From positions 105,278-169,277 of IMG/VR virus record IMGVR_UViG_3300042905_002309: DNA of 64,000 bases, one strand, 5' to 3'. The DNA is from a virus (taxonomy: Duplodnaviria > Heunggongvirae > Uroviricota > Caudoviricetes). Under the pieces are notes generated by a model. The model did not search any database. It worked only from the letters and a program-made list of their open reading frames with translations, and was not told the DNA's origin. The position numbers were made by a program, and so were the translations under genes. The first letter of the stretch is position 1, and the number at the start of each line of letters is the position of its first letter. Positions 1-64,000 of this stretch are shown piece after piece.

Positions 1-246
1 AAATGTGCAACAAAGATATTGCGTTTTGGAGAGAACGATAGATTTCCCAATCCGCAGTTCCCTAATGCCACCTCATCTAATGTACAGGATATTTCAGATG
101 AAATTGATGATTTAATTGGTGTTATGGTTCTTTTGAAGGATGAAGGTGTATTATTACGTAATCCAGATCAAGCTAAGATTTCTGCAAAGAAAATCAAAGT
201 GAAGAAGTACATGGATTATGCTAGAGAACATGGGTCATTAATATGA
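1..246 (+). CDS. MazG-like nucleotide pyrophosphohydrolase family protein, 5' truncated by window edge
   Basis: Frame 1 is open from base 1 (KCATKILRFG...DEIDDLIGV...AKKIKVKKYMDYAREHGSL), matching the pattern of small phage MazG-like proteins; the N-terminal EExxE motif lies outside the window. Confidence 0.5.
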   Translation, partial: KCATKILRFGENDRFPNPQFPNATSSNVQDISDEIDDLIGVMVLLKDEGVLLRNPDQAKISAKKIKVKKYMDYAREHGSLI

Positions 247-413
247 AAGCAACAGCAGTAATAACAATAGATTCGTATACAGATGTAGATGGCAAGATTT
301 TTGAGAAACTTATCAAATTGGCACATATCGAAGTATCTGAAGAGTTCTTCGATGATTTTAATGATCTAACTAGAGATAAGCAATTTAAAGTACATTTTGA
401 AAGAGAAACGTGA
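243..413 (+). CDS. Small hypothetical protein (56 aa), not in ORF track
   Basis: ATG at 243 overlaps upstream stop (ATGA); TGA 411-413 overlaps gp46 GTG start; reads MKATAVITIDSYTDVDGKIF...HFERET. Confidence 0.6.
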   Translation: MKATAVITIDSYTDVDGKIFEKLIKLAHIEVSEEFFDDFNDLTRDKQFKVHFERET

Positions 414-2512
414 AAAGAGTAACATTTAAAGAATTAGTCATTCAAAATTTCTTGTCTATCGGTAAACCTGTAATAATCCCTCTTACTGAGGGTATTACGG
501 TTATCACAGGTAAAAATCTTGATAAAGATGATGGCAATGGTGTAGGCAAAAGCACCATTTGTGACGCATTTTACTTCGCATTATTTGGAGAAACACTTCG
601 AAATATAACAAAAGAACGCATCGTCAATGAAATTGCCAAGAAGAATTGTGAAGTAAATCTTTATTTTGAAATTGATAAGAATGGTACAACTACCAAGTAT
701 CGTATTGAACGTGGATTAGCTCCTTCATTCTGTCGAATCTATGTCGATGATATCCTAGATGATGATAAAACTCGTTCCACAATTCCTGAAACCAATCTCT
801 ATATATTGAACCTTATTAACTCTACTAAAGCAGTATTTAAGAATACAATTACTACCAGTTTGAATAATTCCAAACCTTTCATGTCACAGAAAAAGAATGA
901 AAAACGTGAATTTATTGAGGGAATCTTACGTTTGGAAATCTTTAAAGCTATGACTAAGGTTGCTAAAGAGAAGTATGATGCAATTTTCAAGGAATATGAA
1001 CTCAATTTAAGATTAGCACAAGAAAATGAGGCTAATATTAAGCTTTATGAAATCCGTAAAGCTGACCATGACAAGAGTAATGACATTATTATCAAAGATA
1101 TCAACAATAAAATTGTAGATAAACGTGACATTATCGAATCAATTAAAAAGACTTTGGTTCCTACAGATGCCAGTAACTTAACTGAGATTACACAGAAGGA
1201 ACAAGAGAATGCGTCTATACTTGCAAATATTAAAGTTAAGTATAATAGTCTCTTAACTAATAATGGAATGTTAAACGGTAAAAAGATCGTTAATGATTCA
1301 CAAATTACTAAATTACAAGTCGCTGTACATGGATTTGATATAAATAAATTGGAATTTTCTTTAGAAAGTGATTATCATACTGCTATACATACTGAGGAAG
1401 ATAAAATAGAAACTGCTGAAAATTTTAAGCTTAATTTATTAGACGATACAAGAGATTTAGAAAAAGAAAATCGAATGTTGTTAAATCTTGGTGATAAATG
1501 TGTTACGTGTAAAAGACCTTATCCTGATCAAGATGTTCAGCAGAATCAGATCACTATTAAAAAGAATAATGATCAACTCTTAGCAAATAAAACCTTAATG
1601 CAGGAGAGTATTAAGACTATTACTAATTCTGAGAAACTTATTAAAGGTTACGAATTAACTATTAATTTATTTGGATATCAACAACAGTTGAAAGAGTTGG
1701 AACAGATTAATCAACAACAGATTAAGGCTATTAAAGATAATCAGACAGAATTAAAAGACCTTGAGGCGACATTGACTGATACTAATACTGCTATCAAAGC
1801 ACTTCAAGAACAGAAAACTAGTATCAAAATGGCAATTCAATCCTATAACTACGGATTAGAAACTATCAAAAACTACGAGAAAGAGATTATACATTGGGAA
1901 AATTCTATCATAAAAATAGAAGCTGTAAAGAATCCGTTTGATGATTTGATTAAAACCGCAGAAGCAAAGAAGATCGAATTAGCAGTTCTTATTGCAGGAT
2001 TCAAGGAAAAGATTGCAATCTATGATGTAATTAAACATATTGTTTCTGACGAAGGTATTAAGTCATTCATCATCAAAAAACTTTTGGGTGTATTGAATGA
2101 ACGTATTAATCATTATTTGGTTAAAATGGATGCAAATTGTACGTTAATGTTTGATGAACATTTTGAAGATAAGATCATTAATGACCGTGGAATTGAATGT
2201 GATTACGAAAGATTCTCAGGTGGTGAGCGTAAACGTATTGATCTTGCCATCCTATTTGCCTTTAGTGACCTACGAAGATTACAAGGTGATGTTAGCTTCA
2301 ACTTAGGGTTTTATGACGAATTATTGGACTCTGCTATCTCTGTAGAATGTTCTGCAAAAGTATTTGAAATCTTGAAGGAACGTTATACAGAGTACAATGA
2401 AAGTTCATATATCATAACTCATAAAACAGAAAACTTGAAAAACCCTAACATTGATGCTATAATATACCTTGTTAAAAGTGGTGGTATAACAAAAATAAAG
2501 GATAAGGTATGA
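410..2512 (+). CDS. 46: Recombination endonuclease ATPase subunit (T4 gp46 / Rad50-SbcC family)
   Basis: Walker A NGVGKST, coiled coil with CxxC hook (CVTC), signature FSGGE, Walker B FYDE, H-loop ITHK. Confidence 0.95.
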   Translation: MKRVTFKELVIQNFLSIGKPVIIPLTEGITVITGKNLDKDDGNGVGKSTICDAFYFALFGETLRNITKERIVNEIAKKNCEVNLYFEIDKNGTTTKYRIERGLAPSFCRIYVDDILDDDKTRSTIPETNLYILNLINSTKAVFKNTITTSLNNSKPFMSQKKNEKREFIEGILRLEIFKAMTKVAKEKYDAIFKEYELNLRLAQENEANIKLYEIRKADHDKSNDIIIKDINNKIVDKRDIIESIKKTLVPTDASNLTEITQKEQENASILANIKVKYNSLLTNNGMLNGKKIVNDSQITKLQVAVHGFDINKLEFSLESDYHTAIHTEEDKIETAENFKLNLLDDTRDLEKENRMLLNLGDKCVTCKRPYPDQDVQQNQITIKKNNDQLLANKTLMQESIKTITNSEKLIKGYELTINLFGYQQQLKELEQINQQQIKAIKDNQTELKDLEATLTDTNTAIKALQEQKTSIKMAIQSYNYGLETIKNYEKEIIHWENSIIKIEAVKNPFDDLIKTAEAKKIELAVLIAGFKEKIAIYDVIKHIVSDEGIKSFIIKKLLGVLNERINHYLVKMDANCTLMFDEHFEDKIINDRGIECDYERFSGGERKRIDLAILFAFSDLRRLQGDVSFNLGFYDELLDSAISVECSAKVFEILKERYTEYNESSYIITHKTENLKNPNIDAIIYLVKSGGITKIKDKV

Positions 2513-2763
2513 CAACAATAGAAGAGGCTACAGAATTAAATGAAGAAATGATTAAAATGGACGGATTTGATGATTGCGTTTTAGGAATTTGTCATAGATA
2601 TGGGCAACCACCAATTCTTGCTTATGACTTTGATAAAGTAATTCTTAAACTTATGGATGATGGTATGACTTATGAAGAAGCTATCGAATATTGGGATTAT
2701 AATCAGATTGGTGCGTATATAGGTGAATCAACACCGTGTTTTGTTGAAAGGATTAAATTATGA
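2509..2763 (+). CDS. Conserved phage hypothetical protein (84 aa)
   Basis: Coupled ORF; pattern DGFDDCVLG...AYD..K...M..EEA.EY.DYN..GAYIGE.TP is typical of a widespread small phage family. Confidence 0.75.
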   Translation: MTTIEEATELNEEMIKMDGFDDCVLGICHRYGQPPILAYDFDKVILKLMDDGMTYEEAIEYWDYNQIGAYIGESTPCFVERIKL

Positions 2764-3365
2764 GTTTTGTAGTAGTAGAAGGTCCAAATGGTGCAGGTAA
2801 GACCACTTTAATCAAGAATCTTGCTAAAGCAGGTATCAAAACCTTATCAAGTCCTAATGGAACTCCCTTGGCAAGTATGCTTCGTCCTGCTTGTAGAGGT
2901 ACAGACCCTTGGACTAAAATTGATAAACAAGTTCAATTCTTATTATTTTCCGCAGCACGACTAGATGAATACATAAATTTAGTTAAACCTTCCAAAGAGT
3001 TAATCGTTGCTGATCGTTGGCATACATCAACATTCGTCTATCAATGTTGTCTTGAAGGATTCAGTACTGAATTTCTTGAATATACTATTGCACCTGATGA
3101 AAAGATCGACTTATGCATCTTATTAGATGGTAATGATGATGTGTTGATTGAACGTGTTAGAGTAGAACGTGAAAAGAATTCGACACATGGTGTCTGTACT
3201 TGGACTCAAAATACTGATACCATGAAAGAATTAATCAATTTGTATCGTACTAAGTTACCAGAATTTTTGAATAGACGTAATATTACTCATGTGAGTATTG
3301 ATACGACATATCAGAATGCAGAACAAATTTTCGAAACAGTTAAAATATTGTTACCGAAAGGTTAA
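2760..3365 (+). CDS. tmk: Thymidylate (dNMP) kinase
   Basis: VVEGPNGAGKTT P-loop, QFLLFSAAR, ADRWHTSTFVYQ motif. Confidence 0.88.
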   Translation: MSFVVVEGPNGAGKTTLIKNLAKAGIKTLSSPNGTPLASMLRPACRGTDPWTKIDKQVQFLLFSAARLDEYINLVKPSKELIVADRWHTSTFVYQCCLEGFSTEFLEYTIAPDEKIDLCILLDGNDDVLIERVRVEREKNSTHGVCTWTQNTDTMKELINLYRTKLPEFLNRRNITHVSIDTTYQNAEQIFETVKILLPKG

Positions 3366-3366
3366 T

Positions 3367-4035
3367 ATGAAAGAAATTGAAGTCATATCCGCTACAAAGC
3401 ATGAAGCCGTAGGTGGTGGTAATTGTCTTATGGAGAAATATCAAAATAAGAAACAATGTTCAGTATACATTGAATACTACAACACTGACGCTTTAGCAAA
3501 GGTATATAACCGATTTATATGTGAAGAAAATCGTGATAAAATTATCGTGTTCTGTCATGATGATTGTATTATCGAAGATTTATTCTTGAAAGAGAAATTA
3601 AATCAGGCTATGCAAACATATGATATTGTTGGTCTAGCTGGAATCAAAGACCCAATCACCATCAAGAAACCCGCACTATGGCATCTCATGGGCGACAGGA
3701 GCCAATATTCAGGGGCAGTGGCACACTTCACTGGCACAGACGATAATGAACGCTTTATGACTCCTTTTGGCACCACTCCCTCAAGAGTTATAATGCTTGA
3801 TGGTGTGTTTTTAGCTGTCAACGTAGAGAAATGTCTTGAAACAGGCGTTAAGTTTGACGAATCAAATCCTGCACGATTCCATTATTATGATCTCGATTTC
3901 TGTTTAAATGCTAATAAGGCAGGATTAAAGTTAACAACATATCCTATATTTTGTAGTCACCGATCTCACGGATTAACTAAACCAGATGAAGAATTTTATA
4001 AAGGTCAAAAATGGTTTATCAATAAATGGACTTGA
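3367..4035 (+). CDS. Glycosyltransferase, GT-A (GT2-like) fold
   Basis: IVFCHDD (DxD-like), IVGLAG, LDGVFLAV, FHYYDLDFCL, HRSHG motifs; likely start ATG 3367 (track starts 3298). Confidence 0.8.
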   Translation: MKEIEVISATKHEAVGGGNCLMEKYQNKKQCSVYIEYYNTDALAKVYNRFICEENRDKIIVFCHDDCIIEDLFLKEKLNQAMQTYDIVGLAGIKDPITIKKPALWHLMGDRSQYSGAVAHFTGTDDNERFMTPFGTTPSRVIMLDGVFLAVNVEKCLETGVKFDESNPARFHYYDLDFCLNANKAGLKLTTYPIFCSHRSHGLTKPDEEFYKGQKWFINKWT

Positions 4036-4080
4036 TATTTAAGTAAAGTGTGGTAAATTGTTACAAAGGATTAATTAATT

Positions 4081-5346
4081 ATGGCTGAGAAGCAATACGG
4101 AAATTTAAATTACGAAGTTATTGATATAGGATATCCTTATTGTCCTTATTTACCTATTGGTGCTAAACCAATTACTAGAGCTTTAATGACCAGAACAAAT
4201 GTAGCTCCACCACCTTTAGCAATGCCGGGTTCTGATTTACCACGAGTTATTAACTATCTTGCAGATTATTCTGGTTGTGGTTACTGGCGTATCGGCGCAC
4301 CTGAAATGTTATTAAACTATGGTGGTAAGATGGTTGTGAATACTCTTACATCTATGGTTATCGATCCAAGATTTTATCTCACTGGTTATAAAGCTATCAA
4401 GATTCAAAGACAAGCTACTCCTGTACAAAAGGAATTTGCTAAATTCTTGAGAATGATGGGTAGTAATCACGATTTCAAAGTTATTTATGAAGTCGATGAT
4501 ATCGTCTTTGGTGAAGATATTCCTCTTTATAATCGTTGCAGAAGTGCTTTCGTTGATCCTGAAATTAGACAGAGTATTGAAGATATTATTCATATGTGTG
4601 GTGAAATGATGGTTGTTTCCGACTATATGAAGGAATATTACAAGAGTAAGTTAAATATCAAGAATGTTACAACTATTCCTAATTATGCTCCTAAATTCTG
4701 GTTTGATCGTTTCTACAATGAAGAAAAGATTTTAAAAGATTATCAGGCTAATAAAGCTCGTCCTAAGATTTTAATCACTGCATCCGGGACACACTTTGAT
4801 TGTGTAAATGCAACTGGACAAAAGGATGATTATTCTCATGTCTTACAAAGTATTATTAAATCACGTAAAGATTTTCAATGGATTTTTCTTGGTGGACACC
4901 CATTGTTATTACGTCCTTACATTGATAATGGAGACATTCAATTTGTACCTTGGGCGCAGTTGTTAGATTTCCCAAATACAATTAGTAAAATGTCGCCACA
5001 AATGACTATGGCTGCATTAGAATCCAATCACTTTAATAGAGCAAAAAGTAATATTAAATTAACGGAATCCTGTCATTTAGGTATCCCGTTTTTCGGACAA
5101 AAACTTGAACCTTATAAAGATGCTTTTCATCAATTCAATACAGGTAGCGAAATGATTGATCAGATGAAAAGTGTGGTAATTGATGTAGATACTTACATGG
5201 CTGATGTTAAACGTCATAGAGCGTTTGGTGATAATTTATGGTTGGACGACCATCTCCAGGAACACGTAGAAATGTACACACTACCATTTGGACACCAAGA
5301 TCGCAAGGCTATCATTAAACTTAATCCTGAACAGTTGATTAAATAA
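4081..5346 (+). CDS. Glycosyltransferase, GT-B fold
   Basis: ADYSGCGYWRI, IQRQ, VIYEVDD, MMVVSDYMKEYY, TIPNY, FNRAKSNIKLTE motifs typical of phage GT-B proteins. Confidence 0.75.
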   Translation: MAEKQYGNLNYEVIDIGYPYCPYLPIGAKPITRALMTRTNVAPPPLAMPGSDLPRVINYLADYSGCGYWRIGAPEMLLNYGGKMVVNTLTSMVIDPRFYLTGYKAIKIQRQATPVQKEFAKFLRMMGSNHDFKVIYEVDDIVFGEDIPLYNRCRSAFVDPEIRQSIEDIIHMCGEMMVVSDYMKEYYKSKLNIKNVTTIPNYAPKFWFDRFYNEEKILKDYQANKARPKILITASGTHFDCVNATGQKDDYSHVLQSIIKSRKDFQWIFLGGHPLLLRPYIDNGDIQFVPWAQLLDFPNTISKMSPQMTMAALESNHFNRAKSNIKLTESCHLGIPFFGQKLEPYKDAFHQFNTGSEMIDQMKSVVIDVDTYMADVKRHRAFGDNLWLDDHLQEHVEMYTLPFGHQDRKAIIKLNPEQLIK

Positions 5347-6064
5347 ATGGTGTTTGGTTATTAAAATTTATATCAAGTATCTTATTACTTTTCTGTATAT
5401 TTGTAGTTGCTAACATTGGTCTAGTATTTTGATAATTAAAACATTGAAACTGTTCAGTAGTATCAAGTAAATTGAAAAATGTTATCGGAATTATGTGGTC
5501 GATATGCCACACTTTACCATAATTTTCCCATGACATATTATCATTAAATTGTAATTCTAAATAATGTTTATAGTTGTTTATAGAAATACCAAGTAGTTGT
5601 AAACTATGACCAGATTTGATATTATTTTTTAATCCTTTATTTATTCTATCTCTAAGCGTTACAGAAAGTTTGAATGATACATCATTTTGTTTTCTAATTT
5701 TTTGATAATCTTTGTGATAATTAGGATTACGTTTATCCCAATTTTTATTATTCTGTTTTCTATTTATTGGATTATTTATTATCCAGCTTTTACTACGAGC
5801 TTTACATAAATCAGCATTTTCTGAATAATATTTTCTATTATAATTATCTTTATAATCAGGATTTAATTCGTGCCATCGATTTAAATTCTTTTGTATTTTC
5901 TCTGGATTATTTTTACGATATTGTATATTAGCAAGTTTACAACATTTTTTACACTCAGTACTTAAACCATCCCATTTGGATTTATTTTTATTAAATTCAC
6001 TAATCGGTTTAGAAATTTTACATTTAGAACAAACTTTAGTAACTTCTTGAATCTTCTCTTCCAT
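5339..6064 (-). mobile_element. Free-standing HNH homing endonuclease
   Basis: N-terminal CSKC...CKKC, K/Y/N-rich helical repeats, C-terminal QFNDNMSWENYGKVWHIDHIIP...NTRPM...NIQK; AAGGAG precedes ATG 6064 (track starts 6103). Confidence 0.85.
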
Positions 6065-6231
6065 TTTGACATACTCCTTATAAATATTTGAGCAGGACAG
6101 CAAGTAGTTTACTCCGCTTGTTTCAAGGTGATTGCAAGTCCCTTGATTACTGCTCTTTTAATTATTTAGTAAAATGCCTTGCAATTCAAGTTAAGTATGA
6201 TAATCTTATATGAAGAAAGAGAAAATAAATT

Positions 6232-6372
6232 ATGACAACAATATATACACAAGACGAAAAAGATACTGATCTAAATAAAATGGAACGTTTAATAAATAAA
6301 TTGACGATTTTACAATTAGAAGATGAAATTCGTAGATTAGAAGGGTTGCGTAAATTAAACGATCCATCATGA
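6232..6372 (+). CDS. Small coiled-coil hypothetical protein (46 aa), not in ORF track
   Basis: ATG 6232 to TGA 6372, downstream of TTGCAA..TATGAT promoter-like sequence. Confidence 0.45.
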   Translation: MTTIYTQDEKDTDLNKMERLINKLTILQLEDEIRRLEGLRKLNDPS

Positions 6373-6396
6373 ATCCAGAACAGAAAGTAAATTAAT

Positions 6397-6705
6397 ATGA
6401 GTAGAATTTTCTATGATACAAGTGCAAATATGTGGAAAGTTGCTGATGCATTGTTAAACGATATTAAAAATTTACCAGAAACATCTGACACAAGACCATC
6501 ACCAAAAGATGATACACCTGTTACAGCCTTTGATGGTACGACAGCAATAAAAATATTAGTCACTATAAATAATGTTACATTATGTACGGAACTATCTATA
6601 GGAACAGTTCAGGATATGTTAGTCATGGATTCTACAATAGACCTAGAAAAGATGTTTGGTAAATGTGTACTTGAACATATTAATGCTTTGACGAAAAGAC
6701 ATTGA
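6397..6705 (+). CDS. Hypothetical protein (102 aa)
   Basis: ORF in operon orientation filling the gap before the DNA polymerase. Confidence 0.6.
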   Translation: MSRIFYDTSANMWKVADALLNDIKNLPETSDTRPSPKDDTPVTAFDGTTAIKILVTINNVTLCTELSIGTVQDMLVMDSTIDLEKMFGKCVLEHINALTKRH

Positions 6706-6729
6706 CACAACCCTATAATATGATATGAT
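6702..6729 (+). promoter_or_regulatory. Sigma70-type promoter of the DNA polymerase gene
   Basis: TTGACA (6702-6707), 16 nt, TGa-TATGAT (6724-6729), 6 nt before ATG. Confidence 0.7.
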
Positions 6730-6735
6730 GTTCGT

Positions 6736-9294
6736 ATGTACAGAAATATAGTATACAGTAATTATAACAAAGATATCACACTTTGGACTTGGGATTCAGA
6801 AGGTAATAGGGTTATGGAAAAATACCCCTTTAAACCTTATCTTTATGTAGATGATCCCAATGGTAAAGATGGTGTGTCTTTATATGGAGCAACACTCCGC
6901 AAAATGGAATTTGCTGATAAAAGACTTCGTGATAAGTTTTGTTTATCAACTGCAAAAGTTTATGGTAAGCTTCCACCTGCCCAACAATTCCTCATTGATA
7001 AGTACAACGGTCAAAATAAAAAAGACGATTTCGATCTTTATCCATTGAAAATTTATTCAATCGATATTGAAACATATTCTGTCAATGGATTCCCCGATCC
7101 TAAATTAGCAAATGATCCAATCACTCTTATTAGTATACATAATTCAATTGATGATGGTATTTACACCTTCGCATTAGGTAATGATTATCATACATCTGAT
7201 GATAAGGTTATCTATAAGTGTTATGAGACAGAAGAAGAAATGTTAAAGGCGTTTATCAAATTCTGGCGTAAAGACTTTCCAGATGTCGTAACAGGTTGGT
7301 ATATTGATGGATTCGATATTCCATACATCTGTAATCGTATCAATAGAATTTATGGCGAAGATGATGCTTGTAATCGTTTATCACCAACTGGTAGAGCTTG
7401 GAAACAAGATAATGTTAAAAAGCGTTTGCAGGATTATGATCAACTTTGGACAATCGAAGGCATCAGTATTCTCGACTATCAATACGTTTATAAAGTATTC
7501 ACCAGAGAAAAACGTGAATCTTATTCATTAAATGCTATTGGTGAAGAAGAATTAGGTTCAGGTAAATTACAGTATGATGCTGTATCTTTAAGTGAACTTG
7601 CTACAAAAGATTGGCATAAATTCGTAGATTACAATATTCAAGATGTAAAACTTCTAGTAGAATTAGAGGCTAAATTGAAGTATTTGAAGACTTGTAGATC
7701 ACTTTCATATAAAGGATTGGCAGGTTTACCTGCTAGTGTAAGCACTATTGCCATTGTAGACGGTCTAGCGACACAACAAGCTTTACTTGATGGTAAGATA
7801 CTACCAACCTTCAAGAATGGTGGTAAAGAGGATTTTGGTGGTGGTTTCGTGCGTCCTACACAAGAAGGATTACATAAATCTATTCTTTATTACGATGCAG
7901 ATTCTTTGTATCCTAATACGATTGTAACGTTAAATATTTCACCTGAAACTAAATTGGGTAAAGTGCTTCGAATGGATGTTGAAAAAGATGAATACGAGTT
8001 CATGACTACATCTGGCAGAAAGCATACGTTCAATAAAATGCAGTTTGATGAATATATTAGACGAGAGGAAATTTGTATTTCTAAGTCCAATATTATGTTT
8101 ACACAGAAGACTAGAGGTATTTTCTCTGAAATTATTGAAGAGATTTATGCAGAACGTGTAAAAATCAAAACCGAAATGAAGCGTATTAGCGATCTAAACG
8201 CAACCCATCCTGATGATGTTATTAAGAATAACTACCAGATGGAACAGTTGGATACTGCACAATATACTATTAAGATTTTGCTTAATCGTATTTATGGTTA
8301 TTTCGCACAGGAACATGCAGCTTTATATGACATTGATCTAGCTTCCTCAGTTACTTTAACTGGTCAAGCAGGTATTAAAATTGCAGCAAAATTCGGTAAT
8401 GATTATCTAGTAGCCAAAGGTGGTTTGGAATATGATAGTGTAATCATGGGTGATACAGATAGCGTAGTGTTTGGTATTCAACCCATCCTAGATGCTAAGA
8501 AAGAACCATTCTTTATTGGTGATAAGATTAATCCATACGTCTTTGAACTTGCTGATGGACTTGGAAAAGAAATCGATACTGTTGTTAGAGCATGGGCTAA
8601 AGATGAATTACATTCAACCCATTGTACCTACCACTTTAAACGTGAAAACATTTCCAGTTCAGGTATCTTCTTGGGTAAGAAAATGTACATTTTGAATATT
8701 ATTCAAGACGATAAGTATAAAATCGTTGACAAATTCAAATATACTGGTGTAGCTGTTGTTAAAGTTGCTACCCCAAAGAAAGTTAAACCACTTATCAAGA
8801 AAGCTATTCAATCCATTATTAAAAGTGGTGATAAGAAGGCTGTAAATAAAATCATTAAAGATACATGGGAAACTTATCAGACGTTTTCAATTGAAGAGAT
8901 GTCTTCTGCTAAATCATTGAATAACTACGACAAATATTTAGAAAAGTCTTGTGATCTTGTTATGGGTAAGGGTACACCTGCACAAAATAAAGCTGCAATT
9001 GCATATAATTTGTTATTGAAACGTTATAAATTAGAAAATAAGTACGAATCTCTTAAAAGTGGGGATAAACTTAAATTCTTTTATGTACGATCTAATAAAT
9101 GGGGATTAAGTGCAATATCATTTCCTTACAAATTTCCAGAAGAGTTCAAGAAAGACTTTAATATTGATACACAGAAGATGTATATTAATACATTATTAAA
9201 TCCCATTAAGGCTGTTTTTGATGTAATTGGTTGGGAAATTAAAAATCCAACTAATGAAGAAAAAATTGATTTATTAGACTTGTTTGGGGCTTGA
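6736..9294 (+). CDS. 43: Family B DNA polymerase (T4 gp43-like)
   Basis: ExoI DIET, FDIPY, ExoIII YNIQD, DADSLYP, K..LNRIYG, GDTDS, KKMY, YTGV. Confidence 0.97.
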   Translation: MYRNIVYSNYNKDITLWTWDSEGNRVMEKYPFKPYLYVDDPNGKDGVSLYGATLRKMEFADKRLRDKFCLSTAKVYGKLPPAQQFLIDKYNGQNKKDDFDLYPLKIYSIDIETYSVNGFPDPKLANDPITLISIHNSIDDGIYTFALGNDYHTSDDKVIYKCYETEEEMLKAFIKFWRKDFPDVVTGWYIDGFDIPYICNRINRIYGEDDACNRLSPTGRAWKQDNVKKRLQDYDQLWTIEGISILDYQYVYKVFTREKRESYSLNAIGEEELGSGKLQYDAVSLSELATKDWHKFVDYNIQDVKLLVELEAKLKYLKTCRSLSYKGLAGLPASVSTIAIVDGLATQQALLDGKILPTFKNGGKEDFGGGFVRPTQEGLHKSILYYDADSLYPNTIVTLNISPETKLGKVLRMDVEKDEYEFMTTSGRKHTFNKMQFDEYIRREEICISKSNIMFTQKTRGIFSEIIEEIYAERVKIKTEMKRISDLNATHPDDVIKNNYQMEQLDTAQYTIKILLNRIYGYFAQEHAALYDIDLASSVTLTGQAGIKIAAKFGNDYLVAKGGLEYDSVIMGDTDSVVFGIQPILDAKKEPFFIGDKINPYVFELADGLGKEIDTVVRAWAKDELHSTHCTYHFKRENISSSGIFLGKKMYILNIIQDDKYKIVDKFKYTGVAVVKVATPKKVKPLIKKAIQSIIKSGDKKAVNKIIKDTWETYQTFSIEEMSSAKSLNNYDKYLEKSCDLVMGKGTPAQNKAAIAYNLLLKRYKLENKYESLKSGDKLKFFYVRSNKWGLSAISFPYKFPEEFKKDFNIDTQKMYINTLLNPIKAVFDVIGWEIKNPTNEEKIDLLDLFGA

Positions 9295-9339
9295 AAAACA
9301 CCAAACTGATGATAAGATATTGTAAAGGATAAATTAAGT

Positions 9340-9747
9340 ATGACAAAAGAAAATCATGTAATGTTTGTAGACACGTTGGGTAGATTATTGCTTGGTAAGT
9401 TACCCGTAACCGAAGGTGAAGAAGGTTCTGATATTGTGAAGATCAAGAATCCTGCTATTATTCATGCGACACATAAACAAGAGGGTGGATTGACTATTAC
9501 AGTTATTCCTATTGTTTTCCGTGAGTTCCTTGCCGATAAGGATGAAGCGACTATGTTTAATTATGCAAGATCATCAATCAGTATTGCCGATGCTCCTATT
9601 TTGGATGCAAGAATTATTGGACAGTATGAGAATATGTTTGCTCCTGTTAAAGATATGATCAATGTTCCTCAACTCGCCCCTCCACCTGCAAATCAGAGTG
9701 TAGTACCTAAGACTCAACCGATTATCAATTTATTTGATAAGAAGTAA
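9340..9747 (+). CDS. Hypothetical protein (135 aa)
   Basis: AAGGA upstream; beta-rich N-terminus, Pro-rich tail; between gp43 and uvsX. Confidence 0.7.
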   Translation: MTKENHVMFVDTLGRLLLGKLPVTEGEEGSDIVKIKNPAIIHATHKQEGGLTITVIPIVFREFLADKDEATMFNYARSSISIADAPILDARIIGQYENMFAPVKDMINVPQLAPPPANQSVVPKTQPIINLFDKK

Positions 9748-9755
9748 GGTGTATT

Positions 9756-9893
9756 ATGGCTTGTAAGACTTGTGGTAAAGGTAAACCGAAAGAGAAACCA
9801 AAGACCGTTAATACAAAGAACATCAAAGATATTGTTAAACAGATAAAAGAACAAAGAAATATACCCGAAGGTAAATGCGGGTTTTGTGACTAA
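9756..9893 (+). CDS. Small basic CxxC...CxxC protein (45 aa), not in ORF track
   Basis: AAGGTG then ATG 9756; MACKTCGKG...GKCGFCD; fills the gap exactly. Confidence 0.6.
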   Translation: MACKTCGKGKPKEKPKTVNTKNIKDIVKQIKEQRNIPEGKCGFCD

Positions 9894-9902
9894 AGGAAAA
9901 AT

Positions 9903-11045
9903 ATGGCTAAGAAAAAACAAGTAGAAGAAGAAGTAACAATGAGTGATAAAGAATCCGCTAAAATATTAGCTGATGCTATGGGATCAATCGATAAACTTAA
10001 TCCTGATGCAACTGAACTAAGTGAGGATTCTTTATCGAATGTTAATGATTGGATTGATACTGGATGTTATTCATTAAATGGTATCATATCTGGATCATTA
10101 TTTGGTGGTATTCCTGTAGGTCGTGTAACTGGTATCGTGGGTCTTTCTGGTACTGGTAAAACTCTTATCATGAATAAGATTATGGCTAACGCTATCAGAA
10201 AGGGTTACAAGCCTGTTTATTTTGATTCAGAGAGTGCATTAGACCATCTTACAGCAGAACGTCTTGGTTGTGATATTACTAAGATTAAACACTGTCCAAT
10301 TGAGTTCATTGAAGATTGTAAGAATCAAATTGTTACACTTTTAAGTAAACTTATTGAAGCTAATATGAAGCGTAAAGTTATCGTATTTATTGATTCTTTA
10401 GGCAATCTTGTAACAAGAAAAGAAGTTGACGATTCTCTTGAAAATAGTGGTGCTAGTGATATGGGTTCAAAGGCTAAGATGTTAGGTAGTCTTATTAGAC
10501 AAGTTACACATAAGGCAGCAAAAGCAGAAGTTCCTGTAATTTTTTCTAATCATTTAATTATGAATCCTGCTGAAAAGTTCCCTAATATTGTCAAATTACA
10601 ACCCGGTGGTTTGAAGTGTACCTACTTGCCATCTATTGTATTACAATTATCTACTACAACTGAAAAGGTTGAAGATATGGCAGAAGATAATAAAGCTTCC
10701 AAATTATCAGAAAATATTTCTGGTGTACACTTGAGAGCTTTGACTACTAAGAATCGTTTTGCCCCACCTTTTGTGGAAACTACTATGATGCTTAATTATA
10801 AGACAGGTTTAAGTAAGTATATCGGATTACTTGAAATGGCTAAGAAATTAGAGCTATTTACTAAAGATGGACATCAATACGTTATGGATGGAGTTAAGAT
10901 TGGATTCGCCAAGAACTTCCAAGACAGCGCAGAATTTTGGGAAAACGGCCCACTTCAAAAATTGGATGTTTTAATCAAAAAAGAACTTACTTATTCAAAT
11001 GAAAATCTTACAAAGATACAGGAAGAAGTGGAGAAGCAAGGATAA
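9903..11045 (+). CDS. uvsX: RecA-like recombinase UvsX
   Basis: IDTGCYSLNGIISG, Walker A GLSGTGKT, FDSE, FIDSLGNL, FSNH, KNRF. Confidence 0.95.
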   Translation: MAKKKQVEEEVTMSDKESAKILADAMGSIDKLNPDATELSEDSLSNVNDWIDTGCYSLNGIISGSLFGGIPVGRVTGIVGLSGTGKTLIMNKIMANAIRKGYKPVYFDSESALDHLTAERLGCDITKIKHCPIEFIEDCKNQIVTLLSKLIEANMKRKVIVFIDSLGNLVTRKEVDDSLENSGASDMGSKAKMLGSLIRQVTHKAAKAEVPVIFSNHLIMNPAEKFPNIVKLQPGGLKCTYLPSIVLQLSTTTEKVEDMAEDNKASKLSENISGVHLRALTTKNRFAPPFVETTMMLNYKTGLSKYIGLLEMAKKLELFTKDGHQYVMDGVKIGFAKNFQDSAEFWENGPLQKLDVLIKKELTYSNENLTKIQEEVEKQG

Positions 11046-11104
11046 CCCTTGCTTTTCTCTCCAATCTGTAGTATTGTATAAAGATATGAAATTTGAAAGG
11101 TTAC

Positions 11105-12529
11105 ATGATTAAACTAGACAAAAAGTTGTTCGAATATGTGATTTGTAAAAATGCCATGTTCGACGCAGAGTATTTGAGTTCCATCGTAGATCATTACAAT
11201 CCACTTTATTTCGATAATGAAGATGTTCGATGCATCTTATCGATTATTGTTGATTTCTTTGGTAAACACAACAAAATACCCAACATGACTGAAATCAAAG
11301 TCCTTTTGACTGATGATACACAAAAGGAACACATTAGAAGTCTTTTAGCTATTTTGAAGACCATTGATGATGCTAAAGATTATAACGGAGATGAATTGAT
11401 CGAAAATACCGAACAATTTCTTCGTGAACGTGCAGTTTATATGGCATTGTTACGTACCACTGAGAATTTATCAAACTCCAATATTATTGATACAAGTGCA
11501 ATCTTAGAGACTTTCAATCAAGCTTGTACGATTTCTTTAGTCGATGATCTTGGGTTTGATTACTTTGAACGTGTTGATGATCATCTTAATGATTTGAATA
11601 AACCAAATAATGTAATTCCTATTGGATGGAGTTTTATTGATGAACGTATTGGTGGTGGTATTCAGGCAGAAGGTAAGGCATTATATGTCTTTACGGGATT
11701 TACTAATGTAGGTAAATCAATCTTTCTTGGTAATATTGCTATGAATATCGTCAAACAAAATAAGGTAGTTTTACTTATAAGTCTTGAAATGTCTGAACAG
11801 ATGTATTCAAAACGTATTAGTAGTTCAATTTCACAAATACCTTATTCGATTATTCATGAACATGTGGACGAATTAAAGACCCACATTATGACGTTCAAAG
11901 ATAATCATAATGCTAAATTAATCATTAAGGAATTTCCTACCAAAGGTGTTACAGTTAATCATCTTAACAGTTATATCAGCAAATTAATCAAGCGTGGTAT
12001 CAAACCTGATGTATTGGTTGTAGATTATGTAAATCTTTTCAAGAGTAATAAGAAAAATGTCGGCCTTTATGATGAAGTAAAAGATATTGCCGAACAACTT
12101 AGAGGAACTACATACAAGTTTAAATGTCCTTGTATAACAGCTTCACAGTTAGGTAGAAGTGCGGCAGGTGTTTCAGAACCGGGTATGGAAAAGACTTCTG
12201 AATCTATTGGTTTACCTTTTACGGCTGATGCACAATTTTCTATTTGGAGTGAAGAGGGTGATAAACAAGCAGGATTAATCCATTTAGGTATTCAGAAGAA
12301 CCGATTTGGTGTTAATTTTGGTCATACCACATTAGATATTGTATATGAGACTTTAACAATTAAAGAACGTCCAATATTCACAACTATGACTAACGCTACT
12401 GTAAAATCATCTGATGATACAATTGATGATATTCAAAAAGCATTATCAGCTTCTAAGACTCCTATACCAGCGAAAGCCCCTACATCAGTATCAACTGATC
12501 CAACTGATCCCTTGGGTTTACCATATTAA
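11105..12529 (+). CDS. 41: Replicative DnaB-like helicase (T4 gp41-like)
   Basis: Walker A GFTNVGKS, ISLEMSE, VVDYVNL, TASQLGR, SESIG, QKNRFG; likely start ATG 11105. Confidence 0.93.
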   Translation: MIKLDKKLFEYVICKNAMFDAEYLSSIVDHYNPLYFDNEDVRCILSIIVDFFGKHNKIPNMTEIKVLLTDDTQKEHIRSLLAILKTIDDAKDYNGDELIENTEQFLRERAVYMALLRTTENLSNSNIIDTSAILETFNQACTISLVDDLGFDYFERVDDHLNDLNKPNNVIPIGWSFIDERIGGGIQAEGKALYVFTGFTNVGKSIFLGNIAMNIVKQNKVVLLISLEMSEQMYSKRISSSISQIPYSIIHEHVDELKTHIMTFKDNHNAKLIIKEFPTKGVTVNHLNSYISKLIKRGIKPDVLVVDYVNLFKSNKKNVGLYDEVKDIAEQLRGTTYKFKCPCITASQLGRSAAGVSEPGMEKTSESIGLPFTADAQFSIWSEEGDKQAGLIHLGIQKNRFGVNFGHTTLDIVYETLTIKERPIFTTMTNATVKSSDDTIDDIQKALSASKTPIPAKAPTSVSTDPTDPLGLPY

Positions 12530-12567
12530 ATTTATGATAAAAAGTACTTGAAAAGTGATGTAGAAAG

Positions 12568-12575
12568 TATAAATA
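12568..12575 (+). promoter_or_regulatory. T4-type late promoter TATAAATA
   Basis: Exact TATAAATA 5 nt upstream of ATG 12581. Confidence 0.65.
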
Positions 12576-12580
12576 GTTAC

Positions 12581-12979
12581 ATGGAAAAAGATAATGCTAT
12601 AAAGCCTTTTATGAAAGATTGTCCTGTCGTTCTTTTAAGTGAACGAGAGTACGAAAAATCATTAATGAAATTTGGCAGTTTCTTATACCTAATAAATAAT
12701 AAAAATATAAACCCAACGTTTATCTTCATAAATTTAGTAAAAGAAGAGAAACTACAAAAAATATTCATGGAAATTACAGGGGCAAACACCCTAACAGAAA
12801 TACTACAAAAGTTATTGACATTTTACCCGAATTTGATAAAGTCAAAGATGGTAAAGGAACAGTGTATAAAGATTGTTAAAAATAAACAACGAAATAAACA
12901 GAGAGCAAAAAATGCTAACAGACCTACAAAAAACTATTTACAACACGCATCTAGCAGCAAGTCGTTCACATCAAAATAA
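12581..12979 (+). CDS. Hypothetical protein
   Basis: ORF between gp41 and the gp59-like gene; likely start ATG 12581. Confidence 0.65.
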   Translation: MEKDNAIKPFMKDCPVVLLSEREYEKSLMKFGSFLYLINNKNINPTFIFINLVKEEKLQKIFMEITGANTLTEILQKLLTFYPNLIKSKMVKEQCIKIVKNKQRNKQRAKNANRPTKNYLQHASSSKSFTSK

Positions 12980-13589
12980 ACCGTTCACTATCCGCAAAGA
13001 TTTTGAGAATTTTGAAACAGAAAAATCAGAAGAATACTTAGCTATTCTAAAGATTGAACAGATTATCAAGACTAGTAATTTAAATACCAAGGTATACATT
13101 AACGCCCCTTATCTCGTTTATGCTGATACCAAATATTTTGATTTACCATTTTACACCACACAAAAAGCTATTAAAGCTTATACCGTTCATATTAAAAGTA
13201 TGCAATTTAAATTACCCGATGATAAGGAACAATTGGAATTTATTAAAGATTCTCTTATTTTCATTAAAGATTATTGCATCAAAGAAGGTATAGTATTAGA
13301 TAAGTATTTCTCACAAATGGAAGGCATTGCACCTGCATGGGCAAACCATATTGTGACATACAAACTATCAATCTATCTATTTATTGGTTTCGAACTTTTA
13401 GGGGTTCCTATACGAGATATCATGTATGATTTACATCCAGATGATAGAGAGATGTATCTAGGTAACATAGATGAAACGTACCCTAGATATAAAGCGAATA
13501 TAAACAATTCAATTATAGCTAAAAAATTGATAAAGGAAGGGGTGGCACGAATAAACACATTGATTAGTGCAGAATGTTTACCGTTCTAA
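12912..13589 (+). CDS. Possible helicase loader (gp59-like), by position and size
   Basis: About 225 aa helical protein directly upstream of gp32, as gene 59 is in T4; no firm motif. Confidence 0.45.
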   Translation: MLTDLQKTIYNTHLAASRSHQNKPFTIRKDFENFETEKSEEYLAILKIEQIIKTSNLNTKVYINAPYLVYADTKYFDLPFYTTQKAIKAYTVHIKSMQFKLPDDKEQLEFIKDSLIFIKDYCIKEGIVLDKYFSQMEGIAPAWANHIVTYKLSIYLFIGFELLGVPIRDIMYDLHPDDREMYLGNIDETYPRYKANINNSIIAKKLIKEGVARINTLISAECLPF

Positions 13590-13699
13590 AAAGAACAAAA
13601 ATAAATAAAGTTTGGACTTGAAAAGTCCTAAAAAAATGATATGATCTTAATATAGATCGAACAAGGTATAATAAAAGAAAGAAAAAGAAAAAGGAAATT

Positions 13700-14593
13700 A
13701 TGATTAATTACGAAGAAATGTTGAATAATATTGTTAGTATTAAAGAGAAGATGAACGATGGTATCACCAAGCATATCTTGAAAACAGATACAATTGGTAA
13801 TGTTATCACAGGAAGATTGCTTCCTAACATTAAAGATATAGACCCTGAAACAGGAGCAATTCCTACTGAATATTCTTACTACTGCCATTTCGTGCGAAGT
13901 AAGATTGACAATTCTAATATCTATGTGAATTGTTTAAATACTCTTGGTAATCCCTGCCCTATCTGTAAAAAGAGTATTGAAATGTGGAAAAGTGGTGACG
14001 AAAGTAAGAAGAAACGTTCCGAAGGTATTCGTCGTCAACACAACTTCGTTACTAACTTTTATGTTATTAATGATGTGAAGAATCCTGCTAATAATGGTAA
14101 GGTTATGTTGCTCAAGTATGGTAAACAGATCGATATGAAGATCAAGGGTGCGCTTGAGGGTGAACTTGCTGAGTTTTATGGTAAACGTATCTATAGACTT
14201 GATGAACAAGGTTGTACGTTTATGATTAAGGCTGAGAAGAATGCTGATAATAAGAATAGTAAAAATTCTTATGTCACGTATACAAATTCAACCTTCTTAC
14301 CTGCGGGTCCGATTGTTGGCATGACACCGGAGAAGATGAATGAGATTATGTCAGCTACTCATTGTTTGTCTGCACCTCACAAGGTTTGTAAGACTCCCCA
14401 AGAGCTTATTGATCTTTTGAATAAGCATTATTTCATTAATGATGTTCAACAGACATCAAATGCTGATGTTGAGACATTCACTGGTAATGTTGGCAGTTCT
14501 ACTGCAACTTCCACTGTAACCACAGAGAAAAAGAGTGATACAGTTAGTGTTGATGAAGCTACCTTAGATGATATGATTAAGGAATTGGGTTAA
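13700..14593 (+). CDS. 32: Single-stranded DNA-binding protein (T4 gp32-like)
   Basis: RLLP...YYCH...VNC...CPIC zinc motif, NFYVINDVKNPANNGKV..KYGKQI, acidic C-tail. Confidence 0.92.
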   Translation: MINYEEMLNNIVSIKEKMNDGITKHILKTDTIGNVITGRLLPNIKDIDPETGAIPTEYSYYCHFVRSKIDNSNIYVNCLNTLGNPCPICKKSIEMWKSGDESKKKRSEGIRRQHNFVTNFYVINDVKNPANNGKVMLLKYGKQIDMKIKGALEGELAEFYGKRIYRLDEQGCTFMIKAEKNADNKNSKNSYVTYTNSTFLPAGPIVGMTPEKMNEIMSATHCLSAPHKVCKTPQELIDLLNKHYFINDVQQTSNADVETFTGNVGSSTATSTVTTEKKSDTVSVDEATLDDMIKELG

Positions 14594-14595
14594 AT

Positions 14596-15171
14596 ATGAA
14601 CCAAGACGACCTAACTGATTTACTTGCTTTAGGTGGTGCTGTCAGTCAACAGATCAATGCTTCAAATAGCATGAGAATGGAATATGACAAAGCCATACCT
14701 AGATTAGACCCAAGAAGATTAATTCAGGACGCTACAGGGGGGTTTGGGCAACCAACCCCCTCTCATTATCAACATAATGGTAATTCTGTGCAAATGACTA
14801 ACGCACCTGCCATTATTAATGATGTTGACTTTAAAGAAGTGCGTGTATCTCCTATGATGGGATTAATACCCGTAGATGAGGCTTTAACGGATGATATGCG
14901 TAAGAGAGGCATCACTGGTGCAGATTTTGTTAATAGAGGCACCACAGGCACACCAGCCCACTTACAAGCTGCTAGAATAGCTGGTAATATACAACCTGTA
15001 ATTAAAGAAGATAAAGATCAAATGCAGTTTACTTTCTTGGAAAAACTTGATAATCCTCGTAAGCAAACCCAAATGGAATATTTTGATGAAAAATTCTTAT
15101 TACTCGATGTAAAACTTGATAAGATGATGGAAAAACTTAACATCTTACTTGGTAAGAAGAAAAAGATTTAA
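14596..15171 (+). CDS. Hypothetical protein (191 aa)
   Basis: Tightly coupled ORF after gp32. Confidence 0.7.
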   Translation: MNQDDLTDLLALGGAVSQQINASNSMRMEYDKAIPRLDPRRLIQDATGGFGQPTPSHYQHNGNSVQMTNAPAIINDVDFKEVRVSPMMGLIPVDEALTDDMRKRGITGADFVNRGTTGTPAHLQAARIAGNIQPVIKEDKDQMQFTFLEKLDNPRKQTQMEYFDEKFLLLDVKLDKMMEKLNILLGKKKKI

Positions 15172-15172
15172 T

Positions 15173-15430
15173 ATGACACCCGATGTAACAAATCCAGAAG
15201 CAGATTTAGAAGCACTTTATCGAATTGCTGGAAGTCGATTGAAAAATCCACTAAAGCCACTTGATAAATCAGTAAAGCATGATATGATGGATATCAAAGT
15301 GATGAAGGAAAGTATCAAAGATTTAACTGAGCGTGTTGAAAATTTAGAAAGAATATTACGTAAATCTACAAAGAATGTAAAAGCAATGCAAGTTAACAAT
15401 CAAAATCCAACCCCAAAGAAGAAAGTTTAA
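15173..15430 (+). CDS. Hypothetical coiled-coil protein
   Basis: ATG 15173 directly after upstream stop; heptad pattern IKDLTERVENLERIL. Confidence 0.65.
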   Translation: MTPDVTNPEADLEALYRIAGSRLKNPLKPLDKSVKHDMMDIKVMKESIKDLTERVENLERILRKSTKNVKAMQVNNQNPTPKKKV

Positions 15431-15431
15431 A

Positions 15432-16169
15432 ATGGAAATCATTGTCAATAAGAAGACGATTCTTACGAAGTTTTTAATCCCTATTAGTAAATTTACCGAT
15501 CAGGCTACTTTAACGCTTACAAAAGACTCAATTCATTGTGTGTCATATTCTACAAGCGAAAAACAAACTGTAATTCTTTACACCAAATTAGATGTAAAGA
15601 CTGATACTACAGAAAATGAAATCATTCTTAATATTGGTAGCGTAAAACGCCTTATCAATGCTTTTAATTGTATTTCAGAAGATATTATAAAGCTTATTAT
15701 TGACAGTAATAGCATCAGTTATATATCAGCTAGTACGAACTTCAAGTTTCATTTGAAAGAAGATGGAACAATTGAAAAGGCTCCTATTAGTCTCGATAAG
15801 ATTGCTCAAATCCAATATAATACTTGGTTTACACTTACAAATGATAAGATCAATGAAATTCTTCAAGCATCTAACTTTAGTGCAGAAACCAATAAGGTTT
15901 ACATCTATCTCAAGGATAACAATCTTTATGGTGAAATGACAGATAAGACGATTCAGAATCTTGATAGTATGACAGTATTACTTAGTGATGCTGTTATGGG
16001 TGATAGATTGTCCGAAATGATTGCTTTGAAGATAGATATTTTCAAGATCATCAGCACACTTAAAATGCCTACATTAACTGTAAAGATCAATACTAAAGGC
16101 GTAATCATGTTTGAGATTAAAGAAGCAGATTTTTTACTTCAATATATAACCAGTTCGTTAGTAAAATAA
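15432..16169 (+). CDS. 45: Sliding clamp (T4 gp45-like)
   Basis: 245 aa with two-domain alpha/beta clamp pattern (ILNIGSVKRLINAF; LTNDKINEILQASNF; YITSSL end) in replication block. Confidence 0.8.
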   Translation: MEIIVNKKTILTKFLIPISKFTDQATLTLTKDSIHCVSYSTSEKQTVILYTKLDVKTDTTENEIILNIGSVKRLINAFNCISEDIIKLIIDSNSISYISASTNFKFHLKEDGTIEKAPISLDKIAQIQYNTWFTLTNDKINEILQASNFSAETNKVYIYLKDNNLYGEMTDKTIQNLDSMTVLLSDAVMGDRLSEMIALKIDIFKIISTLKMPTLTVKINTKGVIMFEIKEADFLLQYITSSLVK

Positions 16170-16176
16170 GGAATCT

Positions 16177-16464
16177 ATGATAACTAAAGAAGAAATATTA
16201 TGTGGTAGTAGAGATGAATTAATTGAGTATTTTCATAACAACTTCAAATTTAGTGATATTGTAAATCCTTTTGGTGTAATTTATTATTTTATGCCTGAAT
16301 TTGGTAGTATCGAAACCCAAGTTGATAGAATTAAAAACTCAGGAGTTATATTTTTTAATAAAGCTTATAAGAATCAAGATTACAGCATTGATGATGTCAT
16401 TATACAAAAATTTTGGGTGTTTGTAAGAACACCTAAGACAAACGATGCAGATGCATCACATTAA
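16177..16464 (+). CDS. Hypothetical protein (95 aa)
   Basis: AAGGA SD, coupled ORF. Confidence 0.6.
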   Translation: MITKEEILCGSRDELIEYFHNNFKFSDIVNPFGVIYYFMPEFGSIETQVDRIKNSGVIFFNKAYKNQDYSIDDVIIQKFWVFVRTPKTNDADASH

Positions 16465-16491
16465 ACATAAACCGCAAATAGAAAGATACAC

Positions 16492-16617
16492 ATGAAGACT
16501 ATAGTAAAAAAGACAGTTAGAAAGACACGCAAGATTGCTAAGAAGCATAATGTTAGAAATAGCATTGGTCGTTTTACCAAGCAATTGAAACGTGACCGTC
16601 TTGGTCGTTTCACTTAA
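16492..16617 (+). CDS. Very basic micro-protein (41 aa) with duplicated R-x-x-x-GRFT motif, not in ORF track
   Basis: MKTIVKKTVRKTRKIAKKHNVRNSIGRFTKQLKRDRLGRFT; GAAAGA upstream. Confidence 0.6.
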   Translation: MKTIVKKTVRKTRKIAKKHNVRNSIGRFTKQLKRDRLGRFT

Positions 16618-16650
16618 ACCATTAACCCCTAACAAAGAAAGGATAATATT

Positions 16651-16977
16651 ATGAGTAGTAAACCCACAACATGCGGATATTTTATGATGCGTATGAGAGA
16701 TAGTGGATACCGTGTTGAAAAGGTATTCGAAGACTATGCTCCAACTGATCCTAGATCATGGACAGTAGTGATTGATCCCGGTTTCGCCACAATCTTCTGT
16801 ACGTGTTTTATAAATCGTACTGACTTAGGTGATAATCACTTTGAGTTTTATGATGGTGGTCAATTCTTACCCAATATTAAAGTTAAGACAGCATCAATTG
16901 ATGTCTTGATTGAAACATTGGTTAAGTACGGCATTAATCATAAGGTTGGTAATTACGAAAAGTTTGCCAAAACCTGA
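16651..16977 (+). CDS. Hypothetical protein (108 aa)
   Basis: AAGGA SD; DPRSWTVVIDPG and FEFYDGGQF motifs. Confidence 0.75.
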   Translation: MSSKPTTCGYFMMRMRDSGYRVEKVFEDYAPTDPRSWTVVIDPGFATIFCTCFINRTDLGDNHFEFYDGGQFLPNIKVKTASIDVLIETLVKYGINHKVGNYEKFAKT

Positions 16978-17010
16978 TAGTAAATGATAAATAGTTAAGG
17001 AGTAGGAGTT

Positions 17011-17370
17011 ATGAATATGACCAGAAAGAAAAAAATTTCTAAGGATGTAGTTAAGACTCCTATTCCTGCTATTACCGCTACAGATAAACCTAAACTATCT
17101 GATACTGAAATGAAATCTTTTACGGAATTTGTTAAGAAAATTAATCTTAAAACCCCTAAATCAGAAGAAGGTGAAATTAAACATCTTAATAACATGATAA
17201 AAGAATACACAAGTTGTTATCTATTATTAGGTTATAATACAAAACATGAGGCATTTGTGTTGTCACATGTGAACCATATGCAAGATTCCAATGCTATTGA
17301 TGAATTATTACGTCAAGTATTCATGAATAATATGGATGGTACTGATGGTAATCAAGAAGAAGACGAGTAA
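17011..17370 (+). CDS. Hypothetical protein (119 aa)
   Basis: AGGAG SD and TAAATA late-type element upstream. Confidence 0.7.
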   Translation: MNMTRKKKISKDVVKTPIPAITATDKPKLSDTEMKSFTEFVKKINLKTPKSEEGEIKHLNNMIKEYTSCYLLLGYNTKHEAFVLSHVNHMQDSNAIDELLRQVFMNNMDGTDGNQEEDE

Positions 17371-17398
17371 TCGTACTTACATTTTAATCAATTTTATT

Positions 17399-17429
17399 AA
17401 CTAGGTCGAGTAATTGACCTAGTTTTTTT
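17399..17429 (+). terminator. Rho-independent terminator closing the replication block
   Basis: AACTAGGTC-GAGTAATT-GACCTAGTT followed by T run. Confidence 0.85.
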
Positions 17430-17438
17430 GCTTTGGTG

Positions 17439-17446
17439 TATAAATA
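17439..17446 (+). promoter_or_regulatory. T4-type late promoter TATAAATA for gp5-like operon
   Basis: Exact TATAAATA, then AAGGA SD, then ATG 17465. Confidence 0.75.
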
Positions 17447-17464
17447 ATTACAAGGAATATTAAT

Positions 17465-20002
17465 ATGGAAAAGGATTTTGGAATATATGTAGGTGTTTGT
17501 GTGCAAAATAATGACCCCGAAATGCGTGGTCGTATTAAGATATATATTCCTCAATTATCACCAAATATTACAAGTTTGAATATAAATGTAGATAAATTCT
17601 TCAATTTTATTGATAAGAATAATCCAGATATTACCTCTGCACTTACAGATTTAAAAGAAATACTTCCTTGGGCTGAATATGCTGGACCAATGTTTGGTGG
17701 CTGTGCTAGTGGTCGTTTTAATGCCTCTAACGGACAAGCTACGACTTCTGATTCAAATGCTTGGGATGGTGACAAGGTTGCTGATGGGGCTAGACCTGCG
17801 AACAATTTTGTAGGTTCAGATACGTATCCTGATGCATTCACACAGACAATGGGACAACAAAACCGTAAAGTAAACGACTATGCCTACCAATACACACCAT
17901 CTAATTATTCAAATTTAGCTAGAGGTGTATTCAGTATTCCTAACGTAGGTTCCCATTTATACACCTTCTTTATTAATGGTGATAGAAATTTCCCTGTTTA
18001 TTTTGCATCAGCATATAGTGAAGAAGATGTTAAACGCATTTTTACTATGGCACAAGATGTTAATAATAATGCAAGTACTGATTATCCTCAATCCTACGAA
18101 AATAGAAAATTAAATCTAAGCGAATCATCCGACTCTAAAACTTTCAGATCAAAAAGCGTATTCAATAGTAATAAACATACAATTGAAATGATCGACACAG
18201 ATTTAAGAGAAATATTGAAATTTACACATTATTCTGGATCATTTAAAGAATTTAATAATTATTCCACAATTGAATTAGCGACTAATAATGATCAAAAAAT
18301 GGTTCTAGGTAATCAATTTTTAACAACACAGAAAAATAAGAGCGAGTTTGTAAAGTATGATAACGAACAAATTATTTTTGGCGATCATTATAAAACTGTT
18401 GGTAATCCTAAACCCGATGTAGTGAATAAGATTTTAACTATTCAGAAAAACATTCACGAATTAAAGATGTTGTTTGACATGCAAAGAACTTCGTATACAA
18501 CAATACCAACTAATTTAGATACTGCAACGATACCACAGAAATTTTTATCAATATATCAACAAAAACTTCCAATGATACATAATGTTGTATGTCCAGTTTG
18601 TAAAGGTTTGCCATATTTAGCTATCTTTCCTGATCCTTTATACAGATTTGCCCCATTTGGATTGACCACGAATCCAGACCCACTAGGATTAAATAACTGG
18701 AAAGAAAACGCAAGATATGGTGGATCGTGTTGGGATCGTACTACAAAACTTACTTTCGATGCAGACGGACATTTAGGATCATCAACCGAAGGTGTTGAAG
18801 GTTCTGGTATGACACTAGAAGATATGTTTGGTAGCGCAGAAGCAATGGCAGCAATTTTTGGTCCCGAAGGAGCTAATTCACAATTTATTCCGGGTTGTAA
18901 CACATACTTTATACCGGGTGTTTCTGATAGTCCATATAATATGTACGGACCACCCTTTACTTGTGAACCCATACCTACACACATTTTAGATGGTTGTTAT
19001 GGGGTATTTGCAGGACAATTTTGTAAATGTTGTAATCCAAAAGGTCAAATGGTTAAGAATCAATCCGCTGCATACGCACTTGGTATAGGATTATCACCAT
19101 CATCCGAAGGTACTACATTCTTACCTGAACCAAAGAAGTTACCAAATGGTGCATTAGATCAATTGATTATAACTACTGCACCAGCATTAACCGAATTGGA
19201 AAATAGTTTAGGTAGAGGTGGAGATGAGATTATACAAATTACATCTAATAAAATTGAAACTATTGGAACAGTAATGAACGATTTGAAATCCATCAGAATT
19301 GACCCTATCGGTAAATTAAAAATTGATGGATGTGTTGTAGCCGCACAAGGTACATATAATAATTTTAAACCTTCTCCACATGTTGAATATGTTGATGTAG
19401 TTGATTTACCAGGTGATTATATTTTAACTGCTATGAATAAATATAAATTACTAGTGGGGTCTAAAGGTGTAAATATTCAAACAACTGGACCAATTGATAT
19501 CTATGGCACAATTGTTAATATCACTGGTGAACAATTAAATATATCATCTGAAAATGAAATTATTGTTGATGGTGGTGAACGTTTAACATTAAGAGCTAGA
19601 AAAATAACATTATTACCAGTTGAACATAATGCTGTTGTAGTTGAAGGGCAATTACACGTAACAAGAAATACTATCATACAAGGTGGACTTATGTGTGAAG
19701 GGGAAGTTGGTTTATTACATGTTACTGCACCTATTGAATGGCAGAAAACTGAAATTGGTGCTTGGAATTTATTTCCTGATTGCGAACCTATTTTATGTAA
19801 GATTAATGGGGAATTTGCTACAGTAATATTACCTACACATTCACATTGGTTCAAAAATATTCCAATAAGATTTAAGCAACATAATGAAGCTGTACGTGAA
19901 GGTATGATTGAATTAGGTATTAATTCTAGAAATAAGACAGCAACTTTATTACCTGCTGAATTAGGAGAAGCATTAACCACCACAGGATGGCAGCTTTCAT
20001 AA
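17465..20002 (+). CDS. 5: Baseplate central spike (T4 gp5 / VgrG-like), no lysozyme domain visible
   Basis: N-terminal OB fold (YVGVCVQNNDPEMRGRIKIYIP; LPWA; FSIPNVGS..FINGDRNFPVYF), beta-helix repeats, Cys-rich insert. Confidence 0.85.
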   Translation: MEKDFGIYVGVCVQNNDPEMRGRIKIYIPQLSPNITSLNINVDKFFNFIDKNNPDITSALTDLKEILPWAEYAGPMFGGCASGRFNASNGQATTSDSNAWDGDKVADGARPANNFVGSDTYPDAFTQTMGQQNRKVNDYAYQYTPSNYSNLARGVFSIPNVGSHLYTFFINGDRNFPVYFASAYSEEDVKRIFTMAQDVNNNASTDYPQSYENRKLNLSESSDSKTFRSKSVFNSNKHTIEMIDTDLREILKFTHYSGSFKEFNNYSTIELATNNDQKMVLGNQFLTTQKNKSEFVKYDNEQIIFGDHYKTVGNPKPDVVNKILTIQKNIHELKMLFDMQRTSYTTIPTNLDTATIPQKFLSIYQQKLPMIHNVVCPVCKGLPYLAIFPDPLYRFAPFGLTTNPDPLGLNNWKENARYGGSCWDRTTKLTFDADGHLGSSTEGVEGSGMTLEDMFGSAEAMAAIFGPEGANSQFIPGCNTYFIPGVSDSPYNMYGPPFTCEPIPTHILDGCYGVFAGQFCKCCNPKGQMVKNQSAAYALGIGLSPSSEGTTFLPEPKKLPNGALDQLIITTAPALTELENSLGRGGDEIIQITSNKIETIGTVMNDLKSIRIDPIGKLKIDGCVVAAQGTYNNFKPSPHVEYVDVVDLPGDYILTAMNKYKLLVGSKGVNIQTTGPIDIYGTIVNITGEQLNISSENEIIVDGGERLTLRARKITLLPVEHNAVVVEGQLHVTRNTIIQGGLMCEGEVGLLHVTAPIEWQKTEIGAWNLFPDCEPILCKINGEFATVILPTHSHWFKNIPIRFKQHNEAVREGMIELGINSRNKTATLLPAELGEALTTTGWQLS

Positions 20003-20004
20003 TT

Positions 20005-20547
20005 ATGAGTACAATTAAGAATAATTTTATACAAAGAAACAACAACAAAAACACTAACAGTTTTTTTGATGCGGGTAAATATATTGACGAAATATTAGCA
20101 AATGATAAATATGCATATATCATACCTAATTCTTCATTGTACAATCTAGCCGTTAAACAGTATAATACTAATATCGAAAATACATTAATTCGACCATCAG
20201 TACCATCTTGGTTTTGTGGTAAGATTAATCCAGCTACAGGAGAATTGATATCGACTTTAACGGACGAAGAACTTAGAGTTATTGGTGGGGTAAGTCCAAC
20301 TAATGCAAATACCCAACCACCTTTATCTTCCCTTATAAATTTATGGCCTGTTGATGAATGTTTAAGTACTGGATTACCCGGTTCTACTGGATATAGCACA
20401 TGTGAATCTGTGGATGAAATAATAGATTCTACTACTGACTACAATAGTTCAGTAGATTCCTATCCACACGAACCAATTTTTATTAAAGGTGATAAACGAC
20501 ATTTCGATGATGTAGTAGGTGATATCATCAGTGGAAATTGGTGGTAA
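20005..20547 (+). CDS. Hypothetical structural protein
   Basis: ORF directly after gp5-like gene; likely start ATG 20005. Confidence 0.65.
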   Translation: MSTIKNNFIQRNNNKNTNSFFDAGKYIDEILANDKYAYIIPNSSLYNLAVKQYNTNIENTLIRPSVPSWFCGKINPATGELISTLTDEELRVIGGVSPTNANTQPPLSSLINLWPVDECLSTGLPGSTGYSTCESVDEIIDSTTDYNSSVDSYPHEPIFIKGDKRHFDDVVGDIISGNWW

Positions 20548-20555
20548 GGAGAAAT

Positions 20556-21839
20556 ATGAGTACAGAAAAAGTAACACCAGTTGAACCAACCGAAGTAATA
20601 ACAACACCAGCAAAACCAGTTAATGCGACTGATAGACTTGGTTGTTTAAAAACTCTAGCAGGATTAAATCAAAGTAAAACTGTTACATTTAAAGAACGTG
20701 CAGTAATGTTACGAGATTTAGCAATTAAAAATGCTCAAGTTTATATCAAAGCTTTTGTTGAACAAGTAACTGCACCGATCAACGCAATTATAGATCAATT
20801 AGCTGCAAGTTGGGATCAAGCCAAAGCTTTATATCAAGGTAGAAATGAATTAGCTCAACAATTACAAAGAGATGCATTAGAAAAATTACCAGCCATCCCA
20901 CCAATGGCAAGTGGTGCTGCATCATGTTTAATCAACGGTACAATACCTTTATCTACTGATGTGATAAATCCTGTACAAGACCCTACTAAACCTGTTAATG
21001 TTGTCACTACAAGCATTGTAGGTACTATAGAAAGCACTCCACCTAGCAATAATCCAGCTAATATTGGTATATTATCATCTGCTGATTTAATTAAAAAACA
21101 ACAAGATAGTGATAGTAAATTATTAAAAAGTGAAAAAGCTACGGTTATCTTGAGTAGAATGACGGATTCGCTTAGTGGCTCTCCTAGTGATATGAGAGAT
21201 ACAATTGAATCTGTTAGCGGCAAACATCCTGATCTCGATAGTATTATAGCATTACATCCATTAGGACAACCATATTCAGAATATGCATCTTCTACCATTA
21301 CGTCATATACACCTGATAAACCATCTTTACCTTTAGGACAATGGAAACAGATAACTACACTATTAGGAGAAAAGGCAGCAAAACCAGAAGCTATTAAACG
21401 TAGTATGAGATTTAAATTACCACCAAAAATTTTAGTAGAAATTGACTATGCTTATGATAAAACAAACGAACAGTTATTGAGTAATTTACCTAACGAATTT
21501 CAAAAGGGTTCATCACGTATAACTGGTGGTGTAAATGTTAAAGGTGGTACAAAGGCATCAGGATTTCATTTACTAGGTGATAAATCTTACTTAGAAAATC
21601 ATATACAAAATCCACTATTTCTAACACCATATTTAACTAGTGTATTGGCTGCTATGGGACCAAAAATTTATTTGAATAGAGTATTAACTCCATCCACAGA
21701 TAATATTACAGTCTCAAAAAACCCATATCAAGATAATGTCGAATTATATCCATGTACTTTAGATGCTAGAGGTAATATTATTAGAGAACCTATTAAAACG
21801 GTTAATGAATCTAGTATTAAACCTGTAGTAACAAATTAA
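20556..21839 (+). CDS. Hypothetical structural protein
   Basis: AAGGAG SD before ATG 20556; converges on the baseplate operon. Confidence 0.7.
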   Translation: MSTEKVTPVEPTEVITTPAKPVNATDRLGCLKTLAGLNQSKTVTFKERAVMLRDLAIKNAQVYIKAFVEQVTAPINAIIDQLAASWDQAKALYQGRNELAQQLQRDALEKLPAIPPMASGAASCLINGTIPLSTDVINPVQDPTKPVNVVTTSIVGTIESTPPSNNPANIGILSSADLIKKQQDSDSKLLKSEKATVILSRMTDSLSGSPSDMRDTIESVSGKHPDLDSIIALHPLGQPYSEYASSTITSYTPDKPSLPLGQWKQITTLLGEKAAKPEAIKRSMRFKLPPKILVEIDYAYDKTNEQLLSNLPNEFQKGSSRITGGVNVKGGTKASGFHLLGDKSYLENHIQNPLFLTPYLTSVLAAMGPKIYLNRVLTPSTDNITVSKNPYQDNVELYPCTLDARGNIIREPIKTVNESSIKPVVTN

Positions 21840-23383
21840 GCAACTGTTTTATCGATCTTCAAATCGTCATAACTGTGTAACTTAACTGCATAAACTTCGT
21901 TAACATATGAACCATCACCACGGAAGATGTGTTTTACATTTGTTGTAAACCATTGTCCTAAAAGCTTGTAATCCATTTTATTATCACTGAAAGACATACG
22001 ATCAATACCAATAAAACGTCCTGTTTGTCTAATAGGAAGACCTACAGCCTGAAAGCGCATACACTGGTTAAGGAATAAAGCCCAATGTAACATATCACCA
22101 ACACCATGACGGATAATAGCATCTTTATCACTTCGTGGGGAATATACAGGTCGGATTGTGCTGTTATCGGTCTTATTCTTATTAATGGTAATCAATGGGT
22201 ATAAACCTTTAACTAACAAGTTTTTATCGATATACATTGTCTTTACCTTATCAACTATTTTGGTAGGATTACTATCAGCTAAATTAATTGAGAACGTTTT
22301 ATTCTTAAAGTCATAACTATGTACAGGAGTAGAAACCATAAGACTTGTATTGATATCAGTAGACATATCAACAAATTGGTAAGCCTTAATAAGACCTGAA
22401 TGGAAATCTTTATCAGTCTGATATTCTTGTGATTTAGGTGCTTTTAATACTGATGTAGAGGGTTCACCAACAAGTTCTTCAAGATACATATGTTCTAGCT
22501 GATATTCTTTAGGAATATTCGGACTATTACCAGCACGTTTAAAAAATTCATTTATAGGTATAAAAGAAAATTCACCTGTATCACGTTCTTTATTAAAAAT
22601 ACAAATATCACGTTCATTTAATGGTGCTATTGTAGTGGATTTTTTACTCATATGATGTTGTAACAAATATTGAATATTCTGCCATATATTTTTATCACTA
22701 TAAGTCGAATAAAATAATTCAGTAGAACCTTCATCAAAATTAGATGAAATAGGAAATCCATGATCAGTTAAAATTGATTTAATTGCAATACCTGTTGGCA
22801 TTTTACGCTCATCATCTGATGCTTGTGCTGGATCATATGCATCACCCAATTTACGATATGTAGGATTTAGTGTAGATTTAGCTGTAGACCACTGTATTTT
22901 ATTATCAAGCATTTTTTGATAATCTGCATCCCAAAAATAAAACTTCTTTTTCTTTCCACCTACATCAGCAGAAGTTAAATCTTCTTTATCATAGATTACA
23001 CAGTGATGTGTCATTACCCATTGTTTCTTAGGTAATTTACCGTCAGGGTCTACAAGATTTATAGTTATATCAAGATAATCTCTACCATCATTTCTAAAAA
23101 CATAAGGTTTATTAGTTTCAGCATTAAGTTTAAGTTTGGCATCTGGAACTGAATTTGTTAAAGCAGTATTTGATTCCATAACTCGTTCAATTACTTCATG
23201 CGGATTTTGATAGATAAAAAAACCACGAATAGGCCAAAAGTGTAAATCATCTTCAATTTCGAGATGATCGATTGCGGCTATATTTAGATACCAAGTTTCA
23301 CCAGAGGGATTGAATATTTTCAAATCAACCATATAATGTTTACTATTATATTGTTTATAAATTTTACTATTATCTGTAGACAT
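21836..23383 (-). CDS. Baseplate hub protein (gp27-like / late control D-like)
   Basis: 515 aa next to gp53; C-terminus has hub-like pattern (G...RQTGRFIGID...LLGQWF.TNVKHIF...YVNEVYAVK). Confidence 0.65.
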   Translation of the reverse strand: MSTDNSKIYKQYNSKHYMVDLKIFNPSGETWYLNIAAIDHLEIEDDLHFWPIRGFFIYQNPHEVIERVMESNTALTNSVPDAKLKLNAETNKPYVFRNDGRDYLDITINLVDPDGKLPKKQWVMTHHCVIYDKEDLTSADVGGKKKKFYFWDADYQKMLDNKIQWSTAKSTLNPTYRKLGDAYDPAQASDDERKMPTGIAIKSILTDHGFPISSNFDEGSTELFYSTYSDKNIWQNIQYLLQHHMSKKSTTIAPLNERDICIFNKERDTGEFSFIPINEFFKRAGNSPNIPKEYQLEHMYLEELVGEPSTSVLKAPKSQEYQTDKDFHSGLIKAYQFVDMSTDINTSLMVSTPVHSYDFKNKTFSINLADSNPTKIVDKVKTMYIDKNLLVKGLYPLITINKNKTDNSTIRPVYSPRSDKDAIIRHGVGDMLHWALFLNQCMRFQAVGLPIRQTGRFIGIDRMSFSDNKMDYKLLGQWFTTNVKHIFRGDGSYVNEVYAVKLHSYDDLKIDKTVA

Positions 23384-23384
23384 T

Positions 23385-23735
23385 CTATACCTCAGTCAAT
23401 CTGGCTAATATACTTTTAACTGTATCAATACGTATGATTTTTAAAATGGTTCCACCTTCGGGTTGTTTGGTAGGATTATCTATTTGATTTGCTGCACACA
23501 CAATCCACCACAATTTAACATTTTTATAGGCTTTATATGCGATATTTGGATAAGTTTCATCTGGCAATGTCTGATAATAATCGAATACATCAGGGTCTAA
23601 TTCATTAGGAAAATCTACTTTCTTTAATAAATTGTAGTAATAAAAGTTATTTTCATCTGTATAAATGTTGAAAATATTCTCGTAATTTTCAGATGTTATC
23701 TGATCAGCTTTAGTTGTTATATCAGTTATTTTCAT
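23385..23735 (-). CDS. 53: Baseplate wedge protein (T4 gp53-like, LysM-like)
   Basis: YQTLPDETYPNIAYKAYKNVKLWWIVCAANQIDNP motif. Confidence 0.85.
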   Translation of the reverse strand: MKITDITTKADQITSENYENIFNIYTDENNFYYYNLLKKVDFPNELDPDVFDYYQTLPDETYPNIAYKAYKNVKLWWIVCAANQIDNPTKQPEGGTILKIIRIDTVKSILARLTEV

Positions 23736-24673
23736 TCTGTTTTAATTCCCAACATAGTCTTTACCTCAAATGTAGCAGCTTGACCCGCATGACCAACTTC
23801 TGCTAATGTTGACGCTACTCTGTTACTAGAATCAATTGCCATAATACGTCTATTGTTTACTGCCGCATCTAATAATTGTCTAGATTCTACTATCAATTCA
23901 GTTATAGTTATAGCAAATTTATAAGCATCTGGAACAATTTTACCCACACCATCAAGACTTATTTGATTCATCTGACCAACATTACTAACTACCATATTAG
24001 ATATTACCGCTGCTGGTGAATATCTAATACCGGGTATTTTAACTGTAAATAACGCTGGTGGTGAAATCATAGTTGCAGTTTGTTGATCATGTAATGCAGA
24101 CATTAAAAGTCTATTTCTTAATACCATATTAGCTTTAATTTGTTTATTGTCATTAGCAGTACCACCAATTGTGTTAAATAAATGAAAATTAAATGTGTAT
24201 GTAGCAGGGGCCGAACCTTGCCAGATTCTCTGTTGATTAATATTTGAACCGGGTGCCTTTTGCATCGCCTTTTGTACATTTTGTATAGTTGTTGCTATAG
24301 TACCAGCAATTTCACCTTCCAATAATCCCTTTGATACATCCCATGTCTGTGATACATTATGATCATATTCTTCAAAATAAGGAAATATAAATCGTGCTTT
24401 AGTTTCTTTTGCAGAATACAATCCCTGATAAGGATTATCGGACTCTGATAATGTTTTAGATTTAGCTGCTTGTGTATACCAATAATTCAAACTTGCATAT
24501 AACGTTGATACATCTTGTTCAAATTCAATTAATTCAATAACGGGTACATTGATTCTTTGTTTTGAAGGTGTTATAGTCCAAGGATAATCTTCTACAATAT
24601 TGTAATTAGTGTTACCACCACTCGCACTATTCCAATTTTTACCATCTAAATTTATTAGTTGTATAGTTGACAT
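23732..24673 (-). CDS. Baseplate-tail tube junction protein (gp48/gp54-like)
   Basis: Tube-fold pattern YTFNFHLFN...PPALFTVKIPG...AVISNMVVSNVG...DAYKFAITITEL, between tape measure and gp53. Confidence 0.65.
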   Translation of the reverse strand: MSTIQLINLDGKNWNSASGGNTNYNIVEDYPWTITPSKQRINVPVIELIEFEQDVSTLYASLNYWYTQAAKSKTLSESDNPYQGLYSAKETKARFIFPYFEEYDHNVSQTWDVSKGLLEGEIAGTIATTIQNVQKAMQKAPGSNINQQRIWQGSAPATYTFNFHLFNTIGGTANDNKQIKANMVLRNRLLMSALHDQQTATMISPPALFTVKIPGIRYSPAAVISNMVVSNVGQMNQISLDGVGKIVPDAYKFAITITELIVESRQLLDAAVNNRRIMAIDSSNRVASTLAEVGHAGQAATFEVKTMLGIKTE

Positions 24674-24674
24674 A

Positions 24675-27272
24675 TTATCCTCTTAAACTGTTCTGTAAAA
24701 TCTTATTACGATAATCAAAAATTTCATCTCTTGAATGTGTTACATCTGGTTGTGCAGGTGAAGGTGCAGGTGCAGGAATTAAATTAGGCAACATTTTCAA
24801 TTGATCTCCATTCACATTAAGAAGATTATTGAAAATTTCCGTGTGACTCTTTATTATAGCATTCTGTTCTGTCATACTAGTATTTAAAGCTTTTAATCCC
24901 TTTTCAATGTTTTCGAAGGTTTTACCTAATGCATCATCTTTCTTAGCATAAGTATCACCAGAAGTACGTTTGTATAATTTATCATCTTTAGCTGACTGAT
25001 AAGTAACCGTCTTTGCCATATAATCATGTGCTACAAACTTAGTTGGAACTGGTGCAGTAGCACGTTCAGATTCTCTTTGTTGTTTAACCACTCTAATAGC
25101 ATCTGTATATTTCTCTTCAATTTTCTTTTTATCTTCTGGTGATTCTGCACGAGCGTATTCAGCCTTATATCTTCTTACACGAGCTTCATCATCCATTGCA
25201 GCAATTCTATATTTCTCATGAATGGCTTCTTGTTGTTCAGGAGTTTTACCCTGTAATTCAGCCGTTTTAGATGTCATTAATGATTTAGACGTTTTACCCT
25301 TACTTTGAGTCGCTTCATTAGGGAATAATTCTTCATCCTTTTTGGTAGCATCTAATCCCATCATAGCAAACGCAAATTGAACCCACTTTGGTTGTTTTCT
25401 TAACCAACCAACCATCATCTTTTTAATTGGTGATTCACCTTTAGCATAAGCCTTTTGAGCACCTGAATCTATTATTTCATCTAAAAATCCTAACCCACCT
25501 AACATTCCACCACCTAAAGCTAATCCTATTTTGGCTAAACCCAACTCCCACTGACCACTAAATAAAGCACCAAACCCCTCACTAAGAATAATTAAATTAC
25601 CAAGTATAGGTATATTTTTAGCCTTCTTCAAAAAGACATCTTTCCACCATTTATTCATTGAATCATTCTTGCGATTCTGCATACCACCAGCCTTAATATC
25701 TGCTCCAATATTCAACATATCAAGCATTATACTTATACCCATAGCAGCAGGGGTCATATTCCATCCGGGTATCATCATATTAATACCATTGACTAAATCT
25801 ATTAAACCACCAACCCAATCTTGATTAGCAAATCTTTTAAACATGGAATAAAAAGATATTCCTGATGAAACAAAAGGTATTCTCTTTAACAAACTCTTAC
25901 CAAGGGTGCTCCATATACCCTTTCCACCAATTCCAACAGCAAATTTCCAAACACTTTGAACAGTTTGTGTTGAAAGCACTTTACCAAAAATCGTACCCTT
26001 CTCAACAATCTTTAATAATATATCTTGTACAAAGGTACTCAACATATTTGTAAATCCTGTAAAGAATTTAGTTATTCCTGTGAATTTACTAAAACCACTT
26101 AAAACAGATTTACCGAAATCAGCAATATGTCCAAAGATACCTTTTGTTGCAACCATTACACGTTCACCAACACTTACAAATTCCTTTTGAGCCATTATAC
26201 TATAACCCTTTAAAAAAACGTTAAGTTTAAGACTTGCTGCATTTATCCCAAATTTTACAATACCAACGATACCTTTACCCATAGCAGGGAATACTGATGG
26301 ATGTAATAATCCAGCTATAATAATATCATCAAAAAGCTTTTTAATAGGAAAGAAATTTGGACTGTTTATGATATCACCAATTTTCTTACGATGAATCCAC
26401 GCCATTATACCACCAGCCACCAAACTAAGAGTAGCAATAGAACCAGCAACCAATATACCCTTTACAAGTTTCCACGCCATACCCAATATAGTATCATCCA
26501 CACCAGCAGGTAATACAGCATCTTTAGTTTTATTTACCTTATCCTTATGAGTTTTTTCATCCCACTTAGTTAATTCATCCAACGATTTCCTTGAAAATCC
26601 AGCAATCTTAACTTCTTGTAAATCTTCAAAAACAGTATCCTTTTTCTTTATTTCTTTATTGGACACCATTTCATGATATTTCTTAAACCAAACTGGTTCA
26701 CCTTTATTCTTCATTTCATCAGGTGTGTTCTTTAAGGATAATTTAGGACGTTCCTTTGTTTCTACCGTTGTAAATTTAGCCTCTGGATTTAAATTGGCTT
26801 CTTTAATATTCCCTTTACCCTCATCAAATGTAGCCATAGGCTTCTTAGAAGCTTTAAAATCTAAGAAAGAAAGATTCCAATCTTTGAACTTCTTAGTAAT
26901 CTTCTCAAAATTCTTCGTTAAGTCATTAGATAAATTCTCAAGTTTAGTCGTACTGGCAGAGGTAACAATACTCTTATTGTCAATCTTCAAATCCTTGAAA
27001 AGCTTCTTAATCTCTTTATCAACAGTCTCCTTGATGTTTACAGGTTCTGATTTGACTTGAAAAGCATCTTTAAGTTTCTGTTCGTAGTCTGTAGATATGT
27101 CAGAAGAAGAAACACCTTTGAATACATCAGAGATTTTAGATGCAAGTTCCTGTACTAAGGCAGGATTTTGATAAAACATCTCAGAAATGTAATTAGAGAT
27201 GTCTAATTGCCCATCACCAGTTAAAGTGATGTCAGGAGTGTCAAAAGTTAGATTAATTGTACCAGTACTCAT
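24675..27272 (-). CDS. Tape measure protein (gp29-like)
   Basis: 865 aa helical, Gly/Ala-rich hydrophobic centre (LLKRIPFVSSGIS...DWVGGLIDL); follows chaperone genes; TATAAATA 5 nt upstream. Confidence 0.8.
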   Translation of the reverse strand: MSTGTINLTFDTPDITLTGDGQLDISNYISEMFYQNPALVQELASKISDVFKGVSSSDISTDYEQKLKDAFQVKSEPVNIKETVDKEIKKLFKDLKIDNKSIVTSASTTKLENLSNDLTKNFEKITKKFKDWNLSFLDFKASKKPMATFDEGKGNIKEANLNPEAKFTTVETKERPKLSLKNTPDEMKNKGEPVWFKKYHEMVSNKEIKKKDTVFEDLQEVKIAGFSRKSLDELTKWDEKTHKDKVNKTKDAVLPAGVDDTILGMAWKLVKGILVAGSIATLSLVAGGIMAWIHRKKIGDIINSPNFFPIKKLFDDIIIAGLLHPSVFPAMGKGIVGIVKFGINAASLKLNVFLKGYSIMAQKEFVSVGERVMVATKGIFGHIADFGKSVLSGFSKFTGITKFFTGFTNMLSTFVQDILLKIVEKGTIFGKVLSTQTVQSVWKFAVGIGGKGIWSTLGKSLLKRIPFVSSGISFYSMFKRFANQDWVGGLIDLVNGINMMIPGWNMTPAAMGISIMLDMLNIGADIKAGGMQNRKNDSMNKWWKDVFLKKAKNIPILGNLIILSEGFGALFSGQWELGLAKIGLALGGGMLGGLGFLDEIIDSGAQKAYAKGESPIKKMMVGWLRKQPKWVQFAFAMMGLDATKKDEELFPNEATQSKGKTSKSLMTSKTAELQGKTPEQQEAIHEKYRIAAMDDEARVRRYKAEYARAESPEDKKKIEEKYTDAIRVVKQQRESERATAPVPTKFVAHDYMAKTVTYQSAKDDKLYKRTSGDTYAKKDDALGKTFENIEKGLKALNTSMTEQNAIIKSHTEIFNNLLNVNGDQLKMLPNLIPAPAPSPAQPDVTHSRDEIFDYRNKILQNSLRG

Positions 27273-27277
27273 GTAAT

Positions 27278-27285
27278 TATTTATA
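27278..27285 (-). promoter_or_regulatory. T4-type late promoter TATAAATA (tape measure gene)
   Basis: Exact TATAAATA on minus strand 5 nt before ATG 27272. Confidence 0.7.
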
Positions 27286-27300
27286 ATAAAAGGTATTTTT

Positions 27301-27528
27301 CTACTGGATTCTTATTGGTGAACCTATAGTTTGCGCTGGTTTACCTTCTGGTGGATTCTCTCGACTCTGTTCATCATCGTACATAGAAAGAAATACCTCA
27401 CGTTCAGCAGGGGGTAAATTCTCTATGTATTGTGAATCAAAACCCACTTTATGCGTTAATACATAAATGTCTTGAAACACCTGAGATAAATTCGAATTAA
27501 ACAGTGTTTTTAAGAGAGTGTAAAAAAA
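27301..27528 (-). CDS. gp51-like baseplate/tail assembly chaperone segment reached by -1 frameshift from the gp26-like gene
   Basis: Frame reads FFYTLLKTLFNSNLSQVFQDIYVLTHKVGFDSQYIENLPPAEREVFLSMY...; no ATG at the 5' end; begins at the T-TTT-TTT heptamer 27522-27528. Confidence 0.75.
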   Translation of the reverse strand, partial: FFYTLLKTLFNSNLSQVFQDIYVLTHKVGFDSQYIENLPPAEREVFLSMYDDEQSRENPPEGKPAQTIGSPIRIQ

Positions 27529-28388
27529 CTTGCATCAATTTTCAACCTCTCTTCAATTACTTTTCCGTTAAGGTTGTATTTAAATAACAAGATTTGTTCA
27601 ATTTCTTTATTAACTGTACCAATATAATCAATTACCTTCTTGATAACTAGTGATGGCAATTGTCCCAAAATCTGTATACGACTCTTTACATCGATGTTTT
27701 TAAGATCAATCTCAATAGTAGTACCAGCTTCAAGATCGTGAATATTAATAACCTTGATATATTTCACCAATTCATTAATAAACACATTACCAATAGTTTC
27801 ACGTAATTCACTCTCATTATTGATGTCAATCTGGTTATTATTCTTACGTAATTGATTCTCAAGATTAAATTCATCAGAAATGGTTGGTAATGAGCATAGA
27901 ACGTCGAAGATGCCCTTATCATCTGTAACCGTAATAGGTGCTATCTTAGCATGTTTAAGGGCTTCTACAGCCAAATTAGCTAGGTCTACGGTCAAAGTAA
28001 CAGGAACTTCTTTTACCTCAGTAGTTTCCTCATCCTTTTTAACTTCTGGTTTAGGAATATTAAAAGTAATCTTAAAGTCATTTCCAATAGATTTTGAACG
28101 CATTACCAAAGAGATGATCAACTTATCCATGATTGTAAAATCACCAACATTAAGTTTTTCAATACAATTCTCTTCAATAATCTGTTTCAAAGCAAAAATA
28201 AACTCAGTATTGTATGCAGGAGAGTCAATAATAGCTTTCAAAAGACGTTTCTGTTGAGAAGTATTGATCTGACGGAACATTACATTTCTATCCAAAGAAG
28301 GGATAAAAATCTCATACGCAAAGCCCTCGTTTGCACGATTCATAAGCTTTAAAATATCATTTACATTACCTGTTTTTGTTTGTTCCAT
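27510..28388 (-). CDS. Baseplate hub / tail assembly chaperone (T4 gp26-like)
   Basis: YEIFIPSLDRNVMFRQINTSQQKRLL, DKLIISLVMRSKSIG, ends IDASFFTLS; AGGAG precedes ATG 28388 (track starts 28415). Confidence 0.75.
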   Translation of the reverse strand: MEQTKTGNVNDILKLMNRANEGFAYEIFIPSLDRNVMFRQINTSQQKRLLKAIIDSPAYNTEFIFALKQIIEENCIEKLNVGDFTIMDKLIISLVMRSKSIGNDFKITFNIPKPEVKKDEETTEVKEVPVTLTVDLANLAVEALKHAKIAPITVTDDKGIFDVLCSLPTISDEFNLENQLRKNNNQIDINNESELRETIGNVFINELVKYIKVINIHDLEAGTTIEIDLKNIDVKSRIQILGQLPSLVIKKVIDYIGTVNKEIEQILLFKYNLNGKVIEERLKIDASFFTLS

Positions 28389-28436
28389 AAGAATACTCCT
28401 ATAATTATTTAACAAGGTGGGTTAAATTGCAAGTGA

Positions 28437-30290
28437 TTACTTACTTCTTAGTACATCATTAGCAGGAGTTGGAATGTATACAAATTTAATCGTTTTACTT
28501 GGTTCTGTAACTTTAGTAGGATTTGGTTTAACGTTTCCAACTTGTTCTTTACCAGTTAAATGATCATTAGAATCAGGATTTGGTAAAATATTCTGTAAAT
28601 CATGTAAACCATCAGGTCTATCATTTTGATCGATTGATTTACCACCTACAATTATTTCACCATGTCTGACATCATTTATAGGTGGATTTGGTCTGACTAT
28701 ATATGATAACAACGCATTAGGTTTAATACCATTTATACCGATTGCATCCTTTGAATCAGTAAATACAGGTTTATAAGGAAGATTAGGATCAGAACCCACA
28801 GTACTTATATTAGGTGTATCGTTCTTTGGAGTTGCAATATTTGTGTTTGTATAAGAAGGATTACCCAATTCTCTACCAACACCATTTTGTACATGATGTG
28901 TAGCATCGTCATTTCTACCATTTGGATTAAGTTTTTCAAGAGTACTTGTAACAGCTACATTTAATCCTTCAATAGCAGTATTTAAAGGTTTTGTAACAGT
29001 TTGTTCACCCTTAACAATCCAACTCAAGGTAGTACCGTCCACAGCACCTAAAGTGTTATTAATAGCGGTTTGTACCATACCGATTGCTTGAGTTTCATAA
29101 CCCTTTAATTTAGAATCTAACATAGCTGTGAATTTATCCATAATTCCTGCTTTATTTTTTGTTGGGCCTTTTATAACACCCGCAGGAGATAATGTAGTCT
29201 CAGTCAATCCATTCATAATAGCATCAGCATAATTAATAGTTCTTACCATATCAGTTTCATTATTAGTTCTAGTTAAAAATCTACCAGTTATGTCGCCTAA
29301 TTGATTTTCAGTTCTCATTATACTTTCAAACAAAGTACCTTCACCATTTTTAATGGTATCCATAGTATAAGTTTTAAACCCAAATTTAACTGTACGTAAT
29401 GTTGGTGATGTGTCTTGAGTATAATTATATTCCATGTTATCAACATCCATAGGAACACAATCAGAATACGTGAAAATTTTTCTTGGTACAAATCCATTAC
29501 CTGTGGCTGTTTTTCCAAATCCACCTGTTCCCCCGTTACCACCAATTCTAGTTAATGCAATCATAGTGATATTTGCTTTTAATTTAGACTCTTTTAAACT
29601 TGCGTGTGATACAGCAACCATCCAAGGACGTAAAACATAATCTACAAATGAAGTATTATTTTCTAATATTTTAACATCTAAAGTATTAAACGGTGTTCTA
29701 CCCATACCCACAACACCTTGTATATAACCAGTATTCGTTGTACCAACTCTATTTAAAGTTCCACTATCACCAACCACACTAACGCCTTGGGCTAATAATA
29801 AATGTTTACCATTAAAACTATACTTATTCATTTCCTTTAAATCATATATAAATAAACCCTTTTCATAGGCATTTAAAACTTTACTTACATTTGCACAAAC
29901 GTCTTGAAAATCAATATCGATAAGCCATATATCATTTAATGATATACCACTAAATTTATTTAAAGTCGTCGTTAAAAATTGGTTATATAAATTGTAAAAT
30001 GCTGGATTAAATGGTGTAATAGCAGATTTTAAATCCATATTTTGATTCTGATTTTGAGCACGTTGTTCATATTTTACCCAATCAGGGTTTACTTTAACAG
30101 GAACATTATTTGGAGTTTCTTGAAATTGCGGAAAAGAATCAAGACCACGATCTGCTTCCATATCAAGTATAGGAGTAAATCCAGTATCCTTGAATAAGTC
30201 ATTTGGTGTATATTGAACTGGTGTTTCTTTTTTTAATAGATTAGCAATATTCAAATTCGCTGGTATGAGACTTCTAATTGTTGTTGACAT
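28437..30290 (-). CDS. Tail-tube-fold protein (gp54/gp19-like) with long C-terminal extension
   Basis: Central tube fold (LENNTSFVDYVLRPWM; RKIFTYSDCVPMDVDNMEYNY); Pro/Asn/Asp-rich tail; TATAAATA upstream at 30306-30313. Confidence 0.65.
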   Translation of the reverse strand: MSTTIRSLIPANLNIANLLKKETPVQYTPNDLFKDTGFTPILDMEADRGLDSFPQFQETPNNVPVKVNPDWVKYEQRAQNQNQNMDLKSAITPFNPAFYNLYNQFLTTTLNKFSGISLNDIWLIDIDFQDVCANVSKVLNAYEKGLFIYDLKEMNKYSFNGKHLLLAQGVSVVGDSGTLNRVGTTNTGYIQGVVGMGRTPFNTLDVKILENNTSFVDYVLRPWMVAVSHASLKESKLKANITMIALTRIGGNGGTGGFGKTATGNGFVPRKIFTYSDCVPMDVDNMEYNYTQDTSPTLRTVKFGFKTYTMDTIKNGEGTLFESIMRTENQLGDITGRFLTRTNNETDMVRTINYADAIMNGLTETTLSPAGVIKGPTKNKAGIMDKFTAMLDSKLKGYETQAIGMVQTAINNTLGAVDGTTLSWIVKGEQTVTKPLNTAIEGLNVAVTSTLEKLNPNGRNDDATHHVQNGVGRELGNPSYTNTNIATPKNDTPNISTVGSDPNLPYKPVFTDSKDAIGINGIKPNALLSYIVRPNPPINDVRHGEIIVGGKSIDQNDRPDGLHDLQNILPNPDSNDHLTGKEQVGNVKPNPTKVTEPSKTIKFVYIPTPANDVLRSK

Positions 30291-30322
30291 AATACACCTT
30301 TAAAGTATTTATAAGAAAAGAC

Positions 30323-30360
30323 AAAAAAACACCGTCAAGTTATAAACCTAACGGTGTTTT
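30323..30360 (-). terminator. Rho-independent terminator after tail tube gene
   Basis: AAAACACCGT...ACGGTGTTTT inverted repeat with T run on minus strand. Confidence 0.75.
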
Positions 30361-30380
30361 CAATAATCTTAATGATGAAC

Positions 30381-30890
30381 TTAAACTTCGTTCCACCACT
30401 GATATGCCATCGTAGCATCAAATTCTCTTGGAGCACCAGCACCTTGAATGTCATAAGATACTTCACCCAACTTGACAATATAAATACCCTTGAGTTCGTA
30501 TGTACGAATTGCTGCAAGATTCTTATCAAGTAACTGTACGGTAGCAGTTTCCACTGGCACACCATACTTACCACTTGAGGTGTTGACATCAAACAACTCG
30601 GTCATCCAGGCACTTAATTTTGAACGAATATTATTCGCTTCATCTGAGTGGAATTTAACAGCCCATCCATCTGATCCTGTATACTTGACAGAACCTGGTA
30701 CGTTAAATTGTAAACCCATATAATTCACAGCCTGATTGGTGATTTCTTTTCCGGGTAAAGTAGCGGTCTTAATATAGACCATATCATCAGTTCCAAGTGG
30801 CCCTAATGTTACCACACGAAATTGAAAGTCTCTAGCGAATTCACGCTGTTGAGCGATGTCATAGAATTTTTGGATGCCAAGTTCTGCCAT
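30381..30890 (-). CDS. 19: Tail tube protein (T4 gp19-like)
   Basis: FARDFQFRV, VYIKTATLPG, YMGLQFNVPG, QLLDKN...RTYELKGIY...GEVSYD...EFDATMAYQWW; AGGAG before ATG 30890. Confidence 0.92.
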   Translation of the reverse strand: MAELGIQKFYDIAQQREFARDFQFRVVTLGPLGTDDMVYIKTATLPGKEITNQAVNYMGLQFNVPGSVKYTGSDGWAVKFHSDEANNIRSKLSAWMTELFDVNTSSGKYGVPVETATVQLLDKNLAAIRTYELKGIYIVKLGEVSYDIQGAGAPREFDATMAYQWWNEV

Positions 30891-30921
30891 AATTTTTCTC
30901 CTTATAAAGTGTTTCTTATAA

Positions 30922-31626
30922 TTATTTAGTATTTTGTCCGTCAATTCTATCGCTTTTTAAAATATTTTCTAATTGCCATAAAGGTTGAAGATTGGTATAA
31001 TGAAAGCATTTCTTTTGTTGTTCTGGATCACTTAAATCGAATGATGCACATGGTATAATGTGATCCATATTCCATTTATCTATACCAAAACCATAATTAT
31101 CCCAATTCATACCATTATTGAACTGTTGTTCTAAATGTAATTTTAATTGTTCCATAGTACAACCTAATAAGTCTAAAGTTTTCTTACACTTATTTTTACC
31201 CTTTAAAACATGATGTAATCGTCTACGAAGATTACAAATTAATTTAAAATTTATATCATTAACTCTACGTTGTTTTTGTTTTAAATAAATCTCAGATTTA
31301 TGATTTTCATAATATTTTTTAGTGAGTTTACTATGATGAGCTTTATTTTGCTGATACCATTCATCTCTATATTTTTCGTAATACTCACTGTGTTCTGTAT
31401 AATATTTCTTACGATTAATATCCATATGTTCTTTATTATCTTGATAATATTTCTGATTTTTAATCTTTAATCGTTCTTCGTGTTTTAATCTATAAGCTTC
31501 AATATTTGGTTTATTATTTTTATCGTGACATTCTTTACAGATAGTTCTATACTTATTCTGATCTTTTCTAAAATAAAATTCTGTAGTATCTTTTTCTAAT
31601 TTACATCGTTTACATATTTGTTTCAT
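30922..31626 (-). mobile_element. Free-standing HNH homing endonuclease between gp18 and gp19
   Basis: CKRC...CKEC N-terminus; LLGC...HLEQQFNNGMNWDNYG...WNMDHIIP...FHYTNLQPLWQLENILK. Confidence 0.87.
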
Positions 31627-31653
31627 AAAATTTATTTATACCTTTCAAGTTAC

Positions 31654-31684
31654 GAAAAAGACGAGCTTTTACACTCGTCTTTCT
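31654..31684 (-). terminator. Rho-independent terminator after tail sheath gene
   Basis: AAAGACGAG-loop-CTCGTCTTT inverted repeat with T run on minus strand. Confidence 0.8.
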
Positions 31685-31691
31685 CTTTTTA

Positions 31692-34151
31692 TTAACCAGC
31701 CAATTCCTTAAAGTTAGCATCAGTACGAGTTGCATAGAAAGTACAGATGATGAACTCAGCAGTTCTAACAGGCTTCAAGTAAATATCCACAGCCAATTCA
31801 TTGTTATCAATTGTTTGTGGGGTGTTATTCTTTTCAGAACAGATTAACAAGTAATCATAAACACCTTCATTATTCTTAGCCAAGTCGAATAAAGGCTTCA
31901 ATGTGTTGATAACTCTAGTACGTGTAAACACAGTATTAGGTTCAGCAACGAAATATCTCATTGTCTTCATTGTAGCACGTTCCAAAGTCAAGAACAATCT
32001 ACGTACATTGATTCTGTCAAAGGCAGAAGGCTTAGTTTGAAGAGTCTTTTGACCCCAAACTGTAATGCCATCACCAGTGAAGAACACTACAGGATTGATA
32101 CCAATCTTATAGATAGCGTCCTGTTGTTTTTGATTTGTACGAACAGCAATGTTTGTAACACTTCTTACGATACCGTTGTTCAAGCCCATAGGAGCAGCCC
32201 AAGGATACAATAAAGAATCTAACTTAGCCATAATTGCGGCTTGATATCCTGAGAATGGCATCCAGATATACTTCTTAGCAGAGGCATCATAAATCTGTAC
32301 CCAATTTGCATAAGCACAAGAATAACTAGAATTTGCACCATTATAAAGATTCTTCAATGGTGTCATAACATGTTGAGGGAAGTTACGACTCTTGCTATCC
32401 AATGTCTTACTATTCTGACCTTGTACGAAAATACCACGAACAGGATCGGAAATATGAAGACAATCTTTACGAGTATCTTGACAGAACGTATTGAATATGT
32501 TATATACCGTTCTATGAGCAGAGGCAAAAGGTCCAAGATTACCATCAGTTGAGTTGCCTAAATCACCCATGATATCAACAGTATTTCTAGCATCATCGAA
32601 TACCATATCACCCGGAGGAGTAGCATCATATGTGTATGTCCAAATTGTGCTTAAACCACCATCAAGTACAAGGTCGATATCCATATCAAGAACACTATCA
32701 ACAAGCAATAATGCTCTATCAAGTTTCTTAGGAATATCACCCGTATAAGTAGCAACACTATCGGTCTTCTTACATGGTTTGTAATTACCAAGAGGATTCA
32801 AAACCTTATCTGCATCAGTATTAATAACTTCCTTAACATTACCAATTTCAGCAATATTAGGGTTTACATACATATTAAGATATGTAGAATCAGTCTTAAC
32901 TTTATCAGCAATATAGAAACTCTGAGTTGTCTTTGTAACTGCATCTGTACGAAGATCAGTAGCCATTAAACCACCAGCAAAACGTTCAACTGGTGTGAAA
33001 TAAAGCTTGTTAGGATCATCAGCATATACTGATGTTCTCAAACGGAATACATAAACAATAAGAGAGTCATCGAATGTTGGATCACTAAAATCATAAGGGA
33101 AAGCAGTTTCAACAACTTGAGAAATGCTTCCGTTAGAATTAGAATCGCCAGTTAAGGTAAATCCAAGAACTGATGAAGCAAGAGGTGAAAGAACCGTGGT
33201 ATTACTCTTAAAGGTGTTTACACCAAGAATTGAGTTATAACCACTAAGAATGTTATCCTTCATGGTTGAGTTATCAGCTACAACAACATAGTAACCCTCT
33301 TGTTTCTCGTCAATTGTGGTCTTACCCTTATTAACGATAATCATACCAGCGTTACCAATATTACCAATACCTGTTACAGCCTGTCCAGCAGTAGCGTTCC
33401 AAGTAATATTATTAACTTGTAAATCTTCGTATTGTGATTCGGTTAAAGGAATAACTGTAGGAGCACCAATCTCAAGTGAGGTTGTTGTCTGGAACATTGT
33501 TTCATTACTATAAGTGTAATTATACGTAGCAAAAATCTTATTTGCAGAAATAGATACATTTGAAGTAAGTGTCCAAGCACCTGTACTACCAATAACTGAT
33601 GAGCTTAATGATGTAAATTCTGGAGCATAACTACCAACTGCACTACCAATATAAAATGAAGGTGTAGGTACACCATTTACAGATAATTTATTAATATCTG
33701 CAATAAATGTTGGCAAAAATCCAGCAAAAGCCACATTAGCAGATGTTGCAGAACTTGAAGTAAATACTAGTTCATCTGTTACTGTAGCGGTAAGAACTGG
33801 CGTTAAACCTGTCTTAGCCATAGAATAGCAAAGAGCAGTATACTCACCATCGAATCCAACACCAGTACCAGAACCATAAGGTAAACGGGTCGTATACAAT
33901 GTTGCAGGTGAATTCAAAATTTCTGCGGCTGCATTATAAAAATAACGTTCAGCAGGATTAGTAGGACCAGCATCAGGTCCACCGAAATAAATGTTGTCTA
34001 AATCTTCCTTAGAAGAGATTAACAATAATTCGTTTGTTGGGCCTTGACTTGCAAAACCGTGTAATAACACCTTAGTTCCAACTGGTGTATTAACTCTCAA
34101 ACTTAAATCAATTTCTTTAATTTCAACTCCCGGGCTGTCTATGGTTCTCAT
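31692..34151 (-). CDS. 18: Tail sheath protein (T4 gp18-like)
   Basis: SPGVEIKEIDLS start, RKDCLHISD, WAAPMGLNNG, INPVVFF.GDGITVWGQKTL...AFDRINVRRLF, IYLKPVRTAEFI; TATAAATA and AAGGAG upstream. Confidence 0.97.
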   Translation of the reverse strand: MRTIDSPGVEIKEIDLSLRVNTPVGTKVLLHGFASQGPTNELLLISSKEDLDNIYFGGPDAGPTNPAERYFYNAAAEILNSPATLYTTRLPYGSGTGVGFDGEYTALCYSMAKTGLTPVLTATVTDELVFTSSSATSANVAFAGFLPTFIADINKLSVNGVPTPSFYIGSAVGSYAPEFTSLSSSVIGSTGAWTLTSNVSISANKIFATYNYTYSNETMFQTTTSLEIGAPTVIPLTESQYEDLQVNNITWNATAGQAVTGIGNIGNAGMIIVNKGKTTIDEKQEGYYVVVADNSTMKDNILSGYNSILGVNTFKSNTTVLSPLASSVLGFTLTGDSNSNGSISQVVETAFPYDFSDPTFDDSLIVYVFRLRTSVYADDPNKLYFTPVERFAGGLMATDLRTDAVTKTTQSFYIADKVKTDSTYLNMYVNPNIAEIGNVKEVINTDADKVLNPLGNYKPCKKTDSVATYTGDIPKKLDRALLLVDSVLDMDIDLVLDGGLSTIWTYTYDATPPGDMVFDDARNTVDIMGDLGNSTDGNLGPFASAHRTVYNIFNTFCQDTRKDCLHISDPVRGIFVQGQNSKTLDSKSRNFPQHVMTPLKNLYNGANSSYSCAYANWVQIYDASAKKYIWMPFSGYQAAIMAKLDSLLYPWAAPMGLNNGIVRSVTNIAVRTNQKQQDAIYKIGINPVVFFTGDGITVWGQKTLQTKPSAFDRINVRRLFLTLERATMKTMRYFVAEPNTVFTRTRVINTLKPLFDLAKNNEGVYDYLLICSEKNNTPQTIDNNELAVDIYLKPVRTAEFIICTFYATRTDANFKELAG

Positions 34152-34211
34152 ATTTTGTTTTCTCCTTATTTATAAAATCAGTAAAGTTTTACTAAAACTC
34201 ATTCTTTTCAA

Positions 34212-34870
34212 TTATTTAGTTTTTTTAAAACCGAATCCTTTGTTTTTCTTCAAATTATCTTTCCACCATAAAGGTTGAAGATTTGTGTACCAAAAGGCAA
34301 TTTTAACTTGTTCGGGATCAGATAAGTCAAATACACGTAATGGTTGAATATGGTCAAAATGCCAACCAAACTTGCCATGATTTTCCCATGTCATACCATC
34401 TTTAAACTGGTTTTCTATATATTCTTTTAATTTTAATGGTGTGCAACCTAAATAATCTAAAGTTTTACGATCTTTAATATATTTATTACGTTTTAATACT
34501 TGTCTAATACGACTACGTTGACTACCAATACATTTCTGAATTGGATCAGTATTTCTTCGTAATTTATTTAATTCACGACGTTTTTCTCTATTTTTTCTCT
34601 AGACTTCCTCTTTAATTCATTAACATGATCAGGCATTTCTTCACGACGGGTTCTTGCATACTCAGATTTTTCTTGTATATGATTTAAATAATATTGTTTA
34701 TTATACACATTACGATGATTATTATCATTTAATCTAGCATTATTATCACACCAATATCTGATTAACGCTTTACTTACATTAAGTATATTACCAATTTCAC
34801 CATAAGATTTACCTTCTTCTCTTAGAGTTTTTGCTAATATCTTTTCTTCATTTGTATGTATTATTTTCAT
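34212..34870 (-). pseudogene. HNH homing endonuclease with N-terminal HTH, split by a frameshift
   Basis: ORF 34568-34870 (HTH: GKSYGEIGNILNVSKALIRYW) continues in the -1 frame from the A6 run at 34591-34596 through LDYLGC...QFKDGMTWENHG...WHFDHIQP...TNLQPL. Confidence 0.8.
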
Positions 34871-35529
34871 GTTGGTGGATCAACTAAACTCACCTGCACC
34901 TGACCATAAGCAAAATCAAACGAACAAGGGATATCTTCACTACTTTGATAATCGTAATCAAATCCACCTAATTGCGTAATAAATGCATGTTTATAATCAA
35001 ATTTAATTATATTCACATTATATTCATCTTTAGCATACAATGTCATAGTTGTTTGATATGCATCGTATGGTTTTTGCATTTTAATTTCTTTATAGCGTAT
35101 TGGATTATTTTTCGAGTCTTTTCTCATAGCATCAATAACTTTTTGTGGATCATTATCAAATTCTGCAAATCTAGGGTCCATACCACTTGTATCAGGATTA
35201 TTTAAAATGTATAACCACTTCCAGAGGTAAAAATAGTTATTATAACGGTTATCAATTGTAAATTTAACCTTTGTTGTAGGATATCTAGAACGTGTTTGAC
35301 TAGTAATATGCATAGTTTGTCCCATAAAACTCATGGGAATTTCACTAATAGTGTGTGTAGGTAGATTTATACTAGCTACAGAATATTGCATACTATCTTG
35401 ATTTAAAAAATCTTTACCACGTTCACAACGAGTTAATTCATTTAATAAAATTGGTGGTGTTGTAATAATTAAAATAAATTTATCAATTTTTGACTTATTG
35501 AGTACTGTTTGTGGTGTATTTTCTAACAT
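34867..35529 (-). CDS. 3: Tail tube terminator / tail completion protein (T4 gp3-like)
   Basis: LNKSKIDKF, YSVASINLP, KVKFTIDNRYNNYFYLWKW, FKYKHAF-like FDYKHAFITQLGGFDYD tube-fold motifs. Confidence 0.8.
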   Translation of the reverse strand: MLENTPQTVLNKSKIDKFILIITTPPILLNELTRCERGKDFLNQDSMQYSVASINLPTHTISEIPMSFMGQTMHITSQTRSRYPTTKVKFTIDNRYNNYFYLWKWLYILNNPDTSGMDPRFAEFDNDPQKVIDAMRKDSKNNPIRYKEIKMQKPYDAYQTTMTLYAKDEYNVNIIKFDYKHAFITQLGGFDYDYQSSEDIPCSFDFAYGQVQVSLVDPPT

Positions 35530-35547
35530 GATCCATTTCCTTTGAAG

Positions 35548-35561
35548 TATTTAGCTAAATA
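35548..35561. promoter_or_regulatory. Palindromic back-to-back late promoters
   Basis: Perfect 14-bp palindrome TATTTAGCTAAATA places TAAATA on each strand between divergent late genes. Confidence 0.7.
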
Positions 35562-35574
35562 ATTAGAAATAACA

Positions 35575-36153
35575 ATGAAAACATTCAAACAATTTATTTT
35601 AGAATCAGAAGCAGATGTAAATGAGCGTTGGTTAGAACTTCGTAGCGAAGAATTAGCGAATATTATTGGAGAATTTAGACACAGAAAACCAAATACAACA
35701 CAAGGTTGGACAGTTGTACCAGCAGCCAGATTGATTAAAATTTGGAATGATTATGCCAAAACAGGGGTAATTCGTGATACTAGAGGTTTAGATGTAATCG
35801 TAGATAGAATGATTAGAAATACAATAAGATTGAGTATAAATACAGAATTATTAGGACATACCCAAAACGAACCAAAATATCTATTTGATGAATATGATGA
35901 TGAACACCCCATGACACCAGAAGAAGATGAAGCTTTAGGTGATTTTATTGTAGATCAAAATGGTGCTTGGAGATTAAGTGATTATGGTTTACCAAAATTA
36001 GGGAAAATTTTATTTTCACTTATGTCAGCTACAGGTGATGTTGAGAAATTGTTATTGGTAGATCAGATGCTTAATGTTGTCCACGCTAGATCAGATTTAG
36101 CTGGTATGTTTGTAGAGGGTGGACAAAAAACCTTGAATAAATTAGCGAGTTAA
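35575..36153 (+). CDS. Hypothetical protein with capsid-targeting-like N-terminus
   Basis: Starts MKTFKQFILE; late promoter upstream. Confidence 0.8.
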   Translation: MKTFKQFILESEADVNERWLELRSEELANIIGEFRHRKPNTTQGWTVVPAARLIKIWNDYAKTGVIRDTRGLDVIVDRMIRNTIRLSINTELLGHTQNEPKYLFDEYDDEHPMTPEEDEALGDFIVDQNGAWRLSDYGLPKLGKILFSLMSATGDVEKLLLVDQMLNVVHARSDLAGMFVEGGQKTLNKLAS

Positions 36154-36154
36154 T

Positions 36155-36535
36155 ATGAAAACATTCAAACAATTTATGCTAGAGAGTCAGAATCTATCTG
36201 ATGAACTATTCCATATGAGAACTCGTTGGAAAGAAATGGGCGTAGATGTCTATATCCATGCAAGAACAGATGAATTAAATTTATCAACTATTAAGGTAGA
36301 TAAAGATAAACGTGGACAAGGACTTGGAACTACGGTTATGAAGGAAATATTGGATTTTGCACAAAAACATAACTTGAGAGTAACTTTAACACCTTCAAAA
36401 GATTTGGGTGCAACATCTGTAGGAAGATTAGTTAAATTTTATCGAAGTTTTGGGTTTGTACCTAATAAAGGAAGAAATAAAGATTATCGTATAAGTGATA
36501 CTATGATTTGGACACCAAAAGGGATAAATAATTAA
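36155..36535 (+). CDS. GNAT-family acetyltransferase with capsid-targeting-like N-terminus
   Basis: Starts MKTFKQFMLE; acetyl-CoA motif IKVDKDKRGQGLGT; LVKFYRSFGF. Confidence 0.85.
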   Translation: MKTFKQFMLESQNLSDELFHMRTRWKEMGVDVYIHARTDELNLSTIKVDKDKRGQGLGTTVMKEILDFAQKHNLRVTLTPSKDLGATSVGRLVKFYRSFGFVPNKGRNKDYRISDTMIWTPKGINN

Positions 36536-36536
36536 T

Positions 36537-37097
36537 ATGAAAACTGACATGAGACAAAACGAATTTTACAAGAATTATAAAGAAGTAATTGAAGAAGACT
36601 GGAAATCAACTTTAGGTAAAGGTCTTGCAATGGGCGCAATAGGAGCATCAACGGCTTTAGGTGGAATGTCTGCACCGCATACTAAAGAAGTAAATAGAAA
36701 AGAACTCAGCATCATTGATAATCAAATAAAACAAAAAATTGATAACCTTATACAGGCTATTGCACAACAAGAATCAGGGCATTTAAATAACCCTAATTAT
36801 GCCGTTGGTGATAATGGTAGAGCATTTGGAAAATATCAAATACATGTGGAAGTAATTAAAGATGTTAATAAAGTATTTAAAACTAATTATAAACATAAAG
36901 ATATGTTTGATCCATATAAAGCAGAAAAGGTTTTAAAATTATATCTAGAACATTATGGTAGAATATTCGTAAAAAAACACAAAAGACTTCCTACAAATAA
37001 AGAACTTGCAGCAATATGGAATGGTGGACCTAATGGATATAAGAAAAGTAAAGCAAGAATTTATGCAGATAAAGTATTGAAGTTTTTAAATGTATAA
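36537..37097 (+). CDS. Lysozyme-like muramidase / lytic transglycosylase
   Basis: AIAQQESG (catalytic Glu), VGDNGRAFGKYQIH, AAIWNGGP motifs. Confidence 0.8.
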   Translation: MKTDMRQNEFYKNYKEVIEEDWKSTLGKGLAMGAIGASTALGGMSAPHTKEVNRKELSIIDNQIKQKIDNLIQAIAQQESGHLNNPNYAVGDNGRAFGKYQIHVEVIKDVNKVFKTNYKHKDMFDPYKAEKVLKLYLEHYGRIFVKKHKRLPTNKELAAIWNGGPNGYKKSKARIYADKVLKFLNV

Positions 37098-37129
37098 TAG
37101 GTTACAAACTTTTTAAGGGATTAGACTAA

Positions 37130-37537
37130 ATGATGAAAAAGGAAATAGAATTAGAGATTGTAGCACAAACGCTCTATGCTGAGGCGCGTGGAGAAGGGGA
37201 GGAAGGTTTAAGAGCAGTTGGTACGGTTATTATGAATCGTTCTAAAACTCACAAACTACCCTTATCCAATGTGTGTCTACAACCTAAAGCTTTTTCTTGT
37301 TGGAATTCTGGTAGCACAGATATCCCAATTGATGAACCTGATGTCTATGAAATTTGTGTTCAAATAGCTGATGAAATGGTATCAGAATTATTTGAACCTT
37401 ATCCATTCAAACACATCAATCCAACTAATTATATTACTGTAAAATTATACAATTCTAGAAGCTGTCCGACTTGGGCTAAAGATCAAATAGGCGAAGTAGT
37501 TGGTAATCACATCTTCTTCGAATTGCAATACTGGTAA
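37130..37537 (+). CDS. SleB-like cell wall hydrolase (Hydrolase_2 type)
   Basis: AQTLYAEARGEGEEG..AVGTVIMNR, QPKAFSCWN, IGEVVGNHIF. Confidence 0.88.
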   Translation: MMKKEIELEIVAQTLYAEARGEGEEGLRAVGTVIMNRSKTHKLPLSNVCLQPKAFSCWNSGSTDIPIDEPDVYEICVQIADEMVSELFEPYPFKHINPTNYITVKLYNSRSCPTWAKDQIGEVVGNHIFFELQYW

Positions 37538-39268
37538 TTAACGTAATTGATTCTGGTCAAACATACTCCAGCCATCGCATAACATATCTTCCATTTCGAT
37601 ATTAGTTCCCATACCACTTTTAGTACCAATAAATACTGGTGTTAATTCATCATCTCCATAACTTCGTTTATATTGATCTAATGCAAAATTAGCATCTTCA
37701 TCATAATAACCTTTTGAAATTTTTAATGGTTTACCATTATCATCATATTGAACAACTTCAAATATACTCTCGGCAATTACATTAAATAATGCGAATAATG
37801 CCCACACTAAAGCCATTACCCTATCATCATAAATACCAGTACTACTTATTTTACTCCAAGTACCATTAGGACGCTTTGTAAAGGTTTCCAACTCTTGAAC
37901 AGTAGCTACATCATATAAACTTACGGCTTTAAGTGAATTCATCCAATAACGCATATTAGATACACCATCATACTTAACATTTGTAGAACTAACAATACCC
38001 CTTTTCTCATAATCAATAGATTTATCAGAACTATAAGAAACAATACGTTCATAATTATAAGGAGCATTTGATAAACCGTTTAATATCTCACCTCCCATAT
38101 TATTGCGTTCAATTAATAGATATGGCATACCCCACTGTTTAGCAATACTGAAAATTTCTCTAGTAAAAGTAGTCGTATCAACATATTTATTATTGTACAC
38201 GAAGACTTGTTTAATATTCGTAAGATCGGTAATATCTAAACCTTGAATACAAGATGCCGCACTACCAACACCATCAGCTACGTCAACACCCATTACATAA
38301 ATCTTCTTAGCATCAGGAGTTTCCCAAACTTTATATTCAGGTGAATTAATAATGTCAGGAGTTCGTGTATATGATCTAAGCTCCTTCAAAAAGGCTCCAT
38401 CAATAGCACTTTCACCAGTTTCCAAGAACTTACAATCATATTCTTGATCCCATTTTTGTAAATCACCATTTAAGTCAGAAAGTGCTTGTTTTTTGAAAAC
38501 AGCATCTCTACCAGGGAATTCATCCCACTTAATCTTCTCATGATGCCATTCATTTTCGTTACGTTCTGCTCCTGAATAAGCTTTATAAAAGAAGTTACCT
38601 GTTCCATTGGCAGTAGAAATCATAATTACCTTGGAATTCATAGAAGATGAAATAACAGGTAAAACAGATGTAAAGAATTGTTCTGCCATATGACCTTCAA
38701 CGTGGGCAGCTTCATCAATCAACAATACATTAATAGCAGAACCACGACCAGCAGATGATGCAGTTGTACTTACAAAGATACGACTATCATTACTAAACAC
38801 CATATTAGTCTTAGCATAGTCTTTAACTCCGGGTTTTAACCAGTTAGGCAAATATTCATAAGCTGTTCTTACACGACCTAAGATTTCGATAGCTGTCTTT
38901 TCCTTGTTAGCGACAATTAAAACACTCTTATCCTTCTGGAAACAAGTGTACCAGAGTGCGAAAATAGTAATAATGGTAGATTTACCAATCTGACGAGAAG
39001 CTAATAATACAACACGATTATGTTTTGCGAAGCTTTTAAGTACTCTTTTTTGGGATTTGTACAATTTAATAACTTCTTTACCACGATCCAAGTTTACGAT
39101 TGTGAAGAAGTTTTCGGCAAAGTAGACAATATCTTTTCTAGCTTTGTCTAACATTTTTGTACGTTCAGGTGTCCATTCACACTCATAATTACCTGTAGGA
39201 AGGTTCTGATTATTTAAATAAAATTGATTTGATTCTGTTTTTTCCATTGATTTAACTCTCGTTTTCAT
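37538..39268 (-). CDS. 17: Terminase large subunit (T4 gp17-like)
   Basis: DIVYFAENF, LASRQIGKS Walker A, LLIDEAAH Walker B, ISTANG, QEYDC, MGVDVADG, IERNNMG, DDRVMAL. Confidence 0.97.
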   Translation of the reverse strand: MKTRVKSMEKTESNQFYLNNQNLPTGNYECEWTPERTKMLDKARKDIVYFAENFFTIVNLDRGKEVIKLYKSQKRVLKSFAKHNRVVLLASRQIGKSTIITIFALWYTCFQKDKSVLIVANKEKTAIEILGRVRTAYEYLPNWLKPGVKDYAKTNMVFSNDSRIFVSTTASSAGRGSAINVLLIDEAAHVEGHMAEQFFTSVLPVISSSMNSKVIMISTANGTGNFFYKAYSGAERNENEWHHEKIKWDEFPGRDAVFKKQALSDLNGDLQKWDQEYDCKFLETGESAIDGAFLKELRSYTRTPDIINSPEYKVWETPDAKKIYVMGVDVADGVGSAASCIQGLDITDLTNIKQVFVYNNKYVDTTTFTREIFSIAKQWGMPYLLIERNNMGGEILNGLSNAPYNYERIVSYSSDKSIDYEKRGIVSSTNVKYDGVSNMRYWMNSLKAVSLYDVATVQELETFTKRPNGTWSKISSTGIYDDRVMALVWALFALFNVIAESIFEVVQYDDNGKPLKISKGYYDEDANFALDQYKRSYGDDELTPVFIGTKSGMGTNIEMEDMLCDGWSMFDQNQLR

Positions 39269-39308
39269 AAATATTTAGGTAAAGTAAATACAGTTTGCAA
39301 CTTTTTTT

Positions 39309-39926
39309 ATGAAAACGCTTGAAAATAAAGAAAAATTAAGAATTTGTCGTCAAAATTGGCGATTAAAAAATAAAGAACATATCAAAAAATATAATAAAAA
39401 ATATCAAAAAGAACATCCAGAATATTTTAAGAAATATCAAGATGAGCATTCTGAATATTATAACGAACAAACAAAAGAGTGGAAATTACATAATAAAGAA
39501 CATATTAAATTATATAATAAAAAGTGGCAGATAGATAATCCTGATTATCAAAAGAATTATAAAAAGGAACTTCGTAAAAATAATCCAAATTTTAAATTGT
39601 ATAGTAATATGAGAAGTGTGTTATGGCAATTTTTAAAATCTGAAAAAACACTATCCACAAACGAATATCTTTGTTGTACACAAGAACAACTTTGGACTTA
39701 TTTAGAAACACAATTCAGAGATGGTATGACTAGAGAAAATTATGGTTCAATATGGCATGTAGATCATATAATACCACTACAATTCTTTATAGATAATGAC
39801 CTTATGGATGAAACCAGTAAGAAGATTGCTTGTCATTATGGTAATTTACAACCGTTATTTGCACAAGAGAACTTTTCAAAAGGCAATAAAATACCAGAAA
39901 AGAAGAATTTTAATATTTTTTATTGA
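39309..39926 (+). mobile_element. Free-standing HNH homing endonuclease divergent from terminase
   Basis: YLCC...YLETQFRDGMTRENYGSIWHVDHIIP...CHYGNLQPLFAQENFSK. Confidence 0.85.
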
Positions 39927-39976
39927 AATGATTATAGAAAATACTAAATATTTGAAGAAATAGGAGAAAACAATTT

Positions 39977-40849
39977 ATGGACAAAAATAATGACGCATTG
40001 GCAGCAGCTTATGGATTAGTATTAGAAAGTAAAGATAGTACTACAGTTGGTAATCTTAAAGTCGGACAAACATTTGATGGTGCCGATAAGAAAGCCAAGG
40101 ACGAAACAACGAAGAATGTAAAGCTAGACAAGCCTGTAGCTGGACCTTCCCAAGGCGACTCAACGGTTGCTGATGGTAAAGGTAAGCCATTGAAGAAGGC
40201 TGAGAAGAAGGTTGAAGAGAATAAGGGAATCCCAACCACATTTGATAAACTTTACGCTTCTGTCTTAAATGAAGAAGAAGGTTTGGGTGATATTGCTCCA
40301 TCAACTGATATCGAAGATTCTTCATTTGATGAAGATACTGGTGACTTTCCAGAAGGCGAACTTGAAGATGAAGAAGGTCTTGGAGAAGAGGGTGCCGAAG
40401 GTTTTGATGCAGTCGCAGCTTTCAGTGAATTAGCAGCCGCTATTCAGGGTATTGCTGACAAACTTGCTGGTAGTTCTCCTATGGGCGAAGAAGGTCTTGG
40501 AGAAGAAGATGAGTTTGGTGCAGAAGGTGGAGAAGAAGGAACCGAAGAGGATTTTGGTGCAGAACCTACCGCTGAAACACCTTTCAAGGAATCCGCATCA
40601 ATTGGTAAAATCCCTGCTCCTACAACCCCAAAGGTTGCTAAGAAGACATCATTTAACCCAAAGATGACAAAGACTCCTAAGAACAGTATTGGTAAGTCTG
40701 GTGCTGGTAAAGCTGGTCTTCCCGCTGGTAAAGATCGTTCAGGAACACTTTCAAAGGCTCCTGCAACCAAGTTTGGCCCTAAGATGAGTCAAACTGTTGG
40801 TGGTGCTGGACCAATCGCCAAGGGTGGTAACGAATCCTTAATTAAGTAA
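39977..40849 (+). CDS. Low-complexity late protein (acidic centre, basic Gly/Lys/Pro tail), possible head internal/scaffold protein
   Basis: TAAATA and AGGAG upstream; VLE^SK near N-terminus; E/G-rich centre. Confidence 0.75.
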   Translation: MDKNNDALAAAYGLVLESKDSTTVGNLKVGQTFDGADKKAKDETTKNVKLDKPVAGPSQGDSTVADGKGKPLKKAEKKVEENKGIPTTFDKLYASVLNEEEGLGDIAPSTDIEDSSFDEDTGDFPEGELEDEEGLGEEGAEGFDAVAAFSELAAAIQGIADKLAGSSPMGEEGLGEEDEFGAEGGEEGTEEDFGAEPTAETPFKESASIGKIPAPTTPKVAKKTSFNPKMTKTPKNSIGKSGAGKAGLPAGKDRSGTLSKAPATKFGPKMSQTVGGAGPIAKGGNESLIK

Positions 40850-40874
40850 AAAACAAATTAAAAACAAATGTTTT

Positions 40875-40902
40875 AAGCCCCACAATAAATGTGGGGTTTT
40901 TT
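40875..40902 (+). terminator. Rho-independent terminator
   Basis: AAGCCCCACA-ATAAA-TGTGGGGTTT followed by T run. Confidence 0.85.
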
Positions 40903-40942
40903 GTTGGTGGAATTCTGACCACACAATGATAAATACTTATAC

Positions 40943-42586
40943 ATGAAAACATTTTCCGAATTTATCAACGAATCAGCCATAGACTTACCAAAAAATAGTC
41001 TCGATCCTACAGTCTTCGATTTCTTTGATGATAGATTACCTGTACTTAAAGCTGGTATTAAATACCAAATAGCCAAAGATGTTGACGTTATCGAAGAAAT
41101 TCTTCATATAAAAAGATTCTATATCGTAGGAAGCATCCTCTCACGTAAATATTCGAAAAATGCCGATATCGATGTTACTGTCGAAGTAGATGAAAGAAAT
41201 ATCGACGAAATGCTAGAAGCTAAAGCTTTTAAACTCGTAGAAAAAATGAACGGTAAATTAGCCGTTGGTACTACACATCCTATTAATTACTACATCTTTG
41301 TAAAAGAAGATGAAGAAATTGAAGAAGGTCGCTTCGAAGGTATCTATGACGTAATCAATGACAAATGGATCAAACAACCTAAAGACTTACAATTTAATAT
41401 CAATAACTACTTAAATAAATTTGAGAACACTGTTTCAAGAGCAGATTTAATGACAGCAAAACTTCGTAGAGATATTATCGACTTTAAAGAGCTAACCACA
41501 TTTTCTAAAGATGAAATTAAAGACTTACACGAATTACTACAGATCAAACTCTATAAGATTAATACTGATATCGAAGCATTGATTGATTTTAAGAAAACAA
41601 TTAAGCGTAAACGTGATGAAGCCTTTAACCGTCCATTAGACCCTGACGAAATTGAGAAATTCCAAACTCGTAATCATCTTCCAGATAATGTCGTATACAA
41701 AATGTTGGAAAAGTATTACTATTGGGATTTTATTCAACGTCTTGAAGCAATCATAGGTGAAGATGCCAAACTCACTGCAAAGGATGTACGTAAAGTATCA
41801 CACGCAGAAAAAGAATTCATGGAAGAAAGTTTTAAAACACCTAAACAAACAGATGAATTTTACCAAGCTAATCTAGTTGTATTTGGTGCTTATATGGCTG
41901 ATACACACGAAGTCATTTTAAAATTAGGATTAAAACAACATTCTCATATGAGTTTACATTTTCCGATCTATAATCAGAATTGTATAATGTTCAGATATTT
42001 ACCTTCTACCCAAACTATTTATTGGTGGTTTAAACGAATGTCACCTAAAGCAGGATTAGTTGCCGCCAAAGAAGCTTTAGAGAAAAAGGGATACAAGGTT
42101 CGAAAACAAGTAGATATGGATGTTGGGAGTGGTTATGAAGACACTCATAATAGAGTTGAGGTTAAAGGTGATTCAGAAGATCGTACACTTATGCCTGAAT
42201 CTTTCAAACACTTTATGTTCTTAGAAGACGCTAAACCTGTTAAAGCTAAAGAGAAAATGAAAGTAGATATGCCAGAAACTCCTACATGGAAGATACGTAG
42301 TAGAGCCGATGGTAAGGTTGTTCCTGAATATAAAAAGGTTGACCCTGCACGAGCAGATTTGAATAATTTTTTGAAACCTTACTTGGCATTAGATTCTTTT
42401 AAACCTGTAAAGTTAGGGTTAGTTAAGCTCGTTGGTGGTAAGACTGTAAATGCTGTAGAGATGCTTATAAATGGATTTCCACCTACTAAACCATTAACTG
42501 ACCAAGAACCTTACAAGTGGTTAGGTAATACTCAGATAATGGTTTACAAAGATGTAGATGGTAATTATTGGATGAAGAAGGGTTAA
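40943..42586 (+). CDS. Pol-beta-superfamily nucleotidyltransferase-domain protein with capsid-targeting-like N-terminus
   Basis: Starts MKTFSEFINE; YIVGSILSRKYSKNADIDV fits GS-x9-DxD; late promoter 7 nt upstream. Confidence 0.75.
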   Translation: MKTFSEFINESAIDLPKNSLDPTVFDFFDDRLPVLKAGIKYQIAKDVDVIEEILHIKRFYIVGSILSRKYSKNADIDVTVEVDERNIDEMLEAKAFKLVEKMNGKLAVGTTHPINYYIFVKEDEEIEEGRFEGIYDVINDKWIKQPKDLQFNINNYLNKFENTVSRADLMTAKLRRDIIDFKELTTFSKDEIKDLHELLQIKLYKINTDIEALIDFKKTIKRKRDEAFNRPLDPDEIEKFQTRNHLPDNVVYKMLEKYYYWDFIQRLEAIIGEDAKLTAKDVRKVSHAEKEFMEESFKTPKQTDEFYQANLVVFGAYMADTHEVILKLGLKQHSHMSLHFPIYNQNCIMFRYLPSTQTIYWWFKRMSPKAGLVAAKEALEKKGYKVRKQVDMDVGSGYEDTHNRVEVKGDSEDRTLMPESFKHFMFLEDAKPVKAKEKMKVDMPETPTWKIRSRADGKVVPEYKKVDPARADLNNFLKPYLALDSFKPVKLGLVKLVGGKTVNAVEMLINGFPPTKPLTDQEPYKWLGNTQIMVYKDVDGNYWMKKG

Positions 42587-42891
42587 GCGTAAACCGATCT
42601 AAGTATTAATGCTTTTCCAAATTTTCTGTGTGGGTGTTTGGCTTCTACATTATCAAAAAAGTTCTGTGTTACTCGATTACGAATATTTTGCATAGTCTTG
42701 TTATTCTCATACACTTCCTCTTTTACTTGCATTAACTTAATCATATCGATTGTTTCACTCATATAATGCTTAATAGCGGGAATCTTAATTTCAATATTAT
42801 CAAAGTCTTTATTATTTTCTGTGCAAAATCTATCTAGTGTATCTATAGCTGATAAAAGAGATATCCAACGTGCTTCTGTTTCTTTATTCAT
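42583..42891 (-). CDS. Hypothetical protein (102 aa)
   Basis: Coupled ORF in leftward operon. Confidence 0.65.
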   Translation of the reverse strand: MNKETEARWISLLSAIDTLDRFCTENNKDFDNIEIKIPAIKHYMSETIDMIKLMQVKEEVYENNKTMQNIRNRVTQNFFDNVEAKHPHRKFGKALILRSVYA

Positions 42892-42892
42892 A

Positions 42893-43315
42893 TTATTTAC
42901 CTTTCGTTTTTAGTTCAATTATTACTTCTTCAAAAAATGGTATTCCTCTTAGTATAATACCTTTCAAGTCGTTCTCACTTGTTATAAAATCATACTCTTT
43001 TATATGTCGTTTGTCAAGGATAATTTTAACATTTTCAATAAAATTACCTCTGGCTATAGGATCATTTATACCACGTTTAATATAATTGTTTACCTCTTGT
43101 TGGAGTAAGAATTTTAATCTACGATAAGGGCCAGATACTTTTAAATACTCTGGTGTATCAAATAAACGTTTGATCTTTCTACAGATAGTACAAAGATAGA
43201 CATTATCTAATTGTTTGCGAGTGGTCACACCGTATTTTTTAAGATTACTACGATATGGTCTATTACGCATGTTAATAGACTTCCCACAGAAATGACATCT
43301 AACTAATTTAGCCAT
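42893..43315 (-). CDS. Hypothetical zinc-finger protein
   Basis: CHFC...CTIC pairs. Confidence 0.7.
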   Translation of the reverse strand: MAKLVRCHFCGKSINMRNRPYRSNLKKYGVTTRKQLDNVYLCTICRKIKRLFDTPEYLKVSGPYRRLKFLLQQEVNNYIKRGINDPIARGNFIENVKIILDKRHIKEYDFITSENDLKGIILRGIPFFEEVIIELKTKGK

Positions 43316-43778
43316 TTTGAACTTTTCCTGTAAAGGCGTTTACAAATCCGTGTAGTGTTGCTAAGATTCGATTATTGTCACAGGTTACATCAGTCTTTTT
43401 AAGTTTCTGTATGATGTTATTGTATGTGTGTTCAAGAATTTTGAAATCGTCCTTAAACTCTTCGGAAGTTTTTTCTTTTTGGTTTAATTCTGTACGGATA
43501 ATCTCTTCCATTGTCTTTTTAAATAACTTCATGAAAGCTTCTAAATCTGTTTGTGATGTACCTACAGTCCCAAGCATAACACCTTTATTATAAGAACTAT
43601 GCGATCCTAATTTAGTCCAATATTCTTCTGCTGGTAAATTAGTTACTTGTAATGGGGTTGGTGTAGTGATATTACTTCTATTACCCGTAATCATTTGGGT
43701 GTGTTTAGTGACATCAGTAATAAAATCTAATGGAAGAATTGGATTATCAGACATGGGTATTAGCTCCAATTTGACCAA
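43308..43778 (-). CDS. Hypothetical protein (156 aa)
   Basis: Coupled ORF. Confidence 0.6.
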   Translation of the reverse strand: MVKLELIPMSDNPILPLDFITDVTKHTQMITGNRSNITTPTPLQVTNLPAEEYWTKLGSHSSYNKGVMLGTVGTSQTDLEAFMKLFKKTMEEIIRTELNQKEKTSEEFKDDFKILEHTYNNIIQKLKKTDVTCDNNRILATLHGFVNAFTGKVQNG

Positions 43779-44160
43779 GTTTTAGTGGTTCTGTGACAAT
43801 AGCGGTAGTAAAATTAAATACGATTAAATTAGGTTGTTGACATGAACTACAGGGGAAGGTATTACGTAAACTTAATCTTACAGGTACAATATTTCTCGTT
43901 TTACAATATGCACAACTCACTTCGACACTTTGTTCTGTATCGGCAAGTTTCTTTTTCAAATCCAACAAAGCTATGGTTTTGATGGTATGACTATGTATCC
44001 AATTATTAGATACTATACCGATTAGAAAAATTAATGCAAAACATACTAAAAATGTTGCAAGATAATGACCTGTCATTAATCCAATACCTAAAGATAGAAT
44101 TAATGCTGGTATAGTTACGTAAGAGAGACTTGTGAGAATTGCTTTTATAATTTGTTTCAT
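43747..44160 (-). CDS. Membrane protein with C-terminal zinc ribbon
   Basis: Two hydrophobic helices followed by CAYC...CSSC. Confidence 0.7.
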   Translation of the reverse strand: MKQIIKAILTSLSYVTIPALILSLGIGLMTGHYLATFLVCFALIFLIGIVSNNWIHSHTIKTIALLDLKKKLADTEQSVEVSCAYCKTRNIVPVRLSLRNTFPCSSCQQPNLIVFNFTTAIVTEPLKLGQIGANTHV

Positions 44161-44195
44161 AGTAACAATTTACCACACTTTTCTAGATTGTCAAG

Positions 44196-44588
44196 TTAAA
44201 TCATCATTGATTCTATATCACTTGAAATTTTCTTGATGGCATTGATACATTGATTAATATATGAAATATCCTTCTTGAGTGTTTCCTTTTGTGCTTTATC
44301 AAGTGTTGCACATGTTTTTAAAGTCTGTTTTAATGTAAAACGAGTTTTAACTAAGGTTTCGTAATTATCCCCAAGTTGATTAACAATTCTATCTAAAGGA
44401 TAAGGAAGAAATTTGGTGTCATGTGACTTACGATTTTCTTCTTCTGGAATAGCATCTGCAACCGATGAAAAAAGATCGTTATGATTACTTTTAGCAGGGC
44501 CAACGGACGCTGCCCCCGATGAGGCAGACTGTCCGAAAGACTTTGACATTTGAAAATCTTCTTTTAATGCTGTTCGGAATTTATTCAT
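44196..44588 (-). CDS. Hypothetical late protein
   Basis: Starts MNKFRTALKE (capsid-targeting-like). Confidence 0.7.
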   Translation of the reverse strand: MNKFRTALKEDFQMSKSFGQSASSGAASVGPAKSNHNDLFSSVADAIPEEENRKSHDTKFLPYPLDRIVNQLGDNYETLVKTRFTLKQTLKTCATLDKAQKETLKKDISYINQCINAIKKISSDIESMMI

Positions 44589-44589
44589 G

Positions 44590-45243
44590 TTATTTCTTTA
44601 TGCCACTTTTCTTTTTGACATCTAATACACACTTTTCGAACTTGCTACCAGCTTTTTTCTTACCACCCGTAGATGCATTACAAACGGCCCAAGGATTCAC
44701 TTTTTTAGCTTCGGTAAAAGGATTCTTCTTTCCTTCTTCTTCATCCTCTTCCGACTCTGATTCATTTTCTTCTGATCCACCTTCTGCGTGTTCAGCTTCT
44801 TCTTCGGCAGGACTTTCAGATTCTTCGTGTTCTACATTTTCCTCGTCGGCAGAACCTTCTTCTTGTCCTTCTTCATTACGTTCAAATCCCTTGATAGCGT
44901 CCACTACATTAACAGGAAGTGTAAAGGTCATACCATTAAATTTGATTTGTAACCCTTCTTCACCCATACATGTTAATTCGACACCATCTGAACCTTCTGA
45001 TTCAATTTCACCAGCTTCACCTACACCATCAGTAGGTTGCATAATATCTTCGGAACCTTCGGCTCCTGCTTCGCCTTCAATGCCCATATCTTTCATAAAA
45101 TCATCTGTGGCCGCATTAAACATATCTTTTGGTTTATCTCCACAAGCATCACATTGTTCAACAGGAGATACTGCATCACTATTTGGTACAGGTATAATCT
45201 TTGCTACTAAAACAGCTTCCATAAATTGGTTAAATTTCTTCAT
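44590..45243 (-). CDS. Acidic late protein with basic C-terminal peptide
   Basis: Starts MKKFNQFME; Glu-rich centre; ends EAKKVNPWAVCNASTGGKKKAGSKFEKCVLDVKK; TAAATA plus GAAAGGA upstream. Confidence 0.8.
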   Translation of the reverse strand: MKKFNQFMEAVLVAKIIPVPNSDAVSPVEQCDACGDKPKDMFNAATDDFMKDMGIEGEAGAEGSEDIMQPTDGVGEAGEIESEGSDGVELTCMGEEGLQIKFNGMTFTLPVNVVDAIKGFERNEEGQEEGSADEENVEHEESESPAEEEAEHAEGGSEENESESEEDEEEGKKNPFTEAKKVNPWAVCNASTGGKKKAGSKFEKCVLDVKKKSGIKK

Positions 45244-45260
45244 ATTGAGTTTCCTTTCAA

Positions 45261-45554
45261 TTATTTAGTACTTTTAATCAACTTATATTCCTTTTCACAT
45301 TCACGATACATTGGTCGCTTAATTGTGTCTACATAAGTTAATAAGCCTTTATTAATACCTTCGATCATATCCTTTTCAGGTATTTCTAAAGCTTTTGGGT
45401 TTTCTTGGTCTAATCTGCACCCCAAAACCTGATATCTCTTTTGGGTTTCATCAAATTTAATCACAGTTAAAAAATATCCTAATAAAAATCCTGATTCAAC
45501 TGCATACACTTTTCTCGTAATATCCTTTTTCTTGAATATATTCAATAATTTCAT
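45261..45554 (-). CDS. Hypothetical protein (97 aa)
   Basis: ORF in leftward operon. Confidence 0.65.
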   Translation of the reverse strand: MKLLNIFKKKDITRKVYAVESGFLLGYFLTVIKFDETQKRYQVLGCRLDQENPKALEIPEKDMIEGINKGLLTYVDTIKRPMYRECEKEYKLIKSTK

Positions 45555-45564
45555 AGTAATCCTA

Positions 45565-46035
45565 TTAAAGGTTCATTGCGCTGGTGTTAGTTCCTACTAC
45601 AGAATCAACTAAATCCGTTTTAGCATCATCTTCGGATTCACCAAGTTCTTCAAGTTCTTTCTTGTAGTAATTTAAGATTTGTGAAGGGGTGGTACGAAAC
45701 CACTTAGCAGTTTCAACATTAGGTATCTCTTTTGGAGTTATATGGAACCCTTCACTCTTTAAGTTTAAATCTGATAAACGCTCACGAGCGAGTTCTTCAA
45801 TCTTTTCAATAAGATTACGCTTAATCTGTGCATAAGGAGTGTGTGCATCAAGATCAGCTTTAAATTCATCCATTCCATACACCTCTTGAATATCCTCTTG
45901 TGTTATAGAAAAATCAATTCTTGCTGGAATAATAAATCTCACCACATTGTTCTCAATTCCGAGAGCTTCTGTAATTGGAGTCTGTTCTCTACAAATATCC
46001 AAATATCGTTCAATTAAACTAATATCTTCACCCAT
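45565..46035 (-). CDS. Hypothetical protein (156 aa)
   Basis: AAGGAG SD, TAAATA upstream; CRE.TPITE^A pattern. Confidence 0.7.
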   Translation of the reverse strand: MGEDISLIERYLDICREQTPITEALGIENNVVRFIIPARIDFSITQEDIQEVYGMDEFKADLDAHTPYAQIKRNLIEKIEELARERLSDLNLKSEGFHITPKEIPNVETAKWFRTTPSQILNYYKKELEELGESEDDAKTDLVDSVVGTNTSAMNL

Positions 46036-46098
46036 ATATTTCTCCTTTGTGTAATATCTTATCAGATTTTAATTATTTATCAACTTTTTATTGAATGT

Positions 46099-46128
46099 TT
46101 GACAAAATGATATAAATAGTTCTATAAT
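46099..46128 (+). promoter_or_regulatory. Nested sigma70 and late promoters upstream of vWA-peptidase gene
   Basis: TTGACA 46099-46104, 18 nt, TATAAT 46123-46128, with TATAAATA at 46111-46118 inside the spacer. Confidence 0.6.
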
Positions 46129-46148
46129 GTGCGTATTAGGAGTAAATT

Positions 46149-48098
46149 ATGACCCTTTCAGAAAAAGATAAAACAAATTTAATGCGATTGTATGAGAATG
46201 TTAACCGTTTCGCTGGTATCGATCCCGCTAAAGCAGCTATTATTAAAGACGCAGAACGCAAAATGGATCAGGCTTATAACCTCGTTGACCAAGTAGACCC
46301 ATTCTATTACAGCACTTTAACCAAAATGCTTCCTGATAATCGTAACATCATGGCTCAATTCGGTATCCAAACTATGCAAACCGATGGTAAACTTCTTTAC
46401 TATAATCCTGTCTTTGTAAATAAATTACCAGTTGATGCAGTATTCACTATTGTAGTACACGAAATTATGCACGTTGCTTTTGGACATCATATCCTTTTTG
46501 CTGATATCGATCCTAAAAATCAAAACTTATGGCATATTGTCAATATCGCTTGTGACTTGTCTATTAATGATCTTTTAAAGAATCGTAGCGGTTTTATCAG
46601 TGGTGGATTAATCTTAGCTGGTCAAGGTACGTATAAAGATTTGCCAAGTGGTTTAGATGCACGACAATATTATGACCTATTAGTTAAAAAGTATTCTGGT
46701 GAGGATAAAAATCAGGAACCCCCACAAGAACCTCAAGATGGTGAAGATGAAGAAGATTCTGGCGACCAAGAAGGTGAACAAGATGGTGGCGATCAGGGTG
46801 GTGACGAAGGTGAAGATGGTGAAGGTGATTCAGAAGGTCAAGAAGGTGGCGAGGAAGGCCAAGAAGACGGTGATGGAAGTGGTGAGGGTGAAGGTGAAGG
46901 TGAACCTTCTGACGGTTCTGGAAGCGGTTCTGGTAAAGGAAAAGGTAAGGGTAAAGGTAGTTCTGGTGGAGCAGGTGGTGGCGAGGGTGATGAAGAGGGT
47001 GTAGAGTCAACGGATATTAATGTACCATCTTTCAAAGACTTCGTAAAACAAGCTGATGCTAATAATAAAGCAGATATCGAAAAGGGTAAAGCAGCTAAAG
47101 GTGCTCCTGCTGAGAAACACCAAGACCAAATTGAAAAAGAATTAGATATTCCTACTAAAGATATTATAGATTATCAAAAAACTGGTGCATTCAAACCTGA
47201 TCCTAATGTTACAGAGAAAAATCAACGTAATGCTATGGCAGAACACGAGAAACAAGTTGAAGAAGAACGTCATGACGCTGAAATGAAAGAAGCTTCCGCA
47301 GCTAAACATGGTGTAAGCTATGGTGATGCTAGAAGTAAATTAGGTGTAGGTGATTGGAAAGAATCTTTGGAGAAGACTACTCAACTTAATTGGAGAGAGA
47401 TTTTACGTGAATTTATTAATACCCCAAGTCCAGAACGTCCAACTTATAATAGACCACCACCAAGATTCGTAGATGAATATGGTAAACAAGGACTTATACC
47501 TCGTGGTATGACAGGTCAAACTATTAAGGAATTAGATTTCCTTGTAGATGTATCTGGTTCTATGCCTGATGCAGTAGTTGCAAAAGTATTCGGGGAAATT
47601 GCAGATATCGGAACTGAGTTAAAAGGTAAATGTAATGTACGCTTATCTACCTTCAATACTCGTATCCAATCTGAAAGAATGTTTACCAATAGTGGTGAAT
47701 CTTTCGAATCTATTCAAGCTTTGGAATCTGGTATGAGAGCTATGTTACCAAGAGATGAAGAACATATGATGCGTTTCGATGAAATGCCTATATCTTTCGC
47801 TAACTTTAAGTTTGTAAAAACTGGTGGTGGAACTGATGTAACGTCTGCTCTTACCGCTACTAAACACTTGAAACCAAGACCAGCTTTGGTAATCGTATTC
47901 ACAGATGGTGACTTTATGGAAAATGAATACGCTAGTTTACGTAGTTTTACTGATGATGGTATGAAAATTGTATTCTTGCTTACTACAGAAGATACTTCTC
48001 ATATCAAAAATAATGCATACTTTGATCCAGTTAAATATAGCATATTCGCAAACGTAGGTACTGTATATAACTTGTTGGATTACTCTGCATATACCTGA
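46149..48098 (+). CDS. Metallopeptidase (DUF2201-type HExxH) plus C-terminal vWA domain protein
   Basis: TMQTDGKLLYYNP, VHEIMHVAFGH, NIACDLSIN; Gly/Glu-rich linker; LNWREILREF; intact MIDAS DVSGSM...GGGTD...FTDG. Confidence 0.9.
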   Translation: MTLSEKDKTNLMRLYENVNRFAGIDPAKAAIIKDAERKMDQAYNLVDQVDPFYYSTLTKMLPDNRNIMAQFGIQTMQTDGKLLYYNPVFVNKLPVDAVFTIVVHEIMHVAFGHHILFADIDPKNQNLWHIVNIACDLSINDLLKNRSGFISGGLILAGQGTYKDLPSGLDARQYYDLLVKKYSGEDKNQEPPQEPQDGEDEEDSGDQEGEQDGGDQGGDEGEDGEGDSEGQEGGEEGQEDGDGSGEGEGEGEPSDGSGSGSGKGKGKGKGSSGGAGGGEGDEEGVESTDINVPSFKDFVKQADANNKADIEKGKAAKGAPAEKHQDQIEKELDIPTKDIIDYQKTGAFKPDPNVTEKNQRNAMAEHEKQVEEERHDAEMKEASAAKHGVSYGDARSKLGVGDWKESLEKTTQLNWREILREFINTPSPERPTYNRPPPRFVDEYGKQGLIPRGMTGQTIKELDFLVDVSGSMPDAVVAKVFGEIADIGTELKGKCNVRLSTFNTRIQSERMFTNSGESFESIQALESGMRAMLPRDEEHMMRFDEMPISFANFKFVKTGGGTDVTSALTATKHLKPRPALVIVFTDGDFMENEYASLRSFTDDGMKIVFLLTTEDTSHIKNNAYFDPVKYSIFANVGTVYNLLDYSAYT

Positions 48099-48108
48099 AA
48101 GGACTAAT

Positions 48109-48891
48109 ATGAATTTATTTGAACAAATGTATAAAGATGTGTTGTTAAATGAGAGTATGATACAAATTCCTTCTAACTCAGAAGTTATATCATTATTGAA
48201 TACTGTTATAGCAGAAGAAAATCAAAGAGAAATTGATAATCATAAAAACGCTTTTGCAACTATGCAAAAAGAATTCCCTAAAGCACCTAAAGATGCTATC
48301 ATTAGAAGACTTCCAAAACCTAAAGTAAATATCTTTGAACCAGATCAACCAGCTTTTATTCTTGAAGCTGTAAAAGCTGCAATAAGAATTTATGAAAAAT
48401 TCTATTCTATTGCATCTAATCCTAACAGCAAGGTCGAAGATTATAAAGTTGCTAAACATCAAATCGCTAAAGATTGGTATCCTATCAGAGGTGAAGCAAA
48501 AGTCGGTGGAAAACAACCAGCATCTATAGCCGTTATTCGCTTATTGAATACTGCATTAGGTTTCAAACATGATGATATCTTTAAAATACCTCTTTACCCT
48601 AATCCAGAAGGTTATATGATGCCACGCTTAGACTTAATCCCTTATGTCATAGCACGTAAAGCTGTTATGGATGCTTTCAAAGCTGGTAAAATTACAGAAG
48701 AACGATCAAAACAAATGATTCGTGACTTATCCAAATTGGTGCGAACTGATGTACAAAACGTTGAGGATGCCGATATCAATAAGTATCATGAAGATCATAA
48801 TACAGAAGCACCTTTAATGAAAACTGAACCTGAGATCGGTCCATCAGAAGTGGCTACAGCATTAAATCAAATTCCTAAACGTTACAAATAA
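48109..48891 (+). CDS. Hypothetical protein (260 aa)
   Basis: AAGGA SD; starts MNLFEQMYKDVLLNE; cotranscribed with vWA-peptidase. Confidence 0.75.
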   Translation: MNLFEQMYKDVLLNESMIQIPSNSEVISLLNTVIAEENQREIDNHKNAFATMQKEFPKAPKDAIIRRLPKPKVNIFEPDQPAFILEAVKAAIRIYEKFYSIASNPNSKVEDYKVAKHQIAKDWYPIRGEAKVGGKQPASIAVIRLLNTALGFKHDDIFKIPLYPNPEGYMMPRLDLIPYVIARKAVMDAFKAGKITEERSKQMIRDLSKLVRTDVQNVEDADINKYHEDHNTEAPLMKTEPEIGPSEVATALNQIPKRYK

Positions 48892-48892
48892 C

Positions 48893-49066
48893 TTAATACG
48901 AATTGAGTAAGATGTCACCATAAGGAGTGTGGAAATGTGGTTCAGTTACACCAAATCCATAATCTATTGACCATCCACACTTCTTTGCATATACTTTATC
49001 TGCCTTGAACTTCTTAGCTATTTTCAAAGCGTATAAATGATATAAAGGTAGTTTGCGCTTCTTCAT
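48893..49066 (-). CDS. Small hypothetical protein (57 aa), not in ORF track
   Basis: MKKRKLPLYHLY...GDILLNSY, open frame ATG to TAA. Confidence 0.5.
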   Translation of the reverse strand: MKKRKLPLYHLYALKIAKKFKADKVYAKKCGWSIDYGFGVTEPHFHTPYGDILLNSY

Positions 49067-49095
49067 AGAATACTACTGTGGATGGTTGATGCATG

Positions 49096-49257
49096 TTAAT
49101 AGCGTCTATTAGGTTTAGCTACTTCATTAAGAATTGCTAAAACTAATAACAAGATAATAAACGGAAAGAATATAGCTATTGCAATCGATAGTGTAATAGC
49201 CATAATAAGAATAAATAATGTCACACCAATAAATTTAGAAATAAATCCGTTTTTCAT
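49096..49257 (-). CDS. Small membrane protein (53 aa), not in ORF track
   Basis: MKNGFISKFIGVTLFILIMAITLSIAIAIFFPFIILLLVLAILNEV...; ATGA overlap with HAD gene. Confidence 0.6.
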   Translation of the reverse strand: MKNGFISKFIGVTLFILIMAITLSIAIAIFFPFIILLLVLAILNEVAKPNRRY

Positions 49258-49748
49258 ATTTTTTCTCCATTCAAAAGTTTAATAGCTTTGTCAGCTAACT
49301 CATCTGTAAGTCCAGTTTTATATGGATTAGTTTCAATAAATTCTTTATGGAAATAATCTTTAACTGAAAGATCATCATCTAAAATTACAAAGTTTTTATA
49401 AGGATTTAATTGTAAATAATCATAAATCTCTTTACCACGATATGCACAACCCGGTTCTACTGGCGTATCACCAATATAACGTTCTTTAACTTCTTTACCT
49501 AATTGTTTCCACATGTAATCCTGCATTTCTTCATGATGTCTCCATGTGGAACTTAATACCAATTTTGCACCAGTTTCTCTTAAAATTCGAATTAGAATAT
49601 CTACCTTATAAGGTTCAATACCTGTATATCGACGTTTTTGCATTCCCCAACCTGTATTTATATAATACGTAGGTGTACGCTCTTTGGTAAGATCGGTATT
49701 CAAAACTCCATCAATATCTAAAAAAACTATCTTATCTGTATCGGTCAT
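49254..49748 (-). CDS. HAD-superfamily phosphatase (Swiss-Army-Knife RNA-repair-like HAD type)
   Basis: FLDIDGVLN, LVLSSTWR, RGKEI, FVILDDD, TGLT. Confidence 0.88.
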   Translation of the reverse strand: MTDTDKIVFLDIDGVLNTDLTKERTPTYYINTGWGMQKRRYTGIEPYKVDILIRILRETGAKLVLSSTWRHHEEMQDYMWKQLGKEVKERYIGDTPVEPGCAYRGKEIYDYLQLNPYKNFVILDDDLSVKDYFHKEFIETNPYKTGLTDELADKAIKLLNGEKI

Positions 49749-50133
49749 TTAATTGTCCTCTTTTATAAACTTCTTTAAGTACATTTTCAGCAAGTCTATC
49801 ACACAAACGTTTATAAATCAAGCGAATATACTCATCATTATTTATAGCTTCATATCGATTTGGCAACTCAATAGTAATAGAATCTTCCATACTATTAATC
49901 GAATATTTGACTAATAACTTATCCTGAAAACACAAATGATCTTTATACACTTCGGCAACAAAATTAAAACTATTATCCTGAACCCTAATCTCTGATACAA
50001 TCTTTTTTAATGCAGCTTCTTCCATCTCTTTCAATAATCTTACTGAATCAGATGTAGGTGCTCTATTTACATTTATCGTATCTGGTAAATTATAATACTC
50101 AGTTGTTTTATGTGTGTCTATGTAGTCAAACAT
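49732..50133 (-). CDS. Hypothetical protein (133 aa)
   Basis: Coupled ORF; RAPTSDSVRLLKEME motif. Confidence 0.7.
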   Translation of the reverse strand: MFDYIDTHKTTEYYNLPDTINVNRAPTSDSVRLLKEMEEAALKKIVSEIRVQDNSFNFVAEVYKDHLCFQDKLLVKYSINSMEDSITIELPNRYEAINNDEYIRLIYKRLCDRLAENVLKEVYKRGQLNDRYR

Positions 50134-50146
50134 TATATCACTCTCG

Positions 50147-50245
50147 CTATCTGTTGTCTACAATCTCCTGAACATTATCACCAGCCCATTTTACAGCTTC
50201 AATAACTATTGCTCTTTTTCTATAACTTCTATTACATCTTCTCAT
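50147..50245 (-). pseudogene. Truncated fragment resembling N-terminus of the phage KKPVVIEAVQW-type family
   Basis: 32 aa: MRRCNRSYRKRAIVIEAVKWAGDNVQEIVDNR then TAG. Confidence 0.4.
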
Positions 50246-50247
50246 AT

Positions 50248-50523
50248 TTATTCCTCTATTATTACGTTAAACAATTTCTTAGCACATTCCTCACAAGCAG
50301 TATGATAATTTAGTAGTGGAAATCGTGAATCAACCATCTTAGCATCTTTAGTGCAACAGTGTCTACACTTTAGAATAATTAACCGTTTTTCTTTTGCATC
50401 TGTATAAGTACTCTTATGTGCATCAGCATCCATACCACTTTCACCAGCTATACATTCGTGTAACTTTACTGTATAAAATAATGGTTCTTTTCCTCGACAA
50501 CTTGGTGGTAATTGTATATTCAT
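50248..50523 (-). CDS. Cys-rich hypothetical protein (paralog A)
   Basis: LPPSC...CRHC...TACEECAKKLFNVIIEE. Confidence 0.7.
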   Translation of the reverse strand: MNIQLPPSCRGKEPLFYTVKLHECIAGESGMDADAHKSTYTDAKEKRLIILKCRHCCTKDAKMVDSRFPLLNYHTACEECAKKLFNVIIEE

Positions 50524-50811
50524 TTATTCCTCTATTATTACGTTAAACAACTCTTTCGCATGATCTTCACACGCAGTATATTTATTTAAAACCGGAACCC
50601 AAACATCCAACATTTTTGCATCCTTTTCACAATAATTACACTTCTTAGTGTAATATACAGGTCTACCTTCGAATAATGTATTCGTTACCTTTTCAACAGG
50701 GTTAATCCTATAGACATTATGTGCGGTAGATTCATCACCTGTAAAACATTCACACATACGCACTTTAATATAACTTGGGGTTTGTATGTTGCAACTTGGT
50801 GGTAATTCCAT
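50524..50811 (-). CDS. Cys-rich hypothetical protein (paralog B)
   Basis: LPPSC...CNYC...TACEDHAKELFNVIIEE; TAATG-coupled start at 50811. Confidence 0.7.
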   Translation of the reverse strand: MELPPSCNIQTPSYIKVRMCECFTGDESTAHNVYRINPVEKVTNTLFEGRPVYYTKKCNYCEKDAKMLDVWVPVLNKYTACEDHAKELFNVIIEE

Positions 50812-51041
50812 TATCCCCATATACCCCTCTTTATCTTTGCTTTTCTTAGAATGGGATAATATGCACCAACCCATTCAATAGGCTTTTCATCTAAAGTTTT
50901 ATTAAGTACCAAAGGTCCAATAAAATCTCTCCATGTCTTACAACGATTCTTAGCCTTCTTCTCAGTATCATATAATCCCAATATCTCAAGCCTTCCGCTT
51001 TTATGATACCTACATGCTAACCAATTAATTTGCTTTTTCAT
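50811..51041 (-). CDS. Hypothetical protein
   Basis: MKKQINWL...WVGAYYP; coupled ORF. Confidence 0.6.
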   Translation of the reverse strand: MKKQINWLACRYHKSGRLEILGLYDTEKKAKNRCKTWRDFIGPLVLNKTLDEKPIEWVGAYYPILRKAKIKRGIWG

Positions 51042-51042
51042 A

Positions 51043-51264
51043 TTAGACCTCTGTATCCTCATCTAATTCAACAAAATTTTCAATATGATAACCAACCTTT
51101 ATATTGCCACATGAATCTGCTATTACACAGTGTCCTCGCATATTTGGAATCTCTCCAAGAAATATAATACTGCCCCATAAACTTGTGTTTTCCTTTAAGG
51201 ATTCATCATTAAGTTTCACTAATGAATATTGTCTAGGAATTTTAATCTTCTTTTTTCTTTTCAT
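51043..51264 (-). CDS. Hypothetical protein (73 aa)
   Basis: FLGEIPNMRGHCVIAD..G.I..GYHIENF motif, a recurrent small phage protein pattern. Confidence 0.7.
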   Translation of the reverse strand: MKRKKKIKIPRQYSLVKLNDESLKENTSLWGSIIFLGEIPNMRGHCVIADSCGNIKVGYHIENFVELDEDTEV

Positions 51265-51533
51265 TTATTCTCCTGTTGTGCTTTCAACTCTTTCAACATC
51301 TCTGTATACTCTTTGCAAATATCTTCATCAGCCATTTTAATCTCATACTTACTCATATCTAATTTACCAAATTCTTCATCACTTTGTAATTCTTCTAATA
51401 GATGTTCATAATCACTAAAGGTAGGCTTTTTCTCATATCCACAGAAATGTACAATGTTTTGAAGACCTTCGGAAGTCTTTTCTTTCTCAACAACTATATA
51501 TCCATAATTAAACTTCATATCAAAATTTGCCAT
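51261..51533 (-). CDS. Hypothetical protein
   Basis: NIVHFCGYEKKPT...ELQSDEEFG; likely start 51533. Confidence 0.65.
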   Translation of the reverse strand: MANFDMKFNYGYIVVEKEKTSEGLQNIVHFCGYEKKPTFSDYEHLLEELQSDEEFGKLDMSKYEIKMADEDICKEYTEMLKELKAQQENK

Positions 51534-51534
51534 A

Positions 51535-51708
51535 TTATGCTCCACTTCCATCCCATTCTTCTTGTAATACTTCATACTTCTTTAGGTAATCACTGCGCTT
51601 TAATAACTCCCAAACACCATCCGAATGCTTAATAACTATATCACGTTCTTCGATAATGTCAACTATATTGCCATGACCATCATAAAATAATCCACCATAG
51701 AAATACAT
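51535..51708 (-). CDS. Small hypothetical protein (57 aa), not in ORF track
   Basis: ATG immediately after upstream TGA; MYFYGGLFYDGHGNIVDIIEERDIVIKHSDG... Confidence 0.55.
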   Translation of the reverse strand: MYFYGGLFYDGHGNIVDIIEERDIVIKHSDGVWELLKRSDYLKKYEVLQEEWDGSGA

Positions 51709-52569
51709 TCATGTTTCTCCTAACTTCTTAACATTTAAAAACACCTTAGAAATATCCTTAACATACTTCGGGGGCGCAGGATGATCTTCCAAAAACTCCC
51801 CAATACCCTTTATAACCTTACGCTTATCCGTCATATACCACCCACTTGAATGAAAATCCCCACACTCCATAATACTAAGCGTACCATTTAATTCACATAC
51901 GTCCATTACAAATACATCTGACGGAACCCAAATCTTACACATCTCTCGTACAAATTCATACACTCTCTCAGGTACATCAGCAGAAATTTTCAAATTGTGA
52001 CTAACTCTGTACTGACTTCCACTAATAGGTTCACCATTAATTACAAAAATACGCCACTCTGTATTAATATTAGACGCAGTAGCTACTATAATCTCTGTTT
52101 CATCGTTTACCCCATAGTCCTGTCCCTTTATAAGACTGTACCAAGACATGAAATTAACTGTATCTATCGTCAACCCTGCAAACTCTTTCAAATCTTTGTC
52201 AGGTCTTATAAATAAAGTCTCTATACCCTTGAAACAACTAGGACTGAAATCACGCATCTTCATATGAATTCCATCAGAATTAAACATGTGTGTACCATAA
52301 TTCTTCATGTAAATGTGATATCGGAAATTCTCGTTAAACCATATACACCAATCCTTTGTAACACGACACTTCTCGATAAAATTCGTTCCACCATAAGGAA
52401 TAACATGATAAGACTCTGTATCATAATCTGGTATGTTGTCGTATACAAAAGGTTTAATGTCTACTAACGCATACATATGTCCAGAAGAATTGATAGCAAA
52501 TCTTAAATCAGCAGTATCATCCTGATTCAAAAGATTAGCTTGTATCAAAAATAATGGAACTTTATTCAT
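51709..52569 (-). CDS. ATP-grasp protein, R2K clade (DUF4343-like)
   Basis: LFIRPDKDLKEFAG, EWRIFVINGEPISGSQY, FVMDVCE...IMECGDFHSSGWY. Confidence 0.82.
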   Translation of the reverse strand: MNKVPLFLIQANLLNQDDTADLRFAINSSGHMYALVDIKPFVYDNIPDYDTESYHVIPYGGTNFIEKCRVTKDWCIWFNENFRYHIYMKNYGTHMFNSDGIHMKMRDFSPSCFKGIETLFIRPDKDLKEFAGLTIDTVNFMSWYSLIKGQDYGVNDETEIIVATASNINTEWRIFVINGEPISGSQYRVSHNLKISADVPERVYEFVREMCKIWVPSDVFVMDVCELNGTLSIMECGDFHSSGWYMTDKRKVIKGIGEFLEDHPAPPKYVKDISKVFLNVKKLGET

Positions 52570-52768
52570 CCTTTTCCCTCACTGTACATATGTTATAACC
52601 CTCTTCGTTTAAAGATGTTACAAAGATGGGAAAGAATGGTGAAAGATATCCGCCTTGAGGCATACTTTTAATATTCTCAAATATATACCCAAATCCACAG
52701 TTAGAAGCATCTGCACAAATATCACGTTCTGGACACACATGACCTACAAATTTAATGTTCTTACTCAT
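52562..52768 (-). CDS. Hypothetical protein (68 aa)
   Basis: Coupled Cys-containing ORF. Confidence 0.55.
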   Translation of the reverse strand: MSKNIKFVGHVCPERDICADASNCGFGYIFENIKSMPQGGYLSPFFPIFVTSLNEEGYNICTVREKDE

Positions 52769-52893
52769 CTTTAAGCATTCCTTCTAATATCTTTATGTGT
52801 CTCTTATAATGTAATATTAACCGTTTGATATTAATTCTCTCTAAGGTTGATTGATTATTTTGAAGTGTCTTTTGACCCCAAACTAGTTTCTTT

Positions 52894-53091
52894 TTACTCA
52901 TCTTTCTCCTTATTCCTGTTAGCCTTCTCACTCGCACTCACAGCCGTTTTAATTATCCCAAGCATAGCATATTCCTTGAAATTGTCCACAGCTATTATTC
53001 GTTCCTCTTCCATTAACTCAAACATGTACCTAGCCCTTAACGTTCTATCAGGATTTACCACAGCTTCCCGTATCTTTTCCCATCGCTTCAT
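52894..53091 (-). CDS. Hypothetical protein (65 aa)
   Basis: Coupled ORF in leftward array. Confidence 0.55.
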   Translation of the reverse strand: MKRWEKIREAVVNPDRTLRARYMFELMEEERIIAVDNFKEYAMLGIIKTAVSASEKANRNKEKDE

Positions 53092-53094
53092 ATT

Positions 53095-53778
53095 TTATTC
53101 CTTTACTTTAGACTTTACCATATCCGCATACCCATATGCAATCCATTTCGCATACTTCTCTCCATCCTTAATTCCCTTCCCATACCACCCACATGAAAAA
53201 GCATGTTGATACTCTATCAAAACAATACTCCCATCTTCACACTCCCCCATATCTAAACATCCATATAACCCACTGAAATCTATCCCAAAACTTTCCAAAG
53301 CTGGTGAATCCTTGCACTCATCTTGTCCAGCATACCAAAACCCCTGCTCCAATTCGCTTCCTAAATAATACCTCCACTCATTCTTAACCTTTATAACATC
53401 TGAACATACATATGGTCCACGCTTCTTACGCCTATACCCACCATTCGTTACAAACCCTGTAAACCTCTTATACTCATCAGCAGGTTTAATGAATACTTTT
53501 CTACCTAAAGGCCATTCATCCGTATACCATATGTTTCGCTTTAATAAACTTTCAAAAGTATAATAATTCGGCTTCACCTTATATCCTAATACCCCCTGTA
53601 TAAACTTAATGTCACCTACTGGTATCATATCACTTTTAACGTCTTTTTCCGACGAAACCACAACATATGGTATACTTGCCAAAGAAGCTGACACAAGAAC
53701 AGTACTTTCTTCATACGCATGTAGGTTCTTTTTGTGAATGGCGAAGCCACGGTAATCTGTCGGTATTAGGTTATTCAT
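53095..53778 (-). CDS. Second ATP-grasp protein, R2K clade
   Basis: IPVGDIKF, VFIKPADEYKRFTGFV, SDVIKVKNEWRYY, LDMG...LIEYQHAFSCGWYG. Confidence 0.8.
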   Translation of the reverse strand: MNNLIPTDYRGFAIHKKNLHAYEESTVLVSASLASIPYVVVSSEKDVKSDMIPVGDIKFIQGVLGYKVKPNYYTFESLLKRNIWYTDEWPLGRKVFIKPADEYKRFTGFVTNGGYRRKKRGPYVCSDVIKVKNEWRYYLGSELEQGFWYAGQDECKDSPALESFGIDFSGLYGCLDMGECEDGSIVLIEYQHAFSCGWYGKGIKDGEKYAKWIAYGYADMVKSKVKE

Positions 53779-54344
53779 ATCTTTACTATAACTGGTTGTA
53801 TATCTTCCATAATATCACCCAACTTTACTAAAGTCAATACATCTTTTCTGTCTCGCCTTTGATAAAGCTTATAACCAGCCTCTTCCTTACTTACAAAAGT
53901 CTTGGTCACTCTTTTAGCTATAAAATCCACTAACTTTTGACGATTTATTAACCACATCGAATTGTTAAATATATAAGCAATATACACGGCTTTACCATAT
54001 AACCACCCAAGACGACCTGCTACATTTTTAAGCTCTATCCATACCCATTCTTCCATTAAATCTTTAGAATCACCCGAAAATGTTAACGTGCGCTTTGAAC
54101 TCTTAATGTCAATGGGAAACCTTATACCCTTATATGTAAGATAATAATCAATGTGATCATACATGTCTTCCTCAAATGAAGTCTTCTCAATACCCATACC
54201 ACGAACCTTTGCTATACTTCTAAAGATTTCATCAGAACTTAATGCAGTATTATAACACCTCTCAGGTACATTCTTATTAGCCTTAACTTGTTCTAAAATA
54301 TTTTCCATATCCATAAATCCTACCATAAATATCCAAAAAGTCAA
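53775..54344 (-). CDS. PD-(D/E)xK-type endonuclease-like protein
   Basis: EDMYDHIDY...IDIKSSKR...WVWIELKNVAGRLGWLYGKA. Confidence 0.7.
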   Translation of the reverse strand: MTFWIFMVGFMDMENILEQVKANKNVPERCYNTALSSDEIFRSIAKVRGMGIEKTSFEEDMYDHIDYYLTYKGIRFPIDIKSSKRTLTFSGDSKDLMEEWVWIELKNVAGRLGWLYGKAVYIAYIFNNSMWLINRQKLVDFIAKRVTKTFVSKEEAGYKLYQRRDRKDVLTLVKLGDIMEDIQPVIVKI

Positions 54345-54380
54345 CCTTGCTTTTTCAAAATACTGTGATAAGATATTTAC

Positions 54381-54560
54381 ATGATTAACTTAATACTATT
54401 TTTCTACTTCTACTTCGGTATAACCTTCGGCATATTCTCCTATGGTAAACAAATCGAAATGTACGGCTTCTACCCTCGTAGAAATATTTCCGCACTATTA
54501 CTCAATATGTTCCTATGGCCTATAACTTACCCTTTAGCTCTCTTTAAAGGTTATATATGA
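54381..54560 (+). CDS. Small membrane protein (59 aa), not in ORF track
   Basis: TTGCTT-16nt-TGa-TAAGAT promoter 6 nt upstream; two hydrophobic segments. Confidence 0.55.
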   Translation: MINLILFFYFYFGITFGIFSYGKQIEMYGFYPRRNISALLLNMFLWPITYPLALFKGYI

Positions 54561-54661
54561 ACCCTATGAACTTACTAGGTTATGTAATCTTAATAATAGC
54601 TGTATCCACTGCTGATATCTATCTATTACCTCTAGCTGTCGTTCTAATCTTACTCTGGTAA
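54557..54661 (+). CDS. Hydrophobic micro-protein (34 aa), not in ORF track
   Basis: ATGA overlap; MNPMNLLGYVILIIAVSTADIYLLPLAVVLILLW. Confidence 0.45.
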   Translation: MNPMNLLGYVILIIAVSTADIYLLPLAVVLILLW

Positions 54662-54666
54662 ACATT

Positions 54667-55458
54667 ATGACTAAAATCTGCTCCAAGTGCCACATCGAGA
54701 AACCTTTAGAAGAGTTTTATAAAGATAAATCTAAAATTGATGGAATTGATATATACTGTAAAATTTGTAATAAAGAGAAAAATAAAAATTATAGACAAGA
54801 AAACACCGAAAAAAGAAAATTAATAAATAAAAAATACTATAAAGAAAATAATAAAATTTTAAGAGAAAAACGTAAAAAACGATATAACAAAAATCCAGAA
54901 CAAGAAAAAATATCACATAAAAAATATCGTGAAGAAAATATAGAGAAAGAAAAACTTAGATGTCAAATTTATCACCAAAAGAATTTAGAAGTACAACATG
55001 AACGTCATAAGAATTACAGACAAGAGAATACCGAAAAAACTCGTACAAGACATAAAAAATACTATAAAGAAAATTCAAAAAAAATTTTAGAAGTTGGTTA
55101 TAAACGTAAAAGAGTAAGATTAAAGAATGACTCTTATTTTAAATTTAAAGAAGGTGTTCGGTCTATGTGTTATAGATTTAGTAAACACCCATCAACCCAT
55201 ACACATGATTACATTTGTTGTAGTTATAAAGAATTGTGGGAACATTTACAAAAACATTTTAAAGATGGTATGACTAAAGAAAACCAAGGAAAGGTTTGGC
55301 ACATAGATCATATTATACCGTTATCATTCTTTGATTTGAATGATCTAACAGAAGCTAAAATTGCTAACCATTGGGGTAATCTACAACCACTTTTTAAAGA
55401 AGAGAATCTTTCTAAACATGATAAAATTCCTGATAAACAAAATTTTCTATATATATAA
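54667..55458 (+). mobile_element. Free-standing HNH homing endonuclease
   Basis: CSKC...CKIC, repeated YRxEN helices, YICC...HLQKHFKDGMTKENQGKVWHIDHIIP...HWGNLQPLFKEENLSK. Confidence 0.87.
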
Positions 55459-55599
55459 TTTAGAAAAAATAATAAAAAAAATTTTTTAAAGCTATGCTAA
55501 TGTCCAGAACACCTAGTGGGTTACTAGGGTATATCTAATTATTTTTCACTGCTTGTCAAGCTTTTTATTGAAATACTTAACATTTCTTTTAAAGATAAT

Positions 55600-55628
55600 A
55601 AAAAAGGCGAGGGGGTTAGCCTCGCCTG
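55600..55628 (-). terminator. Rho-independent terminator
   Basis: AGGCGAGG-loop-CCTCGCCT with T run on minus strand. Confidence 0.85.
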
Positions 55629-55649
55629 TCAAGTCTTATCTCCTGTGGG

Positions 55650-56162
55650 TCAGACCACTAAGAACTCTTCCCCGTTCATGCGTACCGCTTTGATACGGTC
55701 AACCTTGTAGGTACGCACTACCACTTCCTTGTCAGTCCCCTGTGACTTGTTGACACTCTTAGCAGGTAGGTAGGGGGCGAGTACTGCCTTGTCAACCACT
55801 ACACCATTGACACGATACACTATCTCACTAGGCGCATTGGGGATGGAGAGTTGAATGGACACCTCACCATTCTTGGGGTTGAGGATGATGCCCTTGCCAA
55901 GGTTCTCACCCCATGTGCGACCCTGTGCCTCAAACGACCCTTCCTTGCCCTCACGAACCAATTGGCGATTGACACCTGCCTCATAGTCGAAACCAAACTG
56001 CCCTGTCAAGCTGGTGGTCTTTGTGACCTCATCCCCCGCCATGAGATAGGGGTTGCCTGTCTTCTTCATCTCGACAGGTGCGGTGTAATCCAAACCCACG
56101 AATGTATTGCCAACAACCGCTTCGAACATTCCAACCAACTCAACCTTGCTAATCGTCTTCAT
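55650..56162 (-). CDS. Conserved phage hypothetical protein (170 aa), GC-rich gene
   Basis: AAGGAG SD; MKKTGNPY, DYEAGVNRQLVREG, RTWG, QGTDKEVVVRTYK motifs. Confidence 0.85.
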   Translation of the reverse strand: MKTISKVELVGMFEAVVGNTFVGLDYTAPVEMKKTGNPYLMAGDEVTKTTSLTGQFGFDYEAGVNRQLVREGKEGSFEAQGRTWGENLGKGIILNPKNGEVSIQLSIPNAPSEIVYRVNGVVVDKAVLAPYLPAKSVNKSQGTDKEVVVRTYKVDRIKAVRMNGEEFLVV

Positions 56163-56282
56163 CTTTATAACTCCTTCTTACTTTGTTTTTACTCGTATCG
56201 CTTTCGATGTGAATACTATCTCATATCCTTAAACTTTATGCAACATTTATTTTAAAGTTTTCTTTTGTGTGGCAAGATGTGG

Positions 56283-56583
56283 TCGTCTATAGCTCATCCC
56301 TATTAAATAGTCAACAGACTTCACTTTTTCTAATGAAATATATAATTTGATTTCAACGCTTCACTACGCTATAGAAGATCGTATGCAACTTTTTGAATAT
56401 GTGGCAGGATTGTCGTCTATAACACATCTTTGAAAATTCTCCTAACATTCATTTCGAAATTTTAATGTTTTTTATTGAAGTCTTTGGAACGCTTCTCTAT
56501 AACAAAAAAGCTTTGAAACACCTACAGAAATCTTTTGAAATTTTAATGTTTTTTATTCAAGCGTTTTAAAGCTTTCTATAACA
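56283..56583 (-). repeat. Array of about 80-bp imperfect repeats (promoter-like units)
   Basis: CTATAACA at 56417, 56497, 56576; AAATTTTAATGTTTTTTATT at 56457 and 56538; GTCGTCTATA at 56282 and 56412. Confidence 0.8.
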
Positions 56584-56865
56584 CTTCACCCATACATCTG
56601 TCAACAATATACCACACAAATTGTATAAGTTTCTTTTGCTTTTCTCAACTTTTAGAATCGTCAGGAAGGTGTCTAGAATGCCTTGTGGTGGGTCTTTTAG
56701 TCGAACCTTCATCAGGGTAGGGGTAAACGTAAAAACAGCGTTTTATAAGGGGTATTCAAGTATTCTTAAAATTATGTTAAAGCTTTGTAGGGCATCCTAG
56801 AGGGTCTTTTTGAAGTGTCTCAAAGATGTCTCAGGTGATATGTGAGACAGATGTGATACAGACGC

Positions 56866-56895
56866 AAAAAATCCCCAACCTTTCGGAAGGGGATT
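56866..56895 (-). terminator. Rho-independent terminator after MoxR gene
   Basis: Minus strand AATCCCC-TTCC-GAAA-GGTT-GGGGATT-TTTT. Confidence 0.8.
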
Positions 56896-56919
56896 GTCTA
56901 CTAGTTCAGTAGAGGTACA

Positions 56920-58017
56920 TCAGGCTTTATGTCTACTGATCCACTTGATATACTCAGAGCTTCGAACGATTTCGGGAAAGTCCATCACAAGCTTATCCAT
57001 TGCATAACGTGCGATCTCGTTTGGAAAGCGTGAGATATAGGTAACAAGTGAAGGTGCAAGTTCAGTCTTTGTACGTGCATCATTAACCAGTACAGTTAAG
57101 AATCTATGACGTAGTGACAAGTCATCTGGGATAATGGCTTGTAGGGGATTTGAAGCCACTTCTTGAAGGGTTGGCAAGTCTTTCATCTCTTCCAAACGGA
57201 TGACTTCAATGGCACGATCTTTACCGATGACACCTGCTAGACAAGCTAATAGAACATCACCAAAATCTGAACCAGCTATTTTCAAAGCTTTGTAAGCCTT
57301 CAAAATGGCATTGGCAAACACTGCTGTACGCTTGTTACATACAGCCGATTCCACAAATTCATCACGAGTTTTAATCGGGTCAGCCTGAAACATTCGAATG
57401 ATGGATTCTTCAACACCTGTTGAACGCATATATTCGACATGATCATCATGAGCAGAGGCGACATTTTCAGACACATACAAGTGACAGAAACGACCTTTTG
57501 CATGTTCTGAAAGTTCCTGCGTATTGGTATCACTTCGACCATTACCCATACCCAAAACAAACATCCCATGAGGAAGGTTATGCCTATGGTCTGTACGATC
57601 AATGGCATACTTCATCATTTCAATCAAAGTCTGGTAATAAGCAGGGCGATCAATTTCATCCAACCGGAAAATGCCTTTTGCATCAGAAGGAAGCTGAATT
57701 GAAGAAAAATACTTCAAAACTTCCTCAGACGTTTTGACATCTAAACGAATGGCAGGAACACCATGAATATCTTCCGGTGACATCCCTGAAAGATTGACAT
57801 CCATTTGACACCACATATCACCAGTTGCCTTTGTCAAATCAACGCCTAAGTTGTTGGTAATGCCATTCTTACCGATACCAGATTGACCCCAAAGAATCGC
57901 CCCAAACCGTTCCTTTTGTCCACCTTTGTACTCAGGCATATAGGACTGAGCCATGACGCACAAGACAATGGCTTTTTTCGCTTTCGGCAGTGAGAGGTAT
58001 ATAACATTCGATTTCAT
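56920..58017 (-). CDS. MoxR-family AAA+ ATPase
   Basis: ILWGQSGIGKN, DVNLSGMSPEDIHGVP, FRLDEIDR, LGMGN, GRFCH, CNKRT, RFPNEIA. Confidence 0.88.
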   Translation of the reverse strand: MKSNVIYLSLPKAKKAIVLCVMAQSYMPEYKGGQKERFGAILWGQSGIGKNGITNNLGVDLTKATGDMWCQMDVNLSGMSPEDIHGVPAIRLDVKTSEEVLKYFSSIQLPSDAKGIFRLDEIDRPAYYQTLIEMMKYAIDRTDHRHNLPHGMFVLGMGNGRSDTNTQELSEHAKGRFCHLYVSENVASAHDDHVEYMRSTGVEESIIRMFQADPIKTRDEFVESAVCNKRTAVFANAILKAYKALKIAGSDFGDVLLACLAGVIGKDRAIEVIRLEEMKDLPTLQEVASNPLQAIIPDDLSLRHRFLTVLVNDARTKTELAPSLVTYISRFPNEIARYAMDKLVMDFPEIVRSSEYIKWISRHKA

Positions 58018-58159
58018 TTTGCTGACTCCGTTTTCTCGTTGGCGTTATTGCCTCCGATTCATCAAGACTACCAGAAACTAAGCTTTGTACAAGATTTATT
58101 TCAACTATTTTCAAAAGACAGTGGGCTACTTTCACAACCCACTGCTTTGCAACAACTTA

Positions 58160-59053
58160 TCAATCTGCAAACATCCCTGCAAACTTCGTCGCAACATCAC
58201 TTGCAACTGTCACAGCGTTTTTACGCTTGATTTCATCATGTTTGAATTCGTATTCCTGAATGCTTCCAAGTTTTTCTTTCATTTCAGCAATTACAGCATC
58301 AACAGCAGGGTTGTTAGTGACGTTGTAGGTCGGGAGTTCCGCAATAAGGTCACTGATATGCTTCACAACGGTCTTCCATTGCGTCCCCTTGGTATCGGTG
58401 GCAGTACACTTTTTAATGAGGTCTACAGACCATTCTTGAACCTTTTCAGCCATTACTTTGACAGGTGCATTTTGAGCATCCTTTTTTGCCATTTCAATAG
58501 CCTTAACATGTTCATCCTCAATCATTTGTACCGTATCCGTTCCAAGGATTGCCAACGCTTCATCAATATTCATGCAATTGGTATTTTTTTGCAAGATTGT
58601 GGTGACTGAAAAAGTACGATCAACATCTTTGACATTAAGATCGTTTTCAGATTTGTAAAGCGTTCCCTGTTGTGCTTCTGCAATACGTGCCAATTCACCC
58701 GTTTGAACCGCATCACGAAGATGTGAAACTTGAAGGTTGAAGGTTGAAACCGCTTCTTTCAAATCGGCCTGAAACTTCACAAACTTCTTGATCGGAATGG
58801 CATACATACCTGCCAAACGAATGCCATGCTTTTTATAAACGTCATACACCTTAGTACCTGCTGACGAAATAGGCTTCGAAAAACTGTCAGGAAACTTTTT
58901 GACCAATGCCGTAACCGTTCCAGATTCAGCATCATGAGAATCAGAAACCTCATTCCCCAGTTCCTTATCCTGTTTCTTCATGGACAGACCAGAAATCTTG
59001 ACGTTACCAAAAACAACCTGCATCCCAATACCAACTTTGACTTCGTTATTCAT
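58160..59053 (-). CDS. Helical protein of the type found beside MoxR ATPases in phages/ICEs (DUF3150-like)
   Basis: SGLSMKKQDKELGNEVSDSHDA, KPISSAG...YAIP..F..F...L...VSTF, LPTYNVTNNP; directly upstream of MoxR. Confidence 0.6.
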   Translation of the reverse strand: MNNEVKVGIGMQVVFGNVKISGLSMKKQDKELGNEVSDSHDAESGTVTALVKKFPDSFSKPISSAGTKVYDVYKKHGIRLAGMYAIPIKKFVKFQADLKEAVSTFNLQVSHLRDAVQTGELARIAEAQQGTLYKSENDLNVKDVDRTFSVTTILQKNTNCMNIDEALAILGTDTVQMIEDEHVKAIEMAKKDAQNAPVKVMAEKVQEWSVDLIKKCTATDTKGTQWKTVVKHISDLIAELPTYNVTNNPAVDAVIAEMKEKLGSIQEYEFKHDEIKRKNAVTVASDVATKFAGMFAD

Positions 59054-59270
59054 GACTTTGCTTCTTTCAGTTACACAGAGACTTGATTGCCTCCGATGTC
59101 AATTACTTTGCACTATTCCCCATTTAAGATCAACATTTATCTTAAACTTTATTTCACTCAGTACTTTAAGTATTTCTTGCTTATCCGTATCAACATCTGC
59201 TATAGACTCAAATCCCTACTGCGTCATTTTGTCACACCTTTAAAAAACATTAAAATTTGTTTCAAAGCTG

Positions 59271-59299
59271 TTGACAGATTTTTAAATGTGTGTTATATC
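59271..59299 (+). promoter_or_regulatory. Sigma70 promoter with UP-like A-tract
   Basis: AAAAAACATTAAAATTT upstream; TTGACA-17nt-TGt-TATATC. Confidence 0.5.
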
Positions 59300-59361
59300 G
59301 CGCACACCCGCATCCTACTTAACATGTTACACCGCTTTCCACCCTTCCACCCTTCCACCAC

Positions 59362-59560
59362 CTATAACACATCTTTTTAAGTCGTCTACAAATACTTGGT
59401 TTTTTTATTCACCTGCAAAACCCTTCTCTATAACATAAACCTTTTAAAACACCTATCGAAAACTTTGAAAATTTTAATGTTTTCTTAAACCTTCTCCCTA
59501 TAACAAAAAAGCTTTAAAACACCTATCGAAAACTTTGAAAATACTTGGTTTTTTTATTGA
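59362..59560 (-). repeat. Second array of 66-70-bp imperfect repeats related to the 56.3-56.6 kb array
   Basis: CTATAACA at 59362, 59428, 59498; exact 30-mer TTTAAAACACCTATCGAAAACTTTGAAAAT at 59443 and 59513. Confidence 0.85.
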
Positions 59561-59713
59561 ATAAAATGTTTCTAAGATTTGAGAACTTTTCAATAAACTT
59601 TATGTTCAAAGCTTTTTTCAGTCGTCGTACATTGCCTTAATTTATTTTGCAAATTCCTCAACTTTTAGACAAATATTACTTTAAAACATTTTTTCAGTCG
59701 TCGTACATTGGCA

Positions 59714-59761
59714 CTTGTCAAGTTTTAAAAATCGTGGAAAGCATTTAAAAGACTTGACAAG
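59714..59761. repeat. Imperfect inverted repeat at the strand-switch point
   Basis: CTTGTCAAGTTTTAAA-14nt-TTTAAAAGACTTGACAAG; flanked by duplicated TTTTTTCAGTCGTCGTACATTG near 59612 and 59690. Confidence 0.7.
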
Positions 59762-60113
59762 ATGTTTCAAAAATTGTAAAGATGGGACTCCTGTAATAAT
59801 AGCTTTGGTACATTAAATATTATTCTGTACAATCTCTTAACTTTTTGGTATATTCATCATTTCTTTACATCTTTATAACACTGCGTCAGATTGTCACAGT
59901 AAGGTATGAATAGATATTTTAATTATAAGTCCTTATCTTTGAAACACTTAGGAAGATATATGAATAGATTATGAAGATATGAGTGAAGATGTAAGTGAGT
60001 AAGAGGGTGACAACTTGGCATAATAATGTGACAATTTGGCGCAAAAGTGTGGGTCTTTTCGCATAGTTGAGAAACACTATCAAAAAATAATGAATAATGG
60101 TCGAACAAACCTA

Positions 60114-60142
60114 TTGACATGTTGATAGGGATGTGGGAAGAT
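60114..60142 (+). promoter_or_regulatory. Early sigma70-type promoter
   Basis: TTGACA-17nt-GAAGAT with TG extension. Confidence 0.65.
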
Positions 60143-60173
60143 ATTAATCACTTAGGGAGAAAAGGGGAATAAG

Positions 60174-60410
60174 ATGTATACGGAAGCTTTTAGGACGGTG
60201 CAAGGAAATTACGAATTGTATATTAGTTTTTTGAATCGTAGATATTTTCCACCTATTGAAACGATATGTAAGAAAGGTGATAGGGTTTTGGTTGAAGGTA
60301 ATACTATAGAATTTGGCAACACAATTACGATGGATGGGGAGGATAGTTGTAAGGTTGGATTTTTGGGTGAGCGTAGAGATGTTAAAGAGGTTTGGAGAGT
60401 TAGAGCATGA
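60174..60410 (+). CDS. Early hypothetical protein (78 aa)
   Basis: Promoter and AGGGG SD upstream. Confidence 0.65.
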   Translation: MYTEAFRTVQGNYELYISFLNRRYFPPIETICKKGDRVLVEGNTIEFGNTITMDGEDSCKVGFLGERRDVKEVWRVRA

Positions 60411-60598
60411 AAGCTACATCTAAAACATTACAAGAGTTTGCTAAATTTAAGGTAAAATGTATAGGTAGGGTTGAAGATAGATGGTCTGATGGTAGATTTC
60501 ATCGTTATGAATGTGGTATAAGTCAAAGGGTAGGTTATGTCTGTAGGAAACCTAATTGTATATTATTCAATGCGTCAGAAATAGATTATCAAATTTAG
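60407..60598 (+). CDS. Early Cys-rich hypothetical protein (63 aa)
   Basis: ATGA-coupled. Confidence 0.6.
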   Translation: MKATSKTLQEFAKFKVKCIGRVEDRWSDGRFHRYECGISQRVGYVCRKPNCILFNASEIDYQI

Positions 60599-60632
60599 CA
60601 CAAAAGAAACTTTAAGTATTTGATACAGCCTA

Positions 60633-60661
60633 TTGACAAGTCATATGGGATGTGAGAGACT
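60633..60661 (+). promoter_or_regulatory. Early sigma70-type promoter
   Basis: TTGACA-17nt-GAGACT with TG extension. Confidence 0.75.
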
Positions 60662-60691
60662 TATTGAAGTTGAAACACAAAGGAGATATTT

Positions 60692-61147
60692 ATGTGGATT
60701 GAAAAGGGTAGTAATGTTCGGGTGATATGTTTATCAACATTTCCTAAGATTGAAGGAGAATTTCCATATCAGAGGGTTGAGCGTTTTTATTCATCTTTAG
60801 GTATTAGTTCCCATCATTTGCAGACGGTTGGAATGTGTGTTGAAGTGGTTGAAGGTGGGTACATGTTTATTGATTGGCAGAGTACTTTGAAGAGTCCTGT
60901 CTTTATACCTAAAGCACATCTTGTACCTGAATACAATCTTGATAAGAATGATGTACCGTTGACTAAGGGTGAGAAGGTATATATAGCGGTTAAGAATGAG
61001 ATAAAGGAGTTTACTTATATTGGTCAAAGTAAGTGGAAACATCATGGTTATGGGTGTGTTGCATTAGGGGCGCAGTTTATTGGTGAAGATGGCAAGAAGT
61101 TTTCACATTTTCATGCGAATGGGCGAGTTTGTGTAAAAGCGGATTAA
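60692..61147 (+). CDS. Early hypothetical protein (151 aa), possibly two SH3/KOW-like modules
   Basis: AAGGAG SD; KGSNVRV and KGEKVYI beta-barrel-like starts. Confidence 0.75.
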   Translation: MWIEKGSNVRVICLSTFPKIEGEFPYQRVERFYSSLGISSHHLQTVGMCVEVVEGGYMFIDWQSTLKSPVFIPKAHLVPEYNLDKNDVPLTKGEKVYIAVKNEIKEFTYIGQSKWKHHGYGCVALGAQFIGEDGKKFSHFHANGRVCVKAD

Positions 61148-61151
61148 AATT

Positions 61152-61427
61152 ATGAAAGAAAACATTAATGTAGTACTGGAAGATGCTTTTGACGGATTTT
61201 ATCGTAAGCAACGTCTTGGTAAAGCTTATCGATATACGGAATGGCGTCGCCAAATGCGGTCAGAGATTGTCAATGTAACTTCAAACAACATTGATACGAA
61301 TGGTTTCATTATTGTGCGTATTGTCGATCATTGGCCTAATGCCAGAACCTTTGATGTAATTGGTCATGATAGTAAGATGGTAGAGATTGTAGAGAATATT
61401 GTAAGTGAGTGGTTGAAGCAGGAATAA
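61152..61427 (+). CDS. Early hypothetical protein (91 aa)
   Basis: Coupled ORF. Confidence 0.65.
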   Translation: MKENINVVLEDAFDGFYRKQRLGKAYRYTEWRRQMRSEIVNVTSNNIDTNGFIIVRIVDHWPNARTFDVIGHDSKMVEIVENIVSEWLKQE

Positions 61428-61431
61428 AATT

Positions 61432-61560
61432 ATGATATTAGACCTAATTGAAAAGTTGTTATTAAGTATATTGTTACTTTTACTAACAATGGCTACGGTA
61501 TTATCAGCGGGGTTACTTGTTATTGCATGTAAACTTTCTTGGAGAATGATGTTTAACTAG
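61432..61560 (+). CDS. Small membrane protein (42 aa), not in ORF track
   Basis: MILDLIEKLLLSILLLLLTMATVLSAGLLVIACKLSWRMMFN; fills the gap exactly. Confidence 0.5.
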   Translation: MILDLIEKLLLSILLLLLTMATVLSAGLLVIACKLSWRMMFN

Positions 61561-61570
61561 GATTAAAATT

Positions 61571-61984
61571 ATGACAATTCGTGAGTACATTTTAGGGTTG
61601 AAGGTAGGGGAACGAGTTATAGAGACTAGCAACAGTTGTCTATATGGGCGTTGTGGAACTGTTTATCATTCTAAAGAGGGTTACACTTGTATCATGTGGG
61701 ATAGAGTGCAAGGTGATGAAAATACTGGACACATGGGAACGAGTGTAACAGGTGGTGTAAGGCGAGTGAGTGAGGTATTAAACAGGGTGGATGTATTGAA
61801 TGGAATGGATTTAAAGCATGGGATAAAGACCTTCACATTAATTGTAGCAGAATGTGGTGAGTGTGGTCGGTATGATTTGAATAGTGGTGGTGAGGTTTTA
61901 TTTAAGTGTCCTATTTGCAAGTGTGATATGGACAAGGTTGGAACGGCTGTAATTGTTAAGCCGAATGATAACGATGATTTTTAA
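61571..61984 (+). CDS. Early protein with KOW-like N-terminus and C-terminal zinc ribbon
   Basis: LKVGERVIE...GRCGTVY; CGEC...CPIC. Confidence 0.7.
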   Translation: MTIREYILGLKVGERVIETSNSCLYGRCGTVYHSKEGYTCIMWDRVQGDENTGHMGTSVTGGVRRVSEVLNRVDVLNGMDLKHGIKTFTLIVAECGECGRYDLNSGGEVLFKCPICKCDMDKVGTAVIVKPNDNDDF

Positions 61985-62000
61985 TAAAATGAGGTGAATT

Positions 62001-62303
62001 ATGAACTATTTTAAAGGTGAGACAATTGAACCTGAGATTAAGGTTACAAGGATTGGAAAGCGATGGCATTCCAGATTAATTTTATCTGGTAAAGTTATTG
62101 ATGAAATGGCTTGTAGTAATTCTTTGGATATTGGTTGGATATGTCGTGAGATGTTACGATGGCATTCAAAATTAGGATATATCAGTAATCGGGCAGAGTT
62201 TGCGAGGGATGCTAAGAGGGAGTCAAGGGTGCGTAAGGCAAATCCTGTAGGACAAGTATGGTACAGGAACAGATTACCGATTAAGAAAGGTATTAAGGTA
62301 TGA
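62001..62303 (+). CDS. Early hypothetical protein (100 aa)
   Basis: GAGGTG SD; IKVTRIGKRWHSRL...DEMAC...IGWICREMLRW. Confidence 0.7.
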   Translation: MNYFKGETIEPEIKVTRIGKRWHSRLILSGKVIDEMACSNSLDIGWICREMLRWHSKLGYISNRAEFARDAKRESRVRKANPVGQVWYRNRLPIKKGIKV

Positions 62304-62560
62304 TTAAATTTATTAAGAAGCTTGTGAATGTGTTAGGGACAATGATTGTCGGTGCTATTGGTATAATTACTATTATTTTAGGGTTAAAGTTATGTGTATA
62401 TCTTTATGAATATCTTGCAATAATTGCGGTTGCATTCTGTGTTGTGATGCTTTTTGGTGGTACGTATTTTGTTGGTTGGTTGGTCATAGGTACGTGTGGC
62501 GAGATACGGCACAACATTCAAAAACATAAGCTTATAAATAAGCGTCAAAAGAAAAGTTAA
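62300..62560 (+). CDS. Membrane protein with two TM helices (86 aa)
   Basis: Two long hydrophobic stretches, basic tail. Confidence 0.7.
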   Translation: MIKFIKKLVNVLGTMIVGAIGIITIILGLKLCVYLYEYLAIIAVAFCVVMLFGGTYFVGWLVIGTCGEIRHNIQKHKLINKRQKKS

Positions 62561-62577
62561 GTATTTCATCAGGCGTA

Positions 62578-62606
62578 TTGACAAGTTAATGGTGATATGA
62601 GAGACT
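62578..62606 (+). promoter_or_regulatory. Early sigma70-type promoter upstream of RNA-like elements
   Basis: TTGACA-17nt-GAGACT with TG extension; followed by non-coding sequence rather than an ORF. Confidence 0.75.
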
Positions 62607-62723
62607 ATTTGAAGTACGAGAGAAAGACACTGGTTGCGGAACGTGTGAAAACAAGATGGGTTCGAATCCCTACGGTGGAAAAGGGTAAACAGGACGCTGT
62701 TTTTATTGAAATCCTTTCGTATA

Positions 62724-62805
62724 GTTTAACTTGATGTAACGGTAGCATACGAGTCAACTCAAAAGGACTCAGAGGATTTGGTTCAATTCCAATTAGTTAA
62801 ACGCA
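62724..62805 (+). tRNA. Non-canonical tRNA-like element with 10-nt anticodon loop (CAA after U33 would be Leu)
   Basis: Acceptor GTTTAACT/AGTTAAAC; D arm ATGT-AACGGTA-GCAT; anticodon stem GAGTC/GACTC around AACTCAAAAG; T arm TTTGG-TTCAATT-CCAAT; no encoded CCA. Confidence 0.6.
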
Positions 62806-62838
62806 TGTTATTTAATCTTTAAAACTAGGAGAAACGTT

Positions 62839-63018
62839 ATGCAAATTTCTGATTATGTATGTGGTGTGAAGGTATCGGTTGGTGAACCTTCTAAGAATCA
62901 TCTACGGATTGAGGCAAAGCACGATAAAATAATTTCCACGATGGAAATGAGTTTTATGCAATGGCAAGAATTTAAAGCTAAAATTGACAGGATTGGACTC
63001 CTTCAAAGGGTTTATTAG
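62839..63018 (+). CDS. Small hypothetical protein (59 aa), not in ORF track
   Basis: AGGAG SD, ATG 62839 to TAG 63018. Confidence 0.65.
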   Translation: MQISDYVCGVKVSVGEPSKNHLRIEAKHDKIISTMEMSFMQWQEFKAKIDRIGLLQRVY

Positions 63019-63050
63019 TAAGATGTTTGAAATGTCGAAAGGGTTTTAAC

Positions 63051-63278
63051 ATGATAACGCTATTTGATCAGGTTTATATTAATGCGAAGCAGTTCAAGGG
63101 TCAGCGCAAAGGTCAGGCTTTGATGAATGCCTTGTTCGGGATTAACCAGAATCTTTACAATAAAATTAATCAGACAGAGGCAGATTGTTTTTACAATGAT
63201 GCCAACATTCCAAGGTTTGATACAGTTGTACAGGAAGTTAGTTCAAAAGAAATGTTGAGTATTTTGGGAGAAGGTTGA
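63051..63278 (+). CDS. Hypothetical protein
   Basis: QRKGQALMNALF...DCFYND..I pattern; likely start 63051. Confidence 0.65.
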   Translation: MITLFDQVYINAKQFKGQRKGQALMNALFGINQNLYNKINQTEADCFYNDANIPRFDTVVQEVSSKEMLSILGEG

Positions 63279-63303
63279 CAAGTCACAGGGTATAGTGCAT
63301 ACT
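63275..63303 (+). promoter_or_regulatory. Early sigma70-type promoter
   Basis: TTGACA-17nt-CATACT with TG nearby. Confidence 0.75.
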
Positions 63304-63336
63304 TATTGACAGTTGAACAACACAAAGGAGAACGGT

Positions 63337-63516
63337 ATGAATGAGAATGACGATGTTCTGATTGATCTTGCGAGAGAGTACATTGGGATTGATTACAACC
63401 AGTTCACGAAGGTACAGGATGCTATTGTAGCTGAATTGGTTACAGAGGGTTATTTGAAGAAGAGTAACACACGTTCAATTTTCATAGCGGGTAAGAAGTT
63501 TTTGGAAGGGGTTTGA
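63337..63516 (+). CDS. Small hypothetical protein
   Basis: AAGGAG SD before ATG 63337. Confidence 0.6.
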   Translation: MNENDDVLIDLAREYIGIDYNQFTKVQDAIVAELVTEGYLKKSNTRSIFIAGKKFLEGV

Positions 63517-63530
63517 TATTAACAATTTTA

Positions 63531-63720
63531 TTGAACCTTCTCCCATGCTAATAGTGCGCCTACACAATACCGTAGTATTGGTGAGGGAGAGGGTTCAAAC
63601 GTTTTAAGGATTTGACGAGGATAGACGACTGTGTAACATAGGTGCAACTCCCTTCGCCAGAGTATGGTATGTGATAGGTTGGAATAGGTTAGCTACCTGT
63701 ATGTGAAATCCCTTGTCAGG
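63531..63720 (+). ncRNA. Candidate structured non-coding RNA(s)
   Basis: 14-bp stem 63531-63544/63585-63598; 10-bp stem 63611-63620/63711-63720 enclosing hairpins and two T-loop-like motifs. Confidence 0.45.
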
Positions 63721-63762
63721 CTTGTGTGGTAGTAGGATTGAATTAAATTTAAAGGAGAAACT

Positions 63763-64000
63763 ATGAACGGATATTTAGGTGAAGTTGATGTACCGAAACA
63801 GGATACGCCATTTAAGAGGTATACTAAAGTAGATTGGGCAATGTATTATATTCTAATGTATGGTGGCATTGACGGAGATCATCACAAGACTTGGGTACTA
63901 GATCAGGTTGCAAGGGTGTTGAAGGGTACGCCAGTAGTCATTAAGAAAGCTACATGGGATAATGGTACTGTTAATTGGCGTGTGAATACTGGTGAACCAT
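63763..64000 (+). CDS. Conserved phage hypothetical protein, 3' truncated by window edge
   Basis: AAGGAG SD; YGGIDGDHHKTWVLDQVAR motif. Confidence 0.75.
   Translation, partial: MNGYLGEVDVPKQDTPFKRYTKVDWAMYYILMYGGIDGDHHKTWVLDQVARVLKGTPVVIKKATWDNGTVNWRVNTGEP

Follow-up and report, generated by a model that had tools for sequence, protein, structure and literature searches.

The internal proteins IPII and IPIII of phage T4 are small, basic and DNA-associated, and they are unrelated cargos that have only a tag in common and are encoded at a hypervariable locus. The tag of IPII and IPIII, the capsid-targeting sequence (CTS; Mullaney & Black 1996, reviewed in PMC9026906 and PMC3012670), reads MKTYQEFIAE in the T4 record; residues 4 and 7 act in targeting and residues 8 and 10 in processing (PMC9026906). 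T4 Alt, a head-carried ADP-ribosyltransferase that is processed by gp21 and delivered together with the DNA (T4 record; PMC9026906), is a precedent for an injected enzymatic effector. Alt starts with MELITE, without a tag of the IPII/IPIII type. Some head-internal proteins of giant phages are cleaved at several sites, and the cleavage motif and propeptides of these phages differ from the T4 type. According to PMC5694885 and PMC7411985, many head-internal (ejection or inner-body) proteins of SPN3US and the phiKZ-like giant phages are matured by a gp21-related prohead protease. These phages belong to a different lineage and are not known to have a short universal 10-residue tag. The Dar antirestriction proteins of phage P1 are loaded into the capsid via N-terminal targeting regions and injected; they are likewise head cargo that counters host defence, but their targeting sequences and head assembly system are probably unrelated to those considered here.

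The 64,000-nucleotide stretch analysed in this study (the window) comes from an uncultured, T4-like, deep-branching phage of 219 kb, the terminase of which is at most 37.5% identical to that of any phage in the collection searched. As in T4, one genome encodes a protease of the gp21 type, a scaffold of the gp22 type and the capsid protein gp23, and unrelated cargos at a hypervariable locus have only a tag in common. This tag is of the MKTYQEFIAE type: positions 1–3, 7 and 10 are the same, Phe replaces Tyr at position 4, and Ile or Met is found for Ile at position 8. The four functional positions of T4 (4, 7, 8 and 10) are kept. In contrast to the T4 proteins, the cargos here are predicted enzymes or an acidic helical protein, one cargo contains internal leader-like junctions, and the system is known from sequence.

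Leaders and late-promoter-like motifs in the window

The first-pass annotation had proposed a family of late genes with T4 capsid-targeting-like leaders, quoting five N-termini and several looser variants ending in L/I-x-E. All five N-termini were present (Table 1), and the L/I-x-E sites at 39977, 46149, 48109 and 36537 were confirmed. A leader regular expression applied to every ATG-started frame of the 161-kb record matched five genes only, and the strict DNA pattern gave three matches in this phage and none in a reversed control. A position-specific score (PSSM) trained on 132 independent leaders reached 32–34 bits for 35575, 36155 and 40943 and 12 bits for 45243- (p about 1e-4), and all remaining genes, including 44588-, 39977, 46149, 48109 and 36537, were at background level. 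Therefore, the family has three strong members and one moderate member, and the looser variants are indistinguishable from chance by motif alone, although some of them nevertheless have N-termini conserved in orthologs. The first 10 residues showed low pLDDT in AF2 models (48 in 35575 and 41 in the nucleotidyltransferase, NTase), and thus lie outside the predicted folds.

Of the 10 named genes, 6 had TAAATA in the 60 nt ahead of their start, compared with 47 of 276 genes genome-wide, and the other four lay directly downstream in the same operons, in agreement with the earlier statement that most of these genes follow this motif. TAAATA also preceded the sheath, tube, hub and wedge genes and the protease operon.

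Table 1. Features of the leader locus (positions in the window; genes are cited by their start; a slash marks a putative cleavage site).
Feature	Position	Strand	Remarks
TAAATA late-promoter-like motif	35556..35561	+	19 nt upstream of 35575 gene
CTS-like strict leader MKTFKQFILE/S	35575..35604	+	34 bits; predicted cleavage after Glu10
192-aa all-helical cargo	35575..36153	+	Mature pI 4.9
126-aa GNAT acetyltransferase	36155..36535	+	Strict leader MKTFKQFMLE/S; 2 nt behind 35575 gene
186-aa SLT-like muramidase	36537..37097	+	Gly/Ala-rich hydrophobic segment; SLT match just below Pfam cut-off
135-aa Hydrolase_2 cell-wall hydrolase	37130..37537	+	Neighbour; no leader
TAAATA motif	39945-39950		Upstream of 39977 gene
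290-aa acidic low-complexity protein	39977..40849	+	VLE/S; pI 4.6
TAAATA motif	40930..40935	+	13 nt upstream of NTase gene
547-aa multi-domain nucleotidyltransferase	40943..42586	+	Strict leader MKTFSEFINE/S; about 140 homologs
Glu295, internal junction ...EFMEE/S	41825..41827	+	End of roughly 300-aa NTase unit
Glu428, internal leader-like junction SFKHFMFLE/D	42224..42226	+	Low-pLDDT linker 404-466
130-aa protein	44196..44588	-	MNKFRTALKE/D, on first-pass list; background score; co-transcribed behind 45243-
217-aa very acidic protein	44590..45243	-	Moderate leader MKKFNQFME/A; 12 bits; pI 4.2
TAAATA motif	45262-45267		Upstream of 45243- gene
649-aa DUF2201 metallopeptidase-vWA protein	46149..48098	+	Pfam
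260-aa protein	48109..48891	+	Second leader type MNLFEQMYKDVLLNE/S; background CTS score

Distribution of the leader in viral genomes

In viral contigs, the leader gave at least 134 matches at no fewer than 120 loci, at least 128 of them at ORF starts; as a negative control, 596 Gb of bacterial and archaeal genomes yielded only 33 matches, mostly not at ORF starts. Among the matches listed, 121 cargos fell into 61 clusters, i.e., at least 61 unrelated families, and TAAATA lay upstream of 73 of 132 leader genes compared with 265 of 1552 other ORFs (p = 6e-21). Equal frequency of the leader on non-late genes had been named at first pass as an argument against the family. The leader was instead enriched behind TAAATA, but the comparison is not clean, since T4 gp61.1 is tagged and the 90 nt ahead of its gene contain no late promoter motif. 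The pattern with Phe or Tyr at position 4 matches only ipII, ipIII and gp61.1 in T4, and gp61.1, whose small gene adjoins that of the primase in the early-gene region, is not a known internal protein. Therefore, the tag alone is no proof of packaging.

The shared N-terminus could instead serve outside the capsid, as a translation-initiation or mRNA element, a cassette recombination boundary or a tag for another enzyme. The identity of the first 23 nt of the 35575 and 36155 leaders fits recent copying, the Lys second codon fits highly expressed genes, in which it is common, and, besides the tagged early-region gp61.1, another N-terminal tag family (radical-SAM) occurs elsewhere in the genome of the present phage. 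However, synonymous codons differed at the fixed positions of the 132 leaders, and this variation of codons with fixed residues indicates selection on the peptide. In addition, position 11, which is unconstrained by the pattern, was A, S, C or G in 70% of the matches listed, which suggests a small residue as expected for a cleavage site. No candidate modifying enzyme adjoined the leader genes, and Peptidase_S77 accompanied the tag in 6 of 10 large contigs that carry a leader, including all three that were at least 90% complete. A recombination boundary would be compatible with capsid targeting without replacing it, and a purely non-capsid role is considered very improbable.

In close relatives, cargos are swapped and leaders kept at a hypervariable locus that is flanked by the wedge gene and the terminase gene. 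There, a single HAD-like domain forms the N-terminal part of fusions to differing muramidase domains, with the leader MITFKHFIKE/S in relative L129 and MNNFEKLIYEVLTE/A in L130; at the same locus, L130 encodes a GNAT with the leader MESFKSFSEE. The second leader type occurred on other cargos of close relatives, with seven N-terminal matches against about 0.2 expected. The strict tag was absent from Syn9, S-PM2, P-SSM2, P-SSM4 and KVP40, which means that not all T4-like phages have it, and no cultured phage was found that bears it on these cargos and for which a virion proteome is published.

Prohead genes and predicted cargos

No S77, Gp23 or Portal was found in the IMG/VR record. The head genes were reached via a 219,033-bp contig of another assembly, which overlaps the record by 2,577 nt at 100% identity. 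The record itself does not contain the protease and scaffold, and this overlap is their sole link to it. The contig encodes Portal_T4 and a 223-aa Peptidase_S77, followed by a T4_CASP-like scaffold and Gp23. His and Ser form the catalytic pair of gp21 (PMC12991175), and H78 and S132 of the protease align to H85 and S140 of T4 gp21. In the gp22-like scaffold, [LIVM]-x-E sites occur at a density of 6.8 per 100 aa, compared with a proteome mean of 1.9 +/- 1.1 and 7.8 in T4 gp22. Judged from these sequences, the phage encodes a matching gp21-type protease, scaffold and capsid protein.

The 192-aa cargo was modelled by AF2 with a pLDDT of 88 and a pTM of 0.85 and had no match in the PDB with E<=0.001; its close homologs have MKTF, MITF or MISF leaders and its distant homologs other N-termini. 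The GNAT assignment was borne out by Pfam (Acetyltransf_7/10/1 above cut-offs), and GNAT homologs exist both with and without the leader. The NTase assignment stayed below the Pfam cut-off but was backed by an invariant G-S...D-x-D motif and by a fold match of its core to AadA, MNT and CdnD (Z about 7). No ART domain was found in this phage; these enzymes belong to families different from that of Alt. Of the enzymatic toolkit proposed at first pass, GNAT and NTase bear the leader. The domains of the metallopeptidase-vWA protein were confirmed (DUF2201 and vWA), but the membership of this protein, the LYE of which is kept in just one partial ortholog, and of the 260-aa protein, which has only two distant homologs, is unsupported by the PSSM.

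E10, S11, G63, S64, D75 and D77 were invariant among 38 aligned NTase homologs. The invariance of E10-S11 despite varying leader length favours a leader outside the predicted fold; on the other hand, the invariant pair could be a feature of the mature domain rather than a cut mark. The leader and linkers of NTase showed low pLDDT, below 50 at residues 298-305. The junction at Glu295 is kept in orthologs as F-x-x-E/[SA], and homologs of about 300 aa stop there; that at Glu428 appears in orthologs as SFK[HDQ]F[MV]x[LIR]E. The protein may also be cut at these two leader-like junctions, for which processing in SPN3US and the phiKZ-like phages is a precedent.

The tag might be a processing or assembly propeptide only, on core or filler proteins that are cut and degraded or expelled before or during packaging and hence are not injected effectors. 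The acidic, low-complexity neighbours 39977 and 45243- are more core- or scaffold-like than enzyme-like, T4 gp22, gp67 and gp68 likewise start with short L/I-x-E peptides, and NTase contains 16 [LIVM]-x-E sites. On the other hand, the three strict-tag cargos are predicted to be folded, two of them as enzymes, and have 1.6–2.9 L/I-x-E sites per 100 aa compared with 6.8 in the scaffold. Furthermore, the identical tag leads to stable packaged proteins in T4 (PMC9026906). A propeptide-only role is thus regarded as unlikely for the tag. The 39977 protein itself may be a head-core or filler protein that is processed: its N-terminal end is kept in orthologs as ILE/N and LTE/S and does not resemble the strict CTS by PSSM. 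The N-terminus of 44588- is kept in L129 as MDKFRQIFKE/D, without a CTS score.

The muramidase assignment of 36537 is borderline by Pfam, and the protein may be a membrane-tethered (SAR-type) endolysin that acts in lysis from within and is not packaged, its IEE/D site being functionless. SAR endolysins usually consist of a hydrophobic segment followed by a catalytic domain, and 36537 has a weakly hydrophobic Gly/Ala-rich segment (about residues 27-43) ahead of its SLT-like domain; relatives have an SLT-like (L129) or Phage_lysozyme (L130 and L131) domain at the same locus, and its N-terminus gave a background CTS score. However, homology links this N-terminus (...NEFYKNYKEVIEE/DWKS) to a junction inside the leader-bearing fusion protein of L129, and in L129 and L130 the junction and muramidase stand behind a domain of roughly 110 aa with a CTS-type or type-2 leader, which would be odd for a secreted endolysin. 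The neighbouring 37130 hydrolase, rejected as a family member because it has no leader, is probably the endolysin. In T7, the internal core protein gp16 has a lytic transglycosylase (SLT-type) domain, resides in the capsid and is ejected at infection. It shows that a transglycosylase can be packaged and is a functional analogue of 36537 and the L129 fusion, although it is much larger and has no T4-type tag. We regard the endolysin reading of 36537 as quite possible, at somewhat less than even chances.

Probable capsid-internal proteins of the T4 type

The products of 35575, 36155 and 40943, and probably that of 45243-, are likely to be located inside the capsid in the manner of T4 IPII and IPIII. 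By analogy with T4, their genes would be transcribed late, during prohead assembly, from TAAATA-type promoters, and the 10-residue peptide (M-K-T-F-x-[QE]-F-[IM]-x-E) would dock each protein on the prohead scaffolding core. The gp21-type serine protease would then cut after Glu10 at [IM]-x-E/S to free the mature cargo in the head; the cargo would remain with the packaged DNA in the virion and be injected into the next host alongside it, where it may affect the host, possibly before transcription starts, as first proposed. The locus had been put forward as an undescribed system, but the sharing of only a CTS by diverse proteins has already been described in T-even phages (PMC3012670, PMC9026906). 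It is a new example of a mechanism known since 1996 and not a new system; what is new is the enzyme cargoes, the leader-like junctions within NTase and a second type of leader that is specific to the lineage.

Leaders within the phage genome and in T4

The N-termini that the first-pass annotation had described as leaders resembling the T4 capsid targeting sequence (CTS) were all found at their respective start positions in the window (genes are named by window start coordinate). A regular expression applied to all ATG-started reading frames of the 161,045-bp IMG/VR record (IMGVR_UViG_3300042905_002309, G000) matched only the five genes named in that annotation. When the strict pattern, M-K-T-F-x-[QE]-F-[IM]-x-E, was back-translated and searched against the record, it gave three matches (35575, 36155, and 40943), and the reversed control gave none. 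A position-specific score trained on 132 independent leaders was 32-34 bits for these three genes and 12 bits (p about 1e-4) for 45243 on the minus strand, and every other gene, including 44588 (minus strand), 39977, 46149, 48109, and 36537, scored at the background level. The proposed leader family was therefore reduced to three strong members and one moderate member. The looser variants ending in L/I-x-E, which had been counted as equal members, were rejected because of their background scores; by itself, an L/I-x-E site among the first 20 residues occurs too often to be informative. TAAATA upstream or operon linkage was found for all of the strict-tag genes, and (N)TAAATA(N) also precedes the tail genes and the protease operon.

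When F or Y was allowed at position 4, the only matches of the pattern in the T4 record were ipII and ipIII, both of which encode MKTYQEFIAE, and gp61.1, which encodes MKTFKEFIKE. Compared with the IPII/IPIII tag, the window leaders keep Phe7, Ile/Met8, and Glu10, whereas Tyr4 is replaced by Phe. The first 10 residues of T4 IPIII are enough for incorporation into the head, residues 4 and 7 of the T4 CTS being involved in targeting and residues 8 and 10 in processing (PMC9026906). Different proteins bearing CTS-like sequences occur in other T-even phages (PMC9026906; PMC3012670). The CTS residues (aromatic residue 4, Phe7, Ile/Leu/Met8, and Glu10) are all present in 35575, 36155, and 40943 and in part in 45243; the other named genes lack the combination.

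T4 gp61.1 (NC_000866, 18966-19130, minus strand; L138:467-631 in the T4 locus) is a 54-aa hypothetical protein whose gene adjoins the primase gene. TATAAATA was not found in the 90 nt upstream of gp61.1 despite its near-perfect CTS, and gp61.1 is either an overlooked packaged peptide or a case of a tag without packaging. In the phage studied here, M-x-K-F-[DNR]-x-x-[ILA]-[EKL]-[EQK] opens four late genes (MDKFNQSIEK, MSKFDTLIEQ, MRKFDRAIEQ, and MNKFRTALKE), each with an L/I-x-E site thereafter, and two of the four are Pro/Ala/Thr-rich and of low complexity. These N-termini may represent a third leader type, the pattern having been picked post hoc, after the genes were seen.

Features of the phage and its relatives. 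L129, L130, and L131 are loci of relatives, L146 is a locus of the IMG/VR record (G000), and L152 is a head-gene contig of the same phage.
Feature	Location	Strand	Remark
Tail sheath gene, T4-type	window 31692-34151	minus	borders the 35.5-48.9 kb region
Wedge-like gene	window 34867-35529		
Large terminase gene, gp17-type	window 37538-39268	minus	within the 35.5-48.9 kb region
MxKF-type genes, 302, 185, and 184 aa	G000 4068-7279 (L146)	minus	outside the window
MxKF-type gene, MNKFRTALKE	window 44196-44588	minus	
Second leader type	window 48109-48153		
Second leader type	L130:6572-7615, 5299-5586, 11503-12453		
Second leader type	L131:91-303		
Second leader type	L129:1672-3843		
FRDGMTRENYG-block ORF	window 39309-39926	plus	
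FRDGMTRENYG-block ORF	window 34212-34394	minus	
FRDGMTRENYG-block ORFs	L152:599-1279, 16398-17003		
Protease operon	219,033-bp contig and sister assemblies		Peptidase_S77 (223 aa), three small proteins, T4_CASP-like scaffold (307 aa), Gp23 (487 aa)

Cassette site and cargo proteins

The 35.5-48.9 kb region lies between the tail sheath gene and a block of small leftward genes. Three contigs are syntenic with the window, with terminases 58-72% identical. The stretch from the wedge-like gene to the terminase gene (window 34867-39268) contains four genes in this phage, two in L129, five in L130, and two in L131; in another relative, L132, the two flanking genes abut with no gene between them. This stretch is a hypervariable cassette site of 0 to 5 genes, which resembles the internal-protein loci of T-even phages. 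Most of its genes carry leaders (the arrow marks the predicted cut), either MITFKHFIKE↓S, MKSFKEFVNE↓S, and MESFKSFSEE↓P, which heads a GNAT, or one of another kind, MNNFEKLIYEVLTE↓A.

This second, longer leader type, with the consensus M-N-L-F-E-Q-x-Y-x-x-x-L-L-x-E, is also present on the 48109 protein. It had seven N-terminal occurrences versus about 0.2 expected, on unrelated proteins, and is nearly confined to this lineage. Only two homologs of the 260-aa 48109 protein were found, both distant. In L129 an N-terminal D-x-D-x-T domain bears a T4-type leader and is followed by an SLT-like domain; in L130 this domain bears the second type and is followed by a Phage_lysozyme domain. This domain had no Pfam match and appeared HAD-like by eye. 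Judging from these sequences, the two leader types are interchangeable on one HAD-like N-terminal domain. Several paralogous ORFs interspersed with the late genes share a C-terminal block (...FRDGMTRENYG..WHVDHIIPLQFF...) and have Cys-rich or Lys-rich N-termini; they probably encode HNH-type homing endonucleases, and one is a remnant of 60 aa.

The product of 36537, annotated as a muramidase, did match SLT, but this match was sub-threshold in Pfam and its leader score was at background. Its N-terminus, including the IEE↓D site, is homologous to an internal junction of the L129 fusion. Since a weakly hydrophobic Gly/Ala-rich N-terminal segment and an SLT-like domain are both present, 36537 may instead be a SAR-type endolysin, an explanation that we consider tenable but somewhat doubtful; its orthologs hold the segment and the muramidase behind a leader-bearing domain, which argues against it. 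Pfam confirmed 46149 as a DUF2201 metallopeptidase plus vWA; its place in the leader family is not supported, its score being at background. The leaderless 37130 gene gave a clear Hydrolase_2 match in Pfam.

The 192-aa cargo encoded by 35575 was predicted with confidence to have a helical fold (pLDDT 88, pTM 0.85), with the first 10 residues disordered in the model. No PDB match was obtained at E<=0.001, the best AFDB-cluster matches had TM values of 0.48-0.55 and uninformative names, and searches of Pfam, PHROGs, ESM Atlas, PDB Foldseek, and AFDB clusters indicated no clear function. Close homologs of this protein carry MKTF, MITF, or MISF leaders, and distant ones have other starts. The identification of the 126-aa 36155 product as a GNAT was confirmed by matches to Acetyltransf_7 (32.2 bits; cut-off, 27), Acetyltransf_10 (30.2; 23.6), and Acetyltransf_1 (28.2; 20.7), and the acetyl-CoA loop (R/Q-x-x-G-x-G/A) is present as RGQGLG. 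GNAT homologs occur with and without a leader. Three of them (P0154, P0157, and P0163) start with M-T-W-N-E-x-[ED]-H-x-R-N-x-D-G-E-F-A where others have the T4-type tag, so that the GNAT cargo seems to be joined to another conserved N-terminal module, one that may resemble the linkers of phage MuF-type polymorphic toxins.

The 547-aa product of 40943 matched Pfam NTP_transf_2 (PF01909) at only 17.6 bits, below the cut-off of 21. The nucleotidyltransferase (NTase) call was nevertheless substantiated by the presence of the G-[GS]-x(9-13)-D-x-[DE] motif and the NTase alpha/beta core; residues 32-144 aligned to the AadA, MNT, and CdnD cores with Z of 6-7. The top Foldseek rows were CdnC and CdnE (E about 4e-4, TM < 0.25, rmsd about 18 A), and in VIA-align the ANT and MNT cores scored equal to CD-NTase, so that these two methods do not separate the classes. 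A profile search of the PDB and a tblastn search against cultured phages gave no match. About 140 homologs were found, nearly all of which begin with a short leader that varies in length and ends in Glu-Ser, with a conserved (I/V)(I/V)D(I/L)P block behind it; E10, S11, G63, S64, D75, and D77 are invariant in 38 aligned homologs, and fusion to an NMNAT-like domain is common in the family. The model consists of the NTase core, a helical bundle, a small alpha/beta domain, and a C-terminal domain, with low-confidence linkers between them. The linkers carry ...EFMEE↓S (Glu295) and SFKHFMFLE↓D (Glu428), both conserved in orthologs, and the Glu295 junction coincides with the end of 300-aa family members. 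These leader-like junctions would fit either a fusion of tagged genes that were once separate or a protein that is deliberately cut into pieces.

Head machinery

Peptidase_S77, Gp23, and Portal_T4 were not found in the IMG/VR record, which is 78% complete by CheckV. Extension past the record's start by exact-protein look-ups led to a 219,033-bp JGI contig; the two sequences share an overlap of 2,577 nt that is 100% identical. The record is a fragment, and the same phage continues on this contig. Samples containing this phage include JGI 3300035662 and 3300042504 and SRR11638434. The head module, portal, neck genes, and RNR gene are located 10-30 kb beyond the start of G000 (head-gene contigs L147, L150, and L152), and Portal_T4, gp13, gp14-like, and gp15 genes are present on the 219,033-bp contig and sister assemblies.

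The gp21-type protease was found on this longer identical contig and not on the IMG/VR record. Its His78 and Ser132 align with His85 and Ser140 of T4 gp21, the pair mutated for gp21 inactivation (PMC12991175). The protease gene occupies L152:10001-10672. A gp22-type scaffold gene lies beside the gp23-type capsid gene: the 307-aa candidate is encoded between the protease and Gp23 genes, its precomputed T4_CASP match being only 'faint'. In the scaffold, the density of [LIVM]-x-E sites is 6.8 per 100 residues versus a proteome mean of 1.9 +/- 1.1 (maximum, 5.8), and T4 gp22 has 7.8. This density would fit a protease of T4-like specificity. Immediately upstream of the protease operon lies a divergent gene for a 470-aa DUF2828/DUF7788 protein (L152:8421-9833, minus strand).

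Distribution and meaning of the tag

A scan of IMG/VR yielded at least 120 loci and at least 134 tag matches, and 128 of the 134 matches listed were at ORF starts. Among the 132 unique leaders of these listed matches, synonymous codons vary freely at fixed positions, indicating that conservation acts at the peptide level. Residue 11, which is free in the pattern, is Ala, Ser, Cys, or Gly in 70% of the same leaders; this preference for a small residue is as would be expected beside a cleavage site. The 121 cargos of at least 60 aa among the matches listed fell into 61 sequence clusters. Of the 132 tagged genes in this set, 73 have TAAATA in the 60 nt upstream, versus 265 of 1552 other ORFs from these loci (odds ratio 6, p = 6e-21). 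Peptidase_S77 was detected in six of 10 large tag-bearing contigs, including each of the three with a completeness of 90% or more, and the negative contigs are fragments (19-60% complete). On other viral contigs, at L053 (IMGVR_UViG_3300025288_000189) 4803-7196 and L057 639-1620, three or four different genes in tandem all start with MKTF(K/N/S/R)(Q/E)F(I/M)xE, forming local arsenals that exceed that of the window in size.

In bacterial and archaeal genomes, the same pattern occurred at only 33 places in 596 Gb, most of them short or internal frames. At least one cellular match shares its sample number and length with a viral-contig match and is thus probably a phage contig binned into a MAG. 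The cellular scan, the regular expression search, the reversed control, and the position-specific score rule out a chance origin of the three strict leaders. Virion proteomes have been published for several cultured T4-like phages. The only cultured tag carriers seen were T4 and the cyanophages S-SM2, P-TIM68, and their relatives, the last group having the tag on a different cargo, a conserved protein annotated as hypothetical. The strict tag is absent from Syn9, S-PM2, P-SSM2, P-SSM4, and KVP40 and is not universal among T4-like phages; DNA near-identical to the window was not found among cultured phages.

The tag could have a different function, for example in translation or cassette recombination or as a mark for another tag reader; selection at the peptide level, the residue 11 preference, and the link with S77 all speak against this, and we judge it very unlikely. 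A T4-like packaging route is the probable explanation. The tagged proteins would be made late, the tag would dock on the scaffold core, cleavage is predicted after Glu10 (the leader lies outside the predicted folds and residue 11 tends to be small), and the mature cargo would be retained in the head and then injected with the DNA into the host. Injection is inferred from T4 only; the alternative, in which the tagged proteins are core or filler components that are not injected, seems unlikely.

The first-pass annotation had regarded the arsenal as a candidate for an undescribed system. The principle is in fact known: unrelated proteins sharing only a CTS are loaded into T-even heads, where IPI counters a restriction enzyme and Alt is an injected enzyme. 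The new elements are the cargos (a GNAT, a widespread NTase family, and a helical protein without a PDB match), the internal leader-like junctions in the NTase protein, a second, lineage-specific leader, and measurements of how widely the tag is distributed and how specific it is to viruses. Since the mechanism is textbook for T4, the value lies in a catalogue and testable cargos and not in a new principle. It is conceivable, at rather less than even confidence, that the tag and its lineage variants are an address label across much of the environmental T4 superfamily, making the injected proteome readable from the genome; here this would comprise an acetyltransferase and an NTase polyprotein that the head protease would cut at retained internal junctions into separate effectors directed at the host or its defences ahead of phage transcription.

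If the tag works as in T4, it would be possible to predict from sequence alone which proteins an uncultured T4-like phage packages and injects. The T4 delivery tag used in phage engineering would then tolerate natural variation (Phe4, Met8, and varied residues 5 and 9) and large multi-domain cargo, and at least 61 cargo families, including the GNAT and the NTase family, would be candidate first-strike effectors, for example in anti-defence or host takeover.
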